Below, one piece after another: positions 1 to 64,000 of a DNA stretch of 64,000 bases. The DNA comes from Candidatus Falkowbacteria bacterium. GTDB lineage: Bacteria > Patescibacteriota > Patescibacteriia > Patescibacteriales > UBA12465. Location of the stretch: contig VFKX01000007.1 in the NCBI GenBank assembly GCA_009885285.1, forward strand, positions 5,046 to 69,045, given 5' to 3'. The position numbers and the translations under genes were made by a program. The notes beneath the pieces are model-generated. The model was not told the DNA's origin. It saw only the letters and a list, made by a program, of their open reading frames with translations, and searched no databases. Positions within the stretch are counted from its first letter, which is position 1. Each line of letters starts with the position of its first letter.

Positions 1-442
1 TCCGATTAAGACGGCCGCGTTCGCCAACCGTATTCTGAGCTAGAGACTTTTTAATCTTAATGAGGCTGGGCGCCAACTTATTCATGCGTACAATTGTCTT
101 GTCGCGCCGCGCCTCAGCCGCCGCTACCGCCTTCTGGAGAGAAGTCATCTTTGGCGGACCGCTCTTTTCCGTCGCTCCAGCTGCAGACGGCACAGAGCCC
201 AGCTGCTTAAAGACGCCGGAAATACTCTTGAGTTCCTCAGCACTCATTTCCCCCTTGAGCTTTGACATTGCTGAAGTCGCATTAAACTTGCCACTACGAA
301 TAGCGCCTTGAGCGCCCCGCACCACTTTCATGATCGTGGCATGCTTATCCTTCAAACTGCTATTCCTCGTCACATAACGCAGACTAGAGGAAAGCTTGCC
401 GATACTAAAGCCACTGCCGCCACTAATGCCGTGTAATTCCAT
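1..442 (-). CDS. hypothetical protein, N-terminal part; the ORF runs off the window start
   Basis: I translated the minus strand by hand. ATG at 442 opens MELHGISGGSGFSIGKLSS and the frame stays open to base 1. No recognisable motif. It lies downstream of secY, where adk and map normally sit. Confidence 0.4.
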   Translation of the reverse strand, partial: MELHGISGGSGFSIGKLSSSLRYVTRNSSLKDKHATIMKVVRGAQGAIRSGKFNATSAMSKLKGEMSAEELKSISGVFKQLGSVPSAAGATEKSGPPKMTSLQKAVAAAEARRDKTIVRMNKLAPSLIKIKKSLAQNTVGERGRLNR

Positions 443-445
443 ATA

Positions 446-742
446 TTATTTTTTAAAGCTGTCTAAGAGGTCATTAATCTGATTCAGGTCATATGAGGTT
501 AGTCCGAGTTTAACTCGGTTCTCATACAGACGATATTTATCTTCGCGAACTGTTAAGCCAGAGGGCTGAATGCCTTGGCGGATTTTCTCCTTATACTTCT
601 TAATGATGTTTAGCACCAGGTCGCGGTTGGCGCCGCTTAAGTTCTTATAATTTGGGTTAGTCCGCATCAATTCTTCCATCCGCTGGGTGATGCGGTAATT
701 GGTCTGATTAGCCATGTCTTTCGTCACGTCTTTTAAGTCCAT
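446..742 (-). CDS. hypothetical protein (98 aa)
   Basis: ORF immediately downstream of secY in the same orientation. Charged, Lys-rich, no recognisable motif. Confidence 0.4.
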   Translation of the reverse strand: MDLKDVTKDMANQTNYRITQRMEELMRTNPNYKNLSGANRDLVLNIIKKYKEKIRQGIQPSGLTVREDKYRLYENRVKLGLTSYDLNQINDLLDSFKK

Positions 743-833
743 ATTTATATCGTTAATTTCACTTTGAATATTATACCATAAAAAAAACCAGCTATAAAGC
801 TGATTTTTTATATATCACAATTTAATTCTCTAA

Positions 834-2108
834 TTAGATACCATCGTATTCACGCATCGTCATCTGCGCTTCAACTTGCTTAACGGTCTCAATAACCACA
901 GAGACGACGATCAGCAAACTGGTACCGCCGACAGCGAATGCCTGCATACCGGTAAAATACTTCATTAGCAGAGGCAAGACAGCAATCAGGCCCAAGAATA
1001 AAGCGCCGGCCAGGATAATCTTATGGGTTGTATAAGCCAAGTAATCACTAGTCGGCTTACCCGGTCTAATACCAGGAATAAAGCCTCCCTGTTTCTGTAA
1101 GTTCTCGGCAATCTGCGCCGGATGGAAAATAACTTCAGTATAGAAATAGGTGAAGGCAAAAACCAAAACGAAATAGACAATACCGTAGAAGAGTTGGTTA
1201 TTGAACAAAGTAATAACATTAGAAGCTGCACTGGCAATCCAAGCAGTCTTCGCGTGAATCAAGAACTGAGCCACCATAGACGGGAATAAGACAACAGAAA
1301 TCGCGAAGATAATCGGGATAACGCCGGCCATATTAACGCGCAACGGCAAATGAGTGCTGGTGCCGCCAAAAGTGCGGTTGCCGCGGACTTGGCGGGCATA
1401 CTGGACAGGCACATTGCGCTGACCTTCATTAATAATGACCACGCCAACAACGGTAATGACCGCGATAGCTACGAAGCCGATTAACATCAGCAATTGGCTC
1501 ATATCAAAGGTAGTGGCAATTTGCTGCACGGTCGTCGGCAAGCTGGCCACGATGCCGGCAAAAATAAGCAAGGAAATGCCATTTCCGACTTTCTTTTCAG
1601 TAATCAACTCACCGATCCACATCAAGAAGATGGAGCCGGCGGTAATAGTCAGAATCATCAGAGCAAAATCAAAGGGAGTGACGTTACCGAGAATGCCAGC
1701 TGACCCCTTACGCAATAAGGTAATCATGCCGTAAGACTGCAAGACAGCCAAAGGAACAGTTGCCCAACGGGTCCACATATTAATCTTCTGGCGGCCGGAT
1801 TCTTCCTTCTGCATTTCTTCAACAGAAGGGATAATCATACCTAAAAGCTGGAAGATAATTGAAGAGGTGATATACGGACCGACACCCATCATGACGATGG
1901 AGAAATTCTCCATGCCGCCTCCAGAGAACAGGTTCATCAGGCCCAAGAATTGGTTGGACGCGAATAAGTTCTTCAAGGCTACGGCGTTAACACCAGGAAC
2001 CGGGATATGGGCAGCCAGACGGAAGATAACGAGCATGCCAAGCACGAACAAGATACTGTTTCTTAAGTCTTTAGCTTTCCAGATTTGCTCTAGTTTATCA
2101 AAAATCAT
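834..2108 (-). CDS. secY: preprotein translocase subunit SecY
   Basis: 424 aa, ten predicted TM segments, typical SecY N-terminus and motifs. Canonical position after rplO. Confidence 0.95.
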   Translation of the reverse strand: MIFDKLEQIWKAKDLRNSILFVLGMLVIFRLAAHIPVPGVNAVALKNLFASNQFLGLMNLFSGGGMENFSIVMMGVGPYITSSIIFQLLGMIIPSVEEMQKEESGRQKINMWTRWATVPLAVLQSYGMITLLRKGSAGILGNVTPFDFALMILTITAGSIFLMWIGELITEKKVGNGISLLIFAGIVASLPTTVQQIATTFDMSQLLMLIGFVAIAVITVVGVVIINEGQRNVPVQYARQVRGNRTFGGTSTHLPLRVNMAGVIPIIFAISVVLFPSMVAQFLIHAKTAWIASAASNVITLFNNQLFYGIVYFVLVFAFTYFYTEVIFHPAQIAENLQKQGGFIPGIRPGKPTSDYLAYTTHKIILAGALFLGLIAVLPLLMKYFTGMQAFAVGGTSLLIVVSVVIETVKQVEAQMTMREYDGI

Positions 2109-2152
2109 ATTGACAATTTTAAAAAAAACTTAAATGGCTTAAACCGAGTGGC

Positions 2153-2566
2153 TTATTTCAATTGATCCCTGAGGGTGGCACTCATCTTGATGCGTTCAAA
2201 TTTAACCTTAACGGCTAATTTCTCTTTGCCCAAGACTTTAACCGGCAAAGTTGCGGAAGCAATCAGCTTCTTCTCGAACAAAGAAGCACCGTTTACAACA
2301 TCACCATCCTTAAAGTGGCTATTGATAGCACTGATAGCAACAACCTGATTCTTCGGCTTCAAAGACTTGAAACCTTTGGATTTCGGGATCTGCAATAATT
2401 GCGCCTTCATACCTAAGCGCTTCAAACCAGAAACACCAGAACGAGAACGCTGACCCTTCTGACCCTTAGTACTGTAAGTACCGTGGCCGGAAGCGTTACC
2501 GCGACCGACACGCTTTCTCGGTTTAGCGCGGCCCTTAGTTTTGGTTATTGTATTAAGTGATAACAT
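2153..2566 (-). CDS. rplO: 50S ribosomal protein L15
   Basis: 137 aa, Gly/Arg-rich L15 N-terminus (GRGNASGHGTYSTKGQKG). Only 28 nt separate it from rpsE, so there is no room for an L30 gene. Confidence 0.9.
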   Translation of the reverse strand: MLSLNTITKTKGRAKPRKRVGRGNASGHGTYSTKGQKGQRSRSGVSGLKRLGMKAQLLQIPKSKGFKSLKPKNQVVAISAINSHFKDGDVVNGASLFEKKLIASATLPVKVLGKEKLAVKVKFERIKMSATLRDQLK

Positions 2567-2594
2567 ATTATTTTTGAAGTCTAATTAAACAAGC

Positions 2595-3233
2595 TTATTT
2601 ATCGCTCTTCAGTTCAGTCGCTTCAGCCTTAACGGCTTTCGGTTCGCGGGTGCGCAAAGCCTTGAGAGCTAAGATAGTACAACGAGCATTATTGATCTTA
2701 TTGTTTGATCCTAAAGCCTTACTAGTAATATTCTTAATGCCAGCGAGCTCTAAAATGATTCTGGTAACACCACCGGCAATAACACCGCGACCAGCCTTAG
2801 CTGGCTTAATCATTACGAGAGCGGCACCATTTTTCTGAGTAACAGCATGAGGGATAGTGTCTTTCACAGTCGGAACCTTAACCATATCTTTCTTAGCGCG
2901 ATTGACAGCCTTATTTACAGCCATAGTCACATCAGCACCTTTACCAAGTCCGACGCCGACGCTGCCCTTACGGTCACCGATAGCGACGCAAGCACGGAAG
3001 TTCATTCTTTTGCCACCAGCCATAACACGAGTTACGCGGGCAACTTCCAGGATGCGCTGTTCCATTTCGTCTTTCGGTTTATCGTCACGGCGATCACCGC
3101 GGCCTTTACCTCGTCCGCCTTGGAATCCGCCGCCAGGACGTTTCTTCTCGCCGTAGAGATCCTTGGCAACTGTGGCAGATGCTCCTTGGCTGACATTAGC
3201 CTTGGCTCCGGTTGTAGTTTTTTTGTCTTCCAT
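2595..3233 (-). CDS. rpsE: 30S ribosomal protein S5, with a roughly 50-aa Gly/Arg-rich N-terminal extension
   Basis: S5 core (RVTRVMAGGKRMNFRACVAIGD ... ALGSNN) in operon position. Confidence 0.9.
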   Translation of the reverse strand: MEDKKTTTGAKANVSQGASATVAKDLYGEKKRPGGGFQGGRGKGRGDRRDDKPKDEMEQRILEVARVTRVMAGGKRMNFRACVAIGDRKGSVGVGLGKGADVTMAVNKAVNRAKKDMVKVPTVKDTIPHAVTQKNGAALVMIKPAKAGRGVIAGGVTRIILELAGIKNITSKALGSNNKINNARCTILALKALRTREPKAVKAEATELKSDK

Positions 3234-3261
3234 ATAATGATTGCTAATTGCGATTTATAGT

Positions 3262-3615
3262 TTAAAATTTCAAGCCGCCTTCACGTGCTCCTTCTGCTGC
3301 CGCTTTAACCCGGCCGTGATATTTGTAAGCGCCGCGATCAAAGACTACCGACTCGATTTTCTTATCCTTGGCTTTAGCCGCGATAATTTTACCGAGCTCT
3401 TTGCCGGATTCAGTCTTATTAACCTTCGCCTTCAACTCTTTCATGCCGGCGCTGGCTAAAGTCTGATTGCTTATATCGTCAATCAACTGCAAGAACATGC
3501 CTTTATTGGAGCGAAAAACACTCAAACGAGGGCGAGACTCAGTCCCGGAGATTTTAGCGCGGACGCGTCCGTGACGTCTGTCTGCTCTTTGTTTATTGGC
3601 CTTGATTTTATCCAT
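3262..3615 (-). CDS. rplR: 50S ribosomal protein L18
   Basis: 117 aa, L18 signature and operon position. Confidence 0.9.
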   Translation of the reverse strand: MDKIKANKQRADRRHGRVRAKISGTESRPRLSVFRSNKGMFLQLIDDISNQTLASAGMKELKAKVNKTESGKELGKIIAAKAKDKKIESVVFDRGAYKYHGRVKAAAEGAREGGLKF

Positions 3616-3642
3616 ATAATTAAAATTCTTATCAGCTTAAAA

Positions 3643-4188
3643 TTATTTACCTTTAGCAGCCGCTTTACCGGCTTTACGACGAATGACTTCATCGACATAT
3701 TTAACACCCTTTCCTTTATAAGGTTCCGGCTTACGGATCTTTCTGATTTGAGCGGCGGTCTCGCCGACCAAAGCCTTGTCTGCACCTTCCAAAGTAATAA
3801 CATTAGCAGCCACCGAAGCGGTAATACCGACAGGTAATTTGAATTCAATCGGATGGGAAAAGCCAAGACTCATATTTAATTGGTTGCCAGCCACCGCAGC
3901 GCGGTAACCAACACCGTTGATTTCTAATTTTTTAACGAAACCAGTCGAGACACCAATCACGTTATTGCGGATCAAACTCCACATTAAACCCCACATGGCG
4001 CTGGCATTCTTCGCCTCTTTATCATGAGGAGCTACAACGATCTCGTCGCCTTCAAGCTTGGCAGCGATAAGCGGATTGAGCTTCAAGCGTAATTCGCCTT
4101 TAGGGCCTTTGAAGGTGTACTCAGTAGCGTTAGCTGCAAAAGTAGTTCCGGCCGGCAATTTAATTGGTAGTTTTCCTAAACGTGACAT
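3643..4188 (-). CDS. rplF: 50S ribosomal protein L6
   Basis: 181 aa, two-domain L6 sequence, operon position. Confidence 0.9.
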   Translation of the reverse strand: MSRLGKLPIKLPAGTTFAANATEYTFKGPKGELRLKLNPLIAAKLEGDEIVVAPHDKEAKNASAMWGLMWSLIRNNVIGVSTGFVKKLEINGVGYRAAVAGNQLNMSLGFSHPIEFKLPVGITASVAANVITLEGADKALVGETAAQIRKIRKPEPYKGKGVKYVDEVIRRKAGKAAAKGK

Positions 4189-4211
4189 ATAAGTAAAATA
4201 AATTGAGATGA

Positions 4212-4622
4212 TTAATAAATTTCGCCGAGAACTTCTCCGCCGACCTGAGCCTTTTTAGCCTGCTTATCAGTCATTAAGCCGTTAGAGGTAGAAATGATAG
4301 CGATACCGAAGTTATTAAGCACGGTCGGGATTTCATCCTTGGAAACATAAATCTTCAAACCAGGGCGGCTGATGCGCTTGATTGAGCTGATCTGAGGTTT
4401 GCCATTCTTATGGTATTTCAATTGAAGCAGTAATTCGTCGAAACTGCTATGGCGTCCGTTCAAGCCGCCGGCGACCACCTCTGCCTTCTTAATCCAACCC
4501 TCAGTCTCTAAAATCTTAGCGATTTCGAGCTTAAGTTTGCTAAGCGGCAAGGAAACCTCCGACTTTTTGACAGCGGATGCGTTTCTGATTCTTGTGAACA
4601 TGTCTGCGATGGGATCCATCAT
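4212..4622 (-). CDS. rpsH: 30S ribosomal protein S8
   Basis: 136 aa, starts MMDPIADMFTRIRNA, typical S8. Confidence 0.9.
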   Translation of the reverse strand: MMDPIADMFTRIRNASAVKKSEVSLPLSKLKLEIAKILETEGWIKKAEVVAGGLNGRHSSFDELLLQLKYHKNGKPQISSIKRISRPGLKIYVSKDEIPTVLNNFGIAIISTSNGLMTDKQAKKAQVGGEVLGEIY

Positions 4623-4650
4623 ATTTTTAGGTTAACTTAATTACTTATTT

Positions 4651-4836
4651 TTACCAACTAGACTTCGTAATGCCCGGTAAATCGCCATTGGAGGCTAATT
4701 CGCGGAAACAAATACGGCATAATTTAAAATCACGCATGAAGCTGTGGTTACGGCCGCAGCGCCAGCACCGATTGATTTTTCTAGTAGAAAACTTCGGTTT
4801 TCTCTTTGCTTTGACGATTAATGCAGTTCTTGCCAT
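4651..4836 (-). CDS. rpsZ: 30S ribosomal protein S14, type Z (zinc-binding)
   Basis: 61 aa carrying the CxxC...CxxC zinc ribbon (CWRCGR...CRICFRE). Confidence 0.9.
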
Positions 4837-4847
4837 ATATATTTAAA

Positions 4848-5405
4848 TTATTTGGTATCTTTTTTAAACGGGAAGCCCATCAAGCGGAAAAGCTCCAAAC
4901 CTTCAGCTCTGTTCTTAGCGTTAGTCGCCAAGCAAACTTCTAAGCCGAAAATATTGTCAACTTCTTCTGCATGGATTTCCGGAAAACATGTATAATCCTT
5001 GAAACCGATAGTCATGTTTCCTTCTCTGTCTAAACCTTTTTCAGAGATACCGCGGAAGTCGCGAACGCGAGGGAAAGTAATATTTACCAGCTTATCGATA
5101 AAATCATACATCTGCTGGCCGCGTAAAGTGACCTTAGCGCCGATCACCAAGCCTTCTCTGATTTTAAAGGCAGAAATAGATTTCTTGGCGGCGGTCATCA
5201 CCGGCTTCTGGCCGGCAATCTTAGTCAGGGCTTTTTCCACGCCGGCGACAAATTCTTTTTCCTTAAGATGATGTCCGAAGCCAATGTTAATAACTACCTT
5301 AGTTAAACGAGGCACGAGCATGTTATTCTTAAATCCGAATTTCTCCTTTAATTCCGGAACGATAGATTTTTGATATTTTTCTCTTAATTTCATAGAATTA
5401 CTCAA
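4848..5405 (-). CDS. rplE: 50S ribosomal protein L5
   Basis: 185 aa, L5 family, operon position. Confidence 0.9.
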   Translation of the reverse strand: MSNSMKLREKYQKSIVPELKEKFGFKNNMLVPRLTKVVINIGFGHHLKEKEFVAGVEKALTKIAGQKPVMTAAKKSISAFKIREGLVIGAKVTLRGQQMYDFIDKLVNITFPRVRDFRGISEKGLDREGNMTIGFKDYTCFPEIHAEEVDNIFGLEVCLATNAKNRAEGLELFRLMGFPFKKDTK

Positions 5406-5721
5406 TTATTTCCTGACATTTTTTACAAACTCTAAATTTTTTAGCTGCCTTCCCTTCTGTCTTGACGGTCTTGTGGCCGACTCTGGTCGCCTGGCCGCAC
5501 TTCGGACAAACTAAAGCCATATTGTCAGCTTTCATGAAAGCCGGGAATTCAATCCGCTGGCCTTTCTCGCCATTGCGGTTCGGGCGCATATGCTTAACCG
5601 CCAAATTCAAGCCTTCGATGCTCGCCTTGTTTTCAGACGGGAGCACCTGCAAAACCTTGCCGGACTTGCCTTTGTCCTTGCCGGCTAAGATTTTAACTTT
5701 GTCATTCTTTTTGATATTCAT
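5398..5721 (-). CDS. rplX: 50S ribosomal protein L24
   Basis: 107 aa, KOW domain (KKNDKVKILAGKDKGKSGKV). Confidence 0.9.
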   Translation of the reverse strand: MNIKKNDKVKILAGKDKGKSGKVLQVLPSENKASIEGLNLAVKHMRPNRNGEKGQRIEFPAFMKADNMALVCPKCGQATRVGHKTVKTEGKAAKKFRVCKKCQEIIE

Positions 5722-5742
5722 ATTATTTCTGGCTTGATTTTT

Positions 5743-6117
5743 TTATAAAACTTCCGGGGCTAAAGAAGCTATCTTCACGAAACCTTCGCGACGCACTTCT
5801 CTGGCGATCGGTCCAAAGATACGGGTTCCCTTCGGATCCTTCTTAACAATGTCATTGATGATAACGCAGGCATTATCGTCAAAGCGGACATAAGAACCGT
5901 CTGGGCGGCGGATTTCCTTTTTAGTGCGGACAATCACGGCCTTAGCCACATCGCCTTTCTTAATGGCGGCGTGAGGAACAGCTGATTTGACAGCCACGAT
6001 AACGATATCGCCGACATGGCCATAACGTCTCTTGAAACCTCCTAAAACACGGATGCACATCACTTCTTTGGCACCGGAATTATCGGCTACTTTTAAATAT
6101 GTTTGTACTTGGACCAT
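5743..6117 (-). CDS. rplN: 50S ribosomal protein L14
   Basis: 124 aa, starts [17 protein letters not shown]. Confidence 0.95.
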
Positions 6118-6139
6118 ATGATTAGTTTCAATTTATCTA

Positions 6140-6418
6140 TTAGGAATTCTTGCTTACTCTCCATCTTTTATCGCGGCTCAGCGGGCGGCACTCCACAAAG
6201 TTAACCTTATCACCGACATGGAATTCATTCTTTTCATCATGAACCTTGTACTTGCGGCTGACGGTATAGCGCTTCTGGTATTTAGGATGTTTCTTGACGG
6301 ATTCAACCTTAACCAAAATAGTTTTGTCGTTCTTATCACTGACGACGACGCCACTAAAAGTACGGCTGATGACATCCGGCTTTTTTACTTCTTCCTTTTT
6401 AGGTGTGACTGCGCTCAT
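6140..6418 (-). CDS. rpsQ: 30S ribosomal protein S17
   Basis: 92 aa, S17 OB-fold sequence, operon position. Confidence 0.9.
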   Translation of the reverse strand: MSAVTPKKEEVKKPDVISRTFSGVVVSDKNDKTILVKVESVKKHPKYQKRYTVSRKYKVHDEKNEFHVGDKVNFVECRPLSRDKRWRVSKNS

Positions 6419-6419
6419 A

Positions 6420-6605
6420 TTATTTTTTCTTATTTAATATAGTTAAAACCTGAGCAATCTGCTCTTTAACGATTCTGATTTCCCGAACGTTCTTTAATTG
6501 CTTATTAGAATCCTTAAAGCGCAGCTCGCGCAATTTCTCGCGGCCCTGGCCCAATAACTTCTGCAATTCAGCCTCGCTCTTGGTTTGTAATTCTTTGAAT
6601 TCCAT
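6420..6605 (-). CDS. rpmC: 50S ribosomal protein L29
   Basis: 61 aa helical protein between rplP and rpsQ. Confidence 0.85.
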   Translation of the reverse strand: MEFKELQTKSEAELQKLLGQGREKLRELRFKDSNKQLKNVREIRIVKEQIAQVLTILNKKK

Positions 6606-6631
6606 ATATTTTTCCTAATTTAGTCTTTAAC

Positions 6632-7045
6632 TTACGAATTATCTTTGGCAATGAATTGGCATTTGACCGGTAACTTGTGGGCGGCTAATTCCATCGCCTT
6701 CTTAGCTGTTTCTTTATCAAGACCTTCGATTTCAAACATGACCATACCCGGCTTGATGATAGCTACATAGTAATCGACAGCACCTTTACCTTTACCCATC
6801 GGGATTTCACCACCATGAGCGGTAATCGGTTTATCAGGGAAAATTCTGATCCAAATCTGGCCGCCTTTCTTGATATATTTAGTCATCACGCGACGAGCGG
6901 ATTCAATCTGGCGGGAGGTCACCCAGCAAGCAGTCAGACTCTTTAAGCCATAGCTACCGAAACTGATATTCAGGTTACGGCTAGCCTTGCCGCCGCGGCG
7001 GCGCTTCTGGTCTTTTCTCCATTTAGTTTTCTTTGGCATTAACAT
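6632..7045 (-). CDS. rplP: 50S ribosomal protein L16
   Basis: 137 aa, starts MLMPKKTKWRK, L16 family. Confidence 0.9.
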   Translation of the reverse strand: MLMPKKTKWRKDQKRRRGGKASRNLNISFGSYGLKSLTACWVTSRQIESARRVMTKYIKKGGQIWIRIFPDKPITAHGGEIPMGKGKGAVDYYVAIIKPGMVMFEIEGLDKETAKKAMELAAHKLPVKCQFIAKDNS

Positions 7046-7070
7046 ATGTTTTGCAGATTTGTGTTATTTG

Positions 7071-7751
7071 TTATTCGGCGATCACTTCGCCCTTAGCCGC
7101 ACTTTCCTTTTCAAAAACTTCTCCCTTATAGACCCAGACTTTAACACCGATAGCACCATAAGTGGTATGAGCGGCTCCGCGAGCGTAGTCAATATCAGCG
7201 CGTAATGTTTGTAAAGGCACTTTACCCCAGACCAATTTCTCGGTTCTGGCGATTTCTGCACCGTTCAAACGTCCGGAGATAACGATCTTGGCGCCAAGAG
7301 CGCCAGCTCTTTCAACTTTGCCCAAGTTCTGTTTCATGACTTTTCTGAAAGGCATTCTCTTTTCGATATCCAGGATCATGGTCTGAACGATAATTTGAGC
7401 GCTTAAATTCGGGCGGCTATATTCTTTAATATTCAAACTGATTTCACCCATCCGGAAATTCTTTAAGAATTTATCATGGAGCTTCTTCTTCAGGTCTTCT
7501 GCGCCATTGCCACCGCGACCGATAATCAAGCCTGGTTTAGCAGTAGTAACGTTAATTTCAACCTTACCGATGGTGCGAATAATCTGCACCTGATCAACGC
7601 CGGCTTCCTTAAATTCCTTAATCATGTAGCGGCGGATAGAAATATCCTGCTTCACATTATTAATGTAATTATCACCAGATTCAAACCATAAAGAGGCCCA
7701 AGTCTTGGTGATGCCCATGCGAAATATTTTCGGATTAACTTTTTTACCCAT
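7071..7751 (-). CDS. rpsC: 30S ribosomal protein S3
   Basis: 226 aa, KH and S3-C domains, operon position. Confidence 0.9.
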   Translation of the reverse strand: MGKKVNPKIFRMGITKTWASLWFESGDNYINNVKQDISIRRYMIKEFKEAGVDQVQIIRTIGKVEINVTTAKPGLIIGRGGNGAEDLKKKLHDKFLKNFRMGEISLNIKEYSRPNLSAQIIVQTMILDIEKRMPFRKVMKQNLGKVERAGALGAKIVISGRLNGAEIARTEKLVWGKVPLQTLRADIDYARGAAHTTYGAIGVKVWVYKGEVFEKESAAKGEVIAE

Positions 7752-7793
7752 ATGAATTCAATTACGAATTAAGAATTTATTTTTGCTTGCTTA

Positions 7794-8309
7794 TTAACCG
7801 GCTTTTCTTCTGAACATTCTAGCCTTTTCACCAGCCGCTTTCTTGGTCTGGTCCTTATCAGCCTTGATGCCGGATTTCTGAGCAGCCGCTTCACCTTCCT
7901 TGACTAACTTCTCCAGTTTAACCGGATCAGCCGCCTTAACGACTTTCTTTTCCTTGAGACCGCTTTCCTTGATTTCACCAAGGATTAAGCTCAAGTGACA
8001 GCCGCGTTTGCGGATGGAAGTGGCTCGGCCATGGGCGCGAGGCATCCATCTTTTCAACATGACACCTTCGTCAGAACGGATTTCCTTGATATATAAATTG
8101 TCGCGGTCCAGTCCGTAAGTATTGACACCGTTAGCGATAGCAGACTTGATAAGCTTAGCAATCGGCTCAGCGGCTAATTTGCCGACGAAGCGCAATTGAT
8201 CCAAAGCGGCATCAACCGGCATCTTGCGGATCAGGTCAATCACCAAACGGGTTTTCCGAGGTGACATTCTCAAATGGTTTAAATTGGCTTTTACTTCCAT
8301 ATTAGTCAA
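7794..8309 (-). CDS. rplV: 50S ribosomal protein L22, with a Lys-rich C-terminal tail
   Basis: 171 aa with an L22 core. Confidence 0.9.
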   Translation of the reverse strand: MTNMEVKANLNHLRMSPRKTRLVIDLIRKMPVDAALDQLRFVGKLAAEPIAKLIKSAIANGVNTYGLDRDNLYIKEIRSDEGVMLKRWMPRAHGRATSIRKRGCHLSLILGEIKESGLKEKKVVKAADPVKLEKLVKEGEAAAQKSGIKADKDQTKKAAGEKARMFRRKAG

Positions 8310-8334
8310 AGATTAATAATTTCTTATACGTGCG

Positions 8335-8622
8335 TTACTTCTTGTCGCCAGCCTGGCTCTTAGCCATCTTACCGCCGTGGCCTAAGAATTTCTTAGTCGG
8401 TGAAAATTCACCTAAGCGATGGCCAACCATGTTTTCAACAACGTAAACCGGGATATGGGTCTTGCCGTTGTGGACGCCGAGAGTAAACCCGACCATTTCA
8501 GGAGTAATCGAACAAGCGCGATCCCAAACCTTAATCACGGTTTTATCTTCCGCTTTCAAGTTCTTAATCTTATTGACCAAGCGCAGGTTGACGTATGGAC
8601 CCTTTTTTAAACTTCTGGACAT
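8335..8622 (-). CDS. rpsS: 30S ribosomal protein S19
   Basis: 95 aa, starts [11 protein letters not shown]. Confidence 0.95.
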
Positions 8623-8627
8623 ATATT

Positions 8628-9464
8628 TTATTTACGTTTAGCTCTTCTCTTAATTATTAAACGGTCACTGTGACGTTTTTTTCTAGTCTTAACACCAAGT
8701 GCTGGTTTACCCCAGATTGTCTTAGGATGGGTCAAACCGATAGATTGGTTACCTTCACCGCCGCCGTGTGGGTGGTCATTCGGATTCATAGCGCTGCCAC
8801 GAACTGTCGGACGAATACCTAAGTGACGGCTGCGGCCGGCTTTACCGAGGGAAATGTGGCGATGATCAGGGTTAGAAGCGCGGCCGATAGTGCACATGCA
8901 TTCTTTCTTGACCTGACGAATTTCACCAGATGGCATCTTTAACTGGGCATATTTACCTTCAACACCCATGACATAAACGATATTACCAGCAGAACGAGCG
9001 ATTTTAGCGCCTGCGCCAGGTTCTAATTCAACGCAACTAACAGCCATACCAGCCGGAATATATTGCAATTGAACGGCATTGCCATTCTTCAATTCGATTA
9101 AATCTTGAGAACTTGTTACTTTATCGCCAACCTTCAAATCAGTCGGAGCGACGATGTATCTCTTAGCACCGTCAGCGAAATGTAATAAAGCTAAGCGAGA
9201 ACCTCTGTTTGGATCGTATTCAATAGAAGCGACAGTCGCTTCAACGTTGAACTTATCACGTTTAAAGTCCACTAAGCGGATATAGCGCTTGGAGCCGCCG
9301 CCACGATGACGAACAGTAATTTTTCCGGTGGAGTTGCGGCCGCCAGTCTTCTTTTTGATAACGATTAATCTTTTTTCCGGAACAACCCTAGTGACATCTT
9401 CAAAATCGTCGAAGGTAGCTTCGCGTCGTCCTGGAGTATTCGCTTTTACTTTTTTGATACCCAT
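8628..9464 (-). CDS. rplB: 50S ribosomal protein L2
   Basis: 278 aa, L2 signature (GGGxKRx[10 protein letters not shown]). Confidence 0.95.
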
Positions 9465-9489
9465 ATGTGCAAGAAAAAAATTTTATAAA

Positions 9490-9972
9490 TTAAACGCCTT
9501 CGTAAATAGTGATAGCTTCGCCCTTAGCGAGAGTCACGATAGCTTTCCGCCAATCGCTTCTCTGACCCTGGATGCGTCCGCGGGAAACTTTCTTACCGGA
9601 GACATTAACGATATTTACTTTAATTGGAGTGACGCCGTAAGTGGCTTTAACCGCTTTGGCGACCTCAATCTTATTAGCGCTTTCTGCTACGATGAAAACA
9701 TATTTATTAGCACCGACCAGATTAGTTGCTTTTTCAGTGATCAGCGGGCTAACTAGCACGCGATAGGAATCATTGATTTTAGAAACAGTGGCAACGGTAG
9801 CCTTCTTTGAGCCGGAAACCTTAGCGGTCCCAGCATACAAATCCTGCATGCTAGTTGCTTCGTCAGTTTTCCCCTCATCTTTGTTAACCGATTTAGCCGC
9901 AGTTTTCACCGCTGCTTTCGCAGTCGGCTTCTTTGCCACTTCCTCGTCTTTTTTTGTTCCAAATATTGCCAT
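9490..9972 (-). CDS. rplW: 50S ribosomal protein L23, with a roughly 60-aa Ala/Lys-rich N-terminal extension
   Basis: L23 core sits in the C-terminal 100 aa, operon position. The true start may instead be the internal Met. Confidence 0.8.
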   Translation of the reverse strand: MAIFGTKKDEEVAKKPTAKAAVKTAAKSVNKDEGKTDEATSMQDLYAGTAKVSGSKKATVATVSKINDSYRVLVSPLITEKATNLVGANKYVFIVAESANKIEVAKAVKATYGVTPIKVNIVNVSGKKVSRGRIQGQRSDWRKAIVTLAKGEAITIYEGV

Positions 9973-9980
9973 ATGATTGA

Positions 9981-10634
9981 TTACTTTAAGTCCTTGCTAT
10001 AACGATCCGCCAATGTCTTGACTGCGGCCTCCGTTAATAATAAATTTTTATAATTCAAAATATCCAGTAAATTGATATTCTCAAGATTAATGATCTTCAC
10101 ACCTTTTAAATTACGGCCGGAATACTGAGCTTTCTCGTTCTTAGAATCGTTGATGACGAGTAAATCACGGCGATCATTCAATAACACCTTCTTCTCAACG
10201 GCTGTGATCATGGCGTTAAAAGGCTTAGTCTTGAACTCGGTGAAGTCAAGATTTTCCATCACTACCAAGGTGCCAGTCAAAGCTTTATCAGATAAACCCA
10301 TAAATAAGGCTTTCTGCTTCATCTTTTGATTGATTTTAACCTTGAAGTTACGGTCTTTTCTCGGACCAAAGGTGACACCGCCACCAATCCAGATAGGAGA
10401 GCGGCTGGAACCAGCACGAGCACGGCCAGTACCTTTCTGTTTCCAAGGCTTCTTACCGCCACCAGAAACTTCGCTTCTATCCTTAGTATGGGCTAAGACC
10501 TGGCGGGCATTAGCTTGACTGGTAACGACTGCCTGGTGCAATAATTCGTTATTTGGCTTGATGCCGAAAACTTTAGCTGATAATTCTAAATCTTTAACAG
10601 CTTCAGCGGATTGATTGTAGACTTTAATATTCAT
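9981..10634 (-). CDS. rplD: 50S ribosomal protein L4
   Basis: 217 aa, L4 family, operon position. Confidence 0.9.
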   Translation of the reverse strand: MNIKVYNQSAEAVKDLELSAKVFGIKPNNELLHQAVVTSQANARQVLAHTKDRSEVSGGGKKPWKQKGTGRARAGSSRSPIWIGGGVTFGPRKDRNFKVKINQKMKQKALFMGLSDKALTGTLVVMENLDFTEFKTKPFNAMITAVEKKVLLNDRRDLLVINDSKNEKAQYSGRNLKGVKIINLENINLLDILNYKNLLLTEAAVKTLADRYSKDLK

Positions 10635-10659
10635 ACGATTCGTGATTCACTTTTTTAAA

Positions 10660-11445
10660 TTATTTCGTTTCTTCGGTCTTAACTTCCTCCTGAACCTCTA
10701 CTGCTGGAGTAGCAGCTACAACTTCAGGAACGACAGGAGTTTCTTCAACCGCGGTTTCAGCTATTGGAGCTTCCTCTTTCACTTCTTCCGGCTGAGCGAC
10801 AACTTCTGGCTTCTTAGAATTCACTTTCAATTCGCCAATGGCGCTGATAGTGATGAAACCGTTGATTGCTCCCGGAACTGCACCTTTAACGAAAATGATA
10901 TTTTTCTCTTCATCGATAGCAGCCACTTCCAAATTTGTAGTAGTCACTTTTTCTCCGCCCATTCGGCCACCCATGCGAGTACCCTTAAAGACGTGAGCCG
11001 GACCCTTAGGACCGATGGAACCAGGCATTCTTTCCTGATCCTTGTTACCGTGGGTCTTTCTGAAACCAGCGAAGTGATGACGTTTAACGACACCCTGAAA
11101 ACCTTTACCTTTTGAGGTGCCGGTCACATTAATCTTGTCGCCGACAGAAAAAGCATCAACAGTGACGACATCGCCGGCGTTAAAATCAGCGGCGTTATCC
11201 ATCCGGAATTCACGGACATGAGCTGGCATGACGCCAGTTTTCTTATAATGACCTAATTGAGGCTTATTAATGTTCTTTTCCTTACGGACGCCATAAGCTA
11301 ATTGCAAAGCATTATAACCGTCTTTAACCTTGGATTTCACCTGGGTAACAGTGCACGGACCAGCCAAAACCGGAGTAACGGCCATCACTGCGTCGCCAGA
11401 CCAGATCTGAGTCATGCTTAATTTTTTTCCGCTGATAAATTTCAT
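10660..11445 (-). CDS. rplC: 50S ribosomal protein L3, with an acidic Glu/Val/Pro-rich C-terminal extension
   Basis: 261 aa with an L3 core. The last 50 aa or so are low-complexity. Confidence 0.9.
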   Translation of the reverse strand: MKFISGKKLSMTQIWSGDAVMAVTPVLAGPCTVTQVKSKVKDGYNALQLAYGVRKEKNINKPQLGHYKKTGVMPAHVREFRMDNAADFNAGDVVTVDAFSVGDKINVTGTSKGKGFQGVVKRHHFAGFRKTHGNKDQERMPGSIGPKGPAHVFKGTRMGGRMGGEKVTTTNLEVAAIDEEKNIIFVKGAVPGAINGFITISAIGELKVNSKKPEVVAQPEEVKEEAPIAETAVEETPVVPEVVAATPAVEVQEEVKTEETK

Positions 11446-11463
11446 ATGTTTCTTTCCTTATAT

Positions 11464-11489
11464 AAAACAAAAACTGGTTTAGAAACCAG
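11464..11489 (-). promoter_or_regulatory. hairpin followed by a U-run, roughly 20 nt upstream of the rplC start; attenuator- or terminator-like
   Basis: Minus-strand RNA CUGGUU-ucua-AACCAG followed by UUUUUGUUUU. It lies in an unusual 207-nt rpsJ-rplC spacer. Confidence 0.3.
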
Positions 11490-11646
11490 CTTGAAAACCA
11501 AATAATAAAAATACTTTTACCAACTGTTTTTATTTATTTTGTTCGTTCGGCTGACTTTCCTCCAAATTTAGCTAAGATTCGCTTAAACACTTTCTATTGA
11601 ATAGAGTTATTCAGTCGTCTTTTAGCTAATTAAATATTACCTTAAT

Positions 11647-11675
11647 ATACTACTACATTTTTATTTCTACGTCAA
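11647..11675 (-). promoter_or_regulatory. putative sigma70-like promoter overlapping the rpsJ 3' end (TTGACG-N17-TAGTAT)
   Basis: Read from the minus strand. The -35 lies inside the rpsJ 3' end and the -10 sits immediately after the rpsJ stop. Confidence 0.3.
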
Positions 11676-11988
11676 CCCCAGCCGGAAGGCTAAGATTAGT
11701 TAAATCTTCGATGGTTTTAGCACTAGGATCAATGATATCAATCATACGCTTGTGGATACGCATTTCATACTGGTCACGAGCATCCTTATGAACAAAGGTT
11801 GAACTGTTAACCGTGTATTTACGGATTTCTGTCGGAAGCGGAATCGGCCCAAAGAATTGAGCGTCACTACGTCCAATAGTTTCCACAATGGTTTTAGTTG
11901 ATTGATCAATAATCTTATGATCAAAAGCTTTGATCTTGATTCTGATTCTCTGCTTGAATTCTTTCTCGTCTTTTTTGTTTTCGGACAT
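11653..11988 (-). CDS. rpsJ: 30S ribosomal protein S10
   Basis: 111 aa, S10 family, first gene of the S10 operon. Confidence 0.95.
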
Positions 11989-12015
11989 AATTATTAGTTA
12001 AAATATACACTACAG

Positions 12016-12042
12016 GCCCGCTCTCTACTTTAGAGGGCGGGC
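12016..12042 (-). terminator. stem-loop between tuf and rpsJ (GCCCGCUCUCUA / UAGAGGGCGGGC, one mismatch)
   Basis: 12-bp GC-rich stem directly after the tuf stop. The trailing U-tract is weak, so this may be a partial terminator or attenuator. Confidence 0.4.
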
Positions 12043-12050
12043 TAAAGTGC

Positions 12051-13241
<1,191 letters not shown>

Positions 13242-13358
13242 GTTTTTTGGTGTTAGGCCCCCGCTTACCACGGGGTTTCTTTCCTGGAAATCCAGGAAAC
13301 CAGCCGAACTTAATTAATTAACTTTTATTTAAAATATTTACAAACTAACTCAACTTAA

Positions 13359-13778
13359 TTATTCAATCTCCTGCGCCTTATCCTTTACTTTGGTGGGAAT
13401 CTGCCAAACCTTTTTTGGCTTATTCTCTTCCCCCAAGTAAACAGAATCATCTCGATTTTTCCACATCGAGATTTCGCGATTTATCTTATCAGTTAAATCT
13501 TCGTCTGTCAAATTTTCCGTTTCTTCAGAAACACTTGAAATATTAAGGTTTATTGCAGTTTTTTCAGTTTCTGCGACAGGTAGATTGGCAATGATCGGCG
13601 CGACTTTTTCAACAATGTTTTGAACTGCTTTACTTGGAGCGACATTTGCGAGCGCCGAGTAATTATCCAGACTCATAATTACGTAGGAGTCATCCGGAGA
13701 ACTACTATCTAGCACGACGACCTTGTCCCCGGTCTTCTTCACTAGCTCCAAGACTTTTTTTAATTGCTCTGGAAACAT
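13359..13778 (-). CDS. hypothetical acidic protein (139 aa) between fusA and tuf
   Basis: Complete ORF co-oriented with its neighbours. No P-loop or other motif. It is not part of the canonical str operon. Confidence 0.5.
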   Translation of the reverse strand: MFPEQLKKVLELVKKTGDKVVVLDSSSPDDSYVIMSLDNYSALANVAPSKAVQNIVEKVAPIIANLPVAETEKTAINLNISSVSEETENLTDEDLTDKINREISMWKNRDDSVYLGEENKPKKVWQIPTKVKDKAQEIE

Positions 13779-13790
13779 ATGTTATGAATA

Positions 13791-15869
13791 TTACTTGCCT
13801 TGCTTTTCTTTAATCTGTTCAAGAACGCTCTTCGGAACTTCAGTATAGTGGGAAAATTCCATGGCATAATTGGCACGACCTTGACTCATGGAGCGTAAGC
13901 CGGTTGAATAACCGAACATTTCCGCTAAAGGAACCTTGGCTTTAACAATCTTTAAGTTACCGCGATCAGACATTTCTTCGATCTGTCCACGCTTAGAGCT
14001 TAAATCACCGATGATATTACCCATGTATTCTTCTGGGGTAGAAACCTCAACTTTCATGATTGGTTCAAGTAAAACTGGTCCGGCTTTCTGACAAGCGTCT
14101 CTAAACGCATGAATAGCCGCCAGTTTAAAGGCGATTTCTGAGGAATCAACTTCATGGTACGAACCGTAGAAAACAGCCGCCTTAACGTCAACCATCGGAT
14201 AACCGGCCACTGTGCCACTTAAAACTGCTTCCTTAAAGCCCTTTTCAATAGCTGGGATGTATTCACGAGGAATAACACCGCCCTTAACTTCATCAGCGAA
14301 CTCAATACCCTTACCGGATTCAAGAGGCTCGACACGCAAAGCACAATGTCCGTATTGCCCCTTACCGCCGGATTGCTTGACATATTTATGTTCAGCTTCA
14401 GCAGCCTTAGTGATGGTTTCACGATATGAAACCTGAGGGTTGCCGACGTTAGCTTCAACGCCGAATTCGCGCTTCATACGATCAACGATGATTTCCAAGT
14501 GCAATTCACCCATACCGGAAATAAGGACCTGGTTGGTTTCCGGGTCAGTTTCAACGCGGAAAGTCGGATCTTCTTCAGCTAAACGCGACAAAGCGACACC
14601 CATCTTTTCCTGATCAGCCTTAGTTTTCGGTTCAACAGCAATCTTGATAACCGGTTCCGGGAAGACAATTGATTCGAGTAAAACCGGATAATTTTCATCG
14701 CATAAAGTATTACCAGTAGTAGTACTCTTCAAACCGATAACGGCGGCGATATCACCGGCACAAATTTCTTTAATTTCTTCACGGTGATTAGCGTGCATGC
14801 GAACCAAACGACCAACGCGTTCTTTAGTATCTTTTGAAGAATTAACAATGTAGGAACCGGCAGCTAAAACACCCTGATAAACGCGGACGAAACAAAGCTT
14901 GCCAACGAACGGATCGGTAGCAATCTTAAAAGCTAAGCCGACAAAAGGCTTGCCGTCTTCCGCATAAATAGTGATCTTATTATCGCTGTCGTTCATGTCA
15001 GTCACTTCCAATTTCGGAACATCCAAAGGTGATGGCAGATAATCATTGACAGCATCAAGAGCTAACTGGACGCCGATATTCTGTAAAGCGGTACCGCACA
15101 GGACTGGGTAAATTGCATTGGCAATCACGCCTTTTCTAATAGCAGCTTTCAGCTCTTCAGGAGTAATGACGTTGCCGCCCAAATATTTTTCCATGGTAGC
15201 CTCATCGCATTCAACAGCCTTTTCAATTAATTCATTGTGGAATTTAGCGACTTTTTCAACCATATCAGCTGGGACCGGGATTTCAGTGATATTAACGCCA
15301 TTCATACCGGAGAAGGTATAAGCCTTCTGAGTCAGAATATCAATAACGCCACTTAATTCGCTTTCTGCACCGATCGGTAATTGGATAGCGACAGCCTTCT
15401 GATTCAACCTAGTCTTAATGGAATTCAAACTCATGTAGAAATCAGCGCCCATCTTGTCCATCTTATTAACGAAACATAGGCGAGGAACGTTATACTTGTC
15501 AGCCTGACGCCAAACAGTTTCAGACTGCGGTTCAACACCAGCCTGACCGTCAAAAACAGCAATGGCACCGTCTAAAACGCGCAAAGAACGTTCGACTTCA
15601 ACAGTGAAATCAACGTGCCCAGGAGTATCGATAATATTAATTTTATTCTGCTTCCAGAAACAAGTAGTAGCAGCAGAAGTAATGGTAATACCTCTTTCTT
15701 TTTCCTGTTCCATCCAGTCCATTTCAGCGGCACCTTCATGCACTTCGCCGATCTTATGCTTCTTGCCGGTATAAAACAAAACACGCTCGGTAAAAGTAGT
15801 TTTGCCGGCGTCGATGTGCGCCATAATACCAATATTTCTAATGTTTTCCAAGGCGTAGTCTCTGGCCAT
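13791..15869 (-). CDS. fusA: elongation factor G
   Basis: 692 aa with [17 protein letters not shown] and the EF-G domain series. Confidence 0.97.
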
Positions 15870-16160
15870 ATTGAGTTACAATTATTGAATGATTTTTTAA
15901 ATTGATATTAATTTTATTGGAGAGCCTAAAAGAAACTGATTATCTTAGGTTATTCTCGCGCAGTATATTCTGATGTGTCTATGTGAGATAATCTGACTAA
16001 CTTGCTCTTTACTGGTTTTAGATGTGGTCTATGAATCGTCTGAGGAGTTATATTTTGAGGCGGATTTGCGGAAGAAATGAAGCGCGTAGTGTGCCGTATT
16101 TAACATACGGCGAACGAGCACTGGAGTTTCTGACAAAAAAGCCGTCCAAAATTTAACTTC

Positions 16161-16628
16161 TTATCTAGAGAAGTGAGCGAAAGCTTTGTTGGCCTCAGCC
16201 ATCTTATGAACCGCCTCCCTCTTCTTAACCGCTGTTCCTTCGCCGTTAGAAGCATCCAAAATTTCAGTAGCTAATTTTTCAGCAGTGGAACGACCCTTAC
16301 GGTCATTAGCAGCCTTAATAATCCAATTGCAAGCTAAGAAATAACGTCTTTCGCCGCGAACCTGGAAAGGAACCTGATAATTGGCACCGCCGACGCGCTT
16401 ACCTCTAACTTCAACCAAAGGAGAAACTTTCTTGATAGCCTTATTGAAGATATGGCGAGGATCCTGCTTAGTCTTGTCCTTTAAGATCTCAAAAGATCCA
16501 TAGACAATCTTTTCAGCGCCGCTTTTCTTGCCGCGTTCCATGACGTAATTAATAAACTTGGCGATATTGGTATCGTTATATTTGGAGTCGCCTTCAATTG
16601 TTCTTTTAGGAGCTGGTTTGCCTCTCAT
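16161..16628 (-). CDS. rpsG: 30S ribosomal protein S7
   Basis: 155 aa, S7 family. Confidence 0.95.
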   Translation of the reverse strand: MRGKPAPKRTIEGDSKYNDTNIAKFINYVMERGKKSGAEKIVYGSFEILKDKTKQDPRHIFNKAIKKVSPLVEVRGKRVGGANYQVPFQVRGERRYFLACNWIIKAANDRKGRSTAEKLATEILDASNGEGTAVKKREAVHKMAEANKAFAHFSR

Positions 16629-16639
16629 ATTATTTTAAA

Positions 16640-17062
16640 TTAAGCTTTTTTCGGTTTTTTAGCGCCATAGCAGCTTCTACCCTGACGGCGAGCCTCAACT
16701 CCGGAAGCGTCAAAGACACCACGGACGATCTTATAGCGGACACCCGGCAAATCTTTGGTTTTACCACCCTTAACTAAAACGATGGAGTGTTCCTGTAAAT
16801 TATGGCCCATGCCCGGGATATAAGCGGTGACTTCCATACCATTAGACAAACGGACACGCGCAATTTTACGTAAAGCGGAGTTCGGTTTCTTCGGGGTAGT
16901 GGTAGTTACCTTTAAACAGACACCCTGTTTAAAAGGAGCACCTTGAGCAGTGGTTTTCTTCTTACGATGCAGAGAATCAAGCGTTGTGTGAAGAGCAATA
17001 GCATTGCGTCTTTTTCCGAGTGATTTACGTCCCTGGCGTACCAATTGGTTGATAGTTGGCAT
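16640..17062 (-). CDS. rpsL: 30S ribosomal protein S12
   Basis: The [13 protein letters not shown] start at 17062 is the canonical S12 N-terminus. The ORF track's longer start adds 8 non-conserved residues. Confidence 0.95.
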
Positions 17063-17091
17063 AGACTTTATAATCTTGATAAGCAAAAATA

Positions 17092-17109
17092 ATCCTGAAT
17101 ATTCAGGAT
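17092..17109 (-). promoter_or_regulatory. 18-bp perfect palindrome ATCCTGAATATTCAGGAT in the rpsL leader, followed by a U-rich run
   Basis: Seen directly in sequence, 30-47 nt upstream of the rpsL ATG. On the minus-strand RNA it is followed by UAUUUUUGCUU. Confidence 0.4.
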
Positions 17110-17138
17110 GACCTTTAGTCTTTTTTTATTACTAATTC

Positions 17139-17167
17139 AATTTAACAAAATATAAAACATAAGTCAA
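17139..17167 (-). promoter_or_regulatory. putative str-operon promoter TTGACT-N17-TAAATT
   Basis: Read from the minus strand, upstream of the palindrome and rpsL. Confidence 0.35.
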
Positions 17168-17214
17168 GGCAGGCCTGATTCTCATTTTGAGCTAATATTC
17201 AGACCTGGGACTGT

Positions 17215-17814
17215 CTAAGCCCCAGCGATAATTTTAAAGAGGAAGTTGACGACTGGAGTGATTAAGCCGCCAGCCAGCATCACGAAGAGGATAACAAAAA
17301 TGAAACCGACGCGTTCGCTGCCCAAATACCTATCCCGAAGACCAACTGGCAAGAAGGTGGCCAGAATTTTCGACCCATCTAAAGGCGGTATTGGGACGAG
17401 GTTAAAGACCATTAAAATCAAGTTGATATAGACAATTATCCCCAAGAATGCAGAGAAGCTGACGCTAAAGAATGGTAAAAATCGCAAACAAAGTCCGAAA
17501 AAGACAGCAATTACCAGATTCGCTAAAGGACCGGCGGCGGCCACTTTAGCTTCCCCATATTTTTTATCGCTAAGATTAAAGGGATTATACGGAACTGGTT
17601 TAGCCCAGCCGAAAACAAAAGGCATGCCGGTAAGTATCATCACCAGAGGCATAAAGAAGGACCCGAACCATTCGAGATGAACAAGCGGGTTCAAAGACAA
17701 GCGACCGGCGCTTTTTGCGGTATTATCGCCTAAATAATGCGCCATCCAGCCATGCATATACTCATGGACAACGGCTGACATCAGAAACACGATTATTTGA
17801 AATATTTCAATCAT
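17215..17814 (-). CDS. site-2 protease family (peptidase M50) zinc metalloprotease, short form
   Basis: HEYMH (HExxH) sits within a TM helix, with an NLVPIPPLDG (LDG) motif. 199 aa, polytopic. Confidence 0.8.
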   Translation of the reverse strand: MIEIFQIIVFLMSAVVHEYMHGWMAHYLGDNTAKSAGRLSLNPLVHLEWFGSFFMPLVMILTGMPFVFGWAKPVPYNPFNLSDKKYGEAKVAAAGPLANLVIAVFFGLCLRFLPFFSVSFSAFLGIIVYINLILMVFNLVPIPPLDGSKILATFLPVGLRDRYLGSERVGFIFVILFVMLAGGLITPVVNFLFKIIAGA

Positions 17815-17835
17815 ATGGGGACATCATAGCACAAC

Positions 17836-17864
17836 TTGATTAATTTTAAAAATGCTGTTAGAAT
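17836..17864 (+). promoter_or_regulatory. putative promoter TTGATT-N17-TAGAAT for rpmB
   Basis: Consensus-like hexamers with 17-nt spacing, about 40 nt upstream of the rpmB ATG. Confidence 0.4.
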
Positions 17865-17903
17865 AAAACCATTAAAAAATCATGAAAGATAACCTCAAGT
17901 AAT

Positions 17904-18182
17904 ATGGCGAAAAAATGCGATTTATGCGGACGTAGCTCAACTAAAGGTGCTAGCCGGTCCCACTCCAAGATCAAAACCCTAAAAAGACAGAATATCAATC
18001 TTCAGAGCAAAAATGTTGATGGCTTAAAGGCTAAAATCTGTACTTCTTGTTTGCGCACTATGGATAAGCCGAAGCGCGTTAAGACCCCGAGAAAACCAGG
18101 TAAGCCTGAAGTTAAACCTGTCAGCAAGACCAGCATCAAGATGGCTGCCAGAGCTAAGGCTAAGGCTGAAGCCGCTAAGTAG
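17904..18182 (+). CDS. rpmB: 50S ribosomal protein L28, with a Lys/Ala-rich C-terminal extension
   Basis: MAKKCDLCGRSSTKGASRSHSKIKTLKRQNINLQ matches the L28 N-terminal family pattern. Confidence 0.85.
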   Translation: MAKKCDLCGRSSTKGASRSHSKIKTLKRQNINLQSKNVDGLKAKICTSCLRTMDKPKRVKTPRKPGKPEVKPVSKTSIKMAARAKAKAEAAK

Positions 18183-18206
18183 AATTTTCAAATCAAGATA
18201 TAAAAA

Positions 18207-18232
18207 AGGCGTTCTTAGGAACGTCTTTTTTT
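18207..18232. terminator. bidirectional intrinsic terminator (AGGCGUUC-uuag-GAACGUCU, then U7; A-run on the other side)
   Basis: It lies between convergent rpmB (+) and the 18305-18622 gene (-). Confidence 0.6.
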
Positions 18233-18304
18233 GTAGCTAAATATATTGCCAATAAAAAAGCCACTATTTATTAGCGGCTTAAATACTCTACATATAACTA
18301 TTTA

Positions 18305-18622
18305 CTATTCTTCTTTGCGTAGTTTCGAAATGCCGATCAGATTGCCGATATATACAACAGCTAGGGCGACCGATAGAACAACTGACACAGCAGCAACAAG
18401 ACCGAGGGCATCGGTCATAAATTTATCAAAGCTCGCAAACTCCGGGCTACCCTTGAAAAAGGAGGACACAAATAGCACGATTAGCACTTCGCCAACGCTC
18501 GCTACAAACACGAACACTCCGATTTTTGGGAATAATTTAAATATTCTGTCATTCCTTTTCTCCAGGATTTCTAGCTGCACGCGACGCCAGCCTTGATAAT
18601 CTTTAACTTCATTTAATTTCAT
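18305..18622 (-). CDS. hypothetical membrane protein (105 aa, 2 TM)
   Basis: ORF with hydrophobic helices, no known motif. Confidence 0.45.
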   Translation of the reverse strand: MKLNEVKDYQGWRRVQLEILEKRNDRIFKLFPKIGVFVFVASVGEVLIVLFVSSFFKGSPEFASFDKFMTDALGLVAAVSVVLSVALAVVYIGNLIGISKLRKEE

Positions 18623-18641
18623 TTTCTAATCTCCTTTGTAT

Positions 18642-19088
18642 TTAATGGTTAAAACAATAACTTTGATCAACGTTTTTGTAAGAATGACTACCAATCTCAA
18701 ATGATTCCCCATAAAGCACCCCTGTACCGAATCTTTCATTAACACGCCCAGTTTTATTATCCACTTTAAAAATTACCTGAACATTTCTTAAGTGAGTTTG
18801 TGATTCAATCTCACTTTTAGCTCGCTCCGGCGTGGCGCATTCATTCATAATCACATTAGCCTGATTAATCATGCCAGCAAGAGAGCTAGCTTGATAAGGG
18901 CTTCCTACTGGCTGAGGAGTCGGGTCGATAAATCTGGTCAGTTTTAACCGCCACAGTCCCAAAAAAATACCTCCTAGAACTATATATTCAATATTCTTTG
19001 AATAAAAATAATATTCTAAAGAATAGAAATAGTAAATCAAGGCAGTTATTAATCCTGCCACGATGGGATTAAAAATCATTCTTTTCAT
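18642..19088 (-). CDS. hypothetical protein with an N-terminal TM anchor (148 aa)
   Basis: ORF with an N-terminal hydrophobic segment and a Tyr-rich region. Confidence 0.45.
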   Translation of the reverse strand: MKRMIFNPIVAGLITALIYYFYSLEYYFYSKNIEYIVLGGIFLGLWRLKLTRFIDPTPQPVGSPYQASSLAGMINQANVIMNECATPERAKSEIESQTHLRNVQVIFKVDNKTGRVNERFGTGVLYGESFEIGSHSYKNVDQSYCFNH

Positions 19089-19133
19089 ATATTTTCCTCC
19101 GATATTTATTTGTTAATGAATAAATAATTTATA

Positions 19134-20567
19134 TCATTTTATAATACTCTTGTCAACTGTTTGAGCTTTACGGTTACTTAAGAAACGCTGCCAAAACATC
19201 ACAAATATGGTTAATAATAGATAATAAGCCGCGCCCTGATACCAATTAAAGCCAGATACTGTCACTGCCGCCCAAGAGGGCTCTGCCAGAATTTCCGATA
19301 CAACGAAGATATACTTGAGTAAGAAATAGGCAGGAGCTAAAAACACTATTCCCAGTGGTGGGATGATGGCCGCTCCCGCAATACCCAAGATAAGAGCCGC
19401 TAGGAGCGGAGCAAAAGTCCAGAGAACTAAAACATTGGCTAAGGGCGCGATAACCGAGAATTGCTTAAAATCAATGAGGGCAATCGGCAGGATGACGATT
19501 TGCGACACGAGCGTCATATTAACCGTCTCCAGCAAATTCTTAACTACTTTCTTGAGCCTGCCCTGCCCTTGCCAATTGCGCAGCCAGCGAGCAGTCAACT
19601 TCTCTCCCAGGGGATAAATATAGATAATCCCCAGCAGAGCTAGGAACGATAATTGAAAGCCGATATCATCACGCAAGAGCGCGGGGTTAATGGCTAACAT
19701 GACCGCCGCCGCCATCACCAAGGCTCTAATCAGCGAACTCAGCCGCTCGTAATAGACAGCCAGAAAGGCGAGGGCGCCCATCAAAGCCGACCGAACTGCC
19801 GAAGCTGATAGGCCAGTAATCAGTGGATAGACGAAGAGAAAGGCAAAGATAATTTTCAGCGACCGGCGGCGATAAAAGCCCAGAGCCATCAAGAAATTTA
19901 AAGCCATCGCGCTTAAAATCGTAATGTGGGACCCGGAAATAGCAATCATATGGCTTAAACCTACTCGCGCAAACACATCTAAGTCAGTCCGCAGCACAGT
20001 CCGGCGATACCCGAGTAAGAGAGCAGCGGCGAGTCCGGCCTGAGGCTCTGGTAAATTACGATTAATGACATATTTCAGGAATTGCTTGGCTTCAATTAAT
20101 TTCCCATATATTTCTTGCGGCCACGATAGCACTCCGTCCATCTTCTGTATTTTGGCGTAATACATCACTGAATATATATCATAACGTGCCAGATAACTTT
20201 CATAGTCAAAGCCCTCTATCAGGGGCGGAGATTTGAGCTCACCGCTGATTTTTAAGAAATCACCATAATCATAGACCGGATAAAGATTGGCGGTCACCAG
20301 CGCCTTGCCCTTAGCTCTTCGGCCTTCTAAGTCCCGCCCCAAGGCACAGACTGTCAGTCTCCGGCTTTTATAGTCAACATCCGCCTCCTCGCAGACCCGA
20401 CCGGAAAAGCTGATCACACTGCCATTATGCGCCGCTAAGTCAGTACTTCCAATCTCCTTTTTAAAAGCCTGAGGCGACAAACCGCGCAGGAATATAATGA
20501 TGATAAATATTAAATTTATCGCCATTAGTACTCGCGAAGGTGACCGCCAGAATAATTTTTGAGCCAT
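19134..20567 (-). CDS. comEC: ComEC/Rec2-family competence membrane protein, short form without the metallo-beta-lactamase domain
   Basis: 477 aa, polytopic, with a competence-domain-like core (LSHMIAISGSHITIL). No C-terminal MBL domain. Confidence 0.7.
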   Translation of the reverse strand: MAQKLFWRSPSRVLMAINLIFIIIIFLRGLSPQAFKKEIGSTDLAAHNGSVISFSGRVCEEADVDYKSRRLTVCALGRDLEGRRAKGKALVTANLYPVYDYGDFLKISGELKSPPLIEGFDYESYLARYDIYSVMYYAKIQKMDGVLSWPQEIYGKLIEAKQFLKYVINRNLPEPQAGLAAALLLGYRRTVLRTDLDVFARVGLSHMIAISGSHITILSAMALNFLMALGFYRRRSLKIIFAFLFVYPLITGLSASAVRSALMGALAFLAVYYERLSSLIRALVMAAAVMLAINPALLRDDIGFQLSFLALLGIIYIYPLGEKLTARWLRNWQGQGRLKKVVKNLLETVNMTLVSQIVILPIALIDFKQFSVIAPLANVLVLWTFAPLLAALILGIAGAAIIPPLGIVFLAPAYFLLKYIFVVSEILAEPSWAAVTVSGFNWYQGAAYYLLLTIFVMFWQRFLSNRKAQTVDKSIIK

Positions 20568-20587
20568 AATATAGAAAATTAACTAGG

Positions 20588-20615
20588 TTGCATATTTAAA
20601 CACAAATGATATAAT
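20588..20615 (+). promoter_or_regulatory. strong sigma70-like promoter TTGCAT-N16-TATAAT
   Basis: Near-consensus hexamers in the prfB-comEC intergenic region, pointing into a 100-nt stretch that ends at a terminator. Confidence 0.45.
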
Positions 20616-20621
20616 ATATCC

Positions 20622-20724
20622 GTGCTTGTGGGCGTTAGCCCCTTTCAGCTACATTCCGCAAGGATTATAAGCCGCAGAGCAGGCACAATTAAAACACTCT
20701 TAGAAATAAGGGTGTTTTTATTTG
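20622..20724 (+). ncRNA. candidate small RNA of about 100 nt, possibly SRP (4.5S-like) RNA
   Basis: Bounded by the promoter and an intrinsic terminator (ACACUCUU-agaaau-AAGGGUGU, then UUUUUAUUU). The 5' GUGCUUGU can pair with GCAGGCAC at the 3' end. A central hairpin carries a GCAA (GNRA) tetraloop with flanking internal loops, as in SRP domain IV. Confidence 0.35.
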
Positions 20725-20861
20725 TCTTCAATCTCTTTTAATCCAAGCAGCCTCTTATTGTTATGCAGAGACCAAAAAGGCATGACACTCCAAAAATAAA
20801 AAATGCCGCTATTTTAGATAGCAGCATTTTAGCAATCCAGAGATGAAGAAAAGATAAAGTA

Positions 20862-21983
20862 TTATTTCTTTAACCACCTTAAATACGCTTCCATAAATGA
20901 TTCGAGCGCTCCGTCAAGCACCGCATCAACATTAGAAGTCTCGTAATTTGTCCTATGATCCTTGATATAACGATTGCCATAGAGGCAATAGGAGCGAATC
21001 TGCGAGCTCCAAGCCGCCTTCTGCACTTCACCCTTCAACTTCCTTTCTTCCGCCTCTCTCTCCTCTAAAACGCGCTGATATAACTTAGTCCGTAAAATCT
21101 TAAAGGCATTCTCCTTGTTCTGATGCTGTGATCTTTCACTCTGGCAAGAAACGGTAATACCGGTCGGAATATGGACGATTCGGACAGCCGAGTCAGTCGT
21201 ATTCACGCTTTGGCCGCCAGGACCGCTCGACCTAAAAACATCGATGCGAATATCCTCATCCCGAATAACTATTAGTCCATCATCCTTAATCTCAGGAATA
21301 ACCTCAACTAAGGCATAGGAGGTTTGACGGAGGCCGTCGGCATTAAATGGAGAATTCCGTAGTAAGCGATGTGGACCGTTCTCCCCTTTTAAATAGCCAT
21401 AGGCCCAAGCTCCGGAGATGCGCAGCACCACGCTCTTAATCCCAGCCTCATTGCCATAGCTCCTGTCCATAACCTCAACTTTCCAAGTCTGGCGCTCACT
21501 GAAGCGCAAATACATTCGCTCGAGCATCTGGGCCCAATCCTGGGCGTCTATGCCGCCCGTACCGGCATGAATAGCTAATAAGGCGTTGTCATGGTCATAT
21601 TTCTCGGAGAAGAGCGAAATGAACTCCAGATGGCTAAATTTTTCCTTGAGCTCCAGATATTTTTTCTCCAAGTCGTCAGCTAAACTGCCATCCTGAATAT
21701 GAACATCCCCAGAACTATCATTTTCTTTATCAGCTAAAGCCAAAATCTCCTCAGTTTCCCGGATATCTTGTTCCATGGCCAACCATTCTTTGGTTTCTAA
21801 GGCGAGTTCCTCCACTTCGCGTCCGACACTAATGGCATAATCACGGTCATTCCAGAAATCAGGGGCAGACATCTGTAAGCGCAGTTCCCTTTCCCGAACA
21901 GCTTTCCGGTCAATACCGAGCAGCTCTTTGGTTTTTATAAAGTGTTCCCGTAGTTCTTCAAGTTTTTTTAATAGGTTTTCCAT
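20862..21983 (-). CDS. prfB: peptide chain release factor 2
   Basis: 373 aa with SPF tripeptide and GGQ motifs. The ORF is continuous, with no programmed +1 frameshift site. Confidence 0.9.
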   Translation of the reverse strand: MENLLKKLEELREHFIKTKELLGIDRKAVRERELRLQMSAPDFWNDRDYAISVGREVEELALETKEWLAMEQDIRETEEILALADKENDSSGDVHIQDGSLADDLEKKYLELKEKFSHLEFISLFSEKYDHDNALLAIHAGTGGIDAQDWAQMLERMYLRFSERQTWKVEVMDRSYGNEAGIKSVVLRISGAWAYGYLKGENGPHRLLRNSPFNADGLRQTSYALVEVIPEIKDDGLIVIRDEDIRIDVFRSSGPGGQSVNTTDSAVRIVHIPTGITVSCQSERSQHQNKENAFKILRTKLYQRVLEEREAEERKLKGEVQKAAWSSQIRSYCLYGNRYIKDHRTNYETSNVDAVLDGALESFMEAYLRWLKK

Positions 21984-22066
21984 ATGCCTATATTATAACA
22001 GAGATAAACAAAAACCCAAGCTTTCAGTCGGGTTTTTGAAACTAAACGCTCCTAAGATAATAATTA

Positions 22067-22801
22067 TTACTGGGCTGTCCAACCGCCGTCTACGTACATG
22101 ATTGATCCAGTCACATAAGATGATTCATCGGAAGCCAAGTACACAGCGGCATAGGCAATGTCATTCGGCTCTCCCATGCGGCCAAGAGGTGTAGAAGCCT
22201 CAAGACCCGCCTTGGCTCGAGGATCGTCAGTAATACCCTTAGTCATATTTGTAACAATAAATCCAGGCGCAATAGCATTAACTCTAATTCCGTTTGGAGC
22301 TAATTCTAAAGCAGTTGCCCGCGTTAATTGGTTAATACCGCCCTTCGTAACACAGTAGATGCCCACTCCCCGAAACCCGACTGTACCCAGAATTGATGAA
22401 ATGTTGATAATTGACCCAGCTATTTTTTTCTCTCTCATATAAAGACCGGCTGCGCGAACTCCATAGAAGTAACCATTTAAGTTTACACCCATAACATTAT
22501 CCCAAACTTCATCAGATGTTCCAATAATTTCCTCTAAGGCCGCGGTGCCGGCATCATTAACTAAGATATCCAAATGTCCAAACTTTTCCACTGCCGTATC
22601 TATAAGATTTTTTATCGCTTCGCTATCGGAGGCATTGCCAGTAACGCAAAATGCATTCTCACCAAGTCTATCAGCATCCGGATGAGGATTCATATCAAAC
22701 ATAACGACCTTAGCTCCTTCAGCTAAAAACATGTCGCCAATCGCCCGTCCGATACCGGACGAAGCTCCAGTGACAATCGCAACTTTATTTTGTAATCTCA
22801 T
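22067..22801 (-). CDS. SDR-family NAD(P)-dependent oxidoreductase (FabG-like)
   Basis: TGASSGIGRA glycine-rich loop, NAG motif, catalytic YxxxK context. Confidence 0.85.
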   Translation of the reverse strand: MRLQNKVAIVTGASSGIGRAIGDMFLAEGAKVVMFDMNPHPDADRLGENAFCVTGNASDSEAIKNLIDTAVEKFGHLDILVNDAGTAALEEIIGTSDEVWDNVMGVNLNGYFYGVRAAGLYMREKKIAGSIINISSILGTVGFRGVGIYCVTKGGINQLTRATALELAPNGIRVNAIAPGFIVTNMTKGITDDPRAKAGLEASTPLGRMGEPNDIAYAAVYLASDESSYVTGSIMYVDGGWTAQ

Positions 22802-22821
22802 AAGAATTAATTATATTTTAA

Positions 22822-24111
22822 TTATTTATTACTTTTAGAATTTTGGATTACGCCTTCCAATTGCTTAACCCTTTCTTTAAGACTTGCCATTTTCAATTCT
22901 CGATCAATCATCAAACTATTCATAGTAACCAACTCTTTATTACGTTCATTTATTTTCTGCTCCGCTTTCTTGCGTTCTGTAATATCAATAATAGTTCCCT
23001 GTATATGCGTAGGCCGGATATCGGATCCACGAACTAACTCCGAGACATTCTCCACCCAATGAATGCCTCCATCTTTAGCGACTAAGCGATATTCCTGCCT
23101 TAGGAAATGGTCGACTAACTGTCTAACAAATTCTTGCTGCCCAGCCAACACGCGCTCACGATCTTCTGGATAAATAATATCAAAAAATTTCATGCCACCA
23201 GCTAAAAAATCTTCTGCGACGTAACCCCAGCGCTTAATATTTTTGGAAATATATTCTAAAGGCCAGTCTGCAATAAAACGCAAGCGATACAAAACAATAG
23301 AGCTGTTCTCTATAACAATATTGGATAATGACAGCTCTTCTTCCATTATCTTTCTGTCAGTAATATCAACCAAAGTTCCTTGATAATGGGTAGCTGTGCC
23401 AGAATAATCACGAATAATTTCCACCAAATCTTCCACCCAACGGATTTTCTTATCCTTTGTCAGTATGCAGTACTCATGACGAAAATTCCGTAAAAAAATA
23501 TTTTTGGCAAAAAAATCTTCCGTCTCCCTAAAACTCCTTTCTAAGTCGTCAGGGGAAATAATGTTTGCCATTTTTATAGCCCCGGAAATAAACTCATCGT
23601 CCGAATAACCATATTGGGAGATATTCTTGGAAATAAATTCCAAGGGCCAACCACGGCTTGATCGAACGCGATAAATAACAGCGGAACTATTTTCGATAAT
23701 CATCTGTGCCTGTGACAACTCCTCTCTCATTAATTTACGATCAAGAGCATCGTCACCAAGAAGCAGTATGCCAACAACCTCTCCAGACTGATCCTTTAAA
23801 GCAAATCTTCTCCAGATGATTTCTTTATTTTCTTTTAATTTCGTAGTAACAAGGCTATTATCCTCCCCTCCTAACAATACATCTCCAGCCATCATCTGCT
23901 TAAATTCATTTCTTGACTCCTTGGCGCTATCTCTAGGCAAACACTTCTTGAACCAATTCTCTCCGATAAGCTCATTTTCACTATAGCCAAGCAACTTACA
24001 GCCAGGTTGATTAATTAAGAAAATATTGCCACGGTCGTCTAAAGCCACCGCAAAAGATGTTATGACATTAGAGAGACATTCATACACCTGTTCTTTTGAT
24101 AACATGAACAT
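22822..24111 (-). CDS. PAS-domain protein (two or three PAS repeats and a C-terminal coiled coil), no output domain
   Basis: Repeated PAS S-box-like segments (...WPLEYISKNI...). 429 aa. Confidence 0.65.
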   Translation of the reverse strand: MFMLSKEQVYECLSNVITSFAVALDDRGNIFLINQPGCKLLGYSENELIGENWFKKCLPRDSAKESRNEFKQMMAGDVLLGGEDNSLVTTKLKENKEIIWRRFALKDQSGEVVGILLLGDDALDRKLMREELSQAQMIIENSSAVIYRVRSSRGWPLEFISKNISQYGYSDDEFISGAIKMANIISPDDLERSFRETEDFFAKNIFLRNFRHEYCILTKDKKIRWVEDLVEIIRDYSGTATHYQGTLVDITDRKIMEEELSLSNIVIENSSIVLYRLRFIADWPLEYISKNIKRWGYVAEDFLAGGMKFFDIIYPEDRERVLAGQQEFVRQLVDHFLRQEYRLVAKDGGIHWVENVSELVRGSDIRPTHIQGTIIDITERKKAEQKINERNKELVTMNSLMIDRELKMASLKERVKQLEGVIQNSKSNK

Positions 24112-24226
24112 ATTAAATTAAAAAATTATCAGCAACCTTTATCTTTATTAGATAGATAACCATACTAATATTATACTGTTATTATTTAATAAATAAAAGC
24201 GCCTGTTTTGACAAGCGCTGTAATAT

Positions 24227-25129
24227 TTATCTAACAAGGCGATTAACTATTCCTCTTTGTTTCCTCTGAGCGATTATCACGTAACAGATGGTGTTCTGCC
24301 ACCTCACCTCTTGGTAAGATATCCTTACAAATCCACCGTCCGGAAAGCTACTGCCCCAGGAATTAATGGCAGTAAAGGCGCCATAACCATCATCGGTCTT
24401 TAAGCTATCATCATAGCCGGTCAAACAAATGGCATGTGTTTCATCAAGCTTCATATGCTCAAGCCTAACTTTGGTCATTACTTGTCCGTCACCGAACTCC
24501 TCGTGATTATCAGCCGACAACATTACCCTGAGAATAACTGGCATACCCGCAGCTAATAATTGACGAGCTTTGTTAATGCCATCCCATGAAGCAGTCTCTT
24601 CTGCTTGTTCATAGGACAATAATATCCCCCTATACCTAAAACTTTCATTGACTCGGAAATAGGCGAAATCATAGATTCGGTTATGCTGCGCCGACTTCAT
24701 TAACTCTACGGGGGCGGCTTGATAGATATTGGAGTCAACGTAAGGATATTCACTATCCAGACATACTCCCTGAGTTTTCATAACTTCCAAAGCTACTGAA
24801 ACTGAAGTGCCGGCAGTATCCATAAAACTAGTGATAAAGGCCTCGCTATAATCAGCACCATTTACAGCCCCGAGTGCGTAGCAGGCAGCAAAAGCGGCGC
24901 AAGACCCATAATCACCCTGGTTCTGAACCAAAGGAAACATGGCTCGTAGATCAACAGATACAGGCAGACCGGTCCTGATTAAGCCTTGGTGACGCTCTAG
25001 GCGACGCTGCATTCTCGTTATATCAATCATACAGGCTAAGGCTAGTATAATTATTATTGACGCCAAGGTTATGGCGATTCGATTATCTTTCATATATTCC
25101 GATTTTAAAGTACGACATTGGGCAATCAT
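24227..25129 (-). CDS. papain-family (C1) cysteine peptidase, N-terminal membrane anchor
   Basis: QGDYGSCAAFAA (catalytic Cys context), THAICLTGYDD (His), AINSWGSSFPDGGF (Asn-Ser-Trp-Gly). N-terminal TM helix. Confidence 0.75.
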   Translation of the reverse strand: MIAQCRTLKSEYMKDNRIAITLASIIIILALACMIDITRMQRRLERHQGLIRTGLPVSVDLRAMFPLVQNQGDYGSCAAFAACYALGAVNGADYSEAFITSFMDTAGTSVSVALEVMKTQGVCLDSEYPYVDSNIYQAAPVELMKSAQHNRIYDFAYFRVNESFRYRGILLSYEQAEETASWDGINKARQLLAAGMPVILRVMLSADNHEEFGDGQVMTKVRLEHMKLDETHAICLTGYDDSLKTDDGYGAFTAINSWGSSFPDGGFVRISYQEVRWQNTICYVIIAQRKQRGIVNRLVR

Positions 25130-25231
25130 GCCTCACTAGGCAATAAATAACTCTAGTATAAACAGGCAAAAATGTAAATAAAAAATCCCTCAATCTTTTC
25201 AGACGAGGGATAATAATGATTATATAGCAAT

Positions 25232-25348
25232 TTATGCAAATAACCAAAATGCAATACTGCCGATAGCTAAACCAGCGATAACCAAGGCTATTAGCTGAGT
25301 GCCAGTGATTTCTTGACCGACATGTGGCCCAAACAATTTCTTTTTCAT
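25232..25348 (-). CDS. small hydrophobic peptide (38 aa), not in the ORF track
   Basis: Hand-translated minus strand: MKKKLFGPHVGQEITGTQLIALVIAGLAIGSIAFWLFA. One predicted TM helix. Confidence 0.3.
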   Translation of the reverse strand: MKKKLFGPHVGQEITGTQLIALVIAGLAIGSIAFWLFA

Positions 25349-25381
25349 TTTTCTGTTTTCAAGGGTGAATACTCTAACTGC

Positions 25382-25489
25382 TTAACTATTAACCACTAAA
25401 TATATGGTTATACCTAATAAGGCAATAAATACTATTACTTTGACAAGCATTAAGCCGTCAACGAAGGTTCTAATCCTGAATTTGCTCAT
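25382..25489 (-). CDS. small hydrophobic peptide (34 aa), not in the ORF track
   Basis: Hand-translated minus strand: MSKFRIRTFVDGLMLVKVIVFIALLGITIYLVVNS. One TM helix. Confidence 0.3.
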   Translation of the reverse strand: MSKFRIRTFVDGLMLVKVIVFIALLGITIYLVVNS

Positions 25490-25662
25490 TTTCTTTATTG
25501 TGTTTCGTTAATATTGAAATAATATTATAATATATGTTGTTAAGGGACGATCTCTACTGATGAATACATCATAGCACATTTTGATATAATTGTCAATCTG
25601 GAAATAAAAAAGGGGCACAATTATGCCCCTACGACCCACCAAGATATTTAACTTACTTAGCG

Positions 25663-26031
25663 CTAATTTTTAGGAAACAACATCTGAGCGCGCACACCTT
25701 GCTTGCCCCAAAACACGGTAAATTTTTTATACACTCGTACTCCGTCCGAGCTGGAATAAAAATCGCCGATATTAAAGCCTAATTCTTCAAGCCTATCATG
25801 ATCGCCCGTCAAGAATGACTGATCACGCGAAACATTATCCAATATTAGTTTTCTAAGTTTGCGAAGCAGTAGAAACATTTGAGCGGCTTTCAAGCAAATA
25901 ATTGCCATGGTAATACAGGCAGAAGTATAGGCATGAAACCAGAGAGCCACAACCAACAACCCTAAAAACATAGCTGCAAAAATATAATCCTCGATGCGAA
26001 TTATTAACCGGACACTTTTCTTTTCTTTCAT
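25663..26031 (-). CDS. hypothetical membrane protein (122 aa)
   Basis: ORF with two hydrophobic helices. Confidence 0.45.
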   Translation of the reverse strand: MKEKKSVRLIIRIEDYIFAAMFLGLLVVALWFHAYTSACITMAIICLKAAQMFLLLRKLRKLILDNVSRDQSFLTGDHDRLEELGFNIGDFYSSSDGVRVYKKFTVFWGKQGVRAQMLFPKN

Positions 26032-26103
26032 TAGTTATTAGATTTGTTAAACAACAACGCGATTAAAACTAGGTTGAGCATACCGCAATCATAGCAAGAT
26101 GTC

Positions 26104-26133
26104 AAAAAAACGCCCGTATAAACGGACGTTTTT
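26104..26133. terminator. hairpin flanked by A- and U-runs downstream of rpsI
   Basis: AAAAAAACGCCCGUAUAAACGGACGUUUUU. The stem is imperfect. Confidence 0.4.
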
Positions 26134-26160
26134 GTATAGAAATAGATATTTCGCGATTGA

Positions 26161-26667
26161 TTAACGCTTGCTCCATTGTGGAGCTTTTCTGGCTTTGCGT
26201 AAACCCGGTTTCTTTCTTTCAACCTGTCTTGGGTCGCGAGTCAGGAAGTCGTTAGCCTTAAGAGCATCTTTAGTCGCTGCATCAACCAATAAGAGAGCAC
26301 GAGCGATACCTAAACGAACGGCACCGATCTGGCCCTGCTTGCCTCCGCCCTGAGCGATGACAGAGAAATTATAGTCACGGCCATGGCCAGTAACTTTCAA
26401 AGGTTGGGAAATAAGCGCAGCGCCTTCGCCTGGGAAGTACTGGCTGGCGCGTAAACCATTAATCATGATTACACCCTTGCCATCTTCATATAAACGGACC
26501 TTAGCAACCGCAGTCTTGCGGCGGCCGACAGCCTTGATATATTTGCCTTTGAATTCAGCAACTTCATTCTTCGCCCATTCCTTCTCTTCTTCGATAGGCG
26601 TTTCAGTCACTAAAATTTCTTCAATTTCAGTCTGGATTTTGGCTGGTTTAAATTTCTTGTCGGCCAT
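26161..26667 (-). CDS. rpsI: 30S ribosomal protein S9, with an N-terminal extension
   Basis: S9 core (GRRKTAVAKVRL ... RKKPGLRKARKAPQWSKR). Confidence 0.9.
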   Translation of the reverse strand: MADKKFKPAKIQTEIEEILVTETPIEEEKEWAKNEVAEFKGKYIKAVGRRKTAVAKVRLYEDGKGVIMINGLRASQYFPGEGAALISQPLKVTGHGRDYNFSVIAQGGGKQGQIGAVRLGIARALLLVDAATKDALKANDFLTRDPRQVERKKPGLRKARKAPQWSKR

Positions 26668-26668
26668 A

Positions 26669-27025
26669 TTATTTGATAATTAATCTTTTGAGCTGATCAG
26701 TACGAAGCTTAGTCGGAGGCAACATGTCGCGCACGGCCTTAACCAAAACTTCTCCCGGATTCTTAATAAAAACTTCGCCCATCTTCTTGGATCTCAAACC
26801 GCCGAGATAGCCAGTATAATGATGGTATTCTTTCTGACCAAGCTTTTTGCCAGTAAACTTGGCTTTAGCGATGTTGGAAACTTCCACGATATCGCCCAAG
26901 TCCAAATATGGCTGGAATTCCGGCTTAGTCTTGCCGCGTAAGATATTGGCGATAGCAGTGGCCATGCGGCCAATTGCCTGTCCAGTGGCATCAATCTTTT
27001 GTAATTTTCTTTCAATATTTTTCAT
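26669..27025 (-). CDS. rplM: 50S ribosomal protein L13
   Basis: 118 aa, L13 family, paired with rpsI. Confidence 0.9.
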   Translation of the reverse strand: MKNIERKLQKIDATGQAIGRMATAIANILRGKTKPEFQPYLDLGDIVEVSNIAKAKFTGKKLGQKEYHHYTGYLGGLRSKKMGEVFIKNPGEVLVKAVRDMLPPTKLRTDQLKRLIIK

Positions 27026-27029
27026 ATGA

Positions 27030-27380
27030 TTATACTAATTCAATCTGAACCATTTCCGCGCCATCACCTTGGCGGGCTCCTAATTTAGTGGTGCGGGTAT
27101 AGCCTCCCGGACGGGTCTGATATCTGACGCCAATAACTTCAATCGCCTTCTTAACAGAAGTCTTCTGTAGCAAGACCTTGATTAAACCGCGACGAGCAGC
27201 TAAATCGCCAGCCTTAGCGGAGGTGATCAACTTCTCAACCAAAGGACGAAGAGCCTGAGCTTTAGCCTTAGTAGTCTTAATTTTCTCATAGAGAATCAGA
27301 CTGGAAGCCATGTTACGAAGCATTAATTCGCGAGGGCCTTTCTTTCGGTCGAGGGTTTTATTTTTATTTCTGTGGCGCAT
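27030..27380 (-). CDS. rplQ: 50S ribosomal protein L17
   Basis: 116 aa, L17 family, follows rpoA. Confidence 0.9.
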   Translation of the reverse strand: MRHRNKNKTLDRKKGPRELMLRNMASSLILYEKIKTTKAKAQALRPLVEKLITSAKAGDLAARRGLIKVLLQKTSVKKAIEVIGVRYQTRPGGYTRTTKLGARQGDGAEMVQIELV

Positions 27381-27405
27381 ATCAGTTAGGTTACGAAATT
27401 ACAAA

Positions 27406-28224
27406 TTATTTCTTAGCTTTTTTAGCTTTCTTTTCTGGCTTAGCCTCCTCTTCTTCTTCGGCAGCCGCTTCTTCGTGCTCTTCAATGGCTGCTTCCAGAT
27501 CTTCTGACGGAGTAATTACTTCTTCCGCTTTCTGACCGGATAATTCCAAGAAGGAAGTATACTGATCAACCAAGATTTTTACCGCTTCCTTGAAAGCAAC
27601 TTCCGCAGTGATGGTGCCATCAGTCTTGATGTCAAGCACCAGCTTGTCCCAGTTAGTCATTTTACCAACGCGGGTATTTTCTACGCTGATGCTAACGATA
27701 GTGACCGGAGAGAAAATGGAATCAATTTCAATATAGCCGATTTCCCGATTATCTTTCTTGGTGGCTTCAGCCATCTTGTAGCCGTGTCCTTCCTTAACAG
27801 TGATTTCAATATCGAGAGTGCCAGCTTCATCAGTAATATGAGCAATCACTAATTCCGGATTCATAATTTCTACATCGGAATTCTTAGTGATATCAGAGGC
27901 CTTGACAGCCTTCTTGCCCTTAACCTTGAGCTCTAACCGGACTTCTTCTTCAGTAAAGGTCTTTAAGCGTAATTGTTTCAAATTCAATAAAATTTCTAAG
28001 ACATCTTCCTTAACATGAGGCAATGCCATGAATTCATGGCTAGCACCCTTAATCTTAGCGCCAATGACGGCAGCTCCCGGAAGAGAGGATAAGAGGACGC
28101 GGCGCAAGGAATTACCGAGAGTCATACCGTAACCCGGAAACAATGGTTCCACAGTCACAATACCTTCGTGTACTTCCTTACCGGCTTTGAATTCGATTTT
28201 TTTTGGCAATGCGATATTTTGCAT
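27406..28224 (-). CDS. rpoA: DNA-directed RNA polymerase subunit alpha, short form
   Basis: The alpha N-terminal dimerisation domain is recognisable. The 272-aa protein ends in an acidic/Lys tail and has no apparent alpha C-terminal domain. Confidence 0.9.
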   Translation of the reverse strand: MQNIALPKKIEFKAGKEVHEGIVTVEPLFPGYGMTLGNSLRRVLLSSLPGAAVIGAKIKGASHEFMALPHVKEDVLEILLNLKQLRLKTFTEEEVRLELKVKGKKAVKASDITKNSDVEIMNPELVIAHITDEAGTLDIEITVKEGHGYKMAEATKKDNREIGYIEIDSIFSPVTIVSISVENTRVGKMTNWDKLVLDIKTDGTITAEVAFKEAVKILVDQYTSFLELSGQKAEEVITPSEDLEAAIEEHEEAAAEEEEEAKPEKKAKKAKK

Positions 28225-28285
28225 ATTTTTTGTTTATACTGTCCTTCGTCCGCCAGTTAGCAGAGATGGCTAGTATTATTTGAGA

Positions 28286-28915
28286 TTATTTTGAGTAATA
28301 CTCAATGATCACTTGGACGTTGATGTTCTGAGGCAGATCTGTATCCTTCGGTTCGTGGAGAATCTTAGCGCTCAAATCCTTATCATCGAAGTTCAACCAG
28401 CTCGGGCGGTCAGCTTTCTTCAAGCCTTCAGTCGCCTTCTTGAAATATGGCATCTTAGCGCTTGATTTTCTAACCTTAATCACCTGACCTAATTTAACAG
28501 CGCATGAAGGAATATCAGTTTTTCGGTCGTTAATAGTGAAATGACCATGATTAACTAATTGGCGAGCCGCAGCGCGGGAAGTCGCCCAGCCTAAGCGGTA
28601 CACAACATTATCCAAACGCATCTCTAAAGCGCGTAAGAAATTCTTACCGGCATCACCCTGTTTCTTGGAAGCTTTTTCCAAAGTCAGGCGGAATTGCTTT
28701 TCCAGTAAGCCGTAGAACTTCTTAGCCTTCTGCTTTTCAGCCAACTGAGAACCATAGTCGCTTAAGCGCTTATGTCCCTTAGGGCCATGGAAGCCAGGAG
28801 CGTAGTTACGCTTGGTAATGGCGCATTTCGGAGTGGTGCAGCGTTCTCCTTTTAAGAAAAGCTTTTCTCCTGATCTGCGGCACTGGCTGCATTTGCTGTC
28901 AATATTTCTTCCCAT
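28286..28915 (-). CDS. rpsD: 30S ribosomal protein S4
   Basis: 209 aa. Zinc-ribbon-like N-terminus (CSQCRR...CTTPKC) and S4 domain. Confidence 0.95.
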   Translation of the reverse strand: MGRNIDSKCSQCRRSGEKLFLKGERCTTPKCAITKRNYAPGFHGPKGHKRLSDYGSQLAEKQKAKKFYGLLEKQFRLTLEKASKKQGDAGKNFLRALEMRLDNVVYRLGWATSRAAARQLVNHGHFTINDRKTDIPSCAVKLGQVIKVRKSSAKMPYFKKATEGLKKADRPSWLNFDDKDLSAKILHEPKDTDLPQNINVQVIIEYYSK

Positions 28916-28960
28916 ATCATTTTATATCATTAATGACTTTATATCTTTATAATGCTTATC

Positions 28961-29524
28961 TTAGACGCGTCTTGGTTTCTTCGGACGGCAACCGTTATGA
29001 GGGACAGAGGTCATATCTTTAATAGAAGTGACGTTCAGACCGTTAGCGTTCAAAGCGCGGATAGCCGCTTCACGACCAGTCCCGACACCGGAAACGAAGA
29101 CGCTGACTTCTTCCAAACCGTATTCTTCACGAGCTTTCTGGGTAGCTATCTTAGTGATGATCTGAGCGGCGTAAGGGGTAGCTTTCTTCGCACCCTTGAA
29201 ACCAGCCAAACCGGCACTCGCCCAAGAAATGACGTCGCCGTTAGGGTCAGTCAAAGTGATCATGGTGTTGTTATAAGTCGCCTGGACATAAGCCCGGCCG
29301 ATCTTAACGATGCGAGCTGTCTTTTTCTTCTTTTTCTTGATTAATTTTTTCTTGGCACGCGCCGCCTTATTCTTTTCCAGTTTCTGTTTAATTTCTTCCG
29401 GTAATTCTTCTACGACTGAATCAAAAGAAAAATCGGAGCCTTCCTTTTCTTTAGGCTCGCCGGCTTCTTCTTTATTGGTCCCGCTGATTATCGGGGTTTC
29501 GTCTTTTTTTGATTCTTCGGACAT
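28961..29524 (-). CDS. rpsK: 30S ribosomal protein S11, with an acidic/Lys-rich N-terminal extension
   Basis: S11 core ([24 protein letters not shown]...). No internal Met lies ahead of the core. Confidence 0.9.
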
Positions 29525-29563
29525 AAGTCTTAATTCTTAATTCGTAATGCTTAAATTATTTGA

Positions 29564-29959
29564 TTAGGTCTTCTGTAAAGCAGACTTGCTCTTGCCGCTG
29601 CCCATAGTGACACGCTTATTGCCGCGAACGGTGCGGCTGTTAGTCTTGGTGCGCTGACCGCGAACCGGAAGATGCTTAGCGTGGCGTAAACCGCGGTAGC
29701 AGCCGATTTCCCGCAAGCGCTTAATGTTGCTGGCTACTTCACGGCGCAGATCGCCTTCAACCGTAAATTTCTTTTCAACGATTTCCCGAAGGGTGTTGAC
29801 GTCAGTTTCTTTCAAATCCTTAACTCTGATATCCTTATCAACTTTAGCGTCAACCAAAATCTTATTGGACCGAGTGCGGCCAATACCATGGATGTAGGTT
29901 AAAGCGATTTCAATTCTTTTGTCATTAGGGATGTTAACTCCCGCAATTCTTACTGCCAT
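29564..29959 (-). CDS. rpsM: 30S ribosomal protein S13
   Basis: 131 aa, starts [27 protein letters not shown]. Confidence 0.95.
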
Positions 29960-29971
29960 AATATTAAAAAA

Positions 29972-30085
29972 TTAACCTTGTCTTTGTTTATGTTTAGGGT
30001 TCTTACAAATAACATGGACACGGCCTTTGCGGCGGACCACTTTACAATCTTTACAGATTTTTTTGGCACTGGCTCGTACTTTCAT
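29972..30085 (-). CDS. rpmJ: 50S ribosomal protein L36
   Basis: Hand-translated: [37 protein letters not shown] (37 aa, zinc-ribbon Cys/His). It is too short for the ORF track. Confidence 0.85.
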
Positions 30086-30110
30086 AAAAGGTTTATCTAA
30101 TTAACTTTAA

Positions 30111-30371
30111 TTACATGCGATAGGTTATTCGTCCCTTGGTTAAATCATAAGGACTAATCTGCAGCTTAACCTTGTCACCCGGCAACAGGCGAATTTTATT
30201 CATCCGCATTTTGCCAGATAGATGAGCCAATATTTCATGCCCATTTTCCAGTCCGACTTTAAAGCTAGCGGCCGGCATCAACTCTAAAACTTCTCCTTGC
30301 ATTTCAATGAAGTCTTTAGCGTTGAGGGTAGCGGAGCTATCCTTATTTTCTTTTTCGTTTGACATTAACAC
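30111..30371 (-). CDS. infA: translation initiation factor IF-1
   Basis: S1-like OB fold ([43 protein letters not shown]). Confidence 0.9.
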
Positions 30372-30387
30372 AAAAAAATTTGATAAA

Positions 30388-30416
30388 GCCCAATGGGCAG
30401 TTTATCAAAATTCTTT
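30388..30416 (-). promoter_or_regulatory. inverted repeat TTGATAAA-N13-TTTATCAA plus a U-run, immediately upstream of infA
   Basis: On the minus-strand RNA an 8-bp stem is followed by AUUUUUUUGUGUUA and then AUG. It could be the alaS terminator or an infA leader element. Confidence 0.3.
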
Positions 30417-30497
30417 AAAAATTATTTAAGTTATTTTTTCTAATAATCTTAATAAAATTATTATAGAGATAAGATTGGAAGTTGTCAATAGACGGGC

Positions 30498-32324
30498 TTA
30501 TTTCGTTAAGACGGCTTTTATCCTCCTGACGCCGGCGCTCGACGCCTCTTCTTTCTGAATAGAAAAATGACCGAGAATTCCCGTATTTTCCACATGGGGA
30601 CCGCCACAAATTTCTTGGGAAAATGCGGCCACCAAATTCTCCGGAGTGACACCGGCCTGGTGCTCCGCGTGACATACGGTATAAACCTTAACCTTTTCCC
30701 CATATTTGGAGTCAAAAACTCCCATGGCGCCTCGTTTTTTGGCCTCATCAAGGCTCAATTCCTCGCAGATTACCTGAAAATCACTCACAATTGCTCCATT
30801 TACTAAATCTTCTACCTGTTTAATCTGATCAGGAGTCATTTTATCAGGATGAGCGAAATCCAGGCGCAGGCGCTCGGCTGTGATATTACTACCCTTTTGG
30901 GTCACATGGTCTCCTAAAACCCGTCTCAGAGCCGCTAGGAGCAGGTGAGCAGTCGTATGAAGCTTAGTAGTCTCTTCTCCGGAGTCAGCTAAACCGCCCT
31001 TAAAACGACCGGCGGAAGCGGTTCGGGATAAGTCCTGGTGCTTCTTAAGTTCAGCCTGAAAACCAGCCCGGTCAACGGCCACGCCCTTCTCTTTAGCCAG
31101 TTCCTCGGTTATCTCTAACGGGAAGCCGTAGCTTTGATAAAGGTTAAAGGCTTCTTCCCCGCTAATGCCACCTGCTGAGAGCTTATTGAACTCCAAGAGA
31201 CCCTTTTCCAAGGTGCGGTTAAACTTCCCTTCTTCTTTATCTAGGTTGTCCAGAATAAATGCTTCATTTTTCTTAAATTCAGGATAAATGGACTGATATT
31301 CAGAAATAGCAATAATAGCGATTTCTTTAATCCATAGGTCCTGAGTAATCCCTAATTGGCGGCCGTAGCGGATAGCGCGCCTAATCAAGCGGCGGACGAC
31401 ATAGCCCTGATCGGAGTTTGAAGGAGTAACGCCGCGGTCGTCGCCGATAATGAAAGCGGCGGCCTTGAGATGGTCGGCAATAATGCGCATCGCGCGGGTC
31501 GCTTCCGGAGTTTCGCCGTATTGGTGGCCGCTCAATTCCTCGATTTTCTTAATTAAGCCGGCAAACAGGTCTGTCTGATAATTATCGCTGAGGCCGTTAA
31601 TGACAGCTAAGACCCGCTCCAAGCCCAGGCCGGTATCCACGTTCTGCTGCGCTAGCGGTTCAAACTCGCCAGCCTCATTTTTATTATATTGCATGAAGAC
31701 ATTATTCCAGATTTCCACCCAAGAATCATTGTCGTCATTAAAGCTCCCAGGAACCTGAGTGGCCTCTCCTGTCCAGTAGAAAATTTCCGTATCCGGCCCG
31801 CAAGGTCCAGTCACGCCAGCCGGCCCCCACCAATTATTTTTCTTCGGCAGCTTGGCGATACGCTCGACAGACAGGCCATTTGCTGTAAATATATCTGACC
31901 AGAGTTTATAGGCCTCAGCGTCAAAAGGAGCATCATCGTCGCCCTCAAAAACAGAGACCGCAATACGGTTCTTATCAAGTCCCAGCCCTTCACTGCCGGT
32001 CAAAAACTTCCAACTATAATTAATGGATTCTGTTTTAAAATAATCACCCAGGGACCAATTCCCCATCATTTCAAAAAAAGTATGGTGCGTCACGTCGCCC
32101 ACTTCTTCAATATCGCCAGTCCGGATGCATTTCTGAGCATCAACCAAGCGTGTTCCCGATGGGTGTTTCTGGCCCATCAGGTACGGGACGAGCGGATGCA
32201 TGCCGGCCGTTGTAAACAGGACGGTCGGATCATTTTCCGGAATCAAAGAAGAGCTGGATATCACCACGTGATTCCTATTCTTAAAAAAATCTAAATATTT
32301 TTGACGTAAGTCTTGTGAAGTCAT
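30498..32324 (-). CDS. alaS: alanine--tRNA ligase, short form (catalytic, tRNA-binding and editing domains; no C-terminal C-Ala domain)
   Basis: Class II AlaRS N-terminus, editing HxxxH (HTTAH) and CGGPHV motifs. 608 aa. Confidence 0.9.
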   Translation of the reverse strand: MTSQDLRQKYLDFFKNRNHVVISSSSLIPENDPTVLFTTAGMHPLVPYLMGQKHPSGTRLVDAQKCIRTGDIEEVGDVTHHTFFEMMGNWSLGDYFKTESINYSWKFLTGSEGLGLDKNRIAVSVFEGDDDAPFDAEAYKLWSDIFTANGLSVERIAKLPKKNNWWGPAGVTGPCGPDTEIFYWTGEATQVPGSFNDDNDSWVEIWNNVFMQYNKNEAGEFEPLAQQNVDTGLGLERVLAVINGLSDNYQTDLFAGLIKKIEELSGHQYGETPEATRAMRIIADHLKAAAFIIGDDRGVTPSNSDQGYVVRRLIRRAIRYGRQLGITQDLWIKEIAIIAISEYQSIYPEFKKNEAFILDNLDKEEGKFNRTLEKGLLEFNKLSAGGISGEEAFNLYQSYGFPLEITEELAKEKGVAVDRAGFQAELKKHQDLSRTASAGRFKGGLADSGEETTKLHTTAHLLLAALRRVLGDHVTQKGSNITAERLRLDFAHPDKMTPDQIKQVEDLVNGAIVSDFQVICEELSLDEAKKRGAMGVFDSKYGEKVKVYTVCHAEHQAGVTPENLVAAFSQEICGGPHVENTGILGHFSIQKEEASSAGVRRIKAVLTK

Positions 32325-32392
32325 ATGTTTGTATTATTATTCTATCCTATCGTAAATCAGCCTGCAAATCAAGCCTAATCCCCACATTCAGC

Positions 32393-32430
32393 CAATAAAA
32401 AAACGCGCTAGACAAAAGTCTAACGCGCGT
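32393..32430 (-). terminator. intrinsic terminator after lipoprotein paralog 1
   Basis: ACGCGCGUUAGAC-uuuug-UCUAGCGCG(U) followed by UUUUUUUAUU on the minus strand. Confidence 0.45.
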
Positions 32431-32463
32431 ATTCTAAATTTCTATTTCACTTGCAGCCCTTCG

Positions 32464-33471
32464 TTACTTGATAATTGGAATTACATAATTTGCAGTCGGC
32501 ATACAGTCGCCGAGTACATAATATGTAGTCGTTCCATGAGCGTCAGAAGTTGAAGCTAAAGCTTGAGCATCTTCGAAAATAAATGATTTAACATATTTAT
32601 AACCGAAAGATGTTCCCATTTTTTGATAGATATAAAGTTTGAATTCATATTTATCATTTTTAGCTTTGTAGTCTCCGTAGGTTACCTTAATGGTTTCACC
32701 TTGAACGCTATTACTAAAAGTGTTTTGTAAAGTTGAAGCACCGGTTCCTTGAGCTCTCCAAACTTCGATTTTGGCAATTGCAGGAACGTCGATAAATTCA
32801 CCAATTGAATTAGCCCATTCGGTTTGCTTGGCATATTCTGATTCTAAATATTCACTTTTTGGTGATAAACAGAAGTCACCAAAGAAATTAATAGTACGAA
32901 CTATAACTTCTTCAGCTCCAAAATAGCCAAAACCAAATGACGCTTGGTCCTTAGGTTCGTAACACAATACTTCGATAGCAATAGCAGTTTTCTTGTCGCT
33001 TTTTACTACAAACTGCATGTTCAAAGGATTATGCACATATGATCCAAAAGTACTGCCAGCATGAGGTGTAGCTGAAATTAGAATGTCGTCCGATTCGTTA
33101 CTCGGTGTTCCTTTATCAAAGAACACTTGAAAATCACTTACTGTGTATTCCACGCCCTCTGGAGATGCTGGCAAAGAAATTGTATTAGTATACAATTTAC
33201 CAGACACGTAGAAAGTTGCTACTTTCTGCACCTGTCCGTTAATAACCATCTTCACGTAAGAAGCTAAATAATCGGTACAAACGATGTCGCCTTGCCTTCT
33301 TTCGCCTTCGCCGGAATCTTTTTTGGTATTACTACTGGTATTATTGGTAATTTCAAAACTTACGTCCTGTCCGCCTACATCAGGAAGAAGATCGTCAGTT
33401 TTATTACAAGAAAACATAAAAACAAACATAATCGCTACAGCGATCGATGATAATGAAAACACTTTTTTCAT
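32464..33471 (-). CDS. paralogous secreted lipoprotein 1 (family of three)
   Basis: MKKVFSLSSIAVAIMFVFMFSCNK signal peptide with lipobox. The mature region is homologous to the next two genes. Start set at the ATG (33471); the ORF track's longer start is a TTG. Confidence 0.7.
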   Translation of the reverse strand: MKKVFSLSSIAVAIMFVFMFSCNKTDDLLPDVGGQDVSFEITNNTSSNTKKDSGEGERRQGDIVCTDYLASYVKMVINGQVQKVATFYVSGKLYTNTISLPASPEGVEYTVSDFQVFFDKGTPSNESDDILISATPHAGSTFGSYVHNPLNMQFVVKSDKKTAIAIEVLCYEPKDQASFGFGYFGAEEVIVRTINFFGDFCLSPKSEYLESEYAKQTEWANSIGEFIDVPAIAKIEVWRAQGTGASTLQNTFSNSVQGETIKVTYGDYKAKNDKYEFKLYIYQKMGTSFGYKYVKSFIFEDAQALASTSDAHGTTTYYVLGDCMPTANYVIPIIK

Positions 33472-33549
33472 GTTAATCAAATTTTTGTTCAACTTTTTGG
33501 TCCTTAACGCGGTTACCTACGATTTATTCTGTTTTAAAAGAACTCCTTA

Positions 33550-33578
33550 TGTATAGCACTAGTTTTAAAATAAGTCAA
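33550..33578 (-). promoter_or_regulatory. promoter TTGACT-N17-TATACA for lipoprotein paralog 1, followed by a conserved roughly 72-nt leader
   Basis: This upstream block is about 90% identical to the blocks upstream of paralogs 2 and 3. Confidence 0.45.
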
Positions 33579-33702
33579 GACCCCGCACTTAAACCCTTTA
33601 AAATAGCCGATTTTATAATATTTAATTGCTGTATTGTCAATTTATCTTAGCACTCTATCTACTTATCCACAGCCGTAATATATCCAAATACAAGTATTTG
33701 TC

Positions 33703-33732
33703 TATAAAAAGAGGCCGTTCAATTGAACGGCC
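33703..33732 (-). terminator. intrinsic terminator after lipoprotein paralog 2
   Basis: Perfect 20-bp palindrome GGCCGTTCAATTGAACGGCC followed by UCUUUUUAU on the minus strand. Confidence 0.55.
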
Positions 33733-33761
33733 CAGAGCTTTATTGCTTATTATTCCTTCTA

Positions 33762-35123
33762 TTAATCTTCACAATGATTATCCTCAATCCAATCCCCTAT
33801 CCAACCAGAAGCGTCGCTAGCCTTACCATATAAAGCAGCATCAACTGAAGACTGATTTGGCAAGTAACTTGGAGAAAGCTTAGGGAGACTTCCCAGCCAA
33901 GCATCAATTATAGCCACCTGAGCGGCTACGCTAGGTACTCCAGTAACATTAGATAGCTTAATGGCTGCTGCCTGGGTAAAGGCTTTTTTAGAGACCGAAT
34001 TATTCGGACTAGCCAACCAGATAGCCTTGCCTTCTGCTTCAGTATAAGTTTTTCCGCCTACTGTAACTGTGCCCGGTGCTGGCCAAACCTTTGGAGCTGC
34101 AAAATAATAACCTTGAGAATACGCACATACCACTACTGGCACGTCGACATACTCATCAAAGATATAATTAGCTCCGGGAGTGCAAGTTCCTTGTACATAA
34201 TAAGTAGTTTTGCCATGACTATCAGTTTTGCTTAGCAATTCTTCGGCATCTTGAAAGATGAAAGACTTAACATAATGATACACGAAAGCGCTGCCAATCT
34301 TTTGATAAATGAAGAGTTTAAATTCATATTTATCATTCTTTGACTTATAGTCGCCATAGGTCACCTTAACGGTTTCCCCTTGGATACTGTTAGAAAAAGT
34401 GTTCTGTAAAGTGCTGGCACCGCCGTCTTGGCTTCTCCACACTTCGATTTTAGCAATCGCAGGAACATCAATAAATTCACCAAGAGCGTTAGCCCATTCG
34501 GTTTGGTGTTCATATTCTGACCCAGCATAAGCGCTTCTGCTTTTAATACAAAGGTCACCAAAGAAGTTCATCGTACGAACGATTACTTCCTCTGCACCGA
34601 AATATACAAAGCCGAAAGAGGCTTGATTTTGAGGTGTATAACATAAAACCTCAATCAATACAGCTGTTTTCTTATCAGCTTTAACATTGAATTCAACGTT
34701 CAAAGGATTCTGCACATACGAGCCAAAAGTACTGCCAGTATGAGGTGTAGCTGAGATAAGAACGTCGTCGTTTTCAGTCGAAGTAGTTCCACCATCCCAA
34801 TAAACAAGAAAGTCGGAAATAATATGGCTGCCTGGCTGCATACTGACAGTATTACTGTAAAGTCTATCGGCTACATAAAATGCAGCGATCTTTTGCACCT
34901 GACCGTCAATGACAACTTTTACATAACTGGCAAGATGATCTTGACATTCGATGTCACCGCCGCCATTTTTTGTCTTATTTAACAAACTGTTATTCAGGAT
35001 TTCAAAGGACACATCCTGTCCTCCGGTATCTGGCAATAAATCTTCCTGCTTATTACAGGCGAACATAAAGATAAATAATATCGCCACAACAGCGATCGAT
35101 GATAATGAAAACACTTTTTTCAT
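33762..35123 (-). CDS. paralogous secreted lipoprotein 2, longer C-terminal extension
   Basis: MKKVFSLSSIAVVAILFIFMFACNK lipoprotein signal. Roughly 300-aa conserved core plus about 120 aa of unique C-terminus. Confidence 0.7.
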   Translation of the reverse strand: MKKVFSLSSIAVVAILFIFMFACNKQEDLLPDTGGQDVSFEILNNSLLNKTKNGGGDIECQDHLASYVKVVIDGQVQKIAAFYVADRLYSNTVSMQPGSHIISDFLVYWDGGTTSTENDDVLISATPHTGSTFGSYVQNPLNVEFNVKADKKTAVLIEVLCYTPQNQASFGFVYFGAEEVIVRTMNFFGDLCIKSRSAYAGSEYEHQTEWANALGEFIDVPAIAKIEVWRSQDGGASTLQNTFSNSIQGETVKVTYGDYKSKNDKYEFKLFIYQKIGSAFVYHYVKSFIFQDAEELLSKTDSHGKTTYYVQGTCTPGANYIFDEYVDVPVVVCAYSQGYYFAAPKVWPAPGTVTVGGKTYTEAEGKAIWLASPNNSVSKKAFTQAAAIKLSNVTGVPSVAAQVAIIDAWLGSLPKLSPSYLPNQSSVDAALYGKASDASGWIGDWIEDNHCED

Positions 35124-35199
35124 GTTAATCAAATTATTGTTCAACTTTGGTCCTTGACGCGGTTACCTACGATTTATCCTGTTTTAAAAGAACTCATTA

Positions 35200-35228
35200 T
35201 ATATAACATTAGTTTTAAAATAAGTCAA
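35200..35228 (-). promoter_or_regulatory. promoter TTGACT-N17-TATATA(AT) for lipoprotein paralog 2, plus the conserved leader
   Basis: Same architecture as the paralog 1 and 3 upstream regions. Confidence 0.45.
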
Positions 35229-35265
35229 GCCTCGGCAATCCCAGCAAACCCGAATTCCAAAAATT

Positions 35266-35298
35266 AATAAAAAAAGCGCTAGATATGAAATCTAGCGC
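35266..35298 (-). terminator. intrinsic terminator after lipoprotein paralog 3
   Basis: GCGCUAGAU-uucau-AUCUAGCGC followed by UUUUUUUAUUAAUUUUU on the minus strand. Confidence 0.55.
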
Positions 35299-35335
35299 CC
35301 GTACTTATTTAATCAAATCGTGATTATTTGCTTGA

Positions 35336-36868
35336 TCAAGGATCAACGCGAACAAACATAGTCTGAACTTTTGCTGATTTAGCGTTAAAGTCTGTTCCTT
35401 CTGGAACAAATATTACGCAAGCCCAGCCACCGGTTGGGATTTCATAACCAGTATAATTTGCATTAGCATTAGCTGCCATTAAAGTCATCATCGGAGTGAC
35501 ATTAGGTACTCCTGAATATGCATGACCATTCCAAGGGGTTGGTTGTTCAAGTAACCAGATTGCACCTTGCAAATCTGACCAATTGTAACCAGGATAAAGA
35601 TTATTGCTACCTTCTAAACCAATATGATTAATCAACCAATTGATTTTAGCCCATTTTGATTGACGAGCATATAAAGGTAAAGCATCTGGATACATTGAAG
35701 AATAAACATCCATGCGATAATCAACACCAACATAAATATCAATCAAATGATCAGCGCAGAAGCTAGCATATGTTCCATTAGGTAGGTCGTAACCTGGACC
35801 AATGTTAGATAATTTAGCATCAACGTAACCACCTTTAGAACCTGGAGCATAAGCACCGGTAATAGTGTAGGTGGCAACTTCCGGTAAATTAAGGTAAGCT
35901 GGAATGATATAATTTGCATTTGGCGTACATGATCCAAGTACATAATAAGTTGTTTTTCCTTTGCTGTCTGTTTTTGTTAATATTTCTTCAGCATCTTTAA
36001 ACATCCAAGTTTTGAAATGTTTGTAAACGAAATCTTGACCTACCTTAACGTAGATATACAATTTCATTTGGAAAGAGTCAGTTACGTTTTTATAGTCACC
36101 ATAAGTCACTTTAACTGTCTCACCTTGTGATGAGTTAGAGAAAGTGTTTTGTAGCTCCCATGAACCGTTTCCTTGTTTCCTTAACACTTCAATTTTAGCG
36201 ATTGCTGGCACGTCAATATATTCGCCAAGAGCGCTATTCCAACCTGTTTGTTCATTGTATCTTGATCTTGCATAGTCAGTTCTGCTTTTGATACAGAAGT
36301 CACCGAAGAAATTCATCGTGCGAACGATTACTTCTTCAGCACCAAAGTATACAAAACCGAAAGAGGCTTGATCCTGAGGAACATAGCACAACACTTCAAT
36401 CAAAACAGCTGTTTTCTTATCAGCCTTAACTGCAAAATCGATGTTTAAAGGATTCTGCACATACGAGCCAAAAGTACTGCCAGCATGAGGTGTAGCTGAG
36501 ATAAGAACATCGTCGTTTTCAGTCGAAGTTGTTCCACCATCCCAATAAACAAGAAAGTCAGAAATAATATGATTACCTGGCTGCAAGCTAATGGTATTGG
36601 TGTAAAGTTTACCAGCTACATAAAATGCTGATATTTTTTGCACTTGACCATCAATTACAACTTTTGCATAGCTAGCTAAATGATCTTGACATTTAATGTC
36701 ACCGCCGCCATTTTTGGTCTTGTTTAACAAACTGTTATTCTGGATTTCAAAGGACACATCTTGTCCTCCGGTATCCGGTAAAAAGTCATCTGACTTGTTA
36801 CATCCGAATGATAATACAAACATGATAGCGATGGCTATCGTACTGAATGAAAATAAACTTTTTCTCAT
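35336..36868 (-). CDS. paralogous secreted lipoprotein 3, longest, distinct C-terminal extension
   Basis: MRKSLFSFSTIAIAIMFVLSFGCNK lipoprotein signal. Conserved core plus about 190 aa of unique C-terminus. Confidence 0.7.
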   Translation of the reverse strand: MRKSLFSFSTIAIAIMFVLSFGCNKSDDFLPDTGGQDVSFEIQNNSLLNKTKNGGGDIKCQDHLASYAKVVIDGQVQKISAFYVAGKLYTNTISLQPGNHIISDFLVYWDGGTTSTENDDVLISATPHAGSTFGSYVQNPLNIDFAVKADKKTAVLIEVLCYVPQDQASFGFVYFGAEEVIVRTMNFFGDFCIKSRTDYARSRYNEQTGWNSALGEYIDVPAIAKIEVLRKQGNGSWELQNTFSNSSQGETVKVTYGDYKNVTDSFQMKLYIYVKVGQDFVYKHFKTWMFKDAEEILTKTDSKGKTTYYVLGSCTPNANYIIPAYLNLPEVATYTITGAYAPGSKGGYVDAKLSNIGPGYDLPNGTYASFCADHLIDIYVGVDYRMDVYSSMYPDALPLYARQSKWAKINWLINHIGLEGSNNLYPGYNWSDLQGAIWLLEQPTPWNGHAYSGVPNVTPMMTLMAANANANYTGYEIPTGGWACVIFVPEGTDFNAKSAKVQTMFVRVDP

Positions 36869-36944
36869 GTTCAATCAATTTTTGTTGAATGTTGGTCCTT
36901 GACGCGGTTACCTACGATTTATTCTGTTTTAAAAGAACTCCTAT

Positions 36945-36973
36945 TGTTTAGCATTAGTTTTAAAATAAGTCAA
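36945..36973 (-). promoter_or_regulatory. promoter TTGACT-N17-TAAACA for lipoprotein paralog 3, plus the conserved leader
   Basis: Same architecture as the other two upstream blocks. Confidence 0.4.
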
Positions 36974-37135
36974 GACTCAATAGAAATAATCATTAAAATA
37001 GCCTAATTAATGGTAATATATTGATAATCTGTCAATATCACCAAACAAAAAAAAATCGACTTATCCACAGGAAAAATCGATTAATACAGAAAAATAGCAG
37101 AAATTTAGCAATAAAACAGCATTTAACTCAAAACG

Positions 37136-38155
37136 TCAAATAATATTAACTTCCGCCTCCAAATCAAGGCCGAATTTCTTCTTAATAACACCCTGAATCT
37201 TCTTAACTAGAGCCATGGCCTGCTTGGCACTGGCACCGCCGAAATTCACGAAAATCAGAGCTTGCTTCTCGTACATACCGACCGGACCGAATTTTTTACC
37301 CTTAAAACCAGCCTTTTCAATCAGCCAGCCAGCCGGAATTTTAACCTTGTTCTTAGAAACGGGAAATGACGGCATCTCTGGATAGAGTTTTAAAAGACTC
37401 TTATAGGCACTGGAATTAACCTCAATATTCTTAAAAAATGAGCCAGCATTAGGAAAATTTATAGGATTAGGGAGCTTGCTGTTACGAATCTCAAAGATTA
37501 TATCAATAACCTCCTTTGAACTGGGCTGCTTAATTCCCTTCTCCAAGAGCTTCTCGCGAAGTGATCCGTAGTCTAGCTTTAAGATCGGTTTTTTGCTCAA
37601 TCTCAAAGCAACTGAATAAATGAAATATCTGCCTTTTAACTTACCTTTAAAGACACTATTGCGGTATCCGAAGGCGCAGTCATTTGCCTTAAAAATCTTC
37701 TCCCTCCCAGTTTTTAGGTCAACGGCCACTAGGGATTCAAAGACATCTTTCAGTTCTACGCCATAAGCGCCGATATTCTGGACCGGAGCCGCGCCAACGG
37801 TCCCATAGATCAGGAAGAGGTTTTCGCAGCCGCTCAGTTTATTAATGACGGTATAATTAACGAAACCGCTCCAACTTTCACCAGACATAGCTTCAACCAC
37901 TACAGCCTGCTTATATTCTTTTTTTATAGCCATACCCTTGATTTCATTCTTCAAAACCAATCCTCTTATCTTCTTTGATATCAAGACATTAGAGCCTCCT
38001 CCCAGAATCCAGATAGCTTTCTTATTCTTCTTAGCCCAAGCGATAGCTTCAATTAAATCTGCCCGCGATTTCAGAACGGCAAAAAACTCGGCGGGGGCGC
38101 CGATCTTCAAAGTTGTATATGGAGTCAGATCAATGTTTTTTTCGATGGTTAGCAT
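37136..38155 (-). CDS. murB: UDP-N-acetylenolpyruvoylglucosamine reductase
   Basis: FAD-binding GGGSNVL, GAAPVQNIGAYG and NAGSFFKN motifs. 339 aa. Confidence 0.85.
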   Translation of the reverse strand: MLTIEKNIDLTPYTTLKIGAPAEFFAVLKSRADLIEAIAWAKKNKKAIWILGGGSNVLISKKIRGLVLKNEIKGMAIKKEYKQAVVVEAMSGESWSGFVNYTVINKLSGCENLFLIYGTVGAAPVQNIGAYGVELKDVFESLVAVDLKTGREKIFKANDCAFGYRNSVFKGKLKGRYFIYSVALRLSKKPILKLDYGSLREKLLEKGIKQPSSKEVIDIIFEIRNSKLPNPINFPNAGSFFKNIEVNSSAYKSLLKLYPEMPSFPVSKNKVKIPAGWLIEKAGFKGKKFGPVGMYEKQALIFVNFGGASAKQAMALVKKIQGVIKKKFGLDLEAEVNII

Positions 38156-38224
38156 ACTTTAATTATAATCGATGAAAGTTAAATAGTAAATCGAAGCATC
38201 GTTGGTGCATATAAGAACCGTTAA

Positions 38225-38252
38225 AAATAAAAAAACGGACCAATTTGGTCCG
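38225..38252 (-). terminator. intrinsic terminator (palindrome CGGACCAAUUUGGUCCG plus U-run) after the 69-aa gene
   Basis: 16-bp palindrome preceded, on the plus strand, by an A-run. Confidence 0.45.
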
Positions 38253-38266
38253 CCGGTCGATAAATT

Positions 38267-38476
38267 TCAGTACTTCCCTTTTGAGTATCGTTTAGATATT
38301 TCGACAAGAATATTTGCTGTCGCTTCACTAATACCCAGCTCTAAATAATCTTCCTTGGCATAGTATTCCAGCTGCTTGATACTAACGAGTAGTCTTCTCT
38401 TCAGGATAGAGATATCCGAATCACTAACACCTTCCTCGCCAAGAATATTTTCAAAATTTTTCATGATCACCATCAT
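38267..38476 (-). CDS. small hypothetical protein (69 aa)
   Basis: ORF between the ABC exporter and murB. No motif. Confidence 0.4.
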   Translation of the reverse strand: MMVIMKNFENILGEEGVSDSDISILKRRLLVSIKQLEYYAKEDYLELGISEATANILVEISKRYSKGKY

Positions 38477-38587
38477 TTTTAATTGTTAATGTACAAATAT
38501 AGAATATATAGCCCTAGCTTGCTTGTCAAATATAAAACAGATAGACGGTTCAATCTATCTGTTATACACCCCCTTAATCATATTTAT

Positions 38588-40396
38588 TTAATCAACCTCT
38601 CCCATCGCCTGCAGCTTCAAGAGTTTGGCATACAAGCCACCATCGGCATTGGCTAACTCCTTATGAGTCCCCGTCTCAGCTACGCGGCCGCCTTCCAGCA
38701 CCACAATGTTGTCAGCCTGCTTAATAGTACTCAAGCGGTGCGCGATAATAACCATAGTTCTGTCCTGACTGATTTTTTTCATGGCATCCTGAATCAGCAC
38801 TTCACTTTGGCTATCAAGATTGGAAGTCGCTTCATCAAAAATCAAAACGCGGGGATTAGCCAGAATAGCTCGAGCGATACCCAACCGCTGGCGCTGGCCG
38901 CCGGATAATTTCACGCCTCGTTCGCCGGTCAAAGTTTCATAACCTTTATCCAAGCGGTTAATGAACTCATCGGCATTAGCAATTCTGGCCGCTTCCATAA
39001 CTTCCTCGCGAGTTGCCTCCGGACGGGCATAGGCAATATTTTCCGCCACCGTCAGGTCAAAAATTTCCACTTCCTGCGGCACAATTGCCAAGAATTTGCG
39101 GAAACCATGAAGATCATAGTCGCGTAAATCATGGCCATCAAGCAGAACACGACCTGACTGCGGATCATAATGACGATAGGCTAAGCGGGCGATAGTGGTC
39201 TTGCCGCCACCAGACGGACCGACAAGAGCAGTAATTTTTCCGGCCGGAATAGTGAAATTTAATTCACAAACCGCTGCCCGTTTACTCAAATCGTAATAGA
39301 AAGAGGTGTTGTCAAAAGTAATTTCTCCCTGAATATTTTCAGGCCTCAGACCATTATCAGGGTTAGTAATCTCACTCTCTTCATTAAATAATTGCAATAA
39401 ACGATTAACACCTTCCCGGCCCTCTTCCATGCGGTCATAAAAACGGGATAAGCGAAACAAGGAAGCGTAAGCCTTTTCACTCAGTGTAAAGACAAAGATC
39501 AGCGAGCCCACAGTCATCAGACCTTTATAAACCAAGTAGACACCGAGAAATAAAACGATAGAACGGCCGGTATCAACAATGAAATTTCGACCCATCCCTA
39601 TTTTCATCATCCAGCCATACTGCCTATCCTCATTATCACGAATATTTGTCTTAATGGCATCGAAGCCTTTAAGTTCATTTTCTTCTTGAACAAATGATTG
39701 GACAGCATTAATGTTAACAATGGCTTGCCCCATTTTGCCGGAAGCCACTTCATAGTCTTTATATATAGCCTTGCGAATCGGGTACATCCGCTTATTTGAC
39801 CAATAGGTAATAAAAATGAAAATTGGTGCGAAGACCATAAATGACAAACCAATCCGCCAATCCGTCCAAAACAAAGCAATAATAGTCACCACCAACTGAA
39901 AAGCGGTCGGCAAGACCTCCCAAAAAATACTGTTTAAAAACGAAGAGATTCTTTCTGAACCACGCTCAATTTTCACAATTTTCGCGCCAGTATTCTGGCG
40001 TTCATGATAGCCGAGAGAAAGAGCGACGAGTTTTTCCTGAGACTTCATGCCCAAGAAATATTCCACCTTAACCAACATCTTCAAGATGCGCCGATCGCTT
40101 AAATATTGAATAAATGATCGGAATTCATCGGTCGCTAGATACAAAGCAATGAGCTTCAGGAAAAAGATAAACTGGTCACGGGAAAATAAGCGGCCATCGG
40201 AAAAGCCGGTCAAGCCGTCAATAATTACCTTTAAGACGTAAGGCTTAACCAGGTCTAACAGAGCGGCGGTCAGAATAATGGCGGCAATAGCGCCGAACAT
40301 CTTCTTAAATGGCGCTAGCAAACGCCATAACTCCGCCCAGAAGCGGCTCCAGGAAATACTCTCTTTTTCAGTTTTGTCGTCCAATTCTTTACTCAT
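38588..40396 (-). CDS. ABC transporter, fused permease/ATPase (MsbA-like exporter)
   Basis: 6-TM N-domain plus an NBD with GPSGGGKTT, LSGGQRQR, LIFDEATS and IAHRLST. Confidence 0.85.
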   Translation of the reverse strand: MSKELDDKTEKESISWSRFWAELWRLLAPFKKMFGAIAAIILTAALLDLVKPYVLKVIIDGLTGFSDGRLFSRDQFIFFLKLIALYLATDEFRSFIQYLSDRRILKMLVKVEYFLGMKSQEKLVALSLGYHERQNTGAKIVKIERGSERISSFLNSIFWEVLPTAFQLVVTIIALFWTDWRIGLSFMVFAPIFIFITYWSNKRMYPIRKAIYKDYEVASGKMGQAIVNINAVQSFVQEENELKGFDAIKTNIRDNEDRQYGWMMKIGMGRNFIVDTGRSIVLFLGVYLVYKGLMTVGSLIFVFTLSEKAYASLFRLSRFYDRMEEGREGVNRLLQLFNEESEITNPDNGLRPENIQGEITFDNTSFYYDLSKRAAVCELNFTIPAGKITALVGPSGGGKTTIARLAYRHYDPQSGRVLLDGHDLRDYDLHGFRKFLAIVPQEVEIFDLTVAENIAYARPEATREEVMEAARIANADEFINRLDKGYETLTGERGVKLSGGQRQRLGIARAILANPRVLIFDEATSNLDSQSEVLIQDAMKKISQDRTMVIIAHRLSTIKQADNIVVLEGGRVAETGTHKELANADGGLYAKLLKLQAMGEVD

Positions 40397-40570
40397 ATAT
40401 ATAAATTTATTTCTAATGCGGAAGCGACCGACATTATAGTATACGGCCAGAACTGATAAACATTACAACATTTTTATGATTTCAGCAAGGCTGCTATAAA
40501 AAAATCGCCTGATTTTAGACGATTTATTTATTAACATTAGCTAATTTATTAACTGAAAAACACTGATTAA

Positions 40571-42087
<1,517 letters not shown>

Positions 42088-42091
<4 letters not shown>

Positions 42092-43221
42092 AGTGGGCTG
42101 ATAATTTCTGTAATGATTGAGCTAATGGTGACGGCCGCATCGCGCTTAATAGCTTTACCGATATTATTGCTTAATTCTCTCTTGAGAACCGGATCGTTTA
42201 AGATATCTTTCACAGCCTGAGTCAGCTTTTCTGGAGTCAAACTGTCTTGATCAATATTTATAGCCGCTTTTAGATTAGCAAAATATGCAGAATTATCCTG
42301 CTGATGCGATTGTGGCATCGGAATAAGAATCGCTGGCTTCCGCCAATATGATAATTCGGTGAGAGTACTTAAGCCGGCGCGGGTCACCACTAAATCTGCA
42401 ATAGAGATAAGAGTGGACAAGGTTCGGTTATCCATCATTTCTAAAATATGATAATGCTGCATTTTCAGAAGCTCAGGATTATCCGGCAACTTACCTTTAC
42501 CAGTCAGATGGATTAACTGATAATGACGGGCTAGTTCCGATGATGCTTTAAAAACCAAACGGTTAATGCCGGTGGCGCCTAAGCCGCCGCCGAAGAATAA
42601 TACCAAGGGAATGGAATTATCTAGTTTAAAGTCATTTTTCAGCTTCTTAATTAATTGTTCGTCCGCCGTTTCCAGAGACCGGCGAATCGGATTGCCGGCC
42701 AAAACTGCCCGCGGTCCGTAATCAATTAAAGACTTATCAAAAACTACAGTAATCGTGCGCGCAAACGGGGCCATGAGCCGATTGGCTAAACCAGGACGCA
42801 AGTCCTGCTGATGGATAAGAATCGGAATTTTCTTGATGGCAGCCGCCCAGACCAATGGCACACTGACAAAAGCACCGGCACTGATGATAATCTGCGGTTG
42901 ATAGCGGGATAAAATACTAAATGATTGGATAAACGCCGCAACAATTTTAAATATGTCTAAGAGATTGTGGATAGATAAATACCGCCGCCATTTACCGCTG
43001 ATAAGAGGCACAAATTCCATCGGTCCGGTTTCCTGGTTATAAGAACTAACCATTTCTTTCTCCGGGCCGCGCTTCGTACCGACAAAGACTAGATTTAGTT
43101 TCACGTTTCCAATCTCGACAGATTCCCTGAATAATTCTTCGGCCACGGCTAAAAGCGGCACCACTGGACCGCCAGAACCGCCGCCGCTGAACATGATAGT
43201 TTTGATATTTTGCTTATCCAT
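42088..43221 (-). CDS. murG: undecaprenyldiphospho-muramoylpentapeptide beta-N-acetylglucosaminyltransferase
   Basis: SGGGSGGPVVP glycine-rich N-terminus, GT28 fold. Overlaps murC by 4 nt. Confidence 0.9.
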
Positions 43222-44356
43222 GTAATCGTTTAGTATGTTTACTTATATTTAAGAGGATACCCATCGCGAGCAGTGATGATAAAGCAGCCGATCCACCAGC
43301 CGAGACGAAAGGGAGAGGTACGCCGGTCATCGGAATCAGGTTAATCATGCCGCCGATATTCAGGAAGGATTGAATGGATAACCAGACAACAATGCCAGTC
43401 GCCAAAGAGCTGCCATAGATATCCGGCGCCGCCCGAGCAATTAATAGGCCCCGGTAAAAAATGAACAAGTACAACAATATCAAAAGTGATGAGAAGAAGA
43501 ATCCGGTCTCTTCGGCGATAATTGGAAAGATTGAATCGCCCCAGACTTCCGGTAAATACATGAACTTCTGCCGGCTATGCCCAATACCTCTGCCAAAAAA
43601 ACCGCCGGAACCTACCGCAATCAAAGATTGATTAATCTGATAACATTTATCTTGGGCGCTATAACTCGGATCTTCTAAACATTTAAAGCGGTCGCTGCGA
43701 TACGAAGAGGATAAGCTAACAAACAGAAAAAAAGCCAAGACAGCCAGAAACATCGCGATAATGATATGAGTCATCTTGCCGCCGCCGGCAAAAAAAACGA
43801 CGAGAGCCGTAAAGGCGATAATAAATAAAGTCCCTAAATCCGGCTGCATTAGCATTAAAACGCTGATAACTCCGAGAATGACCACGAAAGGAATAACGCC
43901 GCGCGTTAAGCTGCCGAGCTCGCCTTTCTTTGCCTCCAGCCAAGTGGCCAAATAAATCAGGAAAGATATTTTCACTAATTCCGAGGGCTGGAATGATCGA
44001 CCAAAAACATTAATCCAGCTGCGCGCCGTGCCGTATTCCGAACGCAAGCCGGGCACAAAAACTAAAAGTAGTAAGACAATGGAAAATAACAGAAAAAAAC
44101 TGGCAAACTTTTTCCATAAATGATAATCGATGCGAATAACCACAAAAAATACGACCAAAGCAATGCTTAAGCTGATTACCTGACCCAAAAAATAATGATA
44201 GGTATTGCCGAAGCGAGCATAAGAAACAATGGAAGAAGCGCTGAAGAGCATCACCAGACCAAACGCCAATAAGACGAATAAAGCCGTCATCAGGCTTTTA
44301 TCCGGTTCATGGCCGGTAACGGCTGCCGTTTTTTTATGTCTAAATTTTCCCCACAT
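43214..44356 (-). CDS. ftsW: peptidoglycan glycosyltransferase FtsW (SEDS family)
   Basis: 380 aa, polytopic, FtsW/RodA family. Lies between mraY and murG. Confidence 0.85.
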   Translation of the reverse strand: MWGKFRHKKTAAVTGHEPDKSLMTALFVLLAFGLVMLFSASSIVSYARFGNTYHYFLGQVISLSIALVVFFVVIRIDYHLWKKFASFFLLFSIVLLLLVFVPGLRSEYGTARSWINVFGRSFQPSELVKISFLIYLATWLEAKKGELGSLTRGVIPFVVILGVISVLMLMQPDLGTLFIIAFTALVVFFAGGGKMTHIIIAMFLAVLAFFLFVSLSSSYRSDRFKCLEDPSYSAQDKCYQINQSLIAVGSGGFFGRGIGHSRQKFMYLPEVWGDSIFPIIAEETGFFFSSLLILLYLFIFYRGLLIARAAPDIYGSSLATGIVVWLSIQSFLNIGGMINLIPMTGVPLPFVSAGGSAALSSLLAMGILLNISKHTKRLHG

Positions 44357-44359
44357 AGT

Positions 44360-45409
44360 TTAAAATTTTTGATCAAGCAAGAAAATCATTAGTCCAGTCG
44401 CCGCACCAATCGCCGCTATTACCCAGAAACGCATCACCACCTTAGCCTCTGACCAGCCGATGGCCTGGAAGTGATGATGAATTGGAGCCGACAAGAAAAC
44501 TTTCTTGCCCCGAAACTTTTTTGATGATAGCTGAATGATGACCGACAGGGATTCCAGTAGAAAGATGACGCCAATCGGAATTAACAGGAGTGAATTATTA
44601 GTCATCATGGCAATAATTCCCAAAGTCACACCGAGACTCATTGAACCAGTATCCCCCATATAGAAGCGGGCGGGCGGGATATTGAACCACAGGAAGGCGA
44701 GCAAGGCACCGATAATGACTCCGCAAAAAGTAGCCAGTTCAAAGCGGCCCAATAAAAAGGCGATAATGCCATAAGCGGCAAAAGAGATGAGGAGTGTACC
44801 ACCGGCCAAACCGTCGAGTCCGTCAGTTTCATTAACCGAAAATGAAGTGGCCACGATGATGAAAATAAAAATAGGAATATACCAAGCGCCAATCTCAAAA
44901 TTGCCGAAGAATGGGACATGAAAAACTGTCCAGTCCAGCTTGAAATAGAACCAGAGAGCGCCGGCAATGGCAATTAAAGTATAAATTAACAAGCGATGCC
45001 GGAGCTTCAAGCCGCCGCCGCCCAAGACACCTTTGCCGCGAACATCCAACCAATCATCAACCAGTCCAATCAGCGCCGTAATCACTAAGGCGCCCAGCGG
45101 CAACAATGTTTCCGAGCGGGATAAGAAGTTCAGGTGCTGAAAGATGGTATCAGGAAAAAAATCACTAAGGAGAGAAAATCCGAAGATAAAAACCAATACC
45201 GTTCCCCAAATCAAGACACCACCCATCGTCGGCGTTCCCTCTTTATGAGCATGTAATCCGCTAAATATCGGTGTTTCACCGGCATTCCTAATTTTCTTAC
45301 CCAGCTTATACTTATACAAGTAATGAGTTAAGAGCGGTGCCACGATAATTGTAAAAATAAAAGCGAGAGCTGAGAAAAACAAGATCTTCACGATGTAAAA
45401 TTCCATCAT
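44360..45409 (-). CDS. mraY: phospho-N-acetylmuramoyl-pentapeptide transferase
   Basis: 349 aa with NETDGLDGLAGG and HHHF motifs. Confidence 0.92.
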   Translation of the reverse strand: MMEFYIVKILFFSALAFIFTIIVAPLLTHYLYKYKLGKKIRNAGETPIFSGLHAHKEGTPTMGGVLIWGTVLVFIFGFSLLSDFFPDTIFQHLNFLSRSETLLPLGALVITALIGLVDDWLDVRGKGVLGGGGLKLRHRLLIYTLIAIAGALWFYFKLDWTVFHVPFFGNFEIGAWYIPIFIFIIVATSFSVNETDGLDGLAGGTLLISFAAYGIIAFLLGRFELATFCGVIIGALLAFLWFNIPPARFYMGDTGSMSLGVTLGIIAMMTNNSLLLIPIGVIFLLESLSVIIQLSSKKFRGKKVFLSAPIHHHFQAIGWSEAKVVMRFWVIAAIGAATGLMIFLLDQKF

Positions 45410-45418
45410 AAAAGGAGA

Positions 45419-45832
45419 TTATCTAAAATTAATCAAATATATAAACATTAGAGCCAAACAAATTAGCAAGGAAAAGATCAGGGCCGATGATAATAAGAGG
45501 TTGGCGAAGATGCGGAAATGAAAACGACGATGCAAGGCGGCCGCCAAGAGCCAATTAAACAGGAAGATTCCCAAACCATAGGCGGGATATAAGAAAATCC
45601 GCCACGGCGCACCAACCAAATCAATACCAAAATCAATATTATAATGCAGGACTAATAAATCGCCGCTCAGGTTCCGATAAATATAGGCGGCCTGCAGCCA
45701 GCCGGCAAGTTGAAAAAGACAGGCTAACCCGAAATAGATGCGGCTGGAAGTGAAACGCCAGAGAGTCGAAAAGGCTGCCGCCACCTCTTGACGAAAAGAA
45801 TAAAAACGTGCGTATAAATTTGAGTAGGCCAT
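45419..45832 (-). CDS. hypothetical polytopic membrane protein (137 aa)
   Basis: ORF immediately upstream of mraY. No motif. Confidence 0.45.
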   Translation of the reverse strand: MAYSNLYARFYSFRQEVAAAFSTLWRFTSSRIYFGLACLFQLAGWLQAAYIYRNLSGDLLVLHYNIDFGIDLVGAPWRIFLYPAYGLGIFLFNWLLAAALHRRFHFRIFANLLLSSALIFSLLICLALMFIYLINFR

Positions 45833-45894
45833 AAAAAATATGCGAATTATCAGGATATTTTTAGTTTATCACATTTTAAAATAATACAAAACTA

Positions 45895-45903
45895 TGTTAT
45901 AAT
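45895..45903 (+). promoter_or_regulatory. extended -10 element TGTTATAAT upstream of the PilB-like gene
   Basis: About 20 nt before the ATG at 45924. Confidence 0.3.
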
Positions 45904-45923
45904 GAGCTCATTAAGATAAAACT

Positions 45924-46934
45924 ATGAGCCAAAAAATAATCACCAAGATTTTTAATTACGCCAACACCGAAGGAGCGGAGCACCTCGTCATCCACAAGCA
46001 TGACAATCGTCTCGTACTCGATTGCTTTTGTCCCGGGACGGACAAGCAAAGTCTGATCCTGCCGAAACGGCTGGAAAAAGAATTCCTCTCTTCTTTGCGG
46101 AAAATTACCTCCATTGCGCCTGACGAATTAGTTTCCCAGAAATACTGTAAACTGCCGCATAAGAACGGTTGTCGGTATTTTTATTTAACTATCTTGCCGG
46201 AAGCTGGCAGCGAGAAAGTCATCATCAATTTCGTTAAGAAGTCCCCGACCCTTTGGCGCCTCAGTCAGCTCGGCTTGCAAAGGGCAGATCTTCAAACCTT
46301 AAAAAAATCATTGGCTCGAAAGTCCGGATTAGTACTTATTAGCTCTCCGGAAGGTTCCGGAAAAAGCGCTACCTTAAATGCTCTCCTGCTAGAAATGGGT
46401 GATAGTTCTAGAAGCGCCTATGCCTTAATGAAATATCGCGCTTATGATATTCCCGGTATCACAACCATGGGCTCCAATCCCAGGAACTGGGATAAAATCA
46501 TGAAAATCGATTCACAAGTAATTTATTCTGACGATTTAGATAATGCCGAATCTCTAAAAGAGGCCTGTCAGGCAGCTGCCAGTGGCCGCCTGGTCTTTGG
46601 CGCAATCAGTGCCGAAAATTGCTTAGTGGCAATAGAAAAAATCATGGCCTGTCCGCTACCCTTGAAATTAAAGCTTGATAACCTTAAGATAATTACTAAC
46701 CAGCGACTGGCAGTACTAAAGAGAAGTAAGCGCCTAAAAAACCAGCACCAGCGGAAAACTATCGGCCTCTTTGAGGTCTTAAAAGTTAGTCCGGCCGTCA
46801 GAGAATTTTTGATAAACCATGAGGGGCAAAATCTCAAAATGCATCAAGAAGAATTAGCGAAACTTATTTTGCAAGATGGCTTCGTTCCTCTAGCCTCCGA
46901 CCGCCAGCAAAAAACTCGGGACGGCCTGATTTAA
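45924..46934 (+). CDS. PilB/GspE-family secretion ATPase homolog with degenerate catalytic motifs (putative pseudo-ATPase)
   Basis: GspE-N2-like domain, Walker A SPEGSGKS and the conserved C-terminal region are present. The Asp/Glu box (EIRD to DDLD) and His box (TLHTND to AISAEN) are not conserved, and there is no tetracysteine motif. Confidence 0.6.
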   Translation: MSQKIITKIFNYANTEGAEHLVIHKHDNRLVLDCFCPGTDKQSLILPKRLEKEFLSSLRKITSIAPDELVSQKYCKLPHKNGCRYFYLTILPEAGSEKVIINFVKKSPTLWRLSQLGLQRADLQTLKKSLARKSGLVLISSPEGSGKSATLNALLLEMGDSSRSAYALMKYRAYDIPGITTMGSNPRNWDKIMKIDSQVIYSDDLDNAESLKEACQAAASGRLVFGAISAENCLVAIEKIMACPLPLKLKLDNLKIITNQRLAVLKRSKRLKNQHQRKTIGLFEVLKVSPAVREFLINHEGQNLKMHQEELAKLILQDGFVPLASDRQQKTRDGLI

Positions 46935-46969
46935 TAATCTTGTCCGGCAATACTAAGGCTGAATAATCT

Positions 46970-47632
46970 ATGAAAATAACCTGCGTCATCCCTGCTTGGA
47001 ATGAAGAAAAAAATATCGCCAAAGTAATTGCCGACGTCCGGCCTTATGTTGACGAAGTAGTCGTCATTGATGACTGCTCTCAAGATAAGACATCGGAATT
47101 GGCAACTGCCGCCGGAGCCACTGTCTTCCGCCACCCAATTAACCGCGGCCAAGGAGCGGCTTTGCAGACCGGCAATGACTATGCCTTAAGCGAAGGGGCG
47201 GATATTATTGTTCATTTTGACGCTGACGATCAATTCCTGTCCTCAGAAATAAAAGACATGGTAGCGCCAATTATCTCCGGCCAAGCCGACATTGTTTTCG
47301 GTTCCCGCTTCTTAGGCAAGAAGGCTAATCTGCCATTTGTCAAAAGAATAATAATCATGCCCTTGGCTCATATCTTTACCCGCCTTATTCTGGGCATCAG
47401 GTTAAGCGACCCGCAGAACGGTTTTCGGGCGATGAGCCGTTCGGCCGCTGAAAGCATCCGCATCGGTAATCGGGAGATGGCTCATAACAGTGAGATTCAG
47501 ATTGAAGCTTTTAGACAGCGTTTGCGGATAGCCGAAGTACCGATTACAGTCGTTTACCATCATTTCGGACAGAAGTTATCTGGCGGCTTTAAAGTCGCCC
47601 GCGATCTACTCATCCATAAGATAATTAAATAA
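46970..47632 (+). CDS. family 2 glycosyltransferase (Dpm1/GtrB-like)
   Basis: VIPAWNEEKNI ... VIDDCSQDKT ... DAD motifs. 220 aa. Confidence 0.8.
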   Translation: MKITCVIPAWNEEKNIAKVIADVRPYVDEVVVIDDCSQDKTSELATAAGATVFRHPINRGQGAALQTGNDYALSEGADIIVHFDADDQFLSSEIKDMVAPIISGQADIVFGSRFLGKKANLPFVKRIIIMPLAHIFTRLILGIRLSDPQNGFRAMSRSAAESIRIGNREMAHNSEIQIEAFRQRLRIAEVPITVVYHHFGQKLSGGFKVARDLLIHKIIK

Positions 47633-47636
47633 TATT

Positions 47637-47957
47637 ATGCTGCAACAATTACTCGCCATCATCATCATTCTCTTCTTTGTTTTCCGTCTGGTTATCCAAA
47701 AAAAGAAAAACTTAATAAGTAAAAATGAATTTTTCTTGTGGCTGTCTTTTTGGGCGCTATCAGCTGGCGCCATTATCTTTATTAAGCAGATAGATAGACT
47801 CGTCGCCTCGCTCGGCTTTTCCGGCAGCGGTATCAATTTCTTAATTTATTTAGCCGTCCTAGCTTTATTCTATTTAGTTTTCCGCCTCCGCCTGGACCTA
47901 GCCAAGATGGATAGAAATTTAACAGAGATTGTTCGTCAAATGACTTTAAAAAAATAA
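47637..47957 (+). CDS. small membrane protein (106 aa)
   Basis: Two or three TM helices. It immediately follows the GT2, an arrangement commonly seen after GtrB-like GT2 genes. Confidence 0.45.
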   Translation: MLQQLLAIIIILFFVFRLVIQKKKNLISKNEFFLWLSFWALSAGAIIFIKQIDRLVASLGFSGSGINFLIYLAVLALFYLVFRLRLDLAKMDRNLTEIVRQMTLKK

Positions 47958-47959
47958 CC

Positions 47960-49087
47960 ATGAAAATCGCTTCCGTCGTCTGCACTTTTCCGCCTTATGC
48001 CGGCGGTATCGGCAACAGTGCCAAAACCATCAGTCAACTACTCCAAGCAGAATATGAAGTTCATGACTTCACGCCTTTTACTACTCGACCCTGGCTTAAG
48101 CATGGCCACGGCTCTGTCCTCGGATCCCTTCTTTGGCAGCTCAAAGACTTCGATTATATCTATCTCCACTATCCATACTTTGGAACAGATGCCATCATTT
48201 GGCTATCCAGATTATTTTATAAAAAACCAAAACTGATAATTCATTACCATATGGATGTCGCCGGCCTCAGCCCCTTCGCTCAAGTGCTGAGCCTGCCGAG
48301 TCGCTTGATCAGGAATTCTCTGCTCCAACAAGCCGACCTGATAGTTTCTGCCAGCCTCGACTATATTAAACATAGCCAAATCAAGAATTATTATGCTGCT
48401 CATCCGGAAAAATTTCGTGAAATTCCTTTTGCGATAGACTTGCATAAATTTCAACCGAGCAAGCTTAACCGAGCCACGGAAAATCAATTCCTCGTTAAAG
48501 CCAAAGAGATGGTGAACTTCGTCAAGAAAAAATTCATCAAACGCGACCGAAGTGATCTGCTCTTTGTTGGCGGACTGGATTCTGCTCATTACTTCAAAGG
48601 CGTGGAGATACTTTTACGCGCCATAGCGGGACTGACTGATTTAAATTTTACCCTGACAATTGTCGGCGACGGCGACCGGCGCTCTGTATATGAATCACTG
48701 GCCTTCCGCCTCGGCCTGGCCAAGCGCGTGACATTCGCCGGCAAACTGGCAGATAAGGATTTGGTCCGTGCCTATCAGCAAGCCGATCTCTTAATCCTGC
48801 CGTCAATAAATAGCAATGAAGCTTTTGGAATCGTATTGATTGAAGCTTTGGCCTGCGGCGTGCCGGTCATGGCCTCAGATTTGCCAGGAGTGCGCAGCGT
48901 CTTTACTGACGGTCAAGAAGGTTTCTTGGTTAAGGCCGGCGATATTACTGACCTGGAAGAAAAATTGCGCCGCTATCTTAGCGACCATTCCCTATCCAAA
49001 GAGATGTCCTTGAAAGCTAGACAACTAGCAGAAACAAAATACAGTCAAGCCATTATGTCAGAAAAATTACTGAGCTTATTTAAATAA
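47960..49087 (+). CDS. family 4 (GT-B) glycosyltransferase
   Basis: EAFGIVLIEALACGVPVMASDLPG (EX7E motif region). 375 aa. Confidence 0.8.
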   Translation: MKIASVVCTFPPYAGGIGNSAKTISQLLQAEYEVHDFTPFTTRPWLKHGHGSVLGSLLWQLKDFDYIYLHYPYFGTDAIIWLSRLFYKKPKLIIHYHMDVAGLSPFAQVLSLPSRLIRNSLLQQADLIVSASLDYIKHSQIKNYYAAHPEKFREIPFAIDLHKFQPSKLNRATENQFLVKAKEMVNFVKKKFIKRDRSDLLFVGGLDSAHYFKGVEILLRAIAGLTDLNFTLTIVGDGDRRSVYESLAFRLGLAKRVTFAGKLADKDLVRAYQQADLLILPSINSNEAFGIVLIEALACGVPVMASDLPGVRSVFTDGQEGFLVKAGDITDLEEKLRRYLSDHSLSKEMSLKARQLAETKYSQAIMSEKLLSLFK

Positions 49088-49088
49088 C

Positions 49089-50159
49089 ATGAAAATCGGA
49101 TTAATCCATAACCTATACGGAGCCTATAGCCATGGCGGCGCTGAGACGGCCGTCAGTATGATGGCGGCAGATTATCGCACAGCCGGACACCAGGTTTTTA
49201 TTATTAGCAGCCGTCCAAAAAAACCATCAGAAAAAACAGATGAAGCCTGTTCAGAAAAAGTCTATTATCTTAGCTCGGAATTCTATAATCTCAGTCGCCA
49301 TTCCCTCGCCTATCGCGCTCTCTGGCAAATCAGCAATCTCCTGGCTGTCGGCAAAGCCCGGCAACTTAGAAAAATTCTAAAAAGCGAAAAGCCAGACTTA
49401 ATCATTACCCACAACTTAATGGGTATCGGCTTCCTCACACCTCGCGTCATCAAGAAATTAAAAATTCGCCATGAACATTTCCTCCATGACATCCAGCTTA
49501 TCCATCCTTCCGGACTAATGATCTGCGGCCAGGAAAAAAAAATTGATGCCTGTCCGGCTAAGATTTATCAGTCCTTAACCCGCCCCCTTTTCTCCTCTCC
49601 AGCCAAGGTAATTTCGCCCTCAAAATGGCTAATGGAAATACATAAGAAATACGGCTTCTTCAATGATTCTGAACAAGAAATCAGGCCCTTTGTCTGGCCA
49701 TATAGCTCGAGTGCCAGAAAAGAGGTCAGGGTAGCAGCCCAAAATTTTCTTTTTGTCGGCCAAGTGGAATCACAAAAAGGGATATTTCTGTTGATTAGTG
49801 CCTTCAAAAAAATAAATAATCCGGACCTAACTTTAACGATTGCTATTCGCGGCGGAGGCGCCAGCCTGGCAGCTGCCAAAGAGTCAGCTAAAGACGACGC
49901 CAGGATTATATTTCTCGGCCCATTATCATATGAAGAAACAGCTAAGATTATGTCGAAGAGTGATTGCTTAATCCTACCTTCCCTTTGCTATGAAAACTCT
50001 CCAACCGTGATTTACGGTGCTCACGCCGCTGGCTTACCTGTCATTGCTAGTCGTCTCGGCGGAATTCCGGAACTGATGGGCAAGGGTGACATGCTATTTG
50101 AGCCGGGAGATGAAACTGATTTGCAGAACAAAATAATTGAAATAAGTAAAAATAAATAA
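49089..50159 (+). CDS. family 4 (GT-B) glycosyltransferase
   Basis: C-terminal GT1/GT4 domain (ENSPTVIYGAHAAGLPVIASRLGGIPE). 356 aa. Confidence 0.8.
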   Translation: MKIGLIHNLYGAYSHGGAETAVSMMAADYRTAGHQVFIISSRPKKPSEKTDEACSEKVYYLSSEFYNLSRHSLAYRALWQISNLLAVGKARQLRKILKSEKPDLIITHNLMGIGFLTPRVIKKLKIRHEHFLHDIQLIHPSGLMICGQEKKIDACPAKIYQSLTRPLFSSPAKVISPSKWLMEIHKKYGFFNDSEQEIRPFVWPYSSSARKEVRVAAQNFLFVGQVESQKGIFLLISAFKKINNPDLTLTIAIRGGGASLAAAKESAKDDARIIFLGPLSYEETAKIMSKSDCLILPSLCYENSPTVIYGAHAAGLPVIASRLGGIPELMGKGDMLFEPGDETDLQNKIIEISKNK

Positions 50160-50172
50160 TGCCTACTTAAAA

Positions 50173-50196
50173 GCACCGAAAAATTCGGTGCTTTTT
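50173..50196. terminator. bidirectional intrinsic terminator (GCACCGAA-aaa-UUCGGUGC plus UUUUU)
   Basis: It lies between the convergent GT4 (+) and the surface protein gene (-). Confidence 0.55.
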
Positions 50197-50218
50197 AATA
50201 TCATTTCCTCACACTCCG

Positions 50219-52144
50219 CTAATTACTAACGCGATAACGCCAGAAAGCAGAGCTGCCATTGCCCTGGCGGCCGTAAAGATATCCATTGGCATAGACCAGC
50301 GATCCTCCCCACCTGACATTGGCCGGAACAGACGACAAAGCAACCCAAGTTCCAGTATCAATAGCAAAGCGCCAGAAAGAAGGGGTATTATTCCCCTGAA
50401 AAGCATAAATATAGTTGCCACCAGTATAAGCCATTGAAGATCCCGCGTTAACATTTCCTAGGGCCGGCGTCGAGGTACTCCATATGTTATTAGTAACTGA
50501 GTAATGATAAAAAATTGCGTTATTATTCCCCGCTAGAGCATAAAGGTTATCCCCTCCGGCATAAGCTAATTCGCTCCACATCAAGTTGGCCGGAGCTTGA
50601 GCTATCGTTGTCCAATTTGCCCAAGTATTTGTAGGAATAGAGTAGCGGAAGACGGTTTTCGTGCCGCCCTGTCTCACATAGATATAATCGCCGCCGCCAT
50701 AAACAGCATGACCACCGATACCAAGGTTATAATCAGCATCAGCCATGGCTGCCCACGAATTACCAGAAATAGAATAACGCCAGAATGTCTTAGTCGTATC
50801 TCCTCTAGTTACATAAATAAAGTCTCCGCCAGCATAAACAGAGGATGTATAATTCTTGAAAGTATCTGGCGCATCTGTCATACGGGTCCAAGAATTACCC
50901 GAAATAGAATAACGCCAAAACTCCTTAGTCAAGTCAGCTCCCCCGGAATAAATATAGTCGCCGCCAGTATAAACTAAGCGAGGCACGCCATTATATACAG
51001 GCGACCCTGGAATATTCGTTAAAGTCGCCCAAGCGGCCTGATTAATGCCGGAACTATACGCAATGCCCGAACCATGAATATTCGTAGCTGTCACCTTTAT
51101 CGTAATGGTTGAGCTAGCCAGTAATTGAGTCAGGGCTAGCGTAGTACCAGTAGCACCGGATATATTACTTCCATTGGATAGCCATTGATAAGCATAGCTT
51201 AAATTAGAAGGATAAGCACTCCAACTGCCAAAAGAACTGATTAAAGTTTCGCCCGCTAGCAAAGACCCACTAACTACCGGTAAGGAAGTATTTGTTGGAG
51301 ATTCTTCTCTTGATAAGAAACCGTTTTGTCCATAAATAAAGATATGTTTACCGCCGGCCGAAGATTCTGCGTTATCCGCTGCCAATTCCGCAAACATAAC
51401 TCTGGCATCAGCATGGCCATTTAAAACCGGAATAACTCGACCGATAGAATAATCTTCGCCTTCAATAATCTTGGTTCCGCTTGACCAAGTGCCTGCAACG
51501 GAACGCTCCTTCAACATAATTTCACCATCCAAAGGAAAAGATTCGGTCCGCCAATTAACCGGCCAAGGATCAGCGTAATATAATTGAATAACGCCAGTTG
51601 GCAGTAAGACAGGAGCAAAGACATCATAGCGGGCCGCAGTGGTCGCCACCACCTCCGGCGCGGACCAGCCCGCTCCAGTGTCATACATATACATGATATT
51701 AAACGGCCCAGTATTCGGCCCAACGCCAAAGAAAACATGCGCTCGATTATTACCGTCTAGAAACCATACCGGAATATCCGTTCCTTTATCCGTTCCCAAG
51801 TGCTCATAAAGCATATAATCAGCATCTGCTTCCATTCTATCCACCGGCAAGTCGGCCGCCAATGTAGACACTGAACCGTCATAACTTAAAACGTCTCCGG
51901 TGACTGTATCATAACGAAAGAAATACACATTTTCTCTTTCCGTATCGACACCTGGACTCTCTTGGGCAATAAACCAGATTTCCGTCCCGACTGCCAAAAA
52001 ATTACCAGCATAAACCCTATTAACTTGAGGTGATTCATTCAAATTAACAATAATCTCCTCAGAACCCCAAGTCGCCACTCCATTACTTAGAGATGTTGTT
52101 TTCCTTAACGCCAAGCTTGCTACCCCTCCGGAACTGCGGCGCAT
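50219..52144 (-). CDS. surface protein, C-terminal segment: Ig-like region plus six Kelch-like beta-propeller repeats
   Basis: Six tandem repeats containing FWRYSISGNSW...YAGGDxIY. There is no signal peptide of its own. It is in frame with the upstream ORF. Confidence 0.6.
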   Translation of the reverse strand: MRRSSGGVASLALRKTTSLSNGVATWGSEEIIVNLNESPQVNRVYAGNFLAVGTEIWFIAQESPGVDTERENVYFFRYDTVTGDVLSYDGSVSTLAADLPVDRMEADADYMLYEHLGTDKGTDIPVWFLDGNNRAHVFFGVGPNTGPFNIMYMYDTGAGWSAPEVVATTAARYDVFAPVLLPTGVIQLYYADPWPVNWRTESFPLDGEIMLKERSVAGTWSSGTKIIEGEDYSIGRVIPVLNGHADARVMFAELAADNAESSAGGKHIFIYGQNGFLSREESPTNTSLPVVSGSLLAGETLISSFGSWSAYPSNLSYAYQWLSNGSNISGATGTTLALTQLLASSTITIKVTATNIHGSGIAYSSGINQAAWATLTNIPGSPVYNGVPRLVYTGGDYIYSGGADLTKEFWRYSISGNSWTRMTDAPDTFKNYTSSVYAGGDFIYVTRGDTTKTFWRYSISGNSWAAMADADYNLGIGGHAVYGGGDYIYVRQGGTKTVFRYSIPTNTWANWTTIAQAPANLMWSELAYAGGDNLYALAGNNNAIFYHYSVTNNIWSTSTPALGNVNAGSSMAYTGGNYIYAFQGNNTPSFWRFAIDTGTWVALSSVPANVRWGGSLVYANGYLYGRQGNGSSAFWRYRVSN

Positions 52145-52189
52145 GAAAAGATAAATGCTATTTCCGACTACAACCGGATGAGGATAAGT

Positions 52190-53302
52190 TTATCCGCCGG
52201 TGATAGGAGTTGAAGAAGCCCAGGAGCTAAAGTCATTAGGGGCGCTGGTTACCGCATACTGCATACTGCCCCCGTGAGCACCCCCAAATAAATGACCGTA
52301 GCCTTGGTAGTCCTGAACCATAGCTGGAACGCCGTGATCATCACTGATTAAAGTTGTAATTCCACTATCAACAATCGGACCGAATGTCTCCGTGGTATGA
52401 TTATAGGTAGAAACTTGAGCCTGGCGCCGGCCATCCGCGAAAGCCTCCCAGGCAAAAACGGTAGTATCTAAAGAATTTATATAAAATGCGGCCTCCCTAA
52501 TAGATCCAAACAAAGGAATAGTAGCCCCATTGTCAGCCACCGTACCAACTTCTGAAACGCTGGGAATATGACTAGGAGTCGGACTGTCATCCTCATTCGA
52601 GGACTGAGAAGAACCGCTGGGCGGAGCATACTTAAAAGGATCGTATGATAAGCTTAAGCCGCAGGCAACTTTAATATTCTTAATATCATGACCATTGATA
52701 TTACCAGTATTCAAATAGGTATAGCATTTCTGATCTGGATGACCAGTCAAAACAGAAATATTGTAACTGGCTCCGTCGGATATCCTTGACGGAAAAACAA
52801 AGTTAGCGCCGTCACTCGGCATAATAACTAGAGAGTCTCCGTTATTATTCAACAAGGTAACCGAACCGACTAGGCCGGTAATACTACCGCCAATAGAGTA
52901 CGAAGGGGCAGTTATAGCCGCAAATGCCTGGATAGCCTTAATCACGAATTCACTAATTTTTCTTTCAGCTATTTTCCGGTTAATTATTGCTCTCGTGACT
53001 GGACCAAAGAAACCTCGGGCCGAAGTTATCCCTTGAGATTTTTGAAAAGAGGCCAAGGCCTGCTTAGTTAACGCGCCAAAATATTCAGTTTCTTTGCCAG
53101 GTGAGCCAGCACCTGATTTAGATATTAGAAAATTATTACTATTCAGGAATTTTTGCAATTCCTTAACATCAATCCGAGTATCACCCGCCTTAAAATTACT
53201 ATTAAAAACAAAAGCCTGGGCTGCCGAACCAGAGAATAGTAGCCAAGTCAGGATAATGAAAAGTATTATTTTTCTTTTTATAATCAGAGAAACTTTAAGC
53301 AT
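52190..53302 (-). CDS. surface protein, N-terminal segment: signal peptide plus peptidoglycan-binding domain
   Basis: Signal peptide (LFIILTWLLFSGSAAQA) and a PG_binding_1-like region (DVKELQKFLN...YFGALTKQALASFQKSQG). It ends at a TAA that is in frame with the next ORF. Confidence 0.6.
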   Translation of the reverse strand: MLKVSLIIKRKIILFIILTWLLFSGSAAQAFVFNSNFKAGDTRIDVKELQKFLNSNNFLISKSGAGSPGKETEYFGALTKQALASFQKSQGITSARGFFGPVTRAIINRKIAERKISEFVIKAIQAFAAITAPSYSIGGSITGLVGSVTLLNNNGDSLVIMPSDGANFVFPSRISDGASYNISVLTGHPDQKCYTYLNTGNINGHDIKNIKVACGLSLSYDPFKYAPPSGSSQSSNEDDSPTPSHIPSVSEVGTVADNGATIPLFGSIREAAFYINSLDTTVFAWEAFADGRRQAQVSTYNHTTETFGPIVDSGITTLISDDHGVPAMVQDYQGYGHLFGGAHGGSMQYAVTSAPNDFSSWASSTPITGG

Positions 53303-53325
53303 AAAGACATACTGACAGATTTGTT

Positions 53326-54351
53326 TTAATACCCCCCAAACCGCTGTAACCTCTTATTAGCCTCAATATCAAAAATGGTTTTCTTTAAGCCGTTTTCCAG
53401 AGTGACAACCGGCATCCAGCCGAGCTCATTCCTGGCCAGATGGATATCCGGTAAAACCAGCTCGCTCATGAATAAATGACTATCAGTATAAGTAATCTTT
53501 GACTGTGACTCCGTCAACATTATAATTTTATTAACAAAATCGGTCATGTTCACATCAAGATCAGAGCCAATATTAATTGGTCCGGGAACTTCAGAAGCCA
53601 TGAATTTACCGACGGCATCAATCACATCATCCACGTAACAGAATGAGGAAGAAAAATTCTCGTCGCCACTGATAACAATATCGGTATTATCCAGAGCGTT
53701 ATTAATGAAATCAGGAATCATCTGATCATCGTTAGCCGTCATCCGCGGACCGTACGTCCGGAATAATCTCATGATCCGGGCATCGACATTATACAAGGAA
53801 CGGTAATTACCGACGAAAGTCTCGGCAAAACGCTTGCCCTCGTCATAGGCGCTGCGCTCTGATAATTGATCGACTAAGCCCCAATCCCCTTCCTTGATTT
53901 CTAAATCAGGAGCGTCAACTTTGCGCGGTCCGTAAACGACAGATGATGAGAAATGCAGCAGCTTAGAATTATACTTAACAGCCATGTCGAGAAGATTCTT
54001 AATGACATAAGAGTTCGCTAAGAGAGTAGCCAAGCGATTCTCCAGAAAATGGCGGGCTGACATCGGGCAGGCCAGATTATATATTTCCTGCAAGCCCTGA
54101 AATTCAATCTTGAAGTTTTTCAATTCCGGAATCGCTTCCAAATCCAAGGGCTTGGATAAATCATAATTGATAAAAACAAAATCCGGATTAGCCAAGAGGT
54201 GATCGATATTCCGTTCATTGCCGGAAATAAAATTATCGACGCAGATAACTTTATTATTCTTGACGAGCTCATCGCAGAGATGCGAGCCGATGAATCCCGC
54301 TCCGCCGGCGACGAGGATATTCTTCTTGTCAAAGATGACTTGCTTAGGCAT
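53326..54351 (-). CDS. NAD-dependent epimerase/dehydratase (UDP-glucuronate decarboxylase / UXS-like)
   Basis: Rossmann GAGFIGSH and an extended-SDR catalytic YxxxK context. 341 aa. Confidence 0.8.
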   Translation of the reverse strand: MPKQVIFDKKNILVAGGAGFIGSHLCDELVKNNKVICVDNFISGNERNIDHLLANPDFVFINYDLSKPLDLEAIPELKNFKIEFQGLQEIYNLACPMSARHFLENRLATLLANSYVIKNLLDMAVKYNSKLLHFSSSVVYGPRKVDAPDLEIKEGDWGLVDQLSERSAYDEGKRFAETFVGNYRSLYNVDARIMRLFRTYGPRMTANDDQMIPDFINNALDNTDIVISGDENFSSSFCYVDDVIDAVGKFMASEVPGPINIGSDLDVNMTDFVNKIIMLTESQSKITYTDSHLFMSELVLPDIHLARNELGWMPVVTLENGLKKTIFDIEANKRLQRFGGY

Positions 54352-54355
54352 ATAT

Positions 54356-56389
54356 TTATTGATTATTAATTCTTATTAGACCAACATTTACGCCGCCGTT
54401 AAAGCGCTCTTCCCAAGCATAGAAAGATTCTATTAATACGCCAGTACTGCTAAAAACTCGAACATGTGGAGCCGCTCCGGCCGCGGCCGCCGTGATAATT
54501 TCAGGCAAACCATCATTATCTAAATCACCGGCTGATATGTTTACCCCGCCCTGCCAATTAATGCTATAGGCTAAAAATTGCCGCAATAAAATGCCGCGGT
54601 TACTATAGACCTTCACCATGGGGTCGCGTCCTTTTCCAGGAGTAACGATTATATCCGCGCGATTCCGATCCTTCCGGCCATTAAGACTGGCTACGGCCAC
54701 CTTAACCCCTCCACGAAATTTCTTTTCAAAAGCCAAGAACGCGCCAACAGCTTTTCCCTTATTATTAAAAATTTTAATCTGCGGTTCAGACCCGGCGCCA
54801 TAGGCGACGATAATTTCCTGATCGCCATTGCCATCGACATCGCCGGCTGCCAAATTCAAGCCCCCGCGCCAGAATTTACTGTCCGCCAAGAACTGCTTTT
54901 GCAACTGACCTCCATTATTAAAAATTTTAATATTACCAGTGCCTTTAGTTGCTTGTGCCACAGCAATTTCCATCTGCTCGTCGCCATCCAAATCCACTAA
55001 AGCCACACTCAAACCTCCTCGGAAATTTTTTTCAAACGCCAGAAAACGCTTGAGCAGCTCGCCTTGATTATTGTAAATTAAAATTTGCGGTTCAGTGGAG
55101 GCGCCCGATCCGACAATAATTTCGTCTTCGCCGTCACTATTAATATCACCGGCCACAATACTTTCCCCGCCTTTAAGATCAAGGGGAATAAATTCAACCA
55201 AATCCCCAGTCGCCGCCGTCAATTTTGCCGGACGGTTCTTGGTCGCGCTCTGTGGCGCCACAATTAAACGACCCACTCTGCTATATAATTTATCTTTAGC
55301 CATTTCCACAGCCCGATCAACATTTAGCCGGCCATTACCGAGCTGACCAGGATAGTCAGGATTAAGGCGGTTAACATTATCAGTGGAGGCGAACAAAATA
55401 TTAACAATTTCCCGGCGGCTTAATTCAGGGTTAGCTTGGGCAATCAAGGCTAAAGTGGCGGTTACCTGAGGGGCAGCCATGGACGTGCCCGACCAATAAC
55501 CGTCATAAAGCTTATTCGGATCTTCCTTAATACTACCGGCTGTCACAGCGCTAAAAAAACTAATGCCTGGCGCAATTAGGTCAACACATCTTGAACCATA
55601 ACTGGAAAACTTCGCCTTTTGATCAAGGGCATCGCTAGCGGCTACGCCAATCACCATATTTTCTCCAATCAGTTCCCCGTCATAACAAGCCGGATAAATC
55701 GGAGTTTTTTCAATATCATAACCGACACCATCTGCCTGTTCATTTCCAGCTGCTGCCACAATAATGACGCCGGCCTTATGAGCCCGGCGAATCGCTTCTT
55801 GCATGCCGTCGCTATGATTAAATGAAACGAAGCTTAAATTAATAATATCAGCGCCGTTATTAATAGCGTAATCGATCGCTCGAATCACGTTGCTTAATTT
55901 CCCCTCGCCCTTATCATTTAAAACTTTTAAAGCCATAATCTGCGCCTGCCAAGTGACGCCAGCCACACCTTCGTTATTATTACCTTGAGCGGCGATGACA
56001 CCAGCCACCATTGTCCCATGAGAAACGCCAGCTTCAGTCCAGCCAGACAAAAACTTCGGCGACGGATCAGGTAAGTTAGAAACAAAATCCCAACCGTTTA
56101 CATCGTCAATAAAACCATTGCGGTCATCATCGATACTATTGTCCGGTAATTCCCGCTTGTTATGCCAGATATTTTCTTTAAGATCGGGATGGCTAATTTG
56201 AATTCCCGAGTCAATCACGGCAATAACGATATCCGGACTGCCGGAAATCTTATCCCACGCGCTATCAGCTTTAATCTTTGATAAATACCATTGATTACCA
56301 TAGAAAAAATCGTTCGGCTTAATATTAGCCAAAACGGGCTCTGCGAAAAAGAGCGAAAGTATAAAAAAAGATGTTATGATTTTTCTCAT
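54356..56389 (-). CDS. secreted subtilisin-like (S8) serine peptidase fused to a C-terminal FG-GAP-like beta-propeller
   Basis: Signal peptide. Catalytic triad contexts D (AVIDSGI), H (HGTMVAGVIAAQG) and S (GTSMAAPQV). About seven FG-GAP repeats (GDxDGDG...EIIV). Start set at the MRKIITSFF Met. Confidence 0.8.
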   Translation of the reverse strand: MRKIITSFFILSLFFAEPVLANIKPNDFFYGNQWYLSKIKADSAWDKISGSPDIVIAVIDSGIQISHPDLKENIWHNKRELPDNSIDDDRNGFIDDVNGWDFVSNLPDPSPKFLSGWTEAGVSHGTMVAGVIAAQGNNNEGVAGVTWQAQIMALKVLNDKGEGKLSNVIRAIDYAINNGADIINLSFVSFNHSDGMQEAIRRAHKAGVIIVAAAGNEQADGVGYDIEKTPIYPACYDGELIGENMVIGVAASDALDQKAKFSSYGSRCVDLIAPGISFFSAVTAGSIKEDPNKLYDGYWSGTSMAAPQVTATLALIAQANPELSRREIVNILFASTDNVNRLNPDYPGQLGNGRLNVDRAVEMAKDKLYSRVGRLIVAPQSATKNRPAKLTAATGDLVEFIPLDLKGGESIVAGDINSDGEDEIIVGSGASTEPQILIYNNQGELLKRFLAFEKNFRGGLSVALVDLDGDEQMEIAVAQATKGTGNIKIFNNGGQLQKQFLADSKFWRGGLNLAAGDVDGNGDQEIIVAYGAGSEPQIKIFNNKGKAVGAFLAFEKKFRGGVKVAVASLNGRKDRNRADIIVTPGKGRDPMVKVYSNRGILLRQFLAYSINWQGGVNISAGDLDNDGLPEIITAAAAGAAPHVRVFSSTGVLIESFYAWEERFNGGVNVGLIRINNQ

Positions 56390-56424
56390 ATAACATCTTA
56401 ATACTAACATATTCCCATTATAAT

Positions 56425-57657
56425 TTACAGGCTCTTGATCAGATCCAAAGTCTCCTCAGCGCAGCGGCGCCAGCTAAACTTTTTAACCTGCTCCAAGCCC
56501 TTAACAATCAGGGTTTGACGCAAATCCTCGTCGGTAAAGATCCGCAACAACGCTTCCGCCATTGCCACCCTATCATGATGATCAAAATACAAAACTGCCT
56601 CACCAGCCACTTCCCGCAGCACGGGCAGGTCTGAAACAGCTGTCGGAATGCCGCAAGCCAATGCCTGCAGAACCGGAATACCGAAGCCCTCATGTTTAGA
56701 AGGAAAAACAAAGGCGGCGGCGGCATTTAAAATATAAGGTAAGTCATCTTCAGCCACCCAACCCGGCATAATAACACCATCATTTAAATCAAACTCTTCA
56801 ATAATATATTTTATCTCATCGTAGCCGAAACCGGCATCACCAATCAACACCAGTTTAGCTTTAATTTCCGGATGAGTCTCTTTCAAATAACCGAACGACT
56901 CCACGAGTGCCGGGATATTTTTCTTTTTTTCTAAACGGCCGACATACAAAAAGAATGGCGCCTCTATCGCATACTTGTCCAAAATAGCCGCCGTTTTCTC
57001 CGGCGATACTTCTAGGCGGCGATAAATCTTATCATTATAACCATTATGGATAACTCTAATCTTGTCGGCTGTAATCTTGCCAGGGTAAAGACTGAGGATA
57101 TCCTGCTTCGTAAATTCGGATACAGCAATGATTTTTTTAGCATGGCTCAAGGAAAAAGCTGTCGACCAATAAAGGTAGTCCACTGAATCACTGTGATATC
57201 GTCCGAAAGTTAAAACTTTGACTAAAAAATTTATAATATTCCTGGTGCCGACCAGGCCGGTTTTCACTTTCGTCGGCCGGTAAAGATTATGCTCCCGGAC
57301 GAAGGCGACATCATGGATAGTATTAACTGTCCGACGCGGACCGAAAAGTGGCAAGGCATGAGCCGGAATAAATAAAACATCGGGGCGCCGCCACAACATT
57401 TCTAGAGTCAAGCGGCCTAAAGTCCAAAAGGAATAAAATGGCCAATGCAAAAACTTAATTGAGAAATTCGGATTGCTCTTCACAATCGCCAGCAGTTCTG
57501 GCCGAGGCTCTTGATTCACATACAGCCAATAGATATTTTCTTTATCAATTTCCGCCAGATTCTTAATCACATAAAAAGAGTACCATTCGGTGCCGGTTTT
57601 ATGAAGCAGATTAGCGCGTGATGCATCAATGCCGATGATCATATTACTTGGTTGCAA
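56425..57657 (-). CDS. family 4 (GT-B) glycosyltransferase
   Basis: EGFGIPVLQALACGIPTAVSDLPVLREV motif region. 410 aa. Confidence 0.8.
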   Translation of the reverse strand: MQPSNMIIGIDASRANLLHKTGTEWYSFYVIKNLAEIDKENIYWLYVNQEPRPELLAIVKSNPNFSIKFLHWPFYSFWTLGRLTLEMLWRRPDVLFIPAHALPLFGPRRTVNTIHDVAFVREHNLYRPTKVKTGLVGTRNIINFLVKVLTFGRYHSDSVDYLYWSTAFSLSHAKKIIAVSEFTKQDILSLYPGKITADKIRVIHNGYNDKIYRRLEVSPEKTAAILDKYAIEAPFFLYVGRLEKKKNIPALVESFGYLKETHPEIKAKLVLIGDAGFGYDEIKYIIEEFDLNDGVIMPGWVAEDDLPYILNAAAAFVFPSKHEGFGIPVLQALACGIPTAVSDLPVLREVAGEAVLYFDHHDRVAMAEALLRIFTDEDLRQTLIVKGLEQVKKFSWRRCAEETLDLIKSL

Positions 57658-58651
57658 GAATACTGCGTTTATATGAATCTAAATTATCCAAAGCAATGCC
57701 TGTGCCTTTAGCCACGCAGAGCATGGCGTCATCGGCGACGTAAGCCGCCACTCCGGTCGTCCGGGCAATTAATTGATCGATATTGCGGAGCAAAGAGCTA
57801 CCGCCAGTCAAGACAATGCCTTTATCCATAATGTCAGCTGATAATTCAGGCGGTGTTTTCTGCAAAACTTTCTTAGCTGCCGCAATGATTGCTTCCAGTT
57901 CATTCTGAATCGCTTCAGTCACGTCATCGCTCGACACGGTCAAACTACGCGGCAGGCCGGTGACAATATCGCGGCCGCGAATTTCCAGATACAATTTATC
58001 TTCCATGTATAAGGCCGAGCCGATACTTATTTTAATCTCTTCCGCTGTCCGCTCGCCGATGGCTAAATTATATTTCTTACGAACATACTCTAAAATAGCC
58101 GCATCAAATTTATTGCCACCCACGCGGACTGAGGTCGAGGCGACGATGCCGCCCAATGAAATAACCGCCATTTCGGCAGTCCCGCCGCCGATATCAATTA
58201 CCATATGCCCAGTAGCCGAGCCGATCGGAATATCCGCGCCAATAGCCGCAGCTACCGGCTCCTTAATGATATAAGCGGCTTTGGCTCCAGCGGCGATAGT
58301 CGCTTCAATAACTGCCCGACGTTCGGTTGAAGAAATACCAGCCGGTACAGCCACCATCACCTCCGGCCGAAAAAAGCGGATGCCGCCTAAAGTCTTATTA
58401 ATAAAATACCGAATCATCGCTTCAGTCGCCCGATAATCCGCAATTACTCCGTCCTTAAGGGGACGGACCGCCATAATCGTATCCGGCGTCCGACCAATCA
58501 TATCTTTAGCCTCATTACCGACAGCCAAGATCTTCTTATCAGCGATAGAAACGGCCACCACGCTCGGCTCATTAATAACAATGCCGCGCTTAGGCAGATG
58601 GATAAGGGTGTAGGTTGTGCCGAGATCGATACCGATTCTTTTAATAAACAT
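57644..58651 (-). CDS. mreB: rod-shape-determining protein MreB, paralog 2
   Basis: Actin-fold motifs (GIDLGT, DIGGGT, LTGG). 335 aa. Confidence 0.85.
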   Translation of the reverse strand: MFIKRIGIDLGTTYTLIHLPKRGIVINEPSVVAVSIADKKILAVGNEAKDMIGRTPDTIMAVRPLKDGVIADYRATEAMIRYFINKTLGGIRFFRPEVMVAVPAGISSTERRAVIEATIAAGAKAAYIIKEPVAAAIGADIPIGSATGHMVIDIGGGTAEMAVISLGGIVASTSVRVGGNKFDAAILEYVRKKYNLAIGERTAEEIKISIGSALYMEDKLYLEIRGRDIVTGLPRSLTVSSDDVTEAIQNELEAIIAAAKKVLQKTPPELSADIMDKGIVLTGGSSLLRNIDQLIARTTGVAAYVADDAMLCVAKGTGIALDNLDSYKRSILATK

Positions 58652-58737
58652 GAGGTAAAAATTAAGAAAACTAATACTACCCTATATTAGTATTTTCAGG
58701 GGTATTAGTCAAACGACTAAATAAAGCTTTGTCAGCC

Positions 58738-59154
58738 CTATTCTTCGTAGTCCCGGTCGACAGCCTTCTCGCTAACCGAAACGATCCGTTTCACTTTTTC
58801 TGCAAATTCAAAGGTATCAAATTCTTCCTTAAAGAATACATAGTCAGCTCCGAGGTTAAGGCTGCGCTGGCGGCTATCTTCATCGCTCAAGTCAGTAAAG
58901 ATGAAAATTTGCTTATCAGTCAATTCATCGTCAGACTTTACTCTCTTGATAATTTCAAAACCATCAATTTTAGGCAAAATTAAGTCAAGAATAATGATAT
59001 CCGGTTCAAAGTCGCGAATAGTATCCATTAATTCGTCAATTTCTTCATCGCCAGTTGCACTCTCTACTTCAAACTCATCAGCGGAAAATTGCGATTCCAG
59101 TCCATATAAAAGATTCGCATCATCCTCAATGATAAAGATTTTTTTGTTGTCCAT
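58738..59154 (-). CDS. stand-alone response-regulator receiver domain (CheY-like)
   Basis: Acidic pocket (IIEDD), phospho-acceptor Asp in IIILDLILP, T and K positions. 138 aa, no output domain. Confidence 0.8.
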   Translation of the reverse strand: MDNKKIFIIEDDANLLYGLESQFSADEFEVESATGDEEIDELMDTIRDFEPDIIILDLILPKIDGFEIIKRVKSDDELTDKQIFIFTDLSDEDSRQRSLNLGADYVFFKEEFDTFEFAEKVKRIVSVSEKAVDRDYEE

Positions 59155-59265
59155 ATGTTTATTATTATTATAAATTCTACCACCAAGCTTTATTAGTCTT
59201 ATACTATTCTACCGCCTTACGCAAGCCCTCTTATCAGAAATTAGTATCTCTCAGTCCAACTCTTA

Positions 59266-60246
59266 TTACCTGATCTTAATTAAGCTGGCTTGAGCGCCGA
59301 TATGGCCGACCTTGGCGGCGGCATTCTGTAAGCTCAAATGCAAGGCTTTATCAATATCGCCTTTAAATAATACCCAGCCGGCGGCAAACGAGGAATTAAA
59401 GATATCGCCGACACCGGTCGTATCCACCCGCTTTTCTTCCTTAATGATATCGTGTTGAATAACGCGGTGACCGTCAAAGACGTAAACACCCTCACTGCCG
59501 AGAGTGATAACAACAATCTTCGGACCGAAGCTATGGATAATCCTGATCAAGCTTTCTGTATTATTTAAGGTGTCGTGATCGATATGACTGCAGCACTTCG
59601 AGTTAAGGACCAGGGCTATGGCCTCGTCTTTATTGCATGATAAGACGGTGGTCTTCTGTAAATACTTCTTAATCATATCTGCTCCACCTAAAAGCTGGGT
59701 CATGCCAGGATTCCAAAAGATATTAATATTGCCGTCCTTAACAACCGAAAATATTTTCCGTAAATTACCCAGCCAATCACCGGCCAGCGAAGCGATATAG
59801 ATATTCTTAGTCCGTTTCAGATATTCAATATCCCGCTCGCTAATGGCTAAGCCGCTATTAGCGCCCCGTTGCGCAAAAATTATTCTTTCGCCGCTCGGAG
59901 CGATAAGAATGAAGGACGAGCCGCTCTCTTCATGCTTAATCACCTGAATCAGAATATTATCAATATTATGCGACGCGAGATTTGCGATAATGAGTTCCCC
60001 GTTACGATCATCTCCGACCGGAGCCAAGCAGGCGATCTTCCAGCCGAAATTTGCGAGACAGGCAGCGGCATTAGCCGCACCGCCGCCATAGGAATAATAA
60101 AACTTATCAACCTTAATCTTTGATCCGGACTCAAAACCCAGCAGGTTTTGGCGCAAGATGTCCGATGAATTACTCACCAAGACTCCCTGATCAGTGAAGA
60201 AGGAAACATCGCGGGTGGTGCCGCCGATAGTTATGAAATCAAACAT
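59266..60246 (-). CDS. PfkB-family carbohydrate/nucleoside kinase
   Basis: FITIGG, GGGAANAA and the DTTGVGD anion hole. Start set at the MFDFITIGG Met (60246). The ORF-track start at 60321 adds 25 non-conserved residues. Confidence 0.8.
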   Translation of the reverse strand: MFDFITIGGTTRDVSFFTDQGVLVSNSSDILRQNLLGFESGSKIKVDKFYYSYGGGAANAAACLANFGWKIACLAPVGDDRNGELIIANLASHNIDNILIQVIKHEESGSSFILIAPSGERIIFAQRGANSGLAISERDIEYLKRTKNIYIASLAGDWLGNLRKIFSVVKDGNINIFWNPGMTQLLGGADMIKKYLQKTTVLSCNKDEAIALVLNSKCCSHIDHDTLNNTESLIRIIHSFGPKIVVITLGSEGVYVFDGHRVIQHDIIKEEKRVDTTGVGDIFNSSFAAGWVLFKGDIDKALHLSLQNAAAKVGHIGAQASLIKIR

Positions 60247-60323
60247 AATATGATTCGCCGAATAATTAATAAAACAAATATTTACTTGACTATAGTAGCA
60301 TAAAAGAGCAACTTTCTCCAAAA

Positions 60324-60857
60324 TTACCGATTCTCCAAAAAGAATGGCTGGAAGCGACTAGTTAAAGCGGCAGTCAGGTTAAACATTAATAAGCCTGTCA
60401 AAACACTGCCCAAGGATTGATAAAAAAGACTCATCCAGAAAAATGAGCGCCATAAAAAGAAAGACGAGGAGGCCGTCCCGAATAAGTATAAAAATAACGC
60501 CGCCACAAAACTATAGACTGAAGTGATAACGATAATCAGTAATAAAAAAGAATATAAAGAACGGTTAGTCAGCCAGCTTGTCAAAATCCAATGAGCAAAA
60601 AAAACAGTTAAGGCGAGCAGTAGCAAATGCATGCCAAAAAAATTAAAAGAATATAAATCTAGCCAGAAACCCATGACCAGGGCGGCTGCCAAAGCAGTCC
60701 GCAAACCAAAGAAAAAGAGGGTGAACAGCAAAGCAATGACTACTAGGCTAATCTGATTAAAGTAAGCAGGCAATGAATACATCAAAGAAAACTGGGCGAT
60801 GGCAATGCCTGAAAAAATCAGGACTAAAAAGAATATGCGCCAGATTTTTTTAATCAT
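60324..60857 (-). CDS. mreD: probable rod-shape protein MreD (polytopic membrane protein downstream of mreC)
   Basis: 177 aa, five or six TM helices. Called by its position after mreB-mreC and its size. Confidence 0.5.
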   Translation of the reverse strand: MIKKIWRIFFLVLIFSGIAIAQFSLMYSLPAYFNQISLVVIALLFTLFFFGLRTALAAALVMGFWLDLYSFNFFGMHLLLLALTVFFAHWILTSWLTNRSLYSFLLLIIVITSVYSFVAALFLYLFGTASSSFFLWRSFFWMSLFYQSLGSVLTGLLMFNLTAALTSRFQPFFLENR

Positions 60858-60868
60858 AATTTTAAAAG

Positions 60869-61672
60869 CTATGGGATAATCACCGAGACGATAGTCAGGT
60901 TATCCAGGTCAATTAAAGGCTCGATAGTTGCCTCCTGCCAGACTTCATTGCTCTCGCTATGGACTTGGGCAATCTTGCCAATAACCAGGCCGCGAGCGAT
61001 ACGCTCGCCCAAGCCTGAGGTAATCACGATATCGCCGGCCGCAATCTTTTCCAGCTGCGGAATATAACTCATCTTAATGGTTAGGCCGAGGTCGCCGTCT
61101 GTTACACCTTGAGTCTTATCGGAATTCTGAATAGCGGCTGCTAACTGGCAATTGGTATTAGTAGTTAAGCAAATTTTAGCCGTCGTGTCTTTAACTTCCA
61201 AAACTTTACCGACAATAAATCCTTCCCCGCTGATAACAGCCAGACCGGACGATAAACCGTCTCGAGAACCGCGATTAATGATTAGTCCGGAATTATCTTC
61301 CACGATAGACTCCTTGGCAATCACGCTGGCGACAACCATGCGTGCGGAATTACTCTGATTAAAATCTAATGTTTCGCGCAACTTGCGATTCTCTTCCTCT
61401 ACCTCCATAGTCCGGGAATTAATAACCGTGAGAACCGCTAATTCCTTTTCCAAGCGTTCTACTTGCTGCGCCAAGTCCTCTTGATTATTATTGGCGTCAT
61501 AAGCGGTCTTAATATCCGTGCCAGCGGCGTAAAAACGCCCAGCCAAAGGTTTAACCAGATATGACAAAAAATTCTCAATCGGCCGTAAAACCCCGATTAT
61601 ATGCAAAAAAAACAGCACGAGGGCTATTATTAGGAATGGGATAACCGGCTGATTTTTTTTGAGGCGCATCAT
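60869..61672 (-). CDS. mreC: rod-shape-determining protein MreC
   Basis: N-terminal TM, coiled coil, then beta-rich C-domain. Follows mreB. 267 aa. Confidence 0.8.
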   Translation of the reverse strand: MMRLKKNQPVIPFLIIALVLFFLHIIGVLRPIENFLSYLVKPLAGRFYAAGTDIKTAYDANNNQEDLAQQVERLEKELAVLTVINSRTMEVEEENRKLRETLDFNQSNSARMVVASVIAKESIVEDNSGLIINRGSRDGLSSGLAVISGEGFIVGKVLEVKDTTAKICLTTNTNCQLAAAIQNSDKTQGVTDGDLGLTIKMSYIPQLEKIAAGDIVITSGLGERIARGLVIGKIAQVHSESNEVWQEATIEPLIDLDNLTIVSVIIP

Positions 61673-61683
61673 ATTTATTAGGT

Positions 61684-62730
61684 CTATTCAGAACCTAAAG
61701 GCAAGACAACTTTCTCTAAAAGCTCCTTATCGGTCAGTAAAATACCGGTGCCGCGGACTACACAAGTCAAAGGATCTTCAGAAATCTTAACTGGAATTTT
61801 AGTGGCGGCTGAGATTGCCTTGTCCAATCCGCGCAGCAAAGCGCCACCGCCGGACATATAAATGCCACGCTCATAAATATCAGAGACTAGTTCCGGAGGA
61901 GTCGTCTCAAGAATCGTTTTGATATTATCAATAATCTTGACGACCGTCCGGCTCAGCGCCTCTCTGATTTGCTTATCGCTGACCATCAAAGCTTTCGGCA
62001 AACCAGTCACTAAATCGCGTCCGCGAACTTCAATCTCTGATGGCGTTTCCAGCGGCACCGCCGAGCCAACCGTGATTTTAATATGCTCAGCTAACTGTTC
62101 ACCGATTAAAATATTAAATTCTTCTCGGATATACTCAATGATATTATTATCAAATTCATTACCAGCCGACTTCAAAGATTTCCAAGTGACAACGCCGCCC
62201 AAAGAGATGACGGCAATCTCTGTGGTGCCGCCGCCGATATCAACAATCATTGTCGCGGTCGCTTCAGTGACTGGCAAGCGGGCGCCAATGGCTGCGGCCA
62301 TGGCTTCTTCGATTAAATAGACTTTTCTTGCACCGGCTGACTTCGCGGCATCTTCAACCGCTTTCTTCTCCACCTCGGTCAAGTCAAGCGGAATGCCGAT
62401 AACGACGCGTGGCCGGGAAATCAGGGTAAAGTTTTCCGCATGCACTTTCTGAATAAAATATTTAAGCATCTTTTCCGTCACTTCAAAATCAGAAATAACT
62501 CCATCAACCAACGGCTTAATGGCTTCAATATGTCCCGGCGTCTTGCCAACCATGCGCTTCGCCGCTTCGCCGACTTCCAAGATTTCGTTAGTCCGCTTAT
62601 TGATAGCAACTACACTCGGCTCATTGACTATCAAACCCTTATCCACGACATAAACCAGGGTATTCTTCGTCCCCAAGTCGATACCAAGGTCGTGGCTGAA
62701 TTTTCCGAGCAGTTTAGTGAATATTGTCAT
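61684..62730 (-). CDS. mreB: rod-shape-determining protein MreB
   Basis: 348 aa, DLGTKNT ... DIGGGTTE actin-like ATPase motifs. Confidence 0.9.
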   Translation of the reverse strand: MTIFTKLLGKFSHDLGIDLGTKNTLVYVVDKGLIVNEPSVVAINKRTNEILEVGEAAKRMVGKTPGHIEAIKPLVDGVISDFEVTEKMLKYFIQKVHAENFTLISRPRVVIGIPLDLTEVEKKAVEDAAKSAGARKVYLIEEAMAAAIGARLPVTEATATMIVDIGGGTTEIAVISLGGVVTWKSLKSAGNEFDNNIIEYIREEFNILIGEQLAEHIKITVGSAVPLETPSEIEVRGRDLVTGLPKALMVSDKQIREALSRTVVKIIDNIKTILETTPPELVSDIYERGIYMSGGGALLRGLDKAISAATKIPVKISEDPLTCVVRGTGILLTDKELLEKVVLPLGSE

Positions 62731-62781
62731 GTTGTAATTATTATATTTTTCCGTAACAGGGATTTTAAATATCTCTAGCGA

Positions 62782-64000
62782 TTATTTCCAATAAGCCATC
62801 AGGTCTTTAATGGCCACCAAAGAACTGGTATCATCAGACCGCCTCTTAATTTCTACGCTAGCCGCCACTAATGTCTTCTTGCTAACCAAGACGCGATAAG
62901 GACAGCCGATTAAATCCGCATCAGCGAATTTTTCACCAGCCGAAATTTCCCGGTCGTCAAATAAGACTTCAAAACCGGCAGCTATTAAATCAGCGTATAC
63001 AGAGGCAGCAGCCTCATTTTCCCCTAAAGACAGGAGATGGATCTTGTACGGTGCAATATTTTCCGGCCAGATCAGCCCCTTATCGTCATGAAAAGTCTCG
63101 ACGATAGTGCCCATTACCCGACTCGGACCAATGCCATAACAGCCCATCACCGCCTGATTGTCATGCCCTTCATCATCTTTATAAACTACATTAAATGAGC
63201 CGGAAAATTTAGTGCCCAGCTTAAAAATATTACCGACTTCAATCGCCTTCTTTTCTGCCAGTTCTTTGTTGCCACATTGCGGACAAGCTGATTGCTCAGC
63301 AATTATCTCTTTGTTAATAGCGATATGGCAATGATTACAAACATAAATCAAATCTTCACCGGCGTCAGATATAGTCTGAAATTCATGAGAATATTTCGAG
63401 AAAGTGCCACCGGCTGCATAAGTGAAATATGTTATTTCACCGAGACCTAAGCGCTGGAATATCTTATTATAAGCTCCGACAGCCCTATCGTAATATGCAT
63501 CAAGATCTGCCTGATCAGTGTGAAAAGAATACATATCCTTCATTAAAAATTCCCGGCCGCGCATCAAACCAGCCTTTGCTCTTTTTTCATTTCGAAATTT
63601 AGTCTGAATTTGATAGACGCTAAACGGCAAATCCTTATATGATAAGATAAACTTCTTGGCTAAAGGAGTGACAATTTCTTCGTGAGTAGCGCCAAGCGCA
63701 TATTCTTTATTATCTCCGCCCTTGAGACGGAACAGAACATCAAAATTCTCCCAGCGATCAGTCGCCTCCAGATATTCCTTAGGTATTAGAGAGGTCATGA
63801 GAATTTCCTGACCGCCAATAACGTCCATCTCTTCGCGGATAACTCTACAAATTTTATCAAGAACCCTCTTACCCAGAGGCAGATAAGAATAAACGCCGGC
63901 GGCCACTTTATCAATAAATCCGGCCCTGATCAAAGTCTGAGCATTATAACTAGTCTCATCCTTAGGCAATTCTTTGACAGTTCTAGTAAAAAGTTGTGAT
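62782..64000 (-). CDS. proS: proline--tRNA ligase, short bacterial form without the INS editing domain; partial, the N-terminus lies beyond the window end
   Basis: Class II motifs and the ProRS anticodon-binding C-terminus. The reading frame stays open past base 64000 (SQLFTRTVKELPKDETS...). A zinc-ribbon-like CNHC...CPQC insertion is present. Confidence 0.85.
   Translation of the reverse strand, partial: SQLFTRTVKELPKDETSYNAQTLIRAGFIDKVAAGVYSYLPLGKRVLDKICRVIREEMDVIGGQEILMTSLIPKEYLEATDRWENFDVLFRLKGGDNKEYALGATHEEIVTPLAKKFILSYKDLPFSVYQIQTKFRNEKRAKAGLMRGREFLMKDMYSFHTDQADLDAYYDRAVGAYNKIFQRLGLGEITYFTYAAGGTFSKYSHEFQTISDAGEDLIYVCNHCHIAINKEIIAEQSACPQCGNKELAEKKAIEVGNIFKLGTKFSGSFNVVYKDDEGHDNQAVMGCYGIGPSRVMGTIVETFHDDKGLIWPENIAPYKIHLLSLGENEAAASVYADLIAAGFEVLFDDREISAGEKFADADLIGCPYRVLVSKKTLVAASVEIKRRSDDTSSLVAIKDLMAYWK

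What the first reader, a model, noticed from the sequence alone, without database searches (positions are those of the whole stretch)
45924..46934. PilB/GspE-like ATPase with degenerate Asp-box and His-box: candidate pseudo-ATPase next to a glycosylation cluster
The 336-aa protein aligns along its length with type II secretion / type IV pilus assembly ATPases. Present are the N2-like domain, the P-loop SPEGSGKS and a conserved C-terminal helical region. Missing are the acidic Asp-box and Glu residues (…DSQVIYSDDLDNAE… in place of …DPDVIMVGEIRD…), the His-box (AISAEN in place of TLHTND) and the tetracysteine zinc motif. The gene sits divergently from the mraY-ftsW-mur cluster and heads a plus-strand operon of GT2 and GT4 glycosyltransferases. 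Catalytically dead paralogs of secretion ATPases acting as regulators are rare and, to my knowledge, poorly described. A link to pilus or surface-glycan assembly is speculative.
Basis: partly seen in the sequence, partly recalled or inferred. Interest (0 to 1): 0.65.

Follow-up and report, generated by a model that had tools for sequence, protein, structure and literature searches.

The report
Degenerate pilus-motor relic heading glycosyltransferase operon
This gene is a stripped-down and probably hydrolysis-dead descendant of PilB, the motor that builds type IV pili; a clade of ultrasmall Patescibacteria keeps it under selection as the first gene of a cell-envelope sugar-transferase operon, which makes it a natural case of a motor protein turned into a likely non-enzymatic helper.

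Summary
ORF 45924-46934 (+) encodes a 336-aa protein with the N2 and C-terminal ATPase domains of PilB/GspE. It lacks every residue needed for hydrolysis: both arginine fingers, the Asp-box Glu, the catalytic Glu, both His-box histidines and the Zn tetracysteine. It also lacks the N-terminal MshEN domain. This is not a one-off. At least 100 diverged relatives (Candidatus Falkowbacteria and allied Patescibacteria) share the same degenerate signature, with dN/dS of 0.1-0.2. All sit in one slot, divergent from TM137-mraY-ftsW-murG-murC and tightly coupled to a GacI/GacJ-like GT2-DUF2304 pair plus two GT4 genes. In sister lineages the same slot holds a fully canonical pilB, followed by pilC, pilins and pilMNO. 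Intermediate forms that still carry the Zn motif also exist. The gene is therefore a positional descendant of pilB. The family keeps the Walker A GK[ST] and has gained a classical Walker-B acidic residue in 102 of 102 members, which suggests Mg-nucleotide binding without turnover. My best reading is a pseudo-ATPase that acts as scaffold or regulator of the glycosyltransferase module. The function is inferred, not shown. It is a new variant of a known kind, of moderate interest.

The parts
45924..46934 (+). T2SSE* gene: 336-aa PilB/GspE-derived pseudo-ATPase with an N2-like domain (about aa 1-105) and a C-terminal ATPase domain (about aa 115-336). It has no MshEN/N1 domain.
46182..46229 (+). 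N2-domain segment holding the positions of the two PilB arginine fingers. R271 is Y87 (nt 46182-46184) and R286 is N102 (nt 46227-46229).
   Evidence: The family shows Y/R/H at position 87 and N/S/D at 102. Canonical proteins have R at 99-100% of both.
46344..46367 (+). Walker A remnant SPEGSGKS. G146, K147 and S148 are kept.
   Evidence: In the family G146 is 102/102, K147 is 83 K and 17 R, and S148 is mostly S/T.
46416..46448 (+). Asp-box position, AYALMKYRAYD in place of STAEDPVEFNF. The Mg-binding Glu (E357 of PilB-Gm) is A173.
46509..46535 (+). Walker B segment DSQVIYSDD. D196 is conserved. D203 replaces the PilT-family Gly and is acidic in 102/102 family members. D204 stands where the catalytic Glu E395 should be, and that position varies in the family.
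46581..46613 (+). His-box position SGRLVFGAISA. H413 is R222 (R in 94 and K in 8 of 102). H420 is S229 (variable).
46710..46763 (+). Basic linker AVLKRSKRLKNQHQRKTI that replaces the tetracysteine Zn sub-domain. It has no Cys.
   Evidence: AF2 pLDDT dips to about 65 here.
45875..45903 (+). Promoter-like site TTTAAA-17-TGtTATAAT (extended -10), 20 nt upstream of the ATG, in the 91-bp divergent intergenic region.
   Evidence: consensus match only
46970..47632 (+). GT2, a PpgS/GacI-like polyprenyl-phosphate sugar synthase (220 aa). It lies 35 nt after the T2SSE* stop, with no terminator between.
   Evidence: (PpgS NF058614 at 161.8 bits over the full length, below the equivalog cut-off of 370)
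47637..47957 (+). DUF2304 small membrane protein, GacJ/Rv3632-like.
47960..49087 (+). GT4 glycosyltransferase (375 aa).
49089..50159 (+). GT4 glycosyltransferase (356 aa), the last gene of the conserved plus-strand operon.
45419..45832 (-). TM137: a conserved 137-aa membrane protein with no family assignment. It is the first gene of the divergent mraY operon and marks the 'pilB slot' in every locus where that flank is present.
   Evidence: homologs in 71 loci, including the canonical-pilB loci L099-L101
40571..45409 (-). mraY (44360-45409), ftsW (43214-44356), murG (42088-43221) and murC (40571-42091), the divergent peptidoglycan-synthesis operon.

Best explanation
The gene is a pseudo-ATPase descended in place from pilB, the type IV pilus extension ATPase.

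Origin. In the ancestor of this Patescibacteria clade the slot divergent from TM137-mraY held the pilus operon pilB-pilC-pilins-pilMNO. In one lineage a GT2-DUF2304-GT4-GT4 operon came to lie directly after pilB. The rest of the pilus genes then left the locus. The resident pilB lost its MshEN domain, arginine fingers and His box, and later its Asp box and Zn motif. Some branches also lost the C-terminal helices, and one branch lost the whole gene.

What the protein can still do. It keeps the PilB N2+CTD fold, the P-loop GK[ST], the first Walker-B Asp and an invariant Arg in place of the first His-box histidine. It has also acquired a classical Walker-B acidic residue. I therefore infer that it still binds a Mg-nucleotide, or another phosphate ligand, but cannot run the inter-subunit hydrolysis cycle.

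Likely role. It is translated together with a GacI/GacJ-like polyprenyl-phosphate sugar synthase. It most likely works as a nucleotide-state-dependent scaffold or regulator of that envelope-glycosylation module, next to the peptidoglycan and MreB genes.

Shown: homology, fold, motif loss, family conservation, purifying selection, synteny, and the series of evolutionary states.
Inferred: lack of hydrolysis, retained ligand binding, and the scaffold or regulator role with the glycosyltransferases.
For: Fold and homology
- Closest to PilB/GspE. It is nearer to PilB/GspE (E about 1e-33) than to PilT (E about 1e-17).

Loss of catalytic residues, family-wide
- 90 canonical proteins read R/R, GGKT, EDE, DGE, HHT. 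102 family members read Y/N, [SA]GKS, xxx, D[DE]x, RxA.
- These are the residues PMC5424180 calls completely conserved and mechanistically required.
- Zn coordination is essential for EpsE activity (PMC5061722). Here the linker has 0 Cys.

Evidence that the gene is functional
- Full-length orthologs run down to 25% identity.
- dN/dS is 0.12 at dS 0.78, 0.21 at dS 0.26 and 0.22 at dS 0.24, against 0.01-0.19 for neighbouring genes.
- It is the fastest-evolving gene in the locus, yet it is retained.

Operon link
- All T2SSE*-seeded loci carry GT2-DUF2304-GT4-GT4 downstream where the contig reaches that far.
- 24 of 62 full-length genes overlap the GT2 start by 4 nt, and 50 of 62 lie within 10 nt or less.

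Positional descent from pilB
- A canonical 573-579-aa PilB occupies the same slot in L069, L089 and L091/L099 (followed by the same GT operon, then inverted pilO-pilM-pilin-pilC) and in L101 and L102 (followed by pilC, pilins and pilMN).
- Intermediates of 360-393 aa keep the Zn motif and the Asp-box Glu residues but already lack the Arg finger and His box.
- The best canonical hits of those intermediates are these same CPR PilBs.
- The mraY tree puts all degenerate and absent states in one clade, with the intermediates basal.

Retained pocket
- G146, D196 and R222 are invariant or nearly so. D/E203 is acidic in 102/102, exactly where PilT-like ATPases have Gly because the Asp-box Glu binds Mg instead.

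Precedents
- M. xanthus PilB regulates exopolysaccharide production independently of ATP hydrolysis and pilus assembly (PMC5544727).
- The DUF2304 protein GacJ forms a complex with the GT2 GacI and stimulates it. Rv3632 likewise stimulates PpgS.
Against: - There is no biochemical or interaction evidence. The scaffold or regulator role rests on operon structure alone.
- All sampled degenerate loci are syntenic on both sides, so the data cannot say whether the functional partner is the GT operon or the divergent TM137-mraY operon.
- The P-loop is not perfectly kept. K147 is R in 17% of members and S148 is G/N/H/D in some, so even nucleotide binding may not be universal.
- One clade has lost the gene altogether while keeping the GT operon (L052, L056, L059, L062, L072, L073). 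The GT module therefore does not strictly need it.
- dN/dS is higher than for the neighbouring genes.
- I could not determine whether these genomes carry another canonical pilB (one search gave a null result).
Confidence: 0.55

Rival explanations
1. Rewired but active ATPase. The family swapped the PilT-type catalytic set for a classical ASCE set: Walker A Lys, Walker B hhhhD-D/E, and the invariant R222 as gamma-phosphate sensor or finger. It would still hydrolyse ATP, for example to energise a step of lipid-linked glycan synthesis or export.
For: - D/E203 is acidic in 102/102 members. The window protein has D203-D204, which resembles hhhhDE.
- R222 is nearly invariant, at a site close to the gamma-phosphate in PilB.
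- Walker A GK[ST] is largely kept.
- The operon has no obvious flippase or GT-C enzyme of its own.
Against: - The position of the catalytic Glu is not conserved: D in 44, gap in 19 and S in 11 of 102, with other residues in the rest.
- Walker A Lys is Arg in 17%, and the Ser/Thr is G/N/H/D in several members.
- Both trans arginine fingers, Q181, R194, R206, D207 and R239 are lost.
- The Zn domain, which is essential for EpsE activity, is deleted.
- It is the fastest-evolving protein in the locus.
Confidence: 0.2
2. Regulator of the pilus machine. The dead PilB copy forms mixed hexamers with a canonical PilB encoded elsewhere, or competes with it for PilC/PilM. It would tune pilus extension, and its position before the GT operon would be historical only.
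For: - It derives from pilB and keeps the N2 and CTD packing-unit fold.
- EpsE mutants lacking the Zn domain are dominant negative (PMC5061722 abstract).
- Type IV pili are widespread in Patescibacteria (PMC11623550 abstract).
- Canonical PilBs labelled Falkowbacteria exist (P0280, P0316, P0348).
Against: - No pilus gene lies in any of 71 degenerate loci or in the 64-kb window.
- Among 62 full-length degenerate genes, 50 end within 10 nt of the GT2 start, not next to pil genes.
- It lacks the MshEN/N1 domain.
- Sequence divergence from canonical PilB is extreme (about 21-22% identity), which makes mixed hexamers doubtful.
- Co-occurrence with a canonical pilB in the same genome was not shown.
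Confidence: 0.12
3. Relic without a protein-level function. The ORF survives only because it carries the promoter and the translational coupling needed to express the GT2 gene, or because decay is incomplete.
For: - The state series ends in complete loss in one clade, and the C-terminus was truncated repeatedly.
- It has the highest substitution rate in the locus.
- dN/dS is 0.36 in the closest pair, though on very few substitutions.
Against: - dN/dS is 0.12-0.22 in better-sampled pairs.
- The fold is predicted with high confidence from the family alignment.
- Specific residues (G146, D196, R222, D/E203, G117, G135, F283) are conserved across proteins down to 25-40% identity.
- No frameshifted copies were seen, apart from one split ORF (L068).
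- The gene is retained across a clade whose MraY has diverged to about 70% identity.
Confidence: 0.08

Closest known systems
PilB / GspE (EpsE) type IV pilus and type II secretion extension ATPases (Pfam T2SSE PF00437; PDB 5tsg, 5zfr, 1p9r)
   Same: - It has the N2 domain plus RecA-like CTD fold.
- The P-loop GK[ST], the first Walker-B Asp, the QRL motif and the C-terminal helices are kept.
- It occupies the very genomic slot that holds canonical pilB in sister lineages.
   Different: - It lacks the MshEN/N1 domain, both Arg fingers, the Asp-box Glu, the catalytic Glu, both His-box histidines and the Zn tetracysteine domain.
- It has an acidic residue where the family-defining Walker-B Gly sits.
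- It scores 42-61 bits against NCBIfam PilB/GspE equivalogs whose cut-offs are 630-676.
- No pil or gsp genes lie nearby.
PilT / PilU retraction ATPases
   Same: Similar size (about 340 aa), no N1 domain and no Zn motif.
   Different: The profile match is much weaker (E about 1e-17 against 1e-33 for PilB). PilT keeps all catalytic motifs. The resemblance in size comes from secondary loss: intermediates still carry the PilB-type CxxC...CxxC motif.
Myxococcus xanthus PilB acting as a hydrolysis-independent signal for exopolysaccharide production (PMC5544727)
   Same: A PilB-fold protein influences surface-glycan production without needing ATP hydrolysis or pilus assembly. This is the nearest functional precedent for what I propose.
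   Different: That PilB is a fully canonical, active motor with a second job, and it acts through the Dif pathway. Here the motor function is gone and the link is operonic. No experiment exists.
GacI/GacJ (S. pyogenes) and PpgS/Rv3632 (M. tuberculosis): a GT2 polyprenyl-phosphate HexNAc synthase with a small DUF2304 activator
   Same: The two genes immediately downstream are a 220-aa GT2, whose best NCBIfam match is PpgS over its full length, and a 106-aa DUF2304 protein, in the same order.
   Different: The PpgS equivalog cut-off is not reached (161.8 against 370 bits). I found no report of a PilB-like partner in those systems in the one source read on them or in the two-term search that led to it. 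No GT-C transferase or Wzx/GtrA flippase was identified in the conserved operon.
EpsE mutants lacking the Zn-binding CM domain (PMC5061722)
   Same: Deleting the Zn domain, or replacing its Cys residues, abolishes function. The natural protein here has that deletion.
   Different: Those are laboratory mutants of an otherwise intact ATPase, and they are dominant negative. Here the deletion is one of many fixed changes in a selected family.

Membership tests
T2SSE superfamily (PilT/VirB11-like secretion ATPases, Pfam PF00437) | Significant match to the T2SSE domain model above the gathering score | tested here: met
   47.2 bits against a cut-off of 24.9, E = 1.6e-12, but only profile positions 95-279 of 370
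T2SSE superfamily | N2 domain plus RecA-like CTD fold | tested here: met
   AF2 pLDDT 85.5. Foldseek gives EpsE and PilB at E about 1e-26 and TM about 0.63.
PilB / GspE extension ATPase (NCBIfam TIGR02538, TIGR02533) | Score above the equivalog cut-off | tested here: not met
   60.6 against 630.25 bits (GspE) and 41.9 against 675.65 bits (PilB)
PilB / GspE extension ATPase | Walker A GPTGSGK[ST] | tested here: inconclusive
   SPEGSGKS: G146-K147-S148 are kept, while G141 is S and T143 is E. In the family, K is R in 17%.
PilB / GspE extension ATPase | Two trans arginine fingers in N2 (R271 and R286 of PilB-Gm) | tested here: not met
   Y87 and N102. At position 102 the family has no R (the set was selected on that) and shows N/S/D; at position 87, which was not a selection criterion, R remains in 14 of 102.
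PilB / GspE extension ATPase | Asp-box Glu that binds Mg (E357) | tested here: not met
   A173 in the window protein. The position is E in only 40 of 102 family members.
PilB / GspE extension ATPase | Atypical Walker B ending in Gly, followed by the catalytic Glu (G394-E395) | tested here: not met
   D203-D204. The Gly position is D/E in 102/102 and the Glu position varies.
PilB / GspE extension ATPase | His box with two histidines (H413, H420) | tested here: not met
   R222 and S229
PilB / GspE extension ATPase | Tetracysteine Zn-binding sub-domain | tested here: not met
   An 18-19-aa linker with 0 Cys. The canonical median is 31.5 aa with 4 Cys.
PilB / GspE extension ATPase | N-terminal MshEN / T2SSE_N domain | tested here: not met
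   The protein starts at the N2 domain. Its residues 4-263 align to residues 179/180-447/448 of the 578/579-aa CPR PilBs. There is no PF05157 hit.
PilB / GspE extension ATPase | Encoded with pilC/gspF, pilM and pilins | tested here: not met
   None in the window or in 71 degenerate loci. They are present only beside canonical PilB in L091, L099, L100, L101 and L102.
PilB / GspE extension ATPase | ATP hydrolysis as a hexamer | not testable with these tools
   Needs purified protein
PilT / PilU retraction ATPase | Closest profile similarity to PilT, with intact catalytic motifs | tested here: not met
   PilT E about 1e-17 against PilB E about 1e-33. TIGR01420 scores 46.9 against a cut-off of 319 bits.
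Pseudoenzyme (inactive homolog kept by selection) | Catalytic residues lost across a family, together with purifying selection | tested here: met
   The signature is shared by 102 members. dN/dS is 0.12-0.22.
Pseudoenzyme | Demonstrated lack of catalysis | not testable with these tools
   An ATPase assay is required
GacI/GacJ - PpgS/Rv3632 module (neighbouring genes) | GT2 of the polyprenyl-phosphate HexNAc synthase type, followed immediately by a DUF2304 protein | tested here: met
   PF00535 and PF10066, 4 nt apart. The best NCBIfam match is PpgS over the full length. The pairing is described.
GacI/GacJ - PpgS/Rv3632 module (neighbouring genes) | Equivalog-level identity with PpgS | tested here: not met
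   161.8 bits against a cut-off of 370

The most novel reading that the evidence does not exclude
A type IV pilus motor has been exapted into a non-hydrolysing, nucleotide-sensing subunit of a polyprenyl-phosphate glycosyltransferase complex (GT2-DUF2304 plus two GT4). That subunit would couple cell-wall glycan decoration to the energy state, or to the adjacent peptidoglycan and MreB machinery, in a clade of ultrasmall Patescibacteria. This would be a previously undescribed job for the secretion-ATPase fold. The step-by-step path from motor to pseudoenzyme is preserved in living lineages.
Probability: 0.3. Interest if true: 0.7.

Novelty: new variant of a known kind. Interest (0 to 1): 0.5.

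Why it matters
Pseudoenzymes derived from secretion or pilus ATPases turned up in none of the literature searches I ran. Public annotation calls these proteins simply 'ATPase, T2SS/T4P/T4SS family' or 'PilB-like'.

- **Risk of false pilus calls.** In Falkowbacteria-type genomes such an annotation would wrongly be counted as evidence for a pilus or secretion motor.
- **A graded natural series.** The locus preserves every stage: full pilB operon; pilB next to the GT operon; partly degenerate forms that keep the Zn motif; the core pseudo-ATPase; C-truncated forms; and loss. This series could show which parts of the PilB fold matter for roles other than hydrolysis.
- **The Walker-B reversion.** The switch back to a classical Walker-B acidic residue once the Asp-box Glu is dispensable is a neat test of the Mg-coordination model proposed for PilT-like ATPases.
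- **Possible new control point.** If the protein does regulate a GacI/GacJ-like module, it would add a control point for envelope glycosylation in organisms whose surface biology underlies their episymbiotic lifestyle.

Tried and rejected
- **Unrelated P-loop family (nSTAND, AAA_16).** These are weak sub-threshold Pfam hits confined to the region around the P-loop. Full-length profile and fold matches to PilB/GspE reject them.
- **Decaying one-off pseudogene.** Rejected, because there are 62 close orthologs and at least 100 cluster representatives with the same signature, and dN/dS is well below 1.
- **PilT-like origin.** Rejected on profile scores and on intermediates that keep the PilB-type Zn motif.
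- **Catalytic Glu or His conserved in a shifted register.** Checked column by column against 90 canonical sequences. Only the -1 acidic residue is conserved.
- **GTDB scans.** The diverse alignment A1 failed because it has no conserved stretch. The single protein found nothing. The closer alignment A2 gave 6 loci.
- **Looking for a canonical PilB on the same large contigs as T2SSE*.** I compared 'longest_contig' values among the 120 best relatives of two CPR PilBs. There were no matches, but the lists are truncated from 8000 hits, so this is uninformative.
- **Literature searches.** Searches for a described PilB/GspE pseudo-ATPase, or for this arrangement next to the dcw-type mraY-ftsW-mur genes in the candidate phyla radiation (CPR, another name for Patescibacteria), found nothing relevant.
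- **RNA genes.** tRNA and Rfam scans of the window found nothing.
- **Composition.** The profile shows no anomaly at the gene.
- **Cys count in canonical locus PilBs.** The automated count reads 0-1 only because the HMM alignment splits around the Zn domain. The CPNC...CKKC motif is visible in the sequences.
Full report
**1. The observation**

ORF 45924-46934 (+) is real, 336 aa, and starts with ATG. It matches Pfam T2SSE above the gathering score (47.2 against 24.9 bits). It matches V. cholerae EpsE at E = 8e-14. NCBIfam's PilB and GspE equivalog models score only 42-61 bits against cut-offs of 630-676.

A profile built from 31 orthologs (A1) hits Geobacter PilB and EpsE at E about 1e-33, and PilT only at about 1e-17. 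An AlphaFold2 model built on that alignment has pLDDT 85.5. Its best PDB matches are EpsE and PilB (E about 1e-26, TM about 0.63). The protein is therefore a PilB/GspE-type N2 + CTD protein.

It starts exactly where the N2 domain of PilB starts, at residue 179 or 180 of the 578/579-aa CPR PilBs (CPR, the candidate phyla radiation, is another name for Patescibacteria). The MshEN/N1 domain is missing.

**2. Motif states**

I aligned 210 retrieved proteins to the family HMM. Ninety canonical PilB/GspE sequences show the signature R87, R102 / G141, G146, K147, T148 / E169, D170, E173 / D196, G203, E204 / H222, H229, T230 (window numbering).

Using the alignment to 5tsg (chain offset +20) and McCallum et al. 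2017 (PMC5424180), these columns correspond to named PilB residues:
- the arginine fingers R271 and R286;
- the Mg-binding Asp-box Glu E357;
- the catalytic Glu E395;
- the His-box residues H413 and H420.

The window protein has Y87, N102, A173, D204, R222 and S229 at those positions. Walker A reads SPEGSGKS. The Zn tetracysteine sub-domain is replaced by an 18-aa basic linker without Cys. Zn coordination is essential for EpsE activity (PMC5061722).

The string it called the Asp box is actually the Walker B / catalytic-Glu segment, but the true Asp box (EDPxE, here MKYRA) is lost as well.

**3. A conserved family, not an accident**

The first homolog search found 62 orthologs, most of them about 336 aa and full length, at 36-60% identity. 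A wide gap separates them from canonical PilB. An exhaustive profile search of 1.84 billion cluster representatives found about 50-60 representatives of the family, plus more distant locus-mates.

In 102 family sequences the signature is [not R] / [SA] G K(83) or R(17) S / x x x / D [DE] x / R(94) or K(8) x A. Only about 20 of roughly 66 positions that are at least 85% conserved in canonical proteins survive, and most of those are structural.

Source names are Candidatus Falkowbacteria and 'Patescibacteria group'. All are annotated generically as 'ATPase, T2SS/T4P/T4SS family'.

Nei-Gojobori dN/dS for pairs that are not saturated is 0.12 (dS 0.78), 0.21 (dS 0.26) and 0.22 (dS 0.24). Neighbouring genes give 0.01-0.19. 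The closest pair gives 0.36, on very few substitutions. The protein evolves faster than any other in the locus, for example 58% identity against 66-90%, or 25-28% against mostly 36-77%. So it is under selection, but relaxed selection, as expected for a pseudoenzyme.

**4. Gene context**

Every locus reached from the protein has the same layout:
- minus strand: ABC(MsbA-like)-murC-murG-ftsW-mraY-TM137;
- plus strand, divergent: T2SSE*-GT2-DUF2304-GT4-GT4.

The usual continuation is, on the minus strand, epimerase-S8 peptidase-GT4-mreB. In the window mreB, mreC, mreD and murB are also close by.

The GT2 is PpgS/GacI-like: NF058614 scores 161.8 bits over the full length, below the equivalog cut-off. 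Its DUF2304 neighbour corresponds to GacJ/Rv3632, the small membrane activator of such synthases (bioRxiv 10.1101/180810).

Coupling to GT2 is tight. Among 62 full-length degenerate genes, 24 overlap the GT2 start by 4 nt and 50 lie within 10 nt or less. In the window the gap is 35 nt with no terminator. An extended -10 promoter-like site lies 20 nt upstream of the ATG.

**5. Origin**

A metagenome scan seeded with the GT2 gene returned 80 loci. Mapping them gave four states of the slot between TM137-mraY and GT2.

(a) Degenerate T2SSE* occupies 71 loci, counting redundancy.

(b) The slot is empty in one clade, with TM137 directly divergent from GT2 (L052, L056, L059, L062, L072, L073).

(c) Intermediates of 360-393 aa already lack the Arg finger and His box and already have the D/E at position 203. 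Some (for example P0128, P0118, P0162, 379-389 aa) still keep the Asp-box glutamates and the CxxC...CxxC motif.

(d) A fully canonical 578-579-aa PilB sits in the slot, with MshEN, ASDIHIE, LPQDGR, GPTGSGKTTT, VEDPIEY, DPDIIMVGEIRD, TGHLVLSTLHTND and CPNC...CKKC (L069/L071, L089, L091).

Annotated contexts settle what the slot is.
- L099/L100: pilB-GT2-DUF2304-GT4-GT4, followed by inverted pilO, pilM, pilin and pilC.
- L101 (Ca. Falkowbacteria) and L102: the slot carries pilB-pilC-pilins-pilM-pilN, directly divergent from TM137-mraY.

TM137 homology confirms that it is the same slot. Pilus genes occur only beside canonical PilB. They are absent from all degenerate loci and from the 64-kb window.

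The less degenerate intermediates find these CPR PilBs as their best canonical hits; for P0162 the scores are 224, 221 and 220 bits against 196 for the next hit. An NJ tree of MraY puts canonical lineages on one side and all degenerate and absent states on the other. Intermediates are basal, the core family is nested, the roughly 290-aa C-truncated forms arise several times, and the losses form one clade. That tree uses a single gene and has no support values, so it is only suggestive.

The most parsimonious history has six stages:
1. the full pilus operon;
2. the GT operon comes to lie after pilB;
3. the pil genes leave the locus;
4. pilB loses N1, the Arg fingers and the His box;
5. it then loses the Asp box and the Zn domain;
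6. in some branches it loses the C-terminus, or the whole gene.

**6. Mechanism**

PilT-like ATPases have Gly where classical Walker B has its Mg-binding acidic residue, because the Asp-box Glu takes over Mg coordination. The family here has D or E at that Gly position in 102 of 102 members, and the change predates the loss of the Asp-box Glu. G146, D196 and R222 are also nearly invariant. The nucleotide pocket therefore still appears to be under selection.

By contrast, the catalytic base, both trans arginine fingers and the gamma-phosphate histidine are gone. The Walker A Lys is Arg in 17% of members.

I conclude that hydrolysis by the PilB mechanism is lost. I infer that binding of a Mg-nucleotide or related phosphate ligand is retained. 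Given the coupling to GT2-DUF2304, I favour a scaffold or regulator role for that module (confidence about 0.55). The M. xanthus case, where PilB controls exopolysaccharide production independently of hydrolysis (PMC5544727), is the nearest precedent.

The rivals are:
- a rewired but active ATPase (0.2);
- a modulator of a canonical pilus motor encoded elsewhere (0.12);
- a relic kept only for operon expression (0.08).

The data cannot separate partnership with the GT operon from partnership with the divergent mraY operon, because both flanks are invariant in all degenerate loci. One clade does without the gene.

**7. Novelty and verdict**

None of my literature searches retrieved a PilB/GspE pseudo-ATPase family or this locus. 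Databases label it as an ordinary secretion ATPase.

It fails most defining features of PilB/GspE while clearly descending from it. I therefore class it as a new variant of a known kind: a PilB-derived pseudoenzyme family with a well-preserved series of degeneration states. Interest is moderate (0.5). The evolutionary case is strong, and the function is inferred only.

Noticed in passing
window 45419-45832 (-): TM137 is a 137-aa multi-pass membrane protein with no Pfam or NCBIfam match. It is always the first gene of the mraY-ftsW-murG-murC operon. It is conserved in 71 loci, including those with canonical pilB, so it marks the boundary of the 'pilB slot'. Its function is unknown.
   Followed up: partly
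window 50219-53302 (-): Two genes lie between the last GT4 and the epimerase: a 641-aa Kelch-repeat protein and a 370-aa PG_binding_1 + BNR_4 protein. They are absent from the syntenic loci L001, L003 and L014, so this looks like a lineage-specific insertion of surface or cell-wall-binding proteins.
   Followed up: partly
window 32464-36874 (-): Three tandem paralogs (342, 460 and 512 aa) have no Pfam match. They share an N-terminal signal or lipobox-like sequence (…F[SAG]CNK) and a conserved about 330-aa core. They lie in a stretch of lower GC (0.38 against about 0.44).
   Followed up: no
window 57644-62730 (-): Two mreB paralogs flank a receiver-only response regulator (58738-59154), a PfkB-family sugar kinase (59266-60321), mreD and mreC. 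That is a full rod-shape system in a Patescibacteria genome, next to the glycosylation genes.
   Followed up: no
window 38588-40396 (-): An MsbA-like ABC exporter (TIGR02203, 402 bits, below cut-off) lies downstream of murC in the window and in L001, L003, L014 and L102; in L005 another gene separates them. It is a candidate flippase for a lipid-linked intermediate.
   Followed up: partly
L099/L100 3989-7106; L101 5338-6916: In the canonical-pilB lineages the mur/fts operon is interrupted by mobile-looking or unrelated genes. L099 has an HNH endonuclease and small ORFs between murG and ftsW. L101 has a HigB/HTH toxin-antitoxin pair and an ornithine carbamoyltransferase.
   Followed up: no
proteins P0106-P0126: About 1000-aa proteins carry two tandem, fully canonical PilB ATPase modules. 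Both copies have the complete or near-complete catalytic signature, except for N, A or D/N substitutions at single positions. They ranked just below the family in the profile search.
   Followed up: no
window 19134-20567 (-): A ComEC-type competence channel gene (Competence + DUF4131) is present, although no type IV pilus gene occurs anywhere in the 64-kb window.
   Followed up: no
L068 97-1124: This is the only degenerate locus where the T2SSE* reading frame is split in two ORFs (210 aa and 96 aa). It could be a true pseudogene or an assembly error.
   Followed up: no

Follow-up and report, generated by a model that had tools for sequence, protein, structure and literature searches.

Two adjacent ORFs on the minus strand of the window (the whole 64-kb stretch of DNA analysed here) raise the question of whether they are two genes or one gene broken by a stop codon. 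If there is only one gene, a second question is whether the stop arose by mutation, reflects an error in the sequence or is read through by the ribosome. The ORF at 52190-53302 encodes 370 amino acids and the ORF at 50219-52144 encodes 641. The preliminary description had stated that they share a frame and are divided by a TAA and 45 nucleotides; we re-derived both the coordinates and the frame by translation. Across 50219-53302 there was exactly one internal stop, and the TAA at 52192-52190 plus the 45 in-frame nucleotides was the sole separator of the two ORFs (…ITGG-stop-TYPHPVVVGNSIYLF-MRRSSGG…). The frame on the 3′ side of the TAA was intact over 656 codons. Both ORFs stand as separate proteins in the public record.

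The layout of the joined gene is given in Table 1. The signal peptide and peptidoglycan-binding domain described earlier for the 370-aa ORF were found again, the former by eye and the latter as PG_binding_1 in Pfam, and the six Kelch-like blades were recovered as Kelch matches in Pfam and as six repeats counted in the sequence. The characterization of the downstream ORF as an Ig-like region with Kelch blades was correct in that both are present, but it omitted approximately 295 residues of an interrupted PL25-like domain. The Ig-like region at 51038-51304 had no match in Pfam. Its counterpart in P0037, a homologue described below, matches PHROG virion structural protein families.

Table 1. Features of the interrupted gene, with residues numbered on the fused protein.
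Feature	Position	Strand	Remarks
Ancestral gene, 1027 codons	50219..53302	-	Signal peptide, PG_binding_1, linker/beta-rich region, BNR_4 propeller, Ig-like, Kelch propeller; one TAA
Sec-type signal peptide, residues 1-30 (MLKVSL…SGSAAQA/F)	53213..53302	-	Predicted; translation read by eye
PG_binding_1, residues 45-106	52985..53170	-	PF01471, E = 9.5e-8, 32.6 bits vs cut-off 23
PL25-like / BNR_4 beta-propeller, residues ~259-666	51305..52528	-	PF15892, E = 7e-12; cut at residue 371
His323 (in DDHG), equivalent of PLSV_3936 His123	52334..52336	-	Upstream of the stop; column invariant in alignment A1
Small hairpin around the stop	52174..52201	-	From folding; chance level
In-frame TAA, codon 371	52190..52192	-	Opposite Tyr in the closest relatives
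Junction as it would read if decoded, ITGG-[Y/Q]-TYPHPVVVGNSIYLFMR			Codons after the stop give TYPHP
Tyr373 (in TYPHP), equivalent of Tyr188	52184..52186	-	Two codons past the stop; column nearly invariant
ATG opening the downstream ORF, internal Met387 of the conserved YLFMRR strand	52142..52144	-	P0048 also has YLFMRR here
Arg388 (in LFMRR), equivalent of Arg204	52139..52141	-	Codon directly after the ATG of the downstream ORF
Ig-like domain (…YAYQWLSNG…), residues ~667-755	51038..51304	-	Bounds approximate; aligns with P0037 region
Six-repeat Kelch-type propeller, residues ~770-1027	50222..50995	-	Kelch_6, E = 1.7e-9, and other Kelch models; repeats read

A beta-propeller across the stop codon

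The BNR_4 model (PF15892) matched residues 287-520 of the fused protein with 45.7 bits (cut-off 27.3), and the match crosses the stop at residue 371. The presence of a BNR_4 domain spanning the stop is the main point that had been missed in the preliminary description. A profile of the subfamily matched ulvan lyase PL25 (5UAM) over chain residues 14-453 with E = 3.6e-23, which is homology over the full-length propeller. When the single sequence was compared directly by phmmer, PL25 was matched in fragments (E = 4.1e-10). Judged by these similarities, the interrupted domain is a single seven-bladed propeller of the BNR_4 / PL25-like type.

In the ulvan lyase PLSV_3936 (PDB 5UAM/5UAS), His123 and Tyr188 are catalytic and Arg204 neutralizes charge (PMC13193363). 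All three residues are matched in the window protein, by His323, Tyr373 and Arg388, and the stop leaves the His on one side and the Tyr and Arg on the other. The binding residues His143 and Tyr246 are also identical, whereas Asn122 and Lys125 are replaced by Asp and Val in alignments read by eye. The structural Zn site appears to be absent: His208, His264, Cys266 and His278 correspond to Gly, Trp, Ile and Val, again in alignments read by eye, the direct pairwise alignment reaching the first ligand only. The intact protein would presumably act as a lyase. Besides the BNR_4 family that it shares with PLSV_3936, it has additional PG-binding, Ig-like and Kelch modules; it also differs in being encoded by a non-marine-looking CPR genome and by a broken gene.

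The preliminary description had proposed that related genomes be searched for a continuous ORF. Such ORFs were found in P0037, P0048 and the 23 homologues of our first search, all of which were unbroken. P0037 and P0048 came from an exhaustive search and are closer than the homologues of the first one. P0048 (1296 aa; ENA contig k141_954154, locus L030) is 68% identical over 423 aa, domain-wide, without a gap at the site. Like the window protein, it is secreted, has the PL25-like domain including YLFMRR, and is encoded among glycosyltransferase and epimerase genes. Unlike the window protein, it is unbroken, belongs to a genome of 65-67% GC and carries flanking cadherin-like and Calx-beta domains instead of PG-binding, Ig-like and Kelch ones. 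P0037 (790 aa; Logan SRR31020829, locus L031), with 49% identity over 780 aa, also shows no gap at the site and aligns end to end with the fused sequence. P0043 (1390 aa) matches, in one stretch and at 42% identity, the 656 residues that follow the stop. Both share the BNR_4, Ig-like and six-Kelch architecture, but are unbroken and have no PG-binding domain; the N-terminus of P0043 is also extended by a long stretch that weakly matches a tail-fibre family.

More distant are BNR_4 proteins of phage tail modules (P0009, loci L028/L029), which are 36-37% identical over the whole domain. They have about 480 aa and lack a signal peptide and a Kelch module. Their genes lie after those for tape-measure, Phage-tail_3/Rcc01698_C and DUF2793 proteins and before a muramidase gene. 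As they are encoded among tail genes and before a muramidase, these proteins are probably virion-associated. Neither genome contigs nor metagenome contigs, when searched with the fused domain, gave a relative; the window's own contig is absent from the species-representative collection. One cluster representative (P0026) was rejected as a relative, being an unrelated protein of 47 aa.

The earlier description also offered a true split of the protein into modules. In such a split, the N-terminal piece, anchored to peptidoglycan, and the C-terminal piece, translated on its own, would function as two proteins and might reassemble. An ATG does occur 45 nt past the stop, and the public record contains two separate proteins. 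However, the cut falls in the middle of one beta-propeller and parts the catalytic His from the Tyr and Arg, which contradicts a modular split. A signal peptide is lacking in the downstream piece, whose ATG is the conserved internal Met of the YLFMRR strand. We therefore read the ATG at 52142-52144 as the internal Met387 and not as a demonstrated start. On the minus strand, no promoter-like site was found directly upstream of this ATG, and neither a promoter-like nor a terminator-like site was found at the junction. A Shine-Dalgarno motif is uninformative for this start, most genes in the window having none. Among the homologues retrieved, none was split at or near residue 371 and none showed a conserved split in which the second piece carries an export signal. 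A functional split is thus highly improbable. The earlier leaning towards one original gene agrees with our results: because the stop lies inside a single domain and continuous homologues have Tyr at the site, it is strongly supported that the two ORFs are halves of one gene.

Origin of the stop codon

All of the 23 homologues of the first search were continuous over the site, without indels. They had Tyr at the site in 13 cases, Gln and Val in three each, Gly in two, and Leu and Thr in one each. P0043 has Phe. Across all homologues, the site was occupied by a sense codon for Tyr, Gln, Phe, Ser, His, Gly, Val, Leu or Thr. The codon is TAT in P0037 and TAC in P0048, both encoding Tyr, and the interrupted gene itself uses TAT 47 times vs TAC nine times. 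The most likely origin of the stop, as far as these codons indicate, is a one-base change from TAT to TAA.

As in pseudogenes created by nonsense mutations, there is a single in-frame stop within a region that aligned gap-free to intact homologues. Columns conserved at the 90% level were kept in 13 of 14 cases before the stop and in 35 of 39 after it, and neither half had a further stop or a frameshift. The change thus seems to be recent, as conserved residues are kept equally on either side and there is no second lesion.

We consider it probable that one gene has suffered a one-base change in a Tyr codon, likely TAT to TAA, and is now, as sequenced, a very young pseudogene or a null allele in the population, with an ordinary stop in the catalytic propeller. 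The ancestral product, secreted and able to bind peptidoglycan, would have combined a lyase-type propeller of the PL25-like (BNR_4) kind with an Ig-like domain and a propeller of Kelch repeats; a single substitution in the Tyr codon would then have placed an ordinary stop within the catalytic propeller. The 370-aa product would be secreted and might retain its binding to peptidoglycan, but it has only the beginning of the propeller and neither the catalytic Tyr nor the catalytic Arg. If translation restarted at Met387, the resulting protein would be missing the export signal, the first blades and the catalytic His. Both fragments would presumably be inactive. Some observations count against a mutation. 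A downstream frame of 641 codons without a second lesion would also be expected if the gene is whole in the cell. In addition, CPR genomes are streamlined and usually have few pseudogenes.

It is also possible, though less likely, that a sequencing, assembly or consensus artefact produced the stop. The gene would then be an intact one of 1027 codons in which codon 371 encodes Tyr, and the TAA would stem from an incorrect base or from a minority variant that became fixed in the MAG consensus. One base change would turn the codon into a sense codon in keeping with the homologues, the remainder of the gene is flawless with downstream conservation equal to upstream, and the contig (NCBI, 71,173 nt) was assembled from a metagenome. 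Two Logan assemblies (L001 and L002), which are independent and from the same organism, were 100% identical to the window in the overlap. They end approximately 680 nt and 1100 nt before the stop, which counts against the mutation. Assemblies of the same organism break up shortly upstream of this region, and this suggests that coverage was low or that strains vary. The Logan runs SRR8670877 and SRR8670878 contain contigs that were 100% identical over the flanking genes. The 370-aa product was not on record in either run, and no independent assembly over the stop was found when the exact 370-aa and 641-aa products and a guessed partial product of 236 aa were looked up. However, substitution errors are rare in a short-read consensus, and no other gene of the 64-kb window had a comparable defect. 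This TAA was the only junction in the window at which a stop between two long ORFs lies inside a domain. The change is more probably a genuine mutation than an error.

Stop codon usage and the hairpin

Programmed or regulated readthrough of the UAA, aided by a hairpin, would yield a short PG-anchored product and the full-length enzyme. This option of the preliminary description found no support, and we regard it as very unlikely. The in-frame stop does lie within a small hairpin and the 656-codon frame downstream of it is unbroken, and both facts speak for readthrough. On the other hand, TAA is the terminator of 49 of the 59 genes in the window (83%), and 10 of them end in the same TAA-A context as codon 371. 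The neighbouring epimerase also ends in TAA and has the same length as its orthologues. This stop codon usage rules out a reassigned code in which the stop is read as sense. All continuous homologues have a plain sense codon at the site; no stop is conserved there in the relatives. There is also no obvious use for a product that ends in the middle of a propeller.

The stop had been reported to lie inside a hairpin. The hairpin exists, but the 6-bp stem with a 2-nt loop, as drawn originally, is sterically impossible. The form that we obtained has a 5-bp inner stem, a 4-nt loop and a 4-bp outer stem, with -8.7 kcal/mol. Its z-score was -2.9 for the hand-picked 28 nt and dropped to -0.7 and -0.6 in contexts of 66 nt and 121 nt, respectively. 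At least as good a fold in 28 nt occurred at 270 separate loci in the window, covering 15% of its bases, and more than 12 of them were in this gene. The hairpin is weak and not above chance. No Rfam family matched at the stop, and no tRNA gene, including suppressor tRNA genes, was found in the 64-kb window.

In bacteria, selenocysteine is inserted at UGA with a SECIS element and pyrrolysine at UAG, UGA is read as Gly in Gracilibacteria/Absconditabacteria, and the UGA of the phage Qbeta A1 gene is leaky. The window resembles these systems in having an in-frame stop and a nearby hairpin. However, they use UGA or UAG and not UAA, and their stop or element is conserved, whereas the relatives here have sense codons and UAA is clearly the main terminator in the window. 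SECIS-type recoding is confined to UGA. A SECIS-like or riboswitch-like hairpin was ruled out by the wrong codon, the lack of an Rfam match and the base-rate hairpin. In short, there is no sign of programmed recoding. Another idea is a low yet functional level of UAA decoding, to which near-cognate tRNA-Tyr or tRNA-Gln, for instance, could contribute; it would give mostly the short wall-bound fragment and a little of the full-length lyase-Kelch protein. We give it hardly any credence; if true, it would be the first functional UAA readthrough in a CPR bacterium.

Genomic setting and meaning

At the syntenic site, none of the 24 related loci, which mostly had the same gene order, contained the gene. 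In relatives that have both neighbours, the epimerase gene is usually 10-120 nt from the convergent glycosyltransferase gene, and in three relatives unrelated cargo lies between them. The spot varies between genomes, and the interrupted gene is a single-gene insertion there. As such an insertion, missing from relatives, it is probably dispensable. Its GC3 was 0.37-0.39 vs 0.42-0.51 in six neighbouring genes. It is a lineage-specific accessory gene, probably acquired horizontally, and its loss is therefore tolerable.

The interruption resembles an ordinary knock-out of recent date or an error in the consensus, and not a case of programmed recoding. In annotation, the two ORFs are best joined into one gene that is flagged as interrupted (or corrected), rather than kept as two hypothetical proteins. 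Neither the insertion site nor the acquired lyase-type gene changes the understanding of translation or recoding. In this lineage, accessory genes have repeatedly landed in the gap between the convergent epimerase and glycosyltransferase genes. There, a Falkowbacteria-like CPR genome appears to have gained a putative wall-anchored protein of the PL25-like lyase type, a protein with relatives in phage tail modules and exopolysaccharide gene clusters.

Two reading frames of one gene

Translation of the minus strand at window positions 50219-53302 gave 1027 codons with only one internal stop. At the junction, …SSTPITGG*TYPHPVVVGNSIYLFMRRSSGG…, the TAA was followed by 45 in-frame nucleotides and then by the ATG of the second ORF. 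The preliminary description had read the segment in the same way, as two ORFs in one frame, and its coordinates agreed with our translation. As the stop is codon 371, it lies within the BNR_4 domain and not at a module border.

Features of the interrupted gene and of gaps at related loci (window coordinates unless a locus is named; equivalents refer to the PL25 enzyme PLSV_3936)
Feature	Position	Strand	Remarks
Upstream ORF	52190-53302	minus	370 aa
Downstream ORF	50219-52144	minus	641 aa
In-frame stop TAA, codon 371	52192-52190	minus	translation of 50219-53302
Sec-type signal peptide	residues 1-30		by-eye reading
PG_binding_1	residues 45-106		Pfam, fused sequence
BNR_4 (PF15892)	residues 287-520		Pfam, E = 7e-12, 45.7 bits vs cut-off 27.3
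Kelch models	about residues 790 to 1000		Pfam, fused sequence
His323 (DDHG), equivalent to His123	52336-52334	minus	upstream of stop
His343, equivalent to His143			upstream of stop; alignment to PLSV_3936
Tyr373 (TYPHP), equivalent to Tyr188	52186-52184	minus	two codons past stop
Arg388 (LFMRR), equivalent to Arg204			downstream of stop; alignment to PLSV_3936
Tyr of …NRVYAGN…, equivalent to Tyr246			downstream of stop; alignment to PLSV_3936
Gap cargo	L010:11018-12410		388-aa membrane-like protein
Gap cargo	L015:11018-12080		two ORFs, each about 140 aa
Gap cargo	L025:5952-9784		3.8-kb set of small genes

The first search, for which the domain served as query, revealed 23 non-self homologues (26-40% identity), none with an indel at the stop site. 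Their residues in the stop column were Tyr (13), Gln (3), Val (3), Gly (2), Leu (1) and Thr (1). Closer relatives emerged when the 656 residues following the stop were used as query in a second search, run exhaustively with HMMER. P0037, a 790-aa protein, was 49% identical over 780 aa and likewise combined BNR_4, Ig-like and six-Kelch regions; P0048, of 1296 aa, was 68% identical across the 423-aa domain. Both have Tyr at the stop site, encoded by TAT in L031 (P0037) and TAC in L030 (P0048). In the target gene itself, Tyr is encoded 47 times by TAT and 9 times by TAC, so a change from TAT to TAA is the most parsimonious course. The second-ORF ATG was rejected as a separate gene start: its Met lies within a conserved YLFMRR strand that P0048 also has.

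The two ORFs are thus a single gene with a one-base break. The preliminary description had leaned towards one original gene and proposed comparing orthologs for a continuous ORF. In that comparison all 23 homologues, P0037 and P0048 read continuously across the site, which lies inside BNR_4, and the lean was borne out. A functional split into two proteins is very improbable. Eight junctions of the type long ORF, stop, long ORF were present in the window, and this one alone fell inside a domain; the others checked were ordinary gene borders, found in relatives as well.

Decoding of the TAA and age of the lesion

Stop-codon readthrough, another option raised previously, was not supported. TAA is the chief terminator, ending 49 of the 59 long window ORFs (83%; TAG 6, TGA 4), and 10 of these 49 share the TAA-A context of the target stop. 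The hairpin at the stop (-8.7 kcal/mol) was significant only for the hand-picked 28 nt (z = -2.9), with z = -0.7 for 66 nt and -0.6 for 121 nt. Its 28-nt folding was matched or exceeded at 270 window loci, together 15% of bases. An ancestral TAT would keep the five inner pairs, so the hairpin is independent of the stop, and its position there is coincidental. Rfam gave no match at the stop, no tRNA genes were found in the 64-kb window, and no promoter- or terminator-like site was found at the junction. Nothing was found in favor of special decoding, and programmed readthrough is highly unlikely. At the 3′ end of the gene, a sub-threshold rimP leader match (50150-50227, minus strand; 26.3 bits vs gathering score 47, E = 0.28) is probably due to chance. 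Most of the 59 long ORFs lack an upstream Shine-Dalgarno-like motif and have A/T-rich leaders.

Among columns conserved at ≥90% in the 13 closest first-search homologues, the target keeps 13 of 14 upstream of the stop and 35 of 39 downstream. Identity to each homologue was also alike on either side (0.31-0.42 upstream, 0.33-0.41 downstream), and the gene contained no second stop or frameshift. The retained columns and the lack of another lesion indicate that the change is recent, or else not real. In the Logan assemblies SRR8670878 and SRR8670877, the flanking genes were 100% identical and the contigs ended short of the stop. Exact-product look-ups with both ORFs and a guessed partial product gave no match, and neither public contig collection contained a target orthologue. 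A consensus or sequencing error is a less likely source of the TAA; a genuine nonsense mutation of recent date, or a null allele, seems fairly probable. In the protein collection, the 641-aa product (P0025) was clustered under P0026, an unrelated 47-aa JGI representative, which may explain its absence from the first homology search.

Genomic setting

With the neighboring epimerase gene as query, we obtained 24 related loci, whose informative titles were Candidatus Falkowbacteria or Patescibacteria. Most retained the gene order subtilase-like, epimerase, convergent glycosyltransferases, and the epimerase-glycosyltransferase spacing was usually 10-120 nt where both genes occurred. None of the 24 carried a relative of the target gene. 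In the window, the 3.1-kb target gene fills this gap (50160-53325), and in L010, L015 and L025 the gap holds unrelated cargo. This convergent gap is a variable spot in the lineage, and the absence of the target from the 24 loci, together with the unrelated cargo, identifies it as an accessory gene, a lineage-specific single-gene insertion. There is nothing unusual about the TAA, a single-base break in an accessory gene. GC3 was 0.37-0.39 in the target gene vs 0.42-0.51 in six neighboring genes, and the window contained no paralogue.

Several observations concern the surroundings. By eye, the product of the upstream neighbor (54356-56410) resembles a secreted, subtilase-like protein of 684 aa that carries FG-GAP/VCBS-like repeats; it is conserved in all relatives (51-82% identity). 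A 335-aa protein (57644-58651) had 92-98% identity in nearly all related genomes, compared with 55-80% for its neighbors; its gene is unusually constrained. Many loci (L004, L007, L012, L013, L016-L021, L023 and L025-L027) are titled 'uncultured Gammaproteobacteria bacterium'. They share their gene order with Falkowbacteria/Patescibacteria MAGs (epimerase identity 63-84%), and the titles look like placeholders or wrong taxonomy.

Relationship to PL25 enzymes

PL25 enzymes carry the BNR_4 domain, and the catalytic residues of PLSV_3936 are His123, Tyr188 and Arg204 (PMC13193363). The subfamily profile matched PLSV_3936 (structure 5UAM) with E = 3.6e-23 over chain residues 14-453, and the single target sequence with E = 4.1e-10. 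Residues were mapped with an offset of 24 between the 5UAM chain numbering and that of PMC13193363. The four Zn ligands of PLSV_3936 were not conserved in alignments read by eye. We therefore call the protein PL25-like and do not claim that it is an ulvan lyase.

BNR_4 relatives occurred in two settings. In L028 (320-11077), as in L029, P0009 (36-37% identity to the target domain, on at least 24 contigs) belongs to a tail module of phage or GTA-like type, ordered tape measure, DUF2460, Phage_BR0599, Phage-tail_3/Rcc01698_C, DUF2793, BNR_4, muramidase. This suggests that PL25-like proteins in tail modules are virion-associated. In L030 (1-19891; 65-67% GC), P0048, which is the nearest relative of the domain, adjoins a heparinase II/III-like gene within an exopolysaccharide-synthesis cluster of glycosyltransferases, methyltransferases, Epimerase_2 and asparagine synthase. 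The 68% identity despite very different GC contents suggests a fairly recent transfer of the domain. The target gene is a new BNR_4/PL25-like family member with an unusual host and domain combination, and its interest is only modest.
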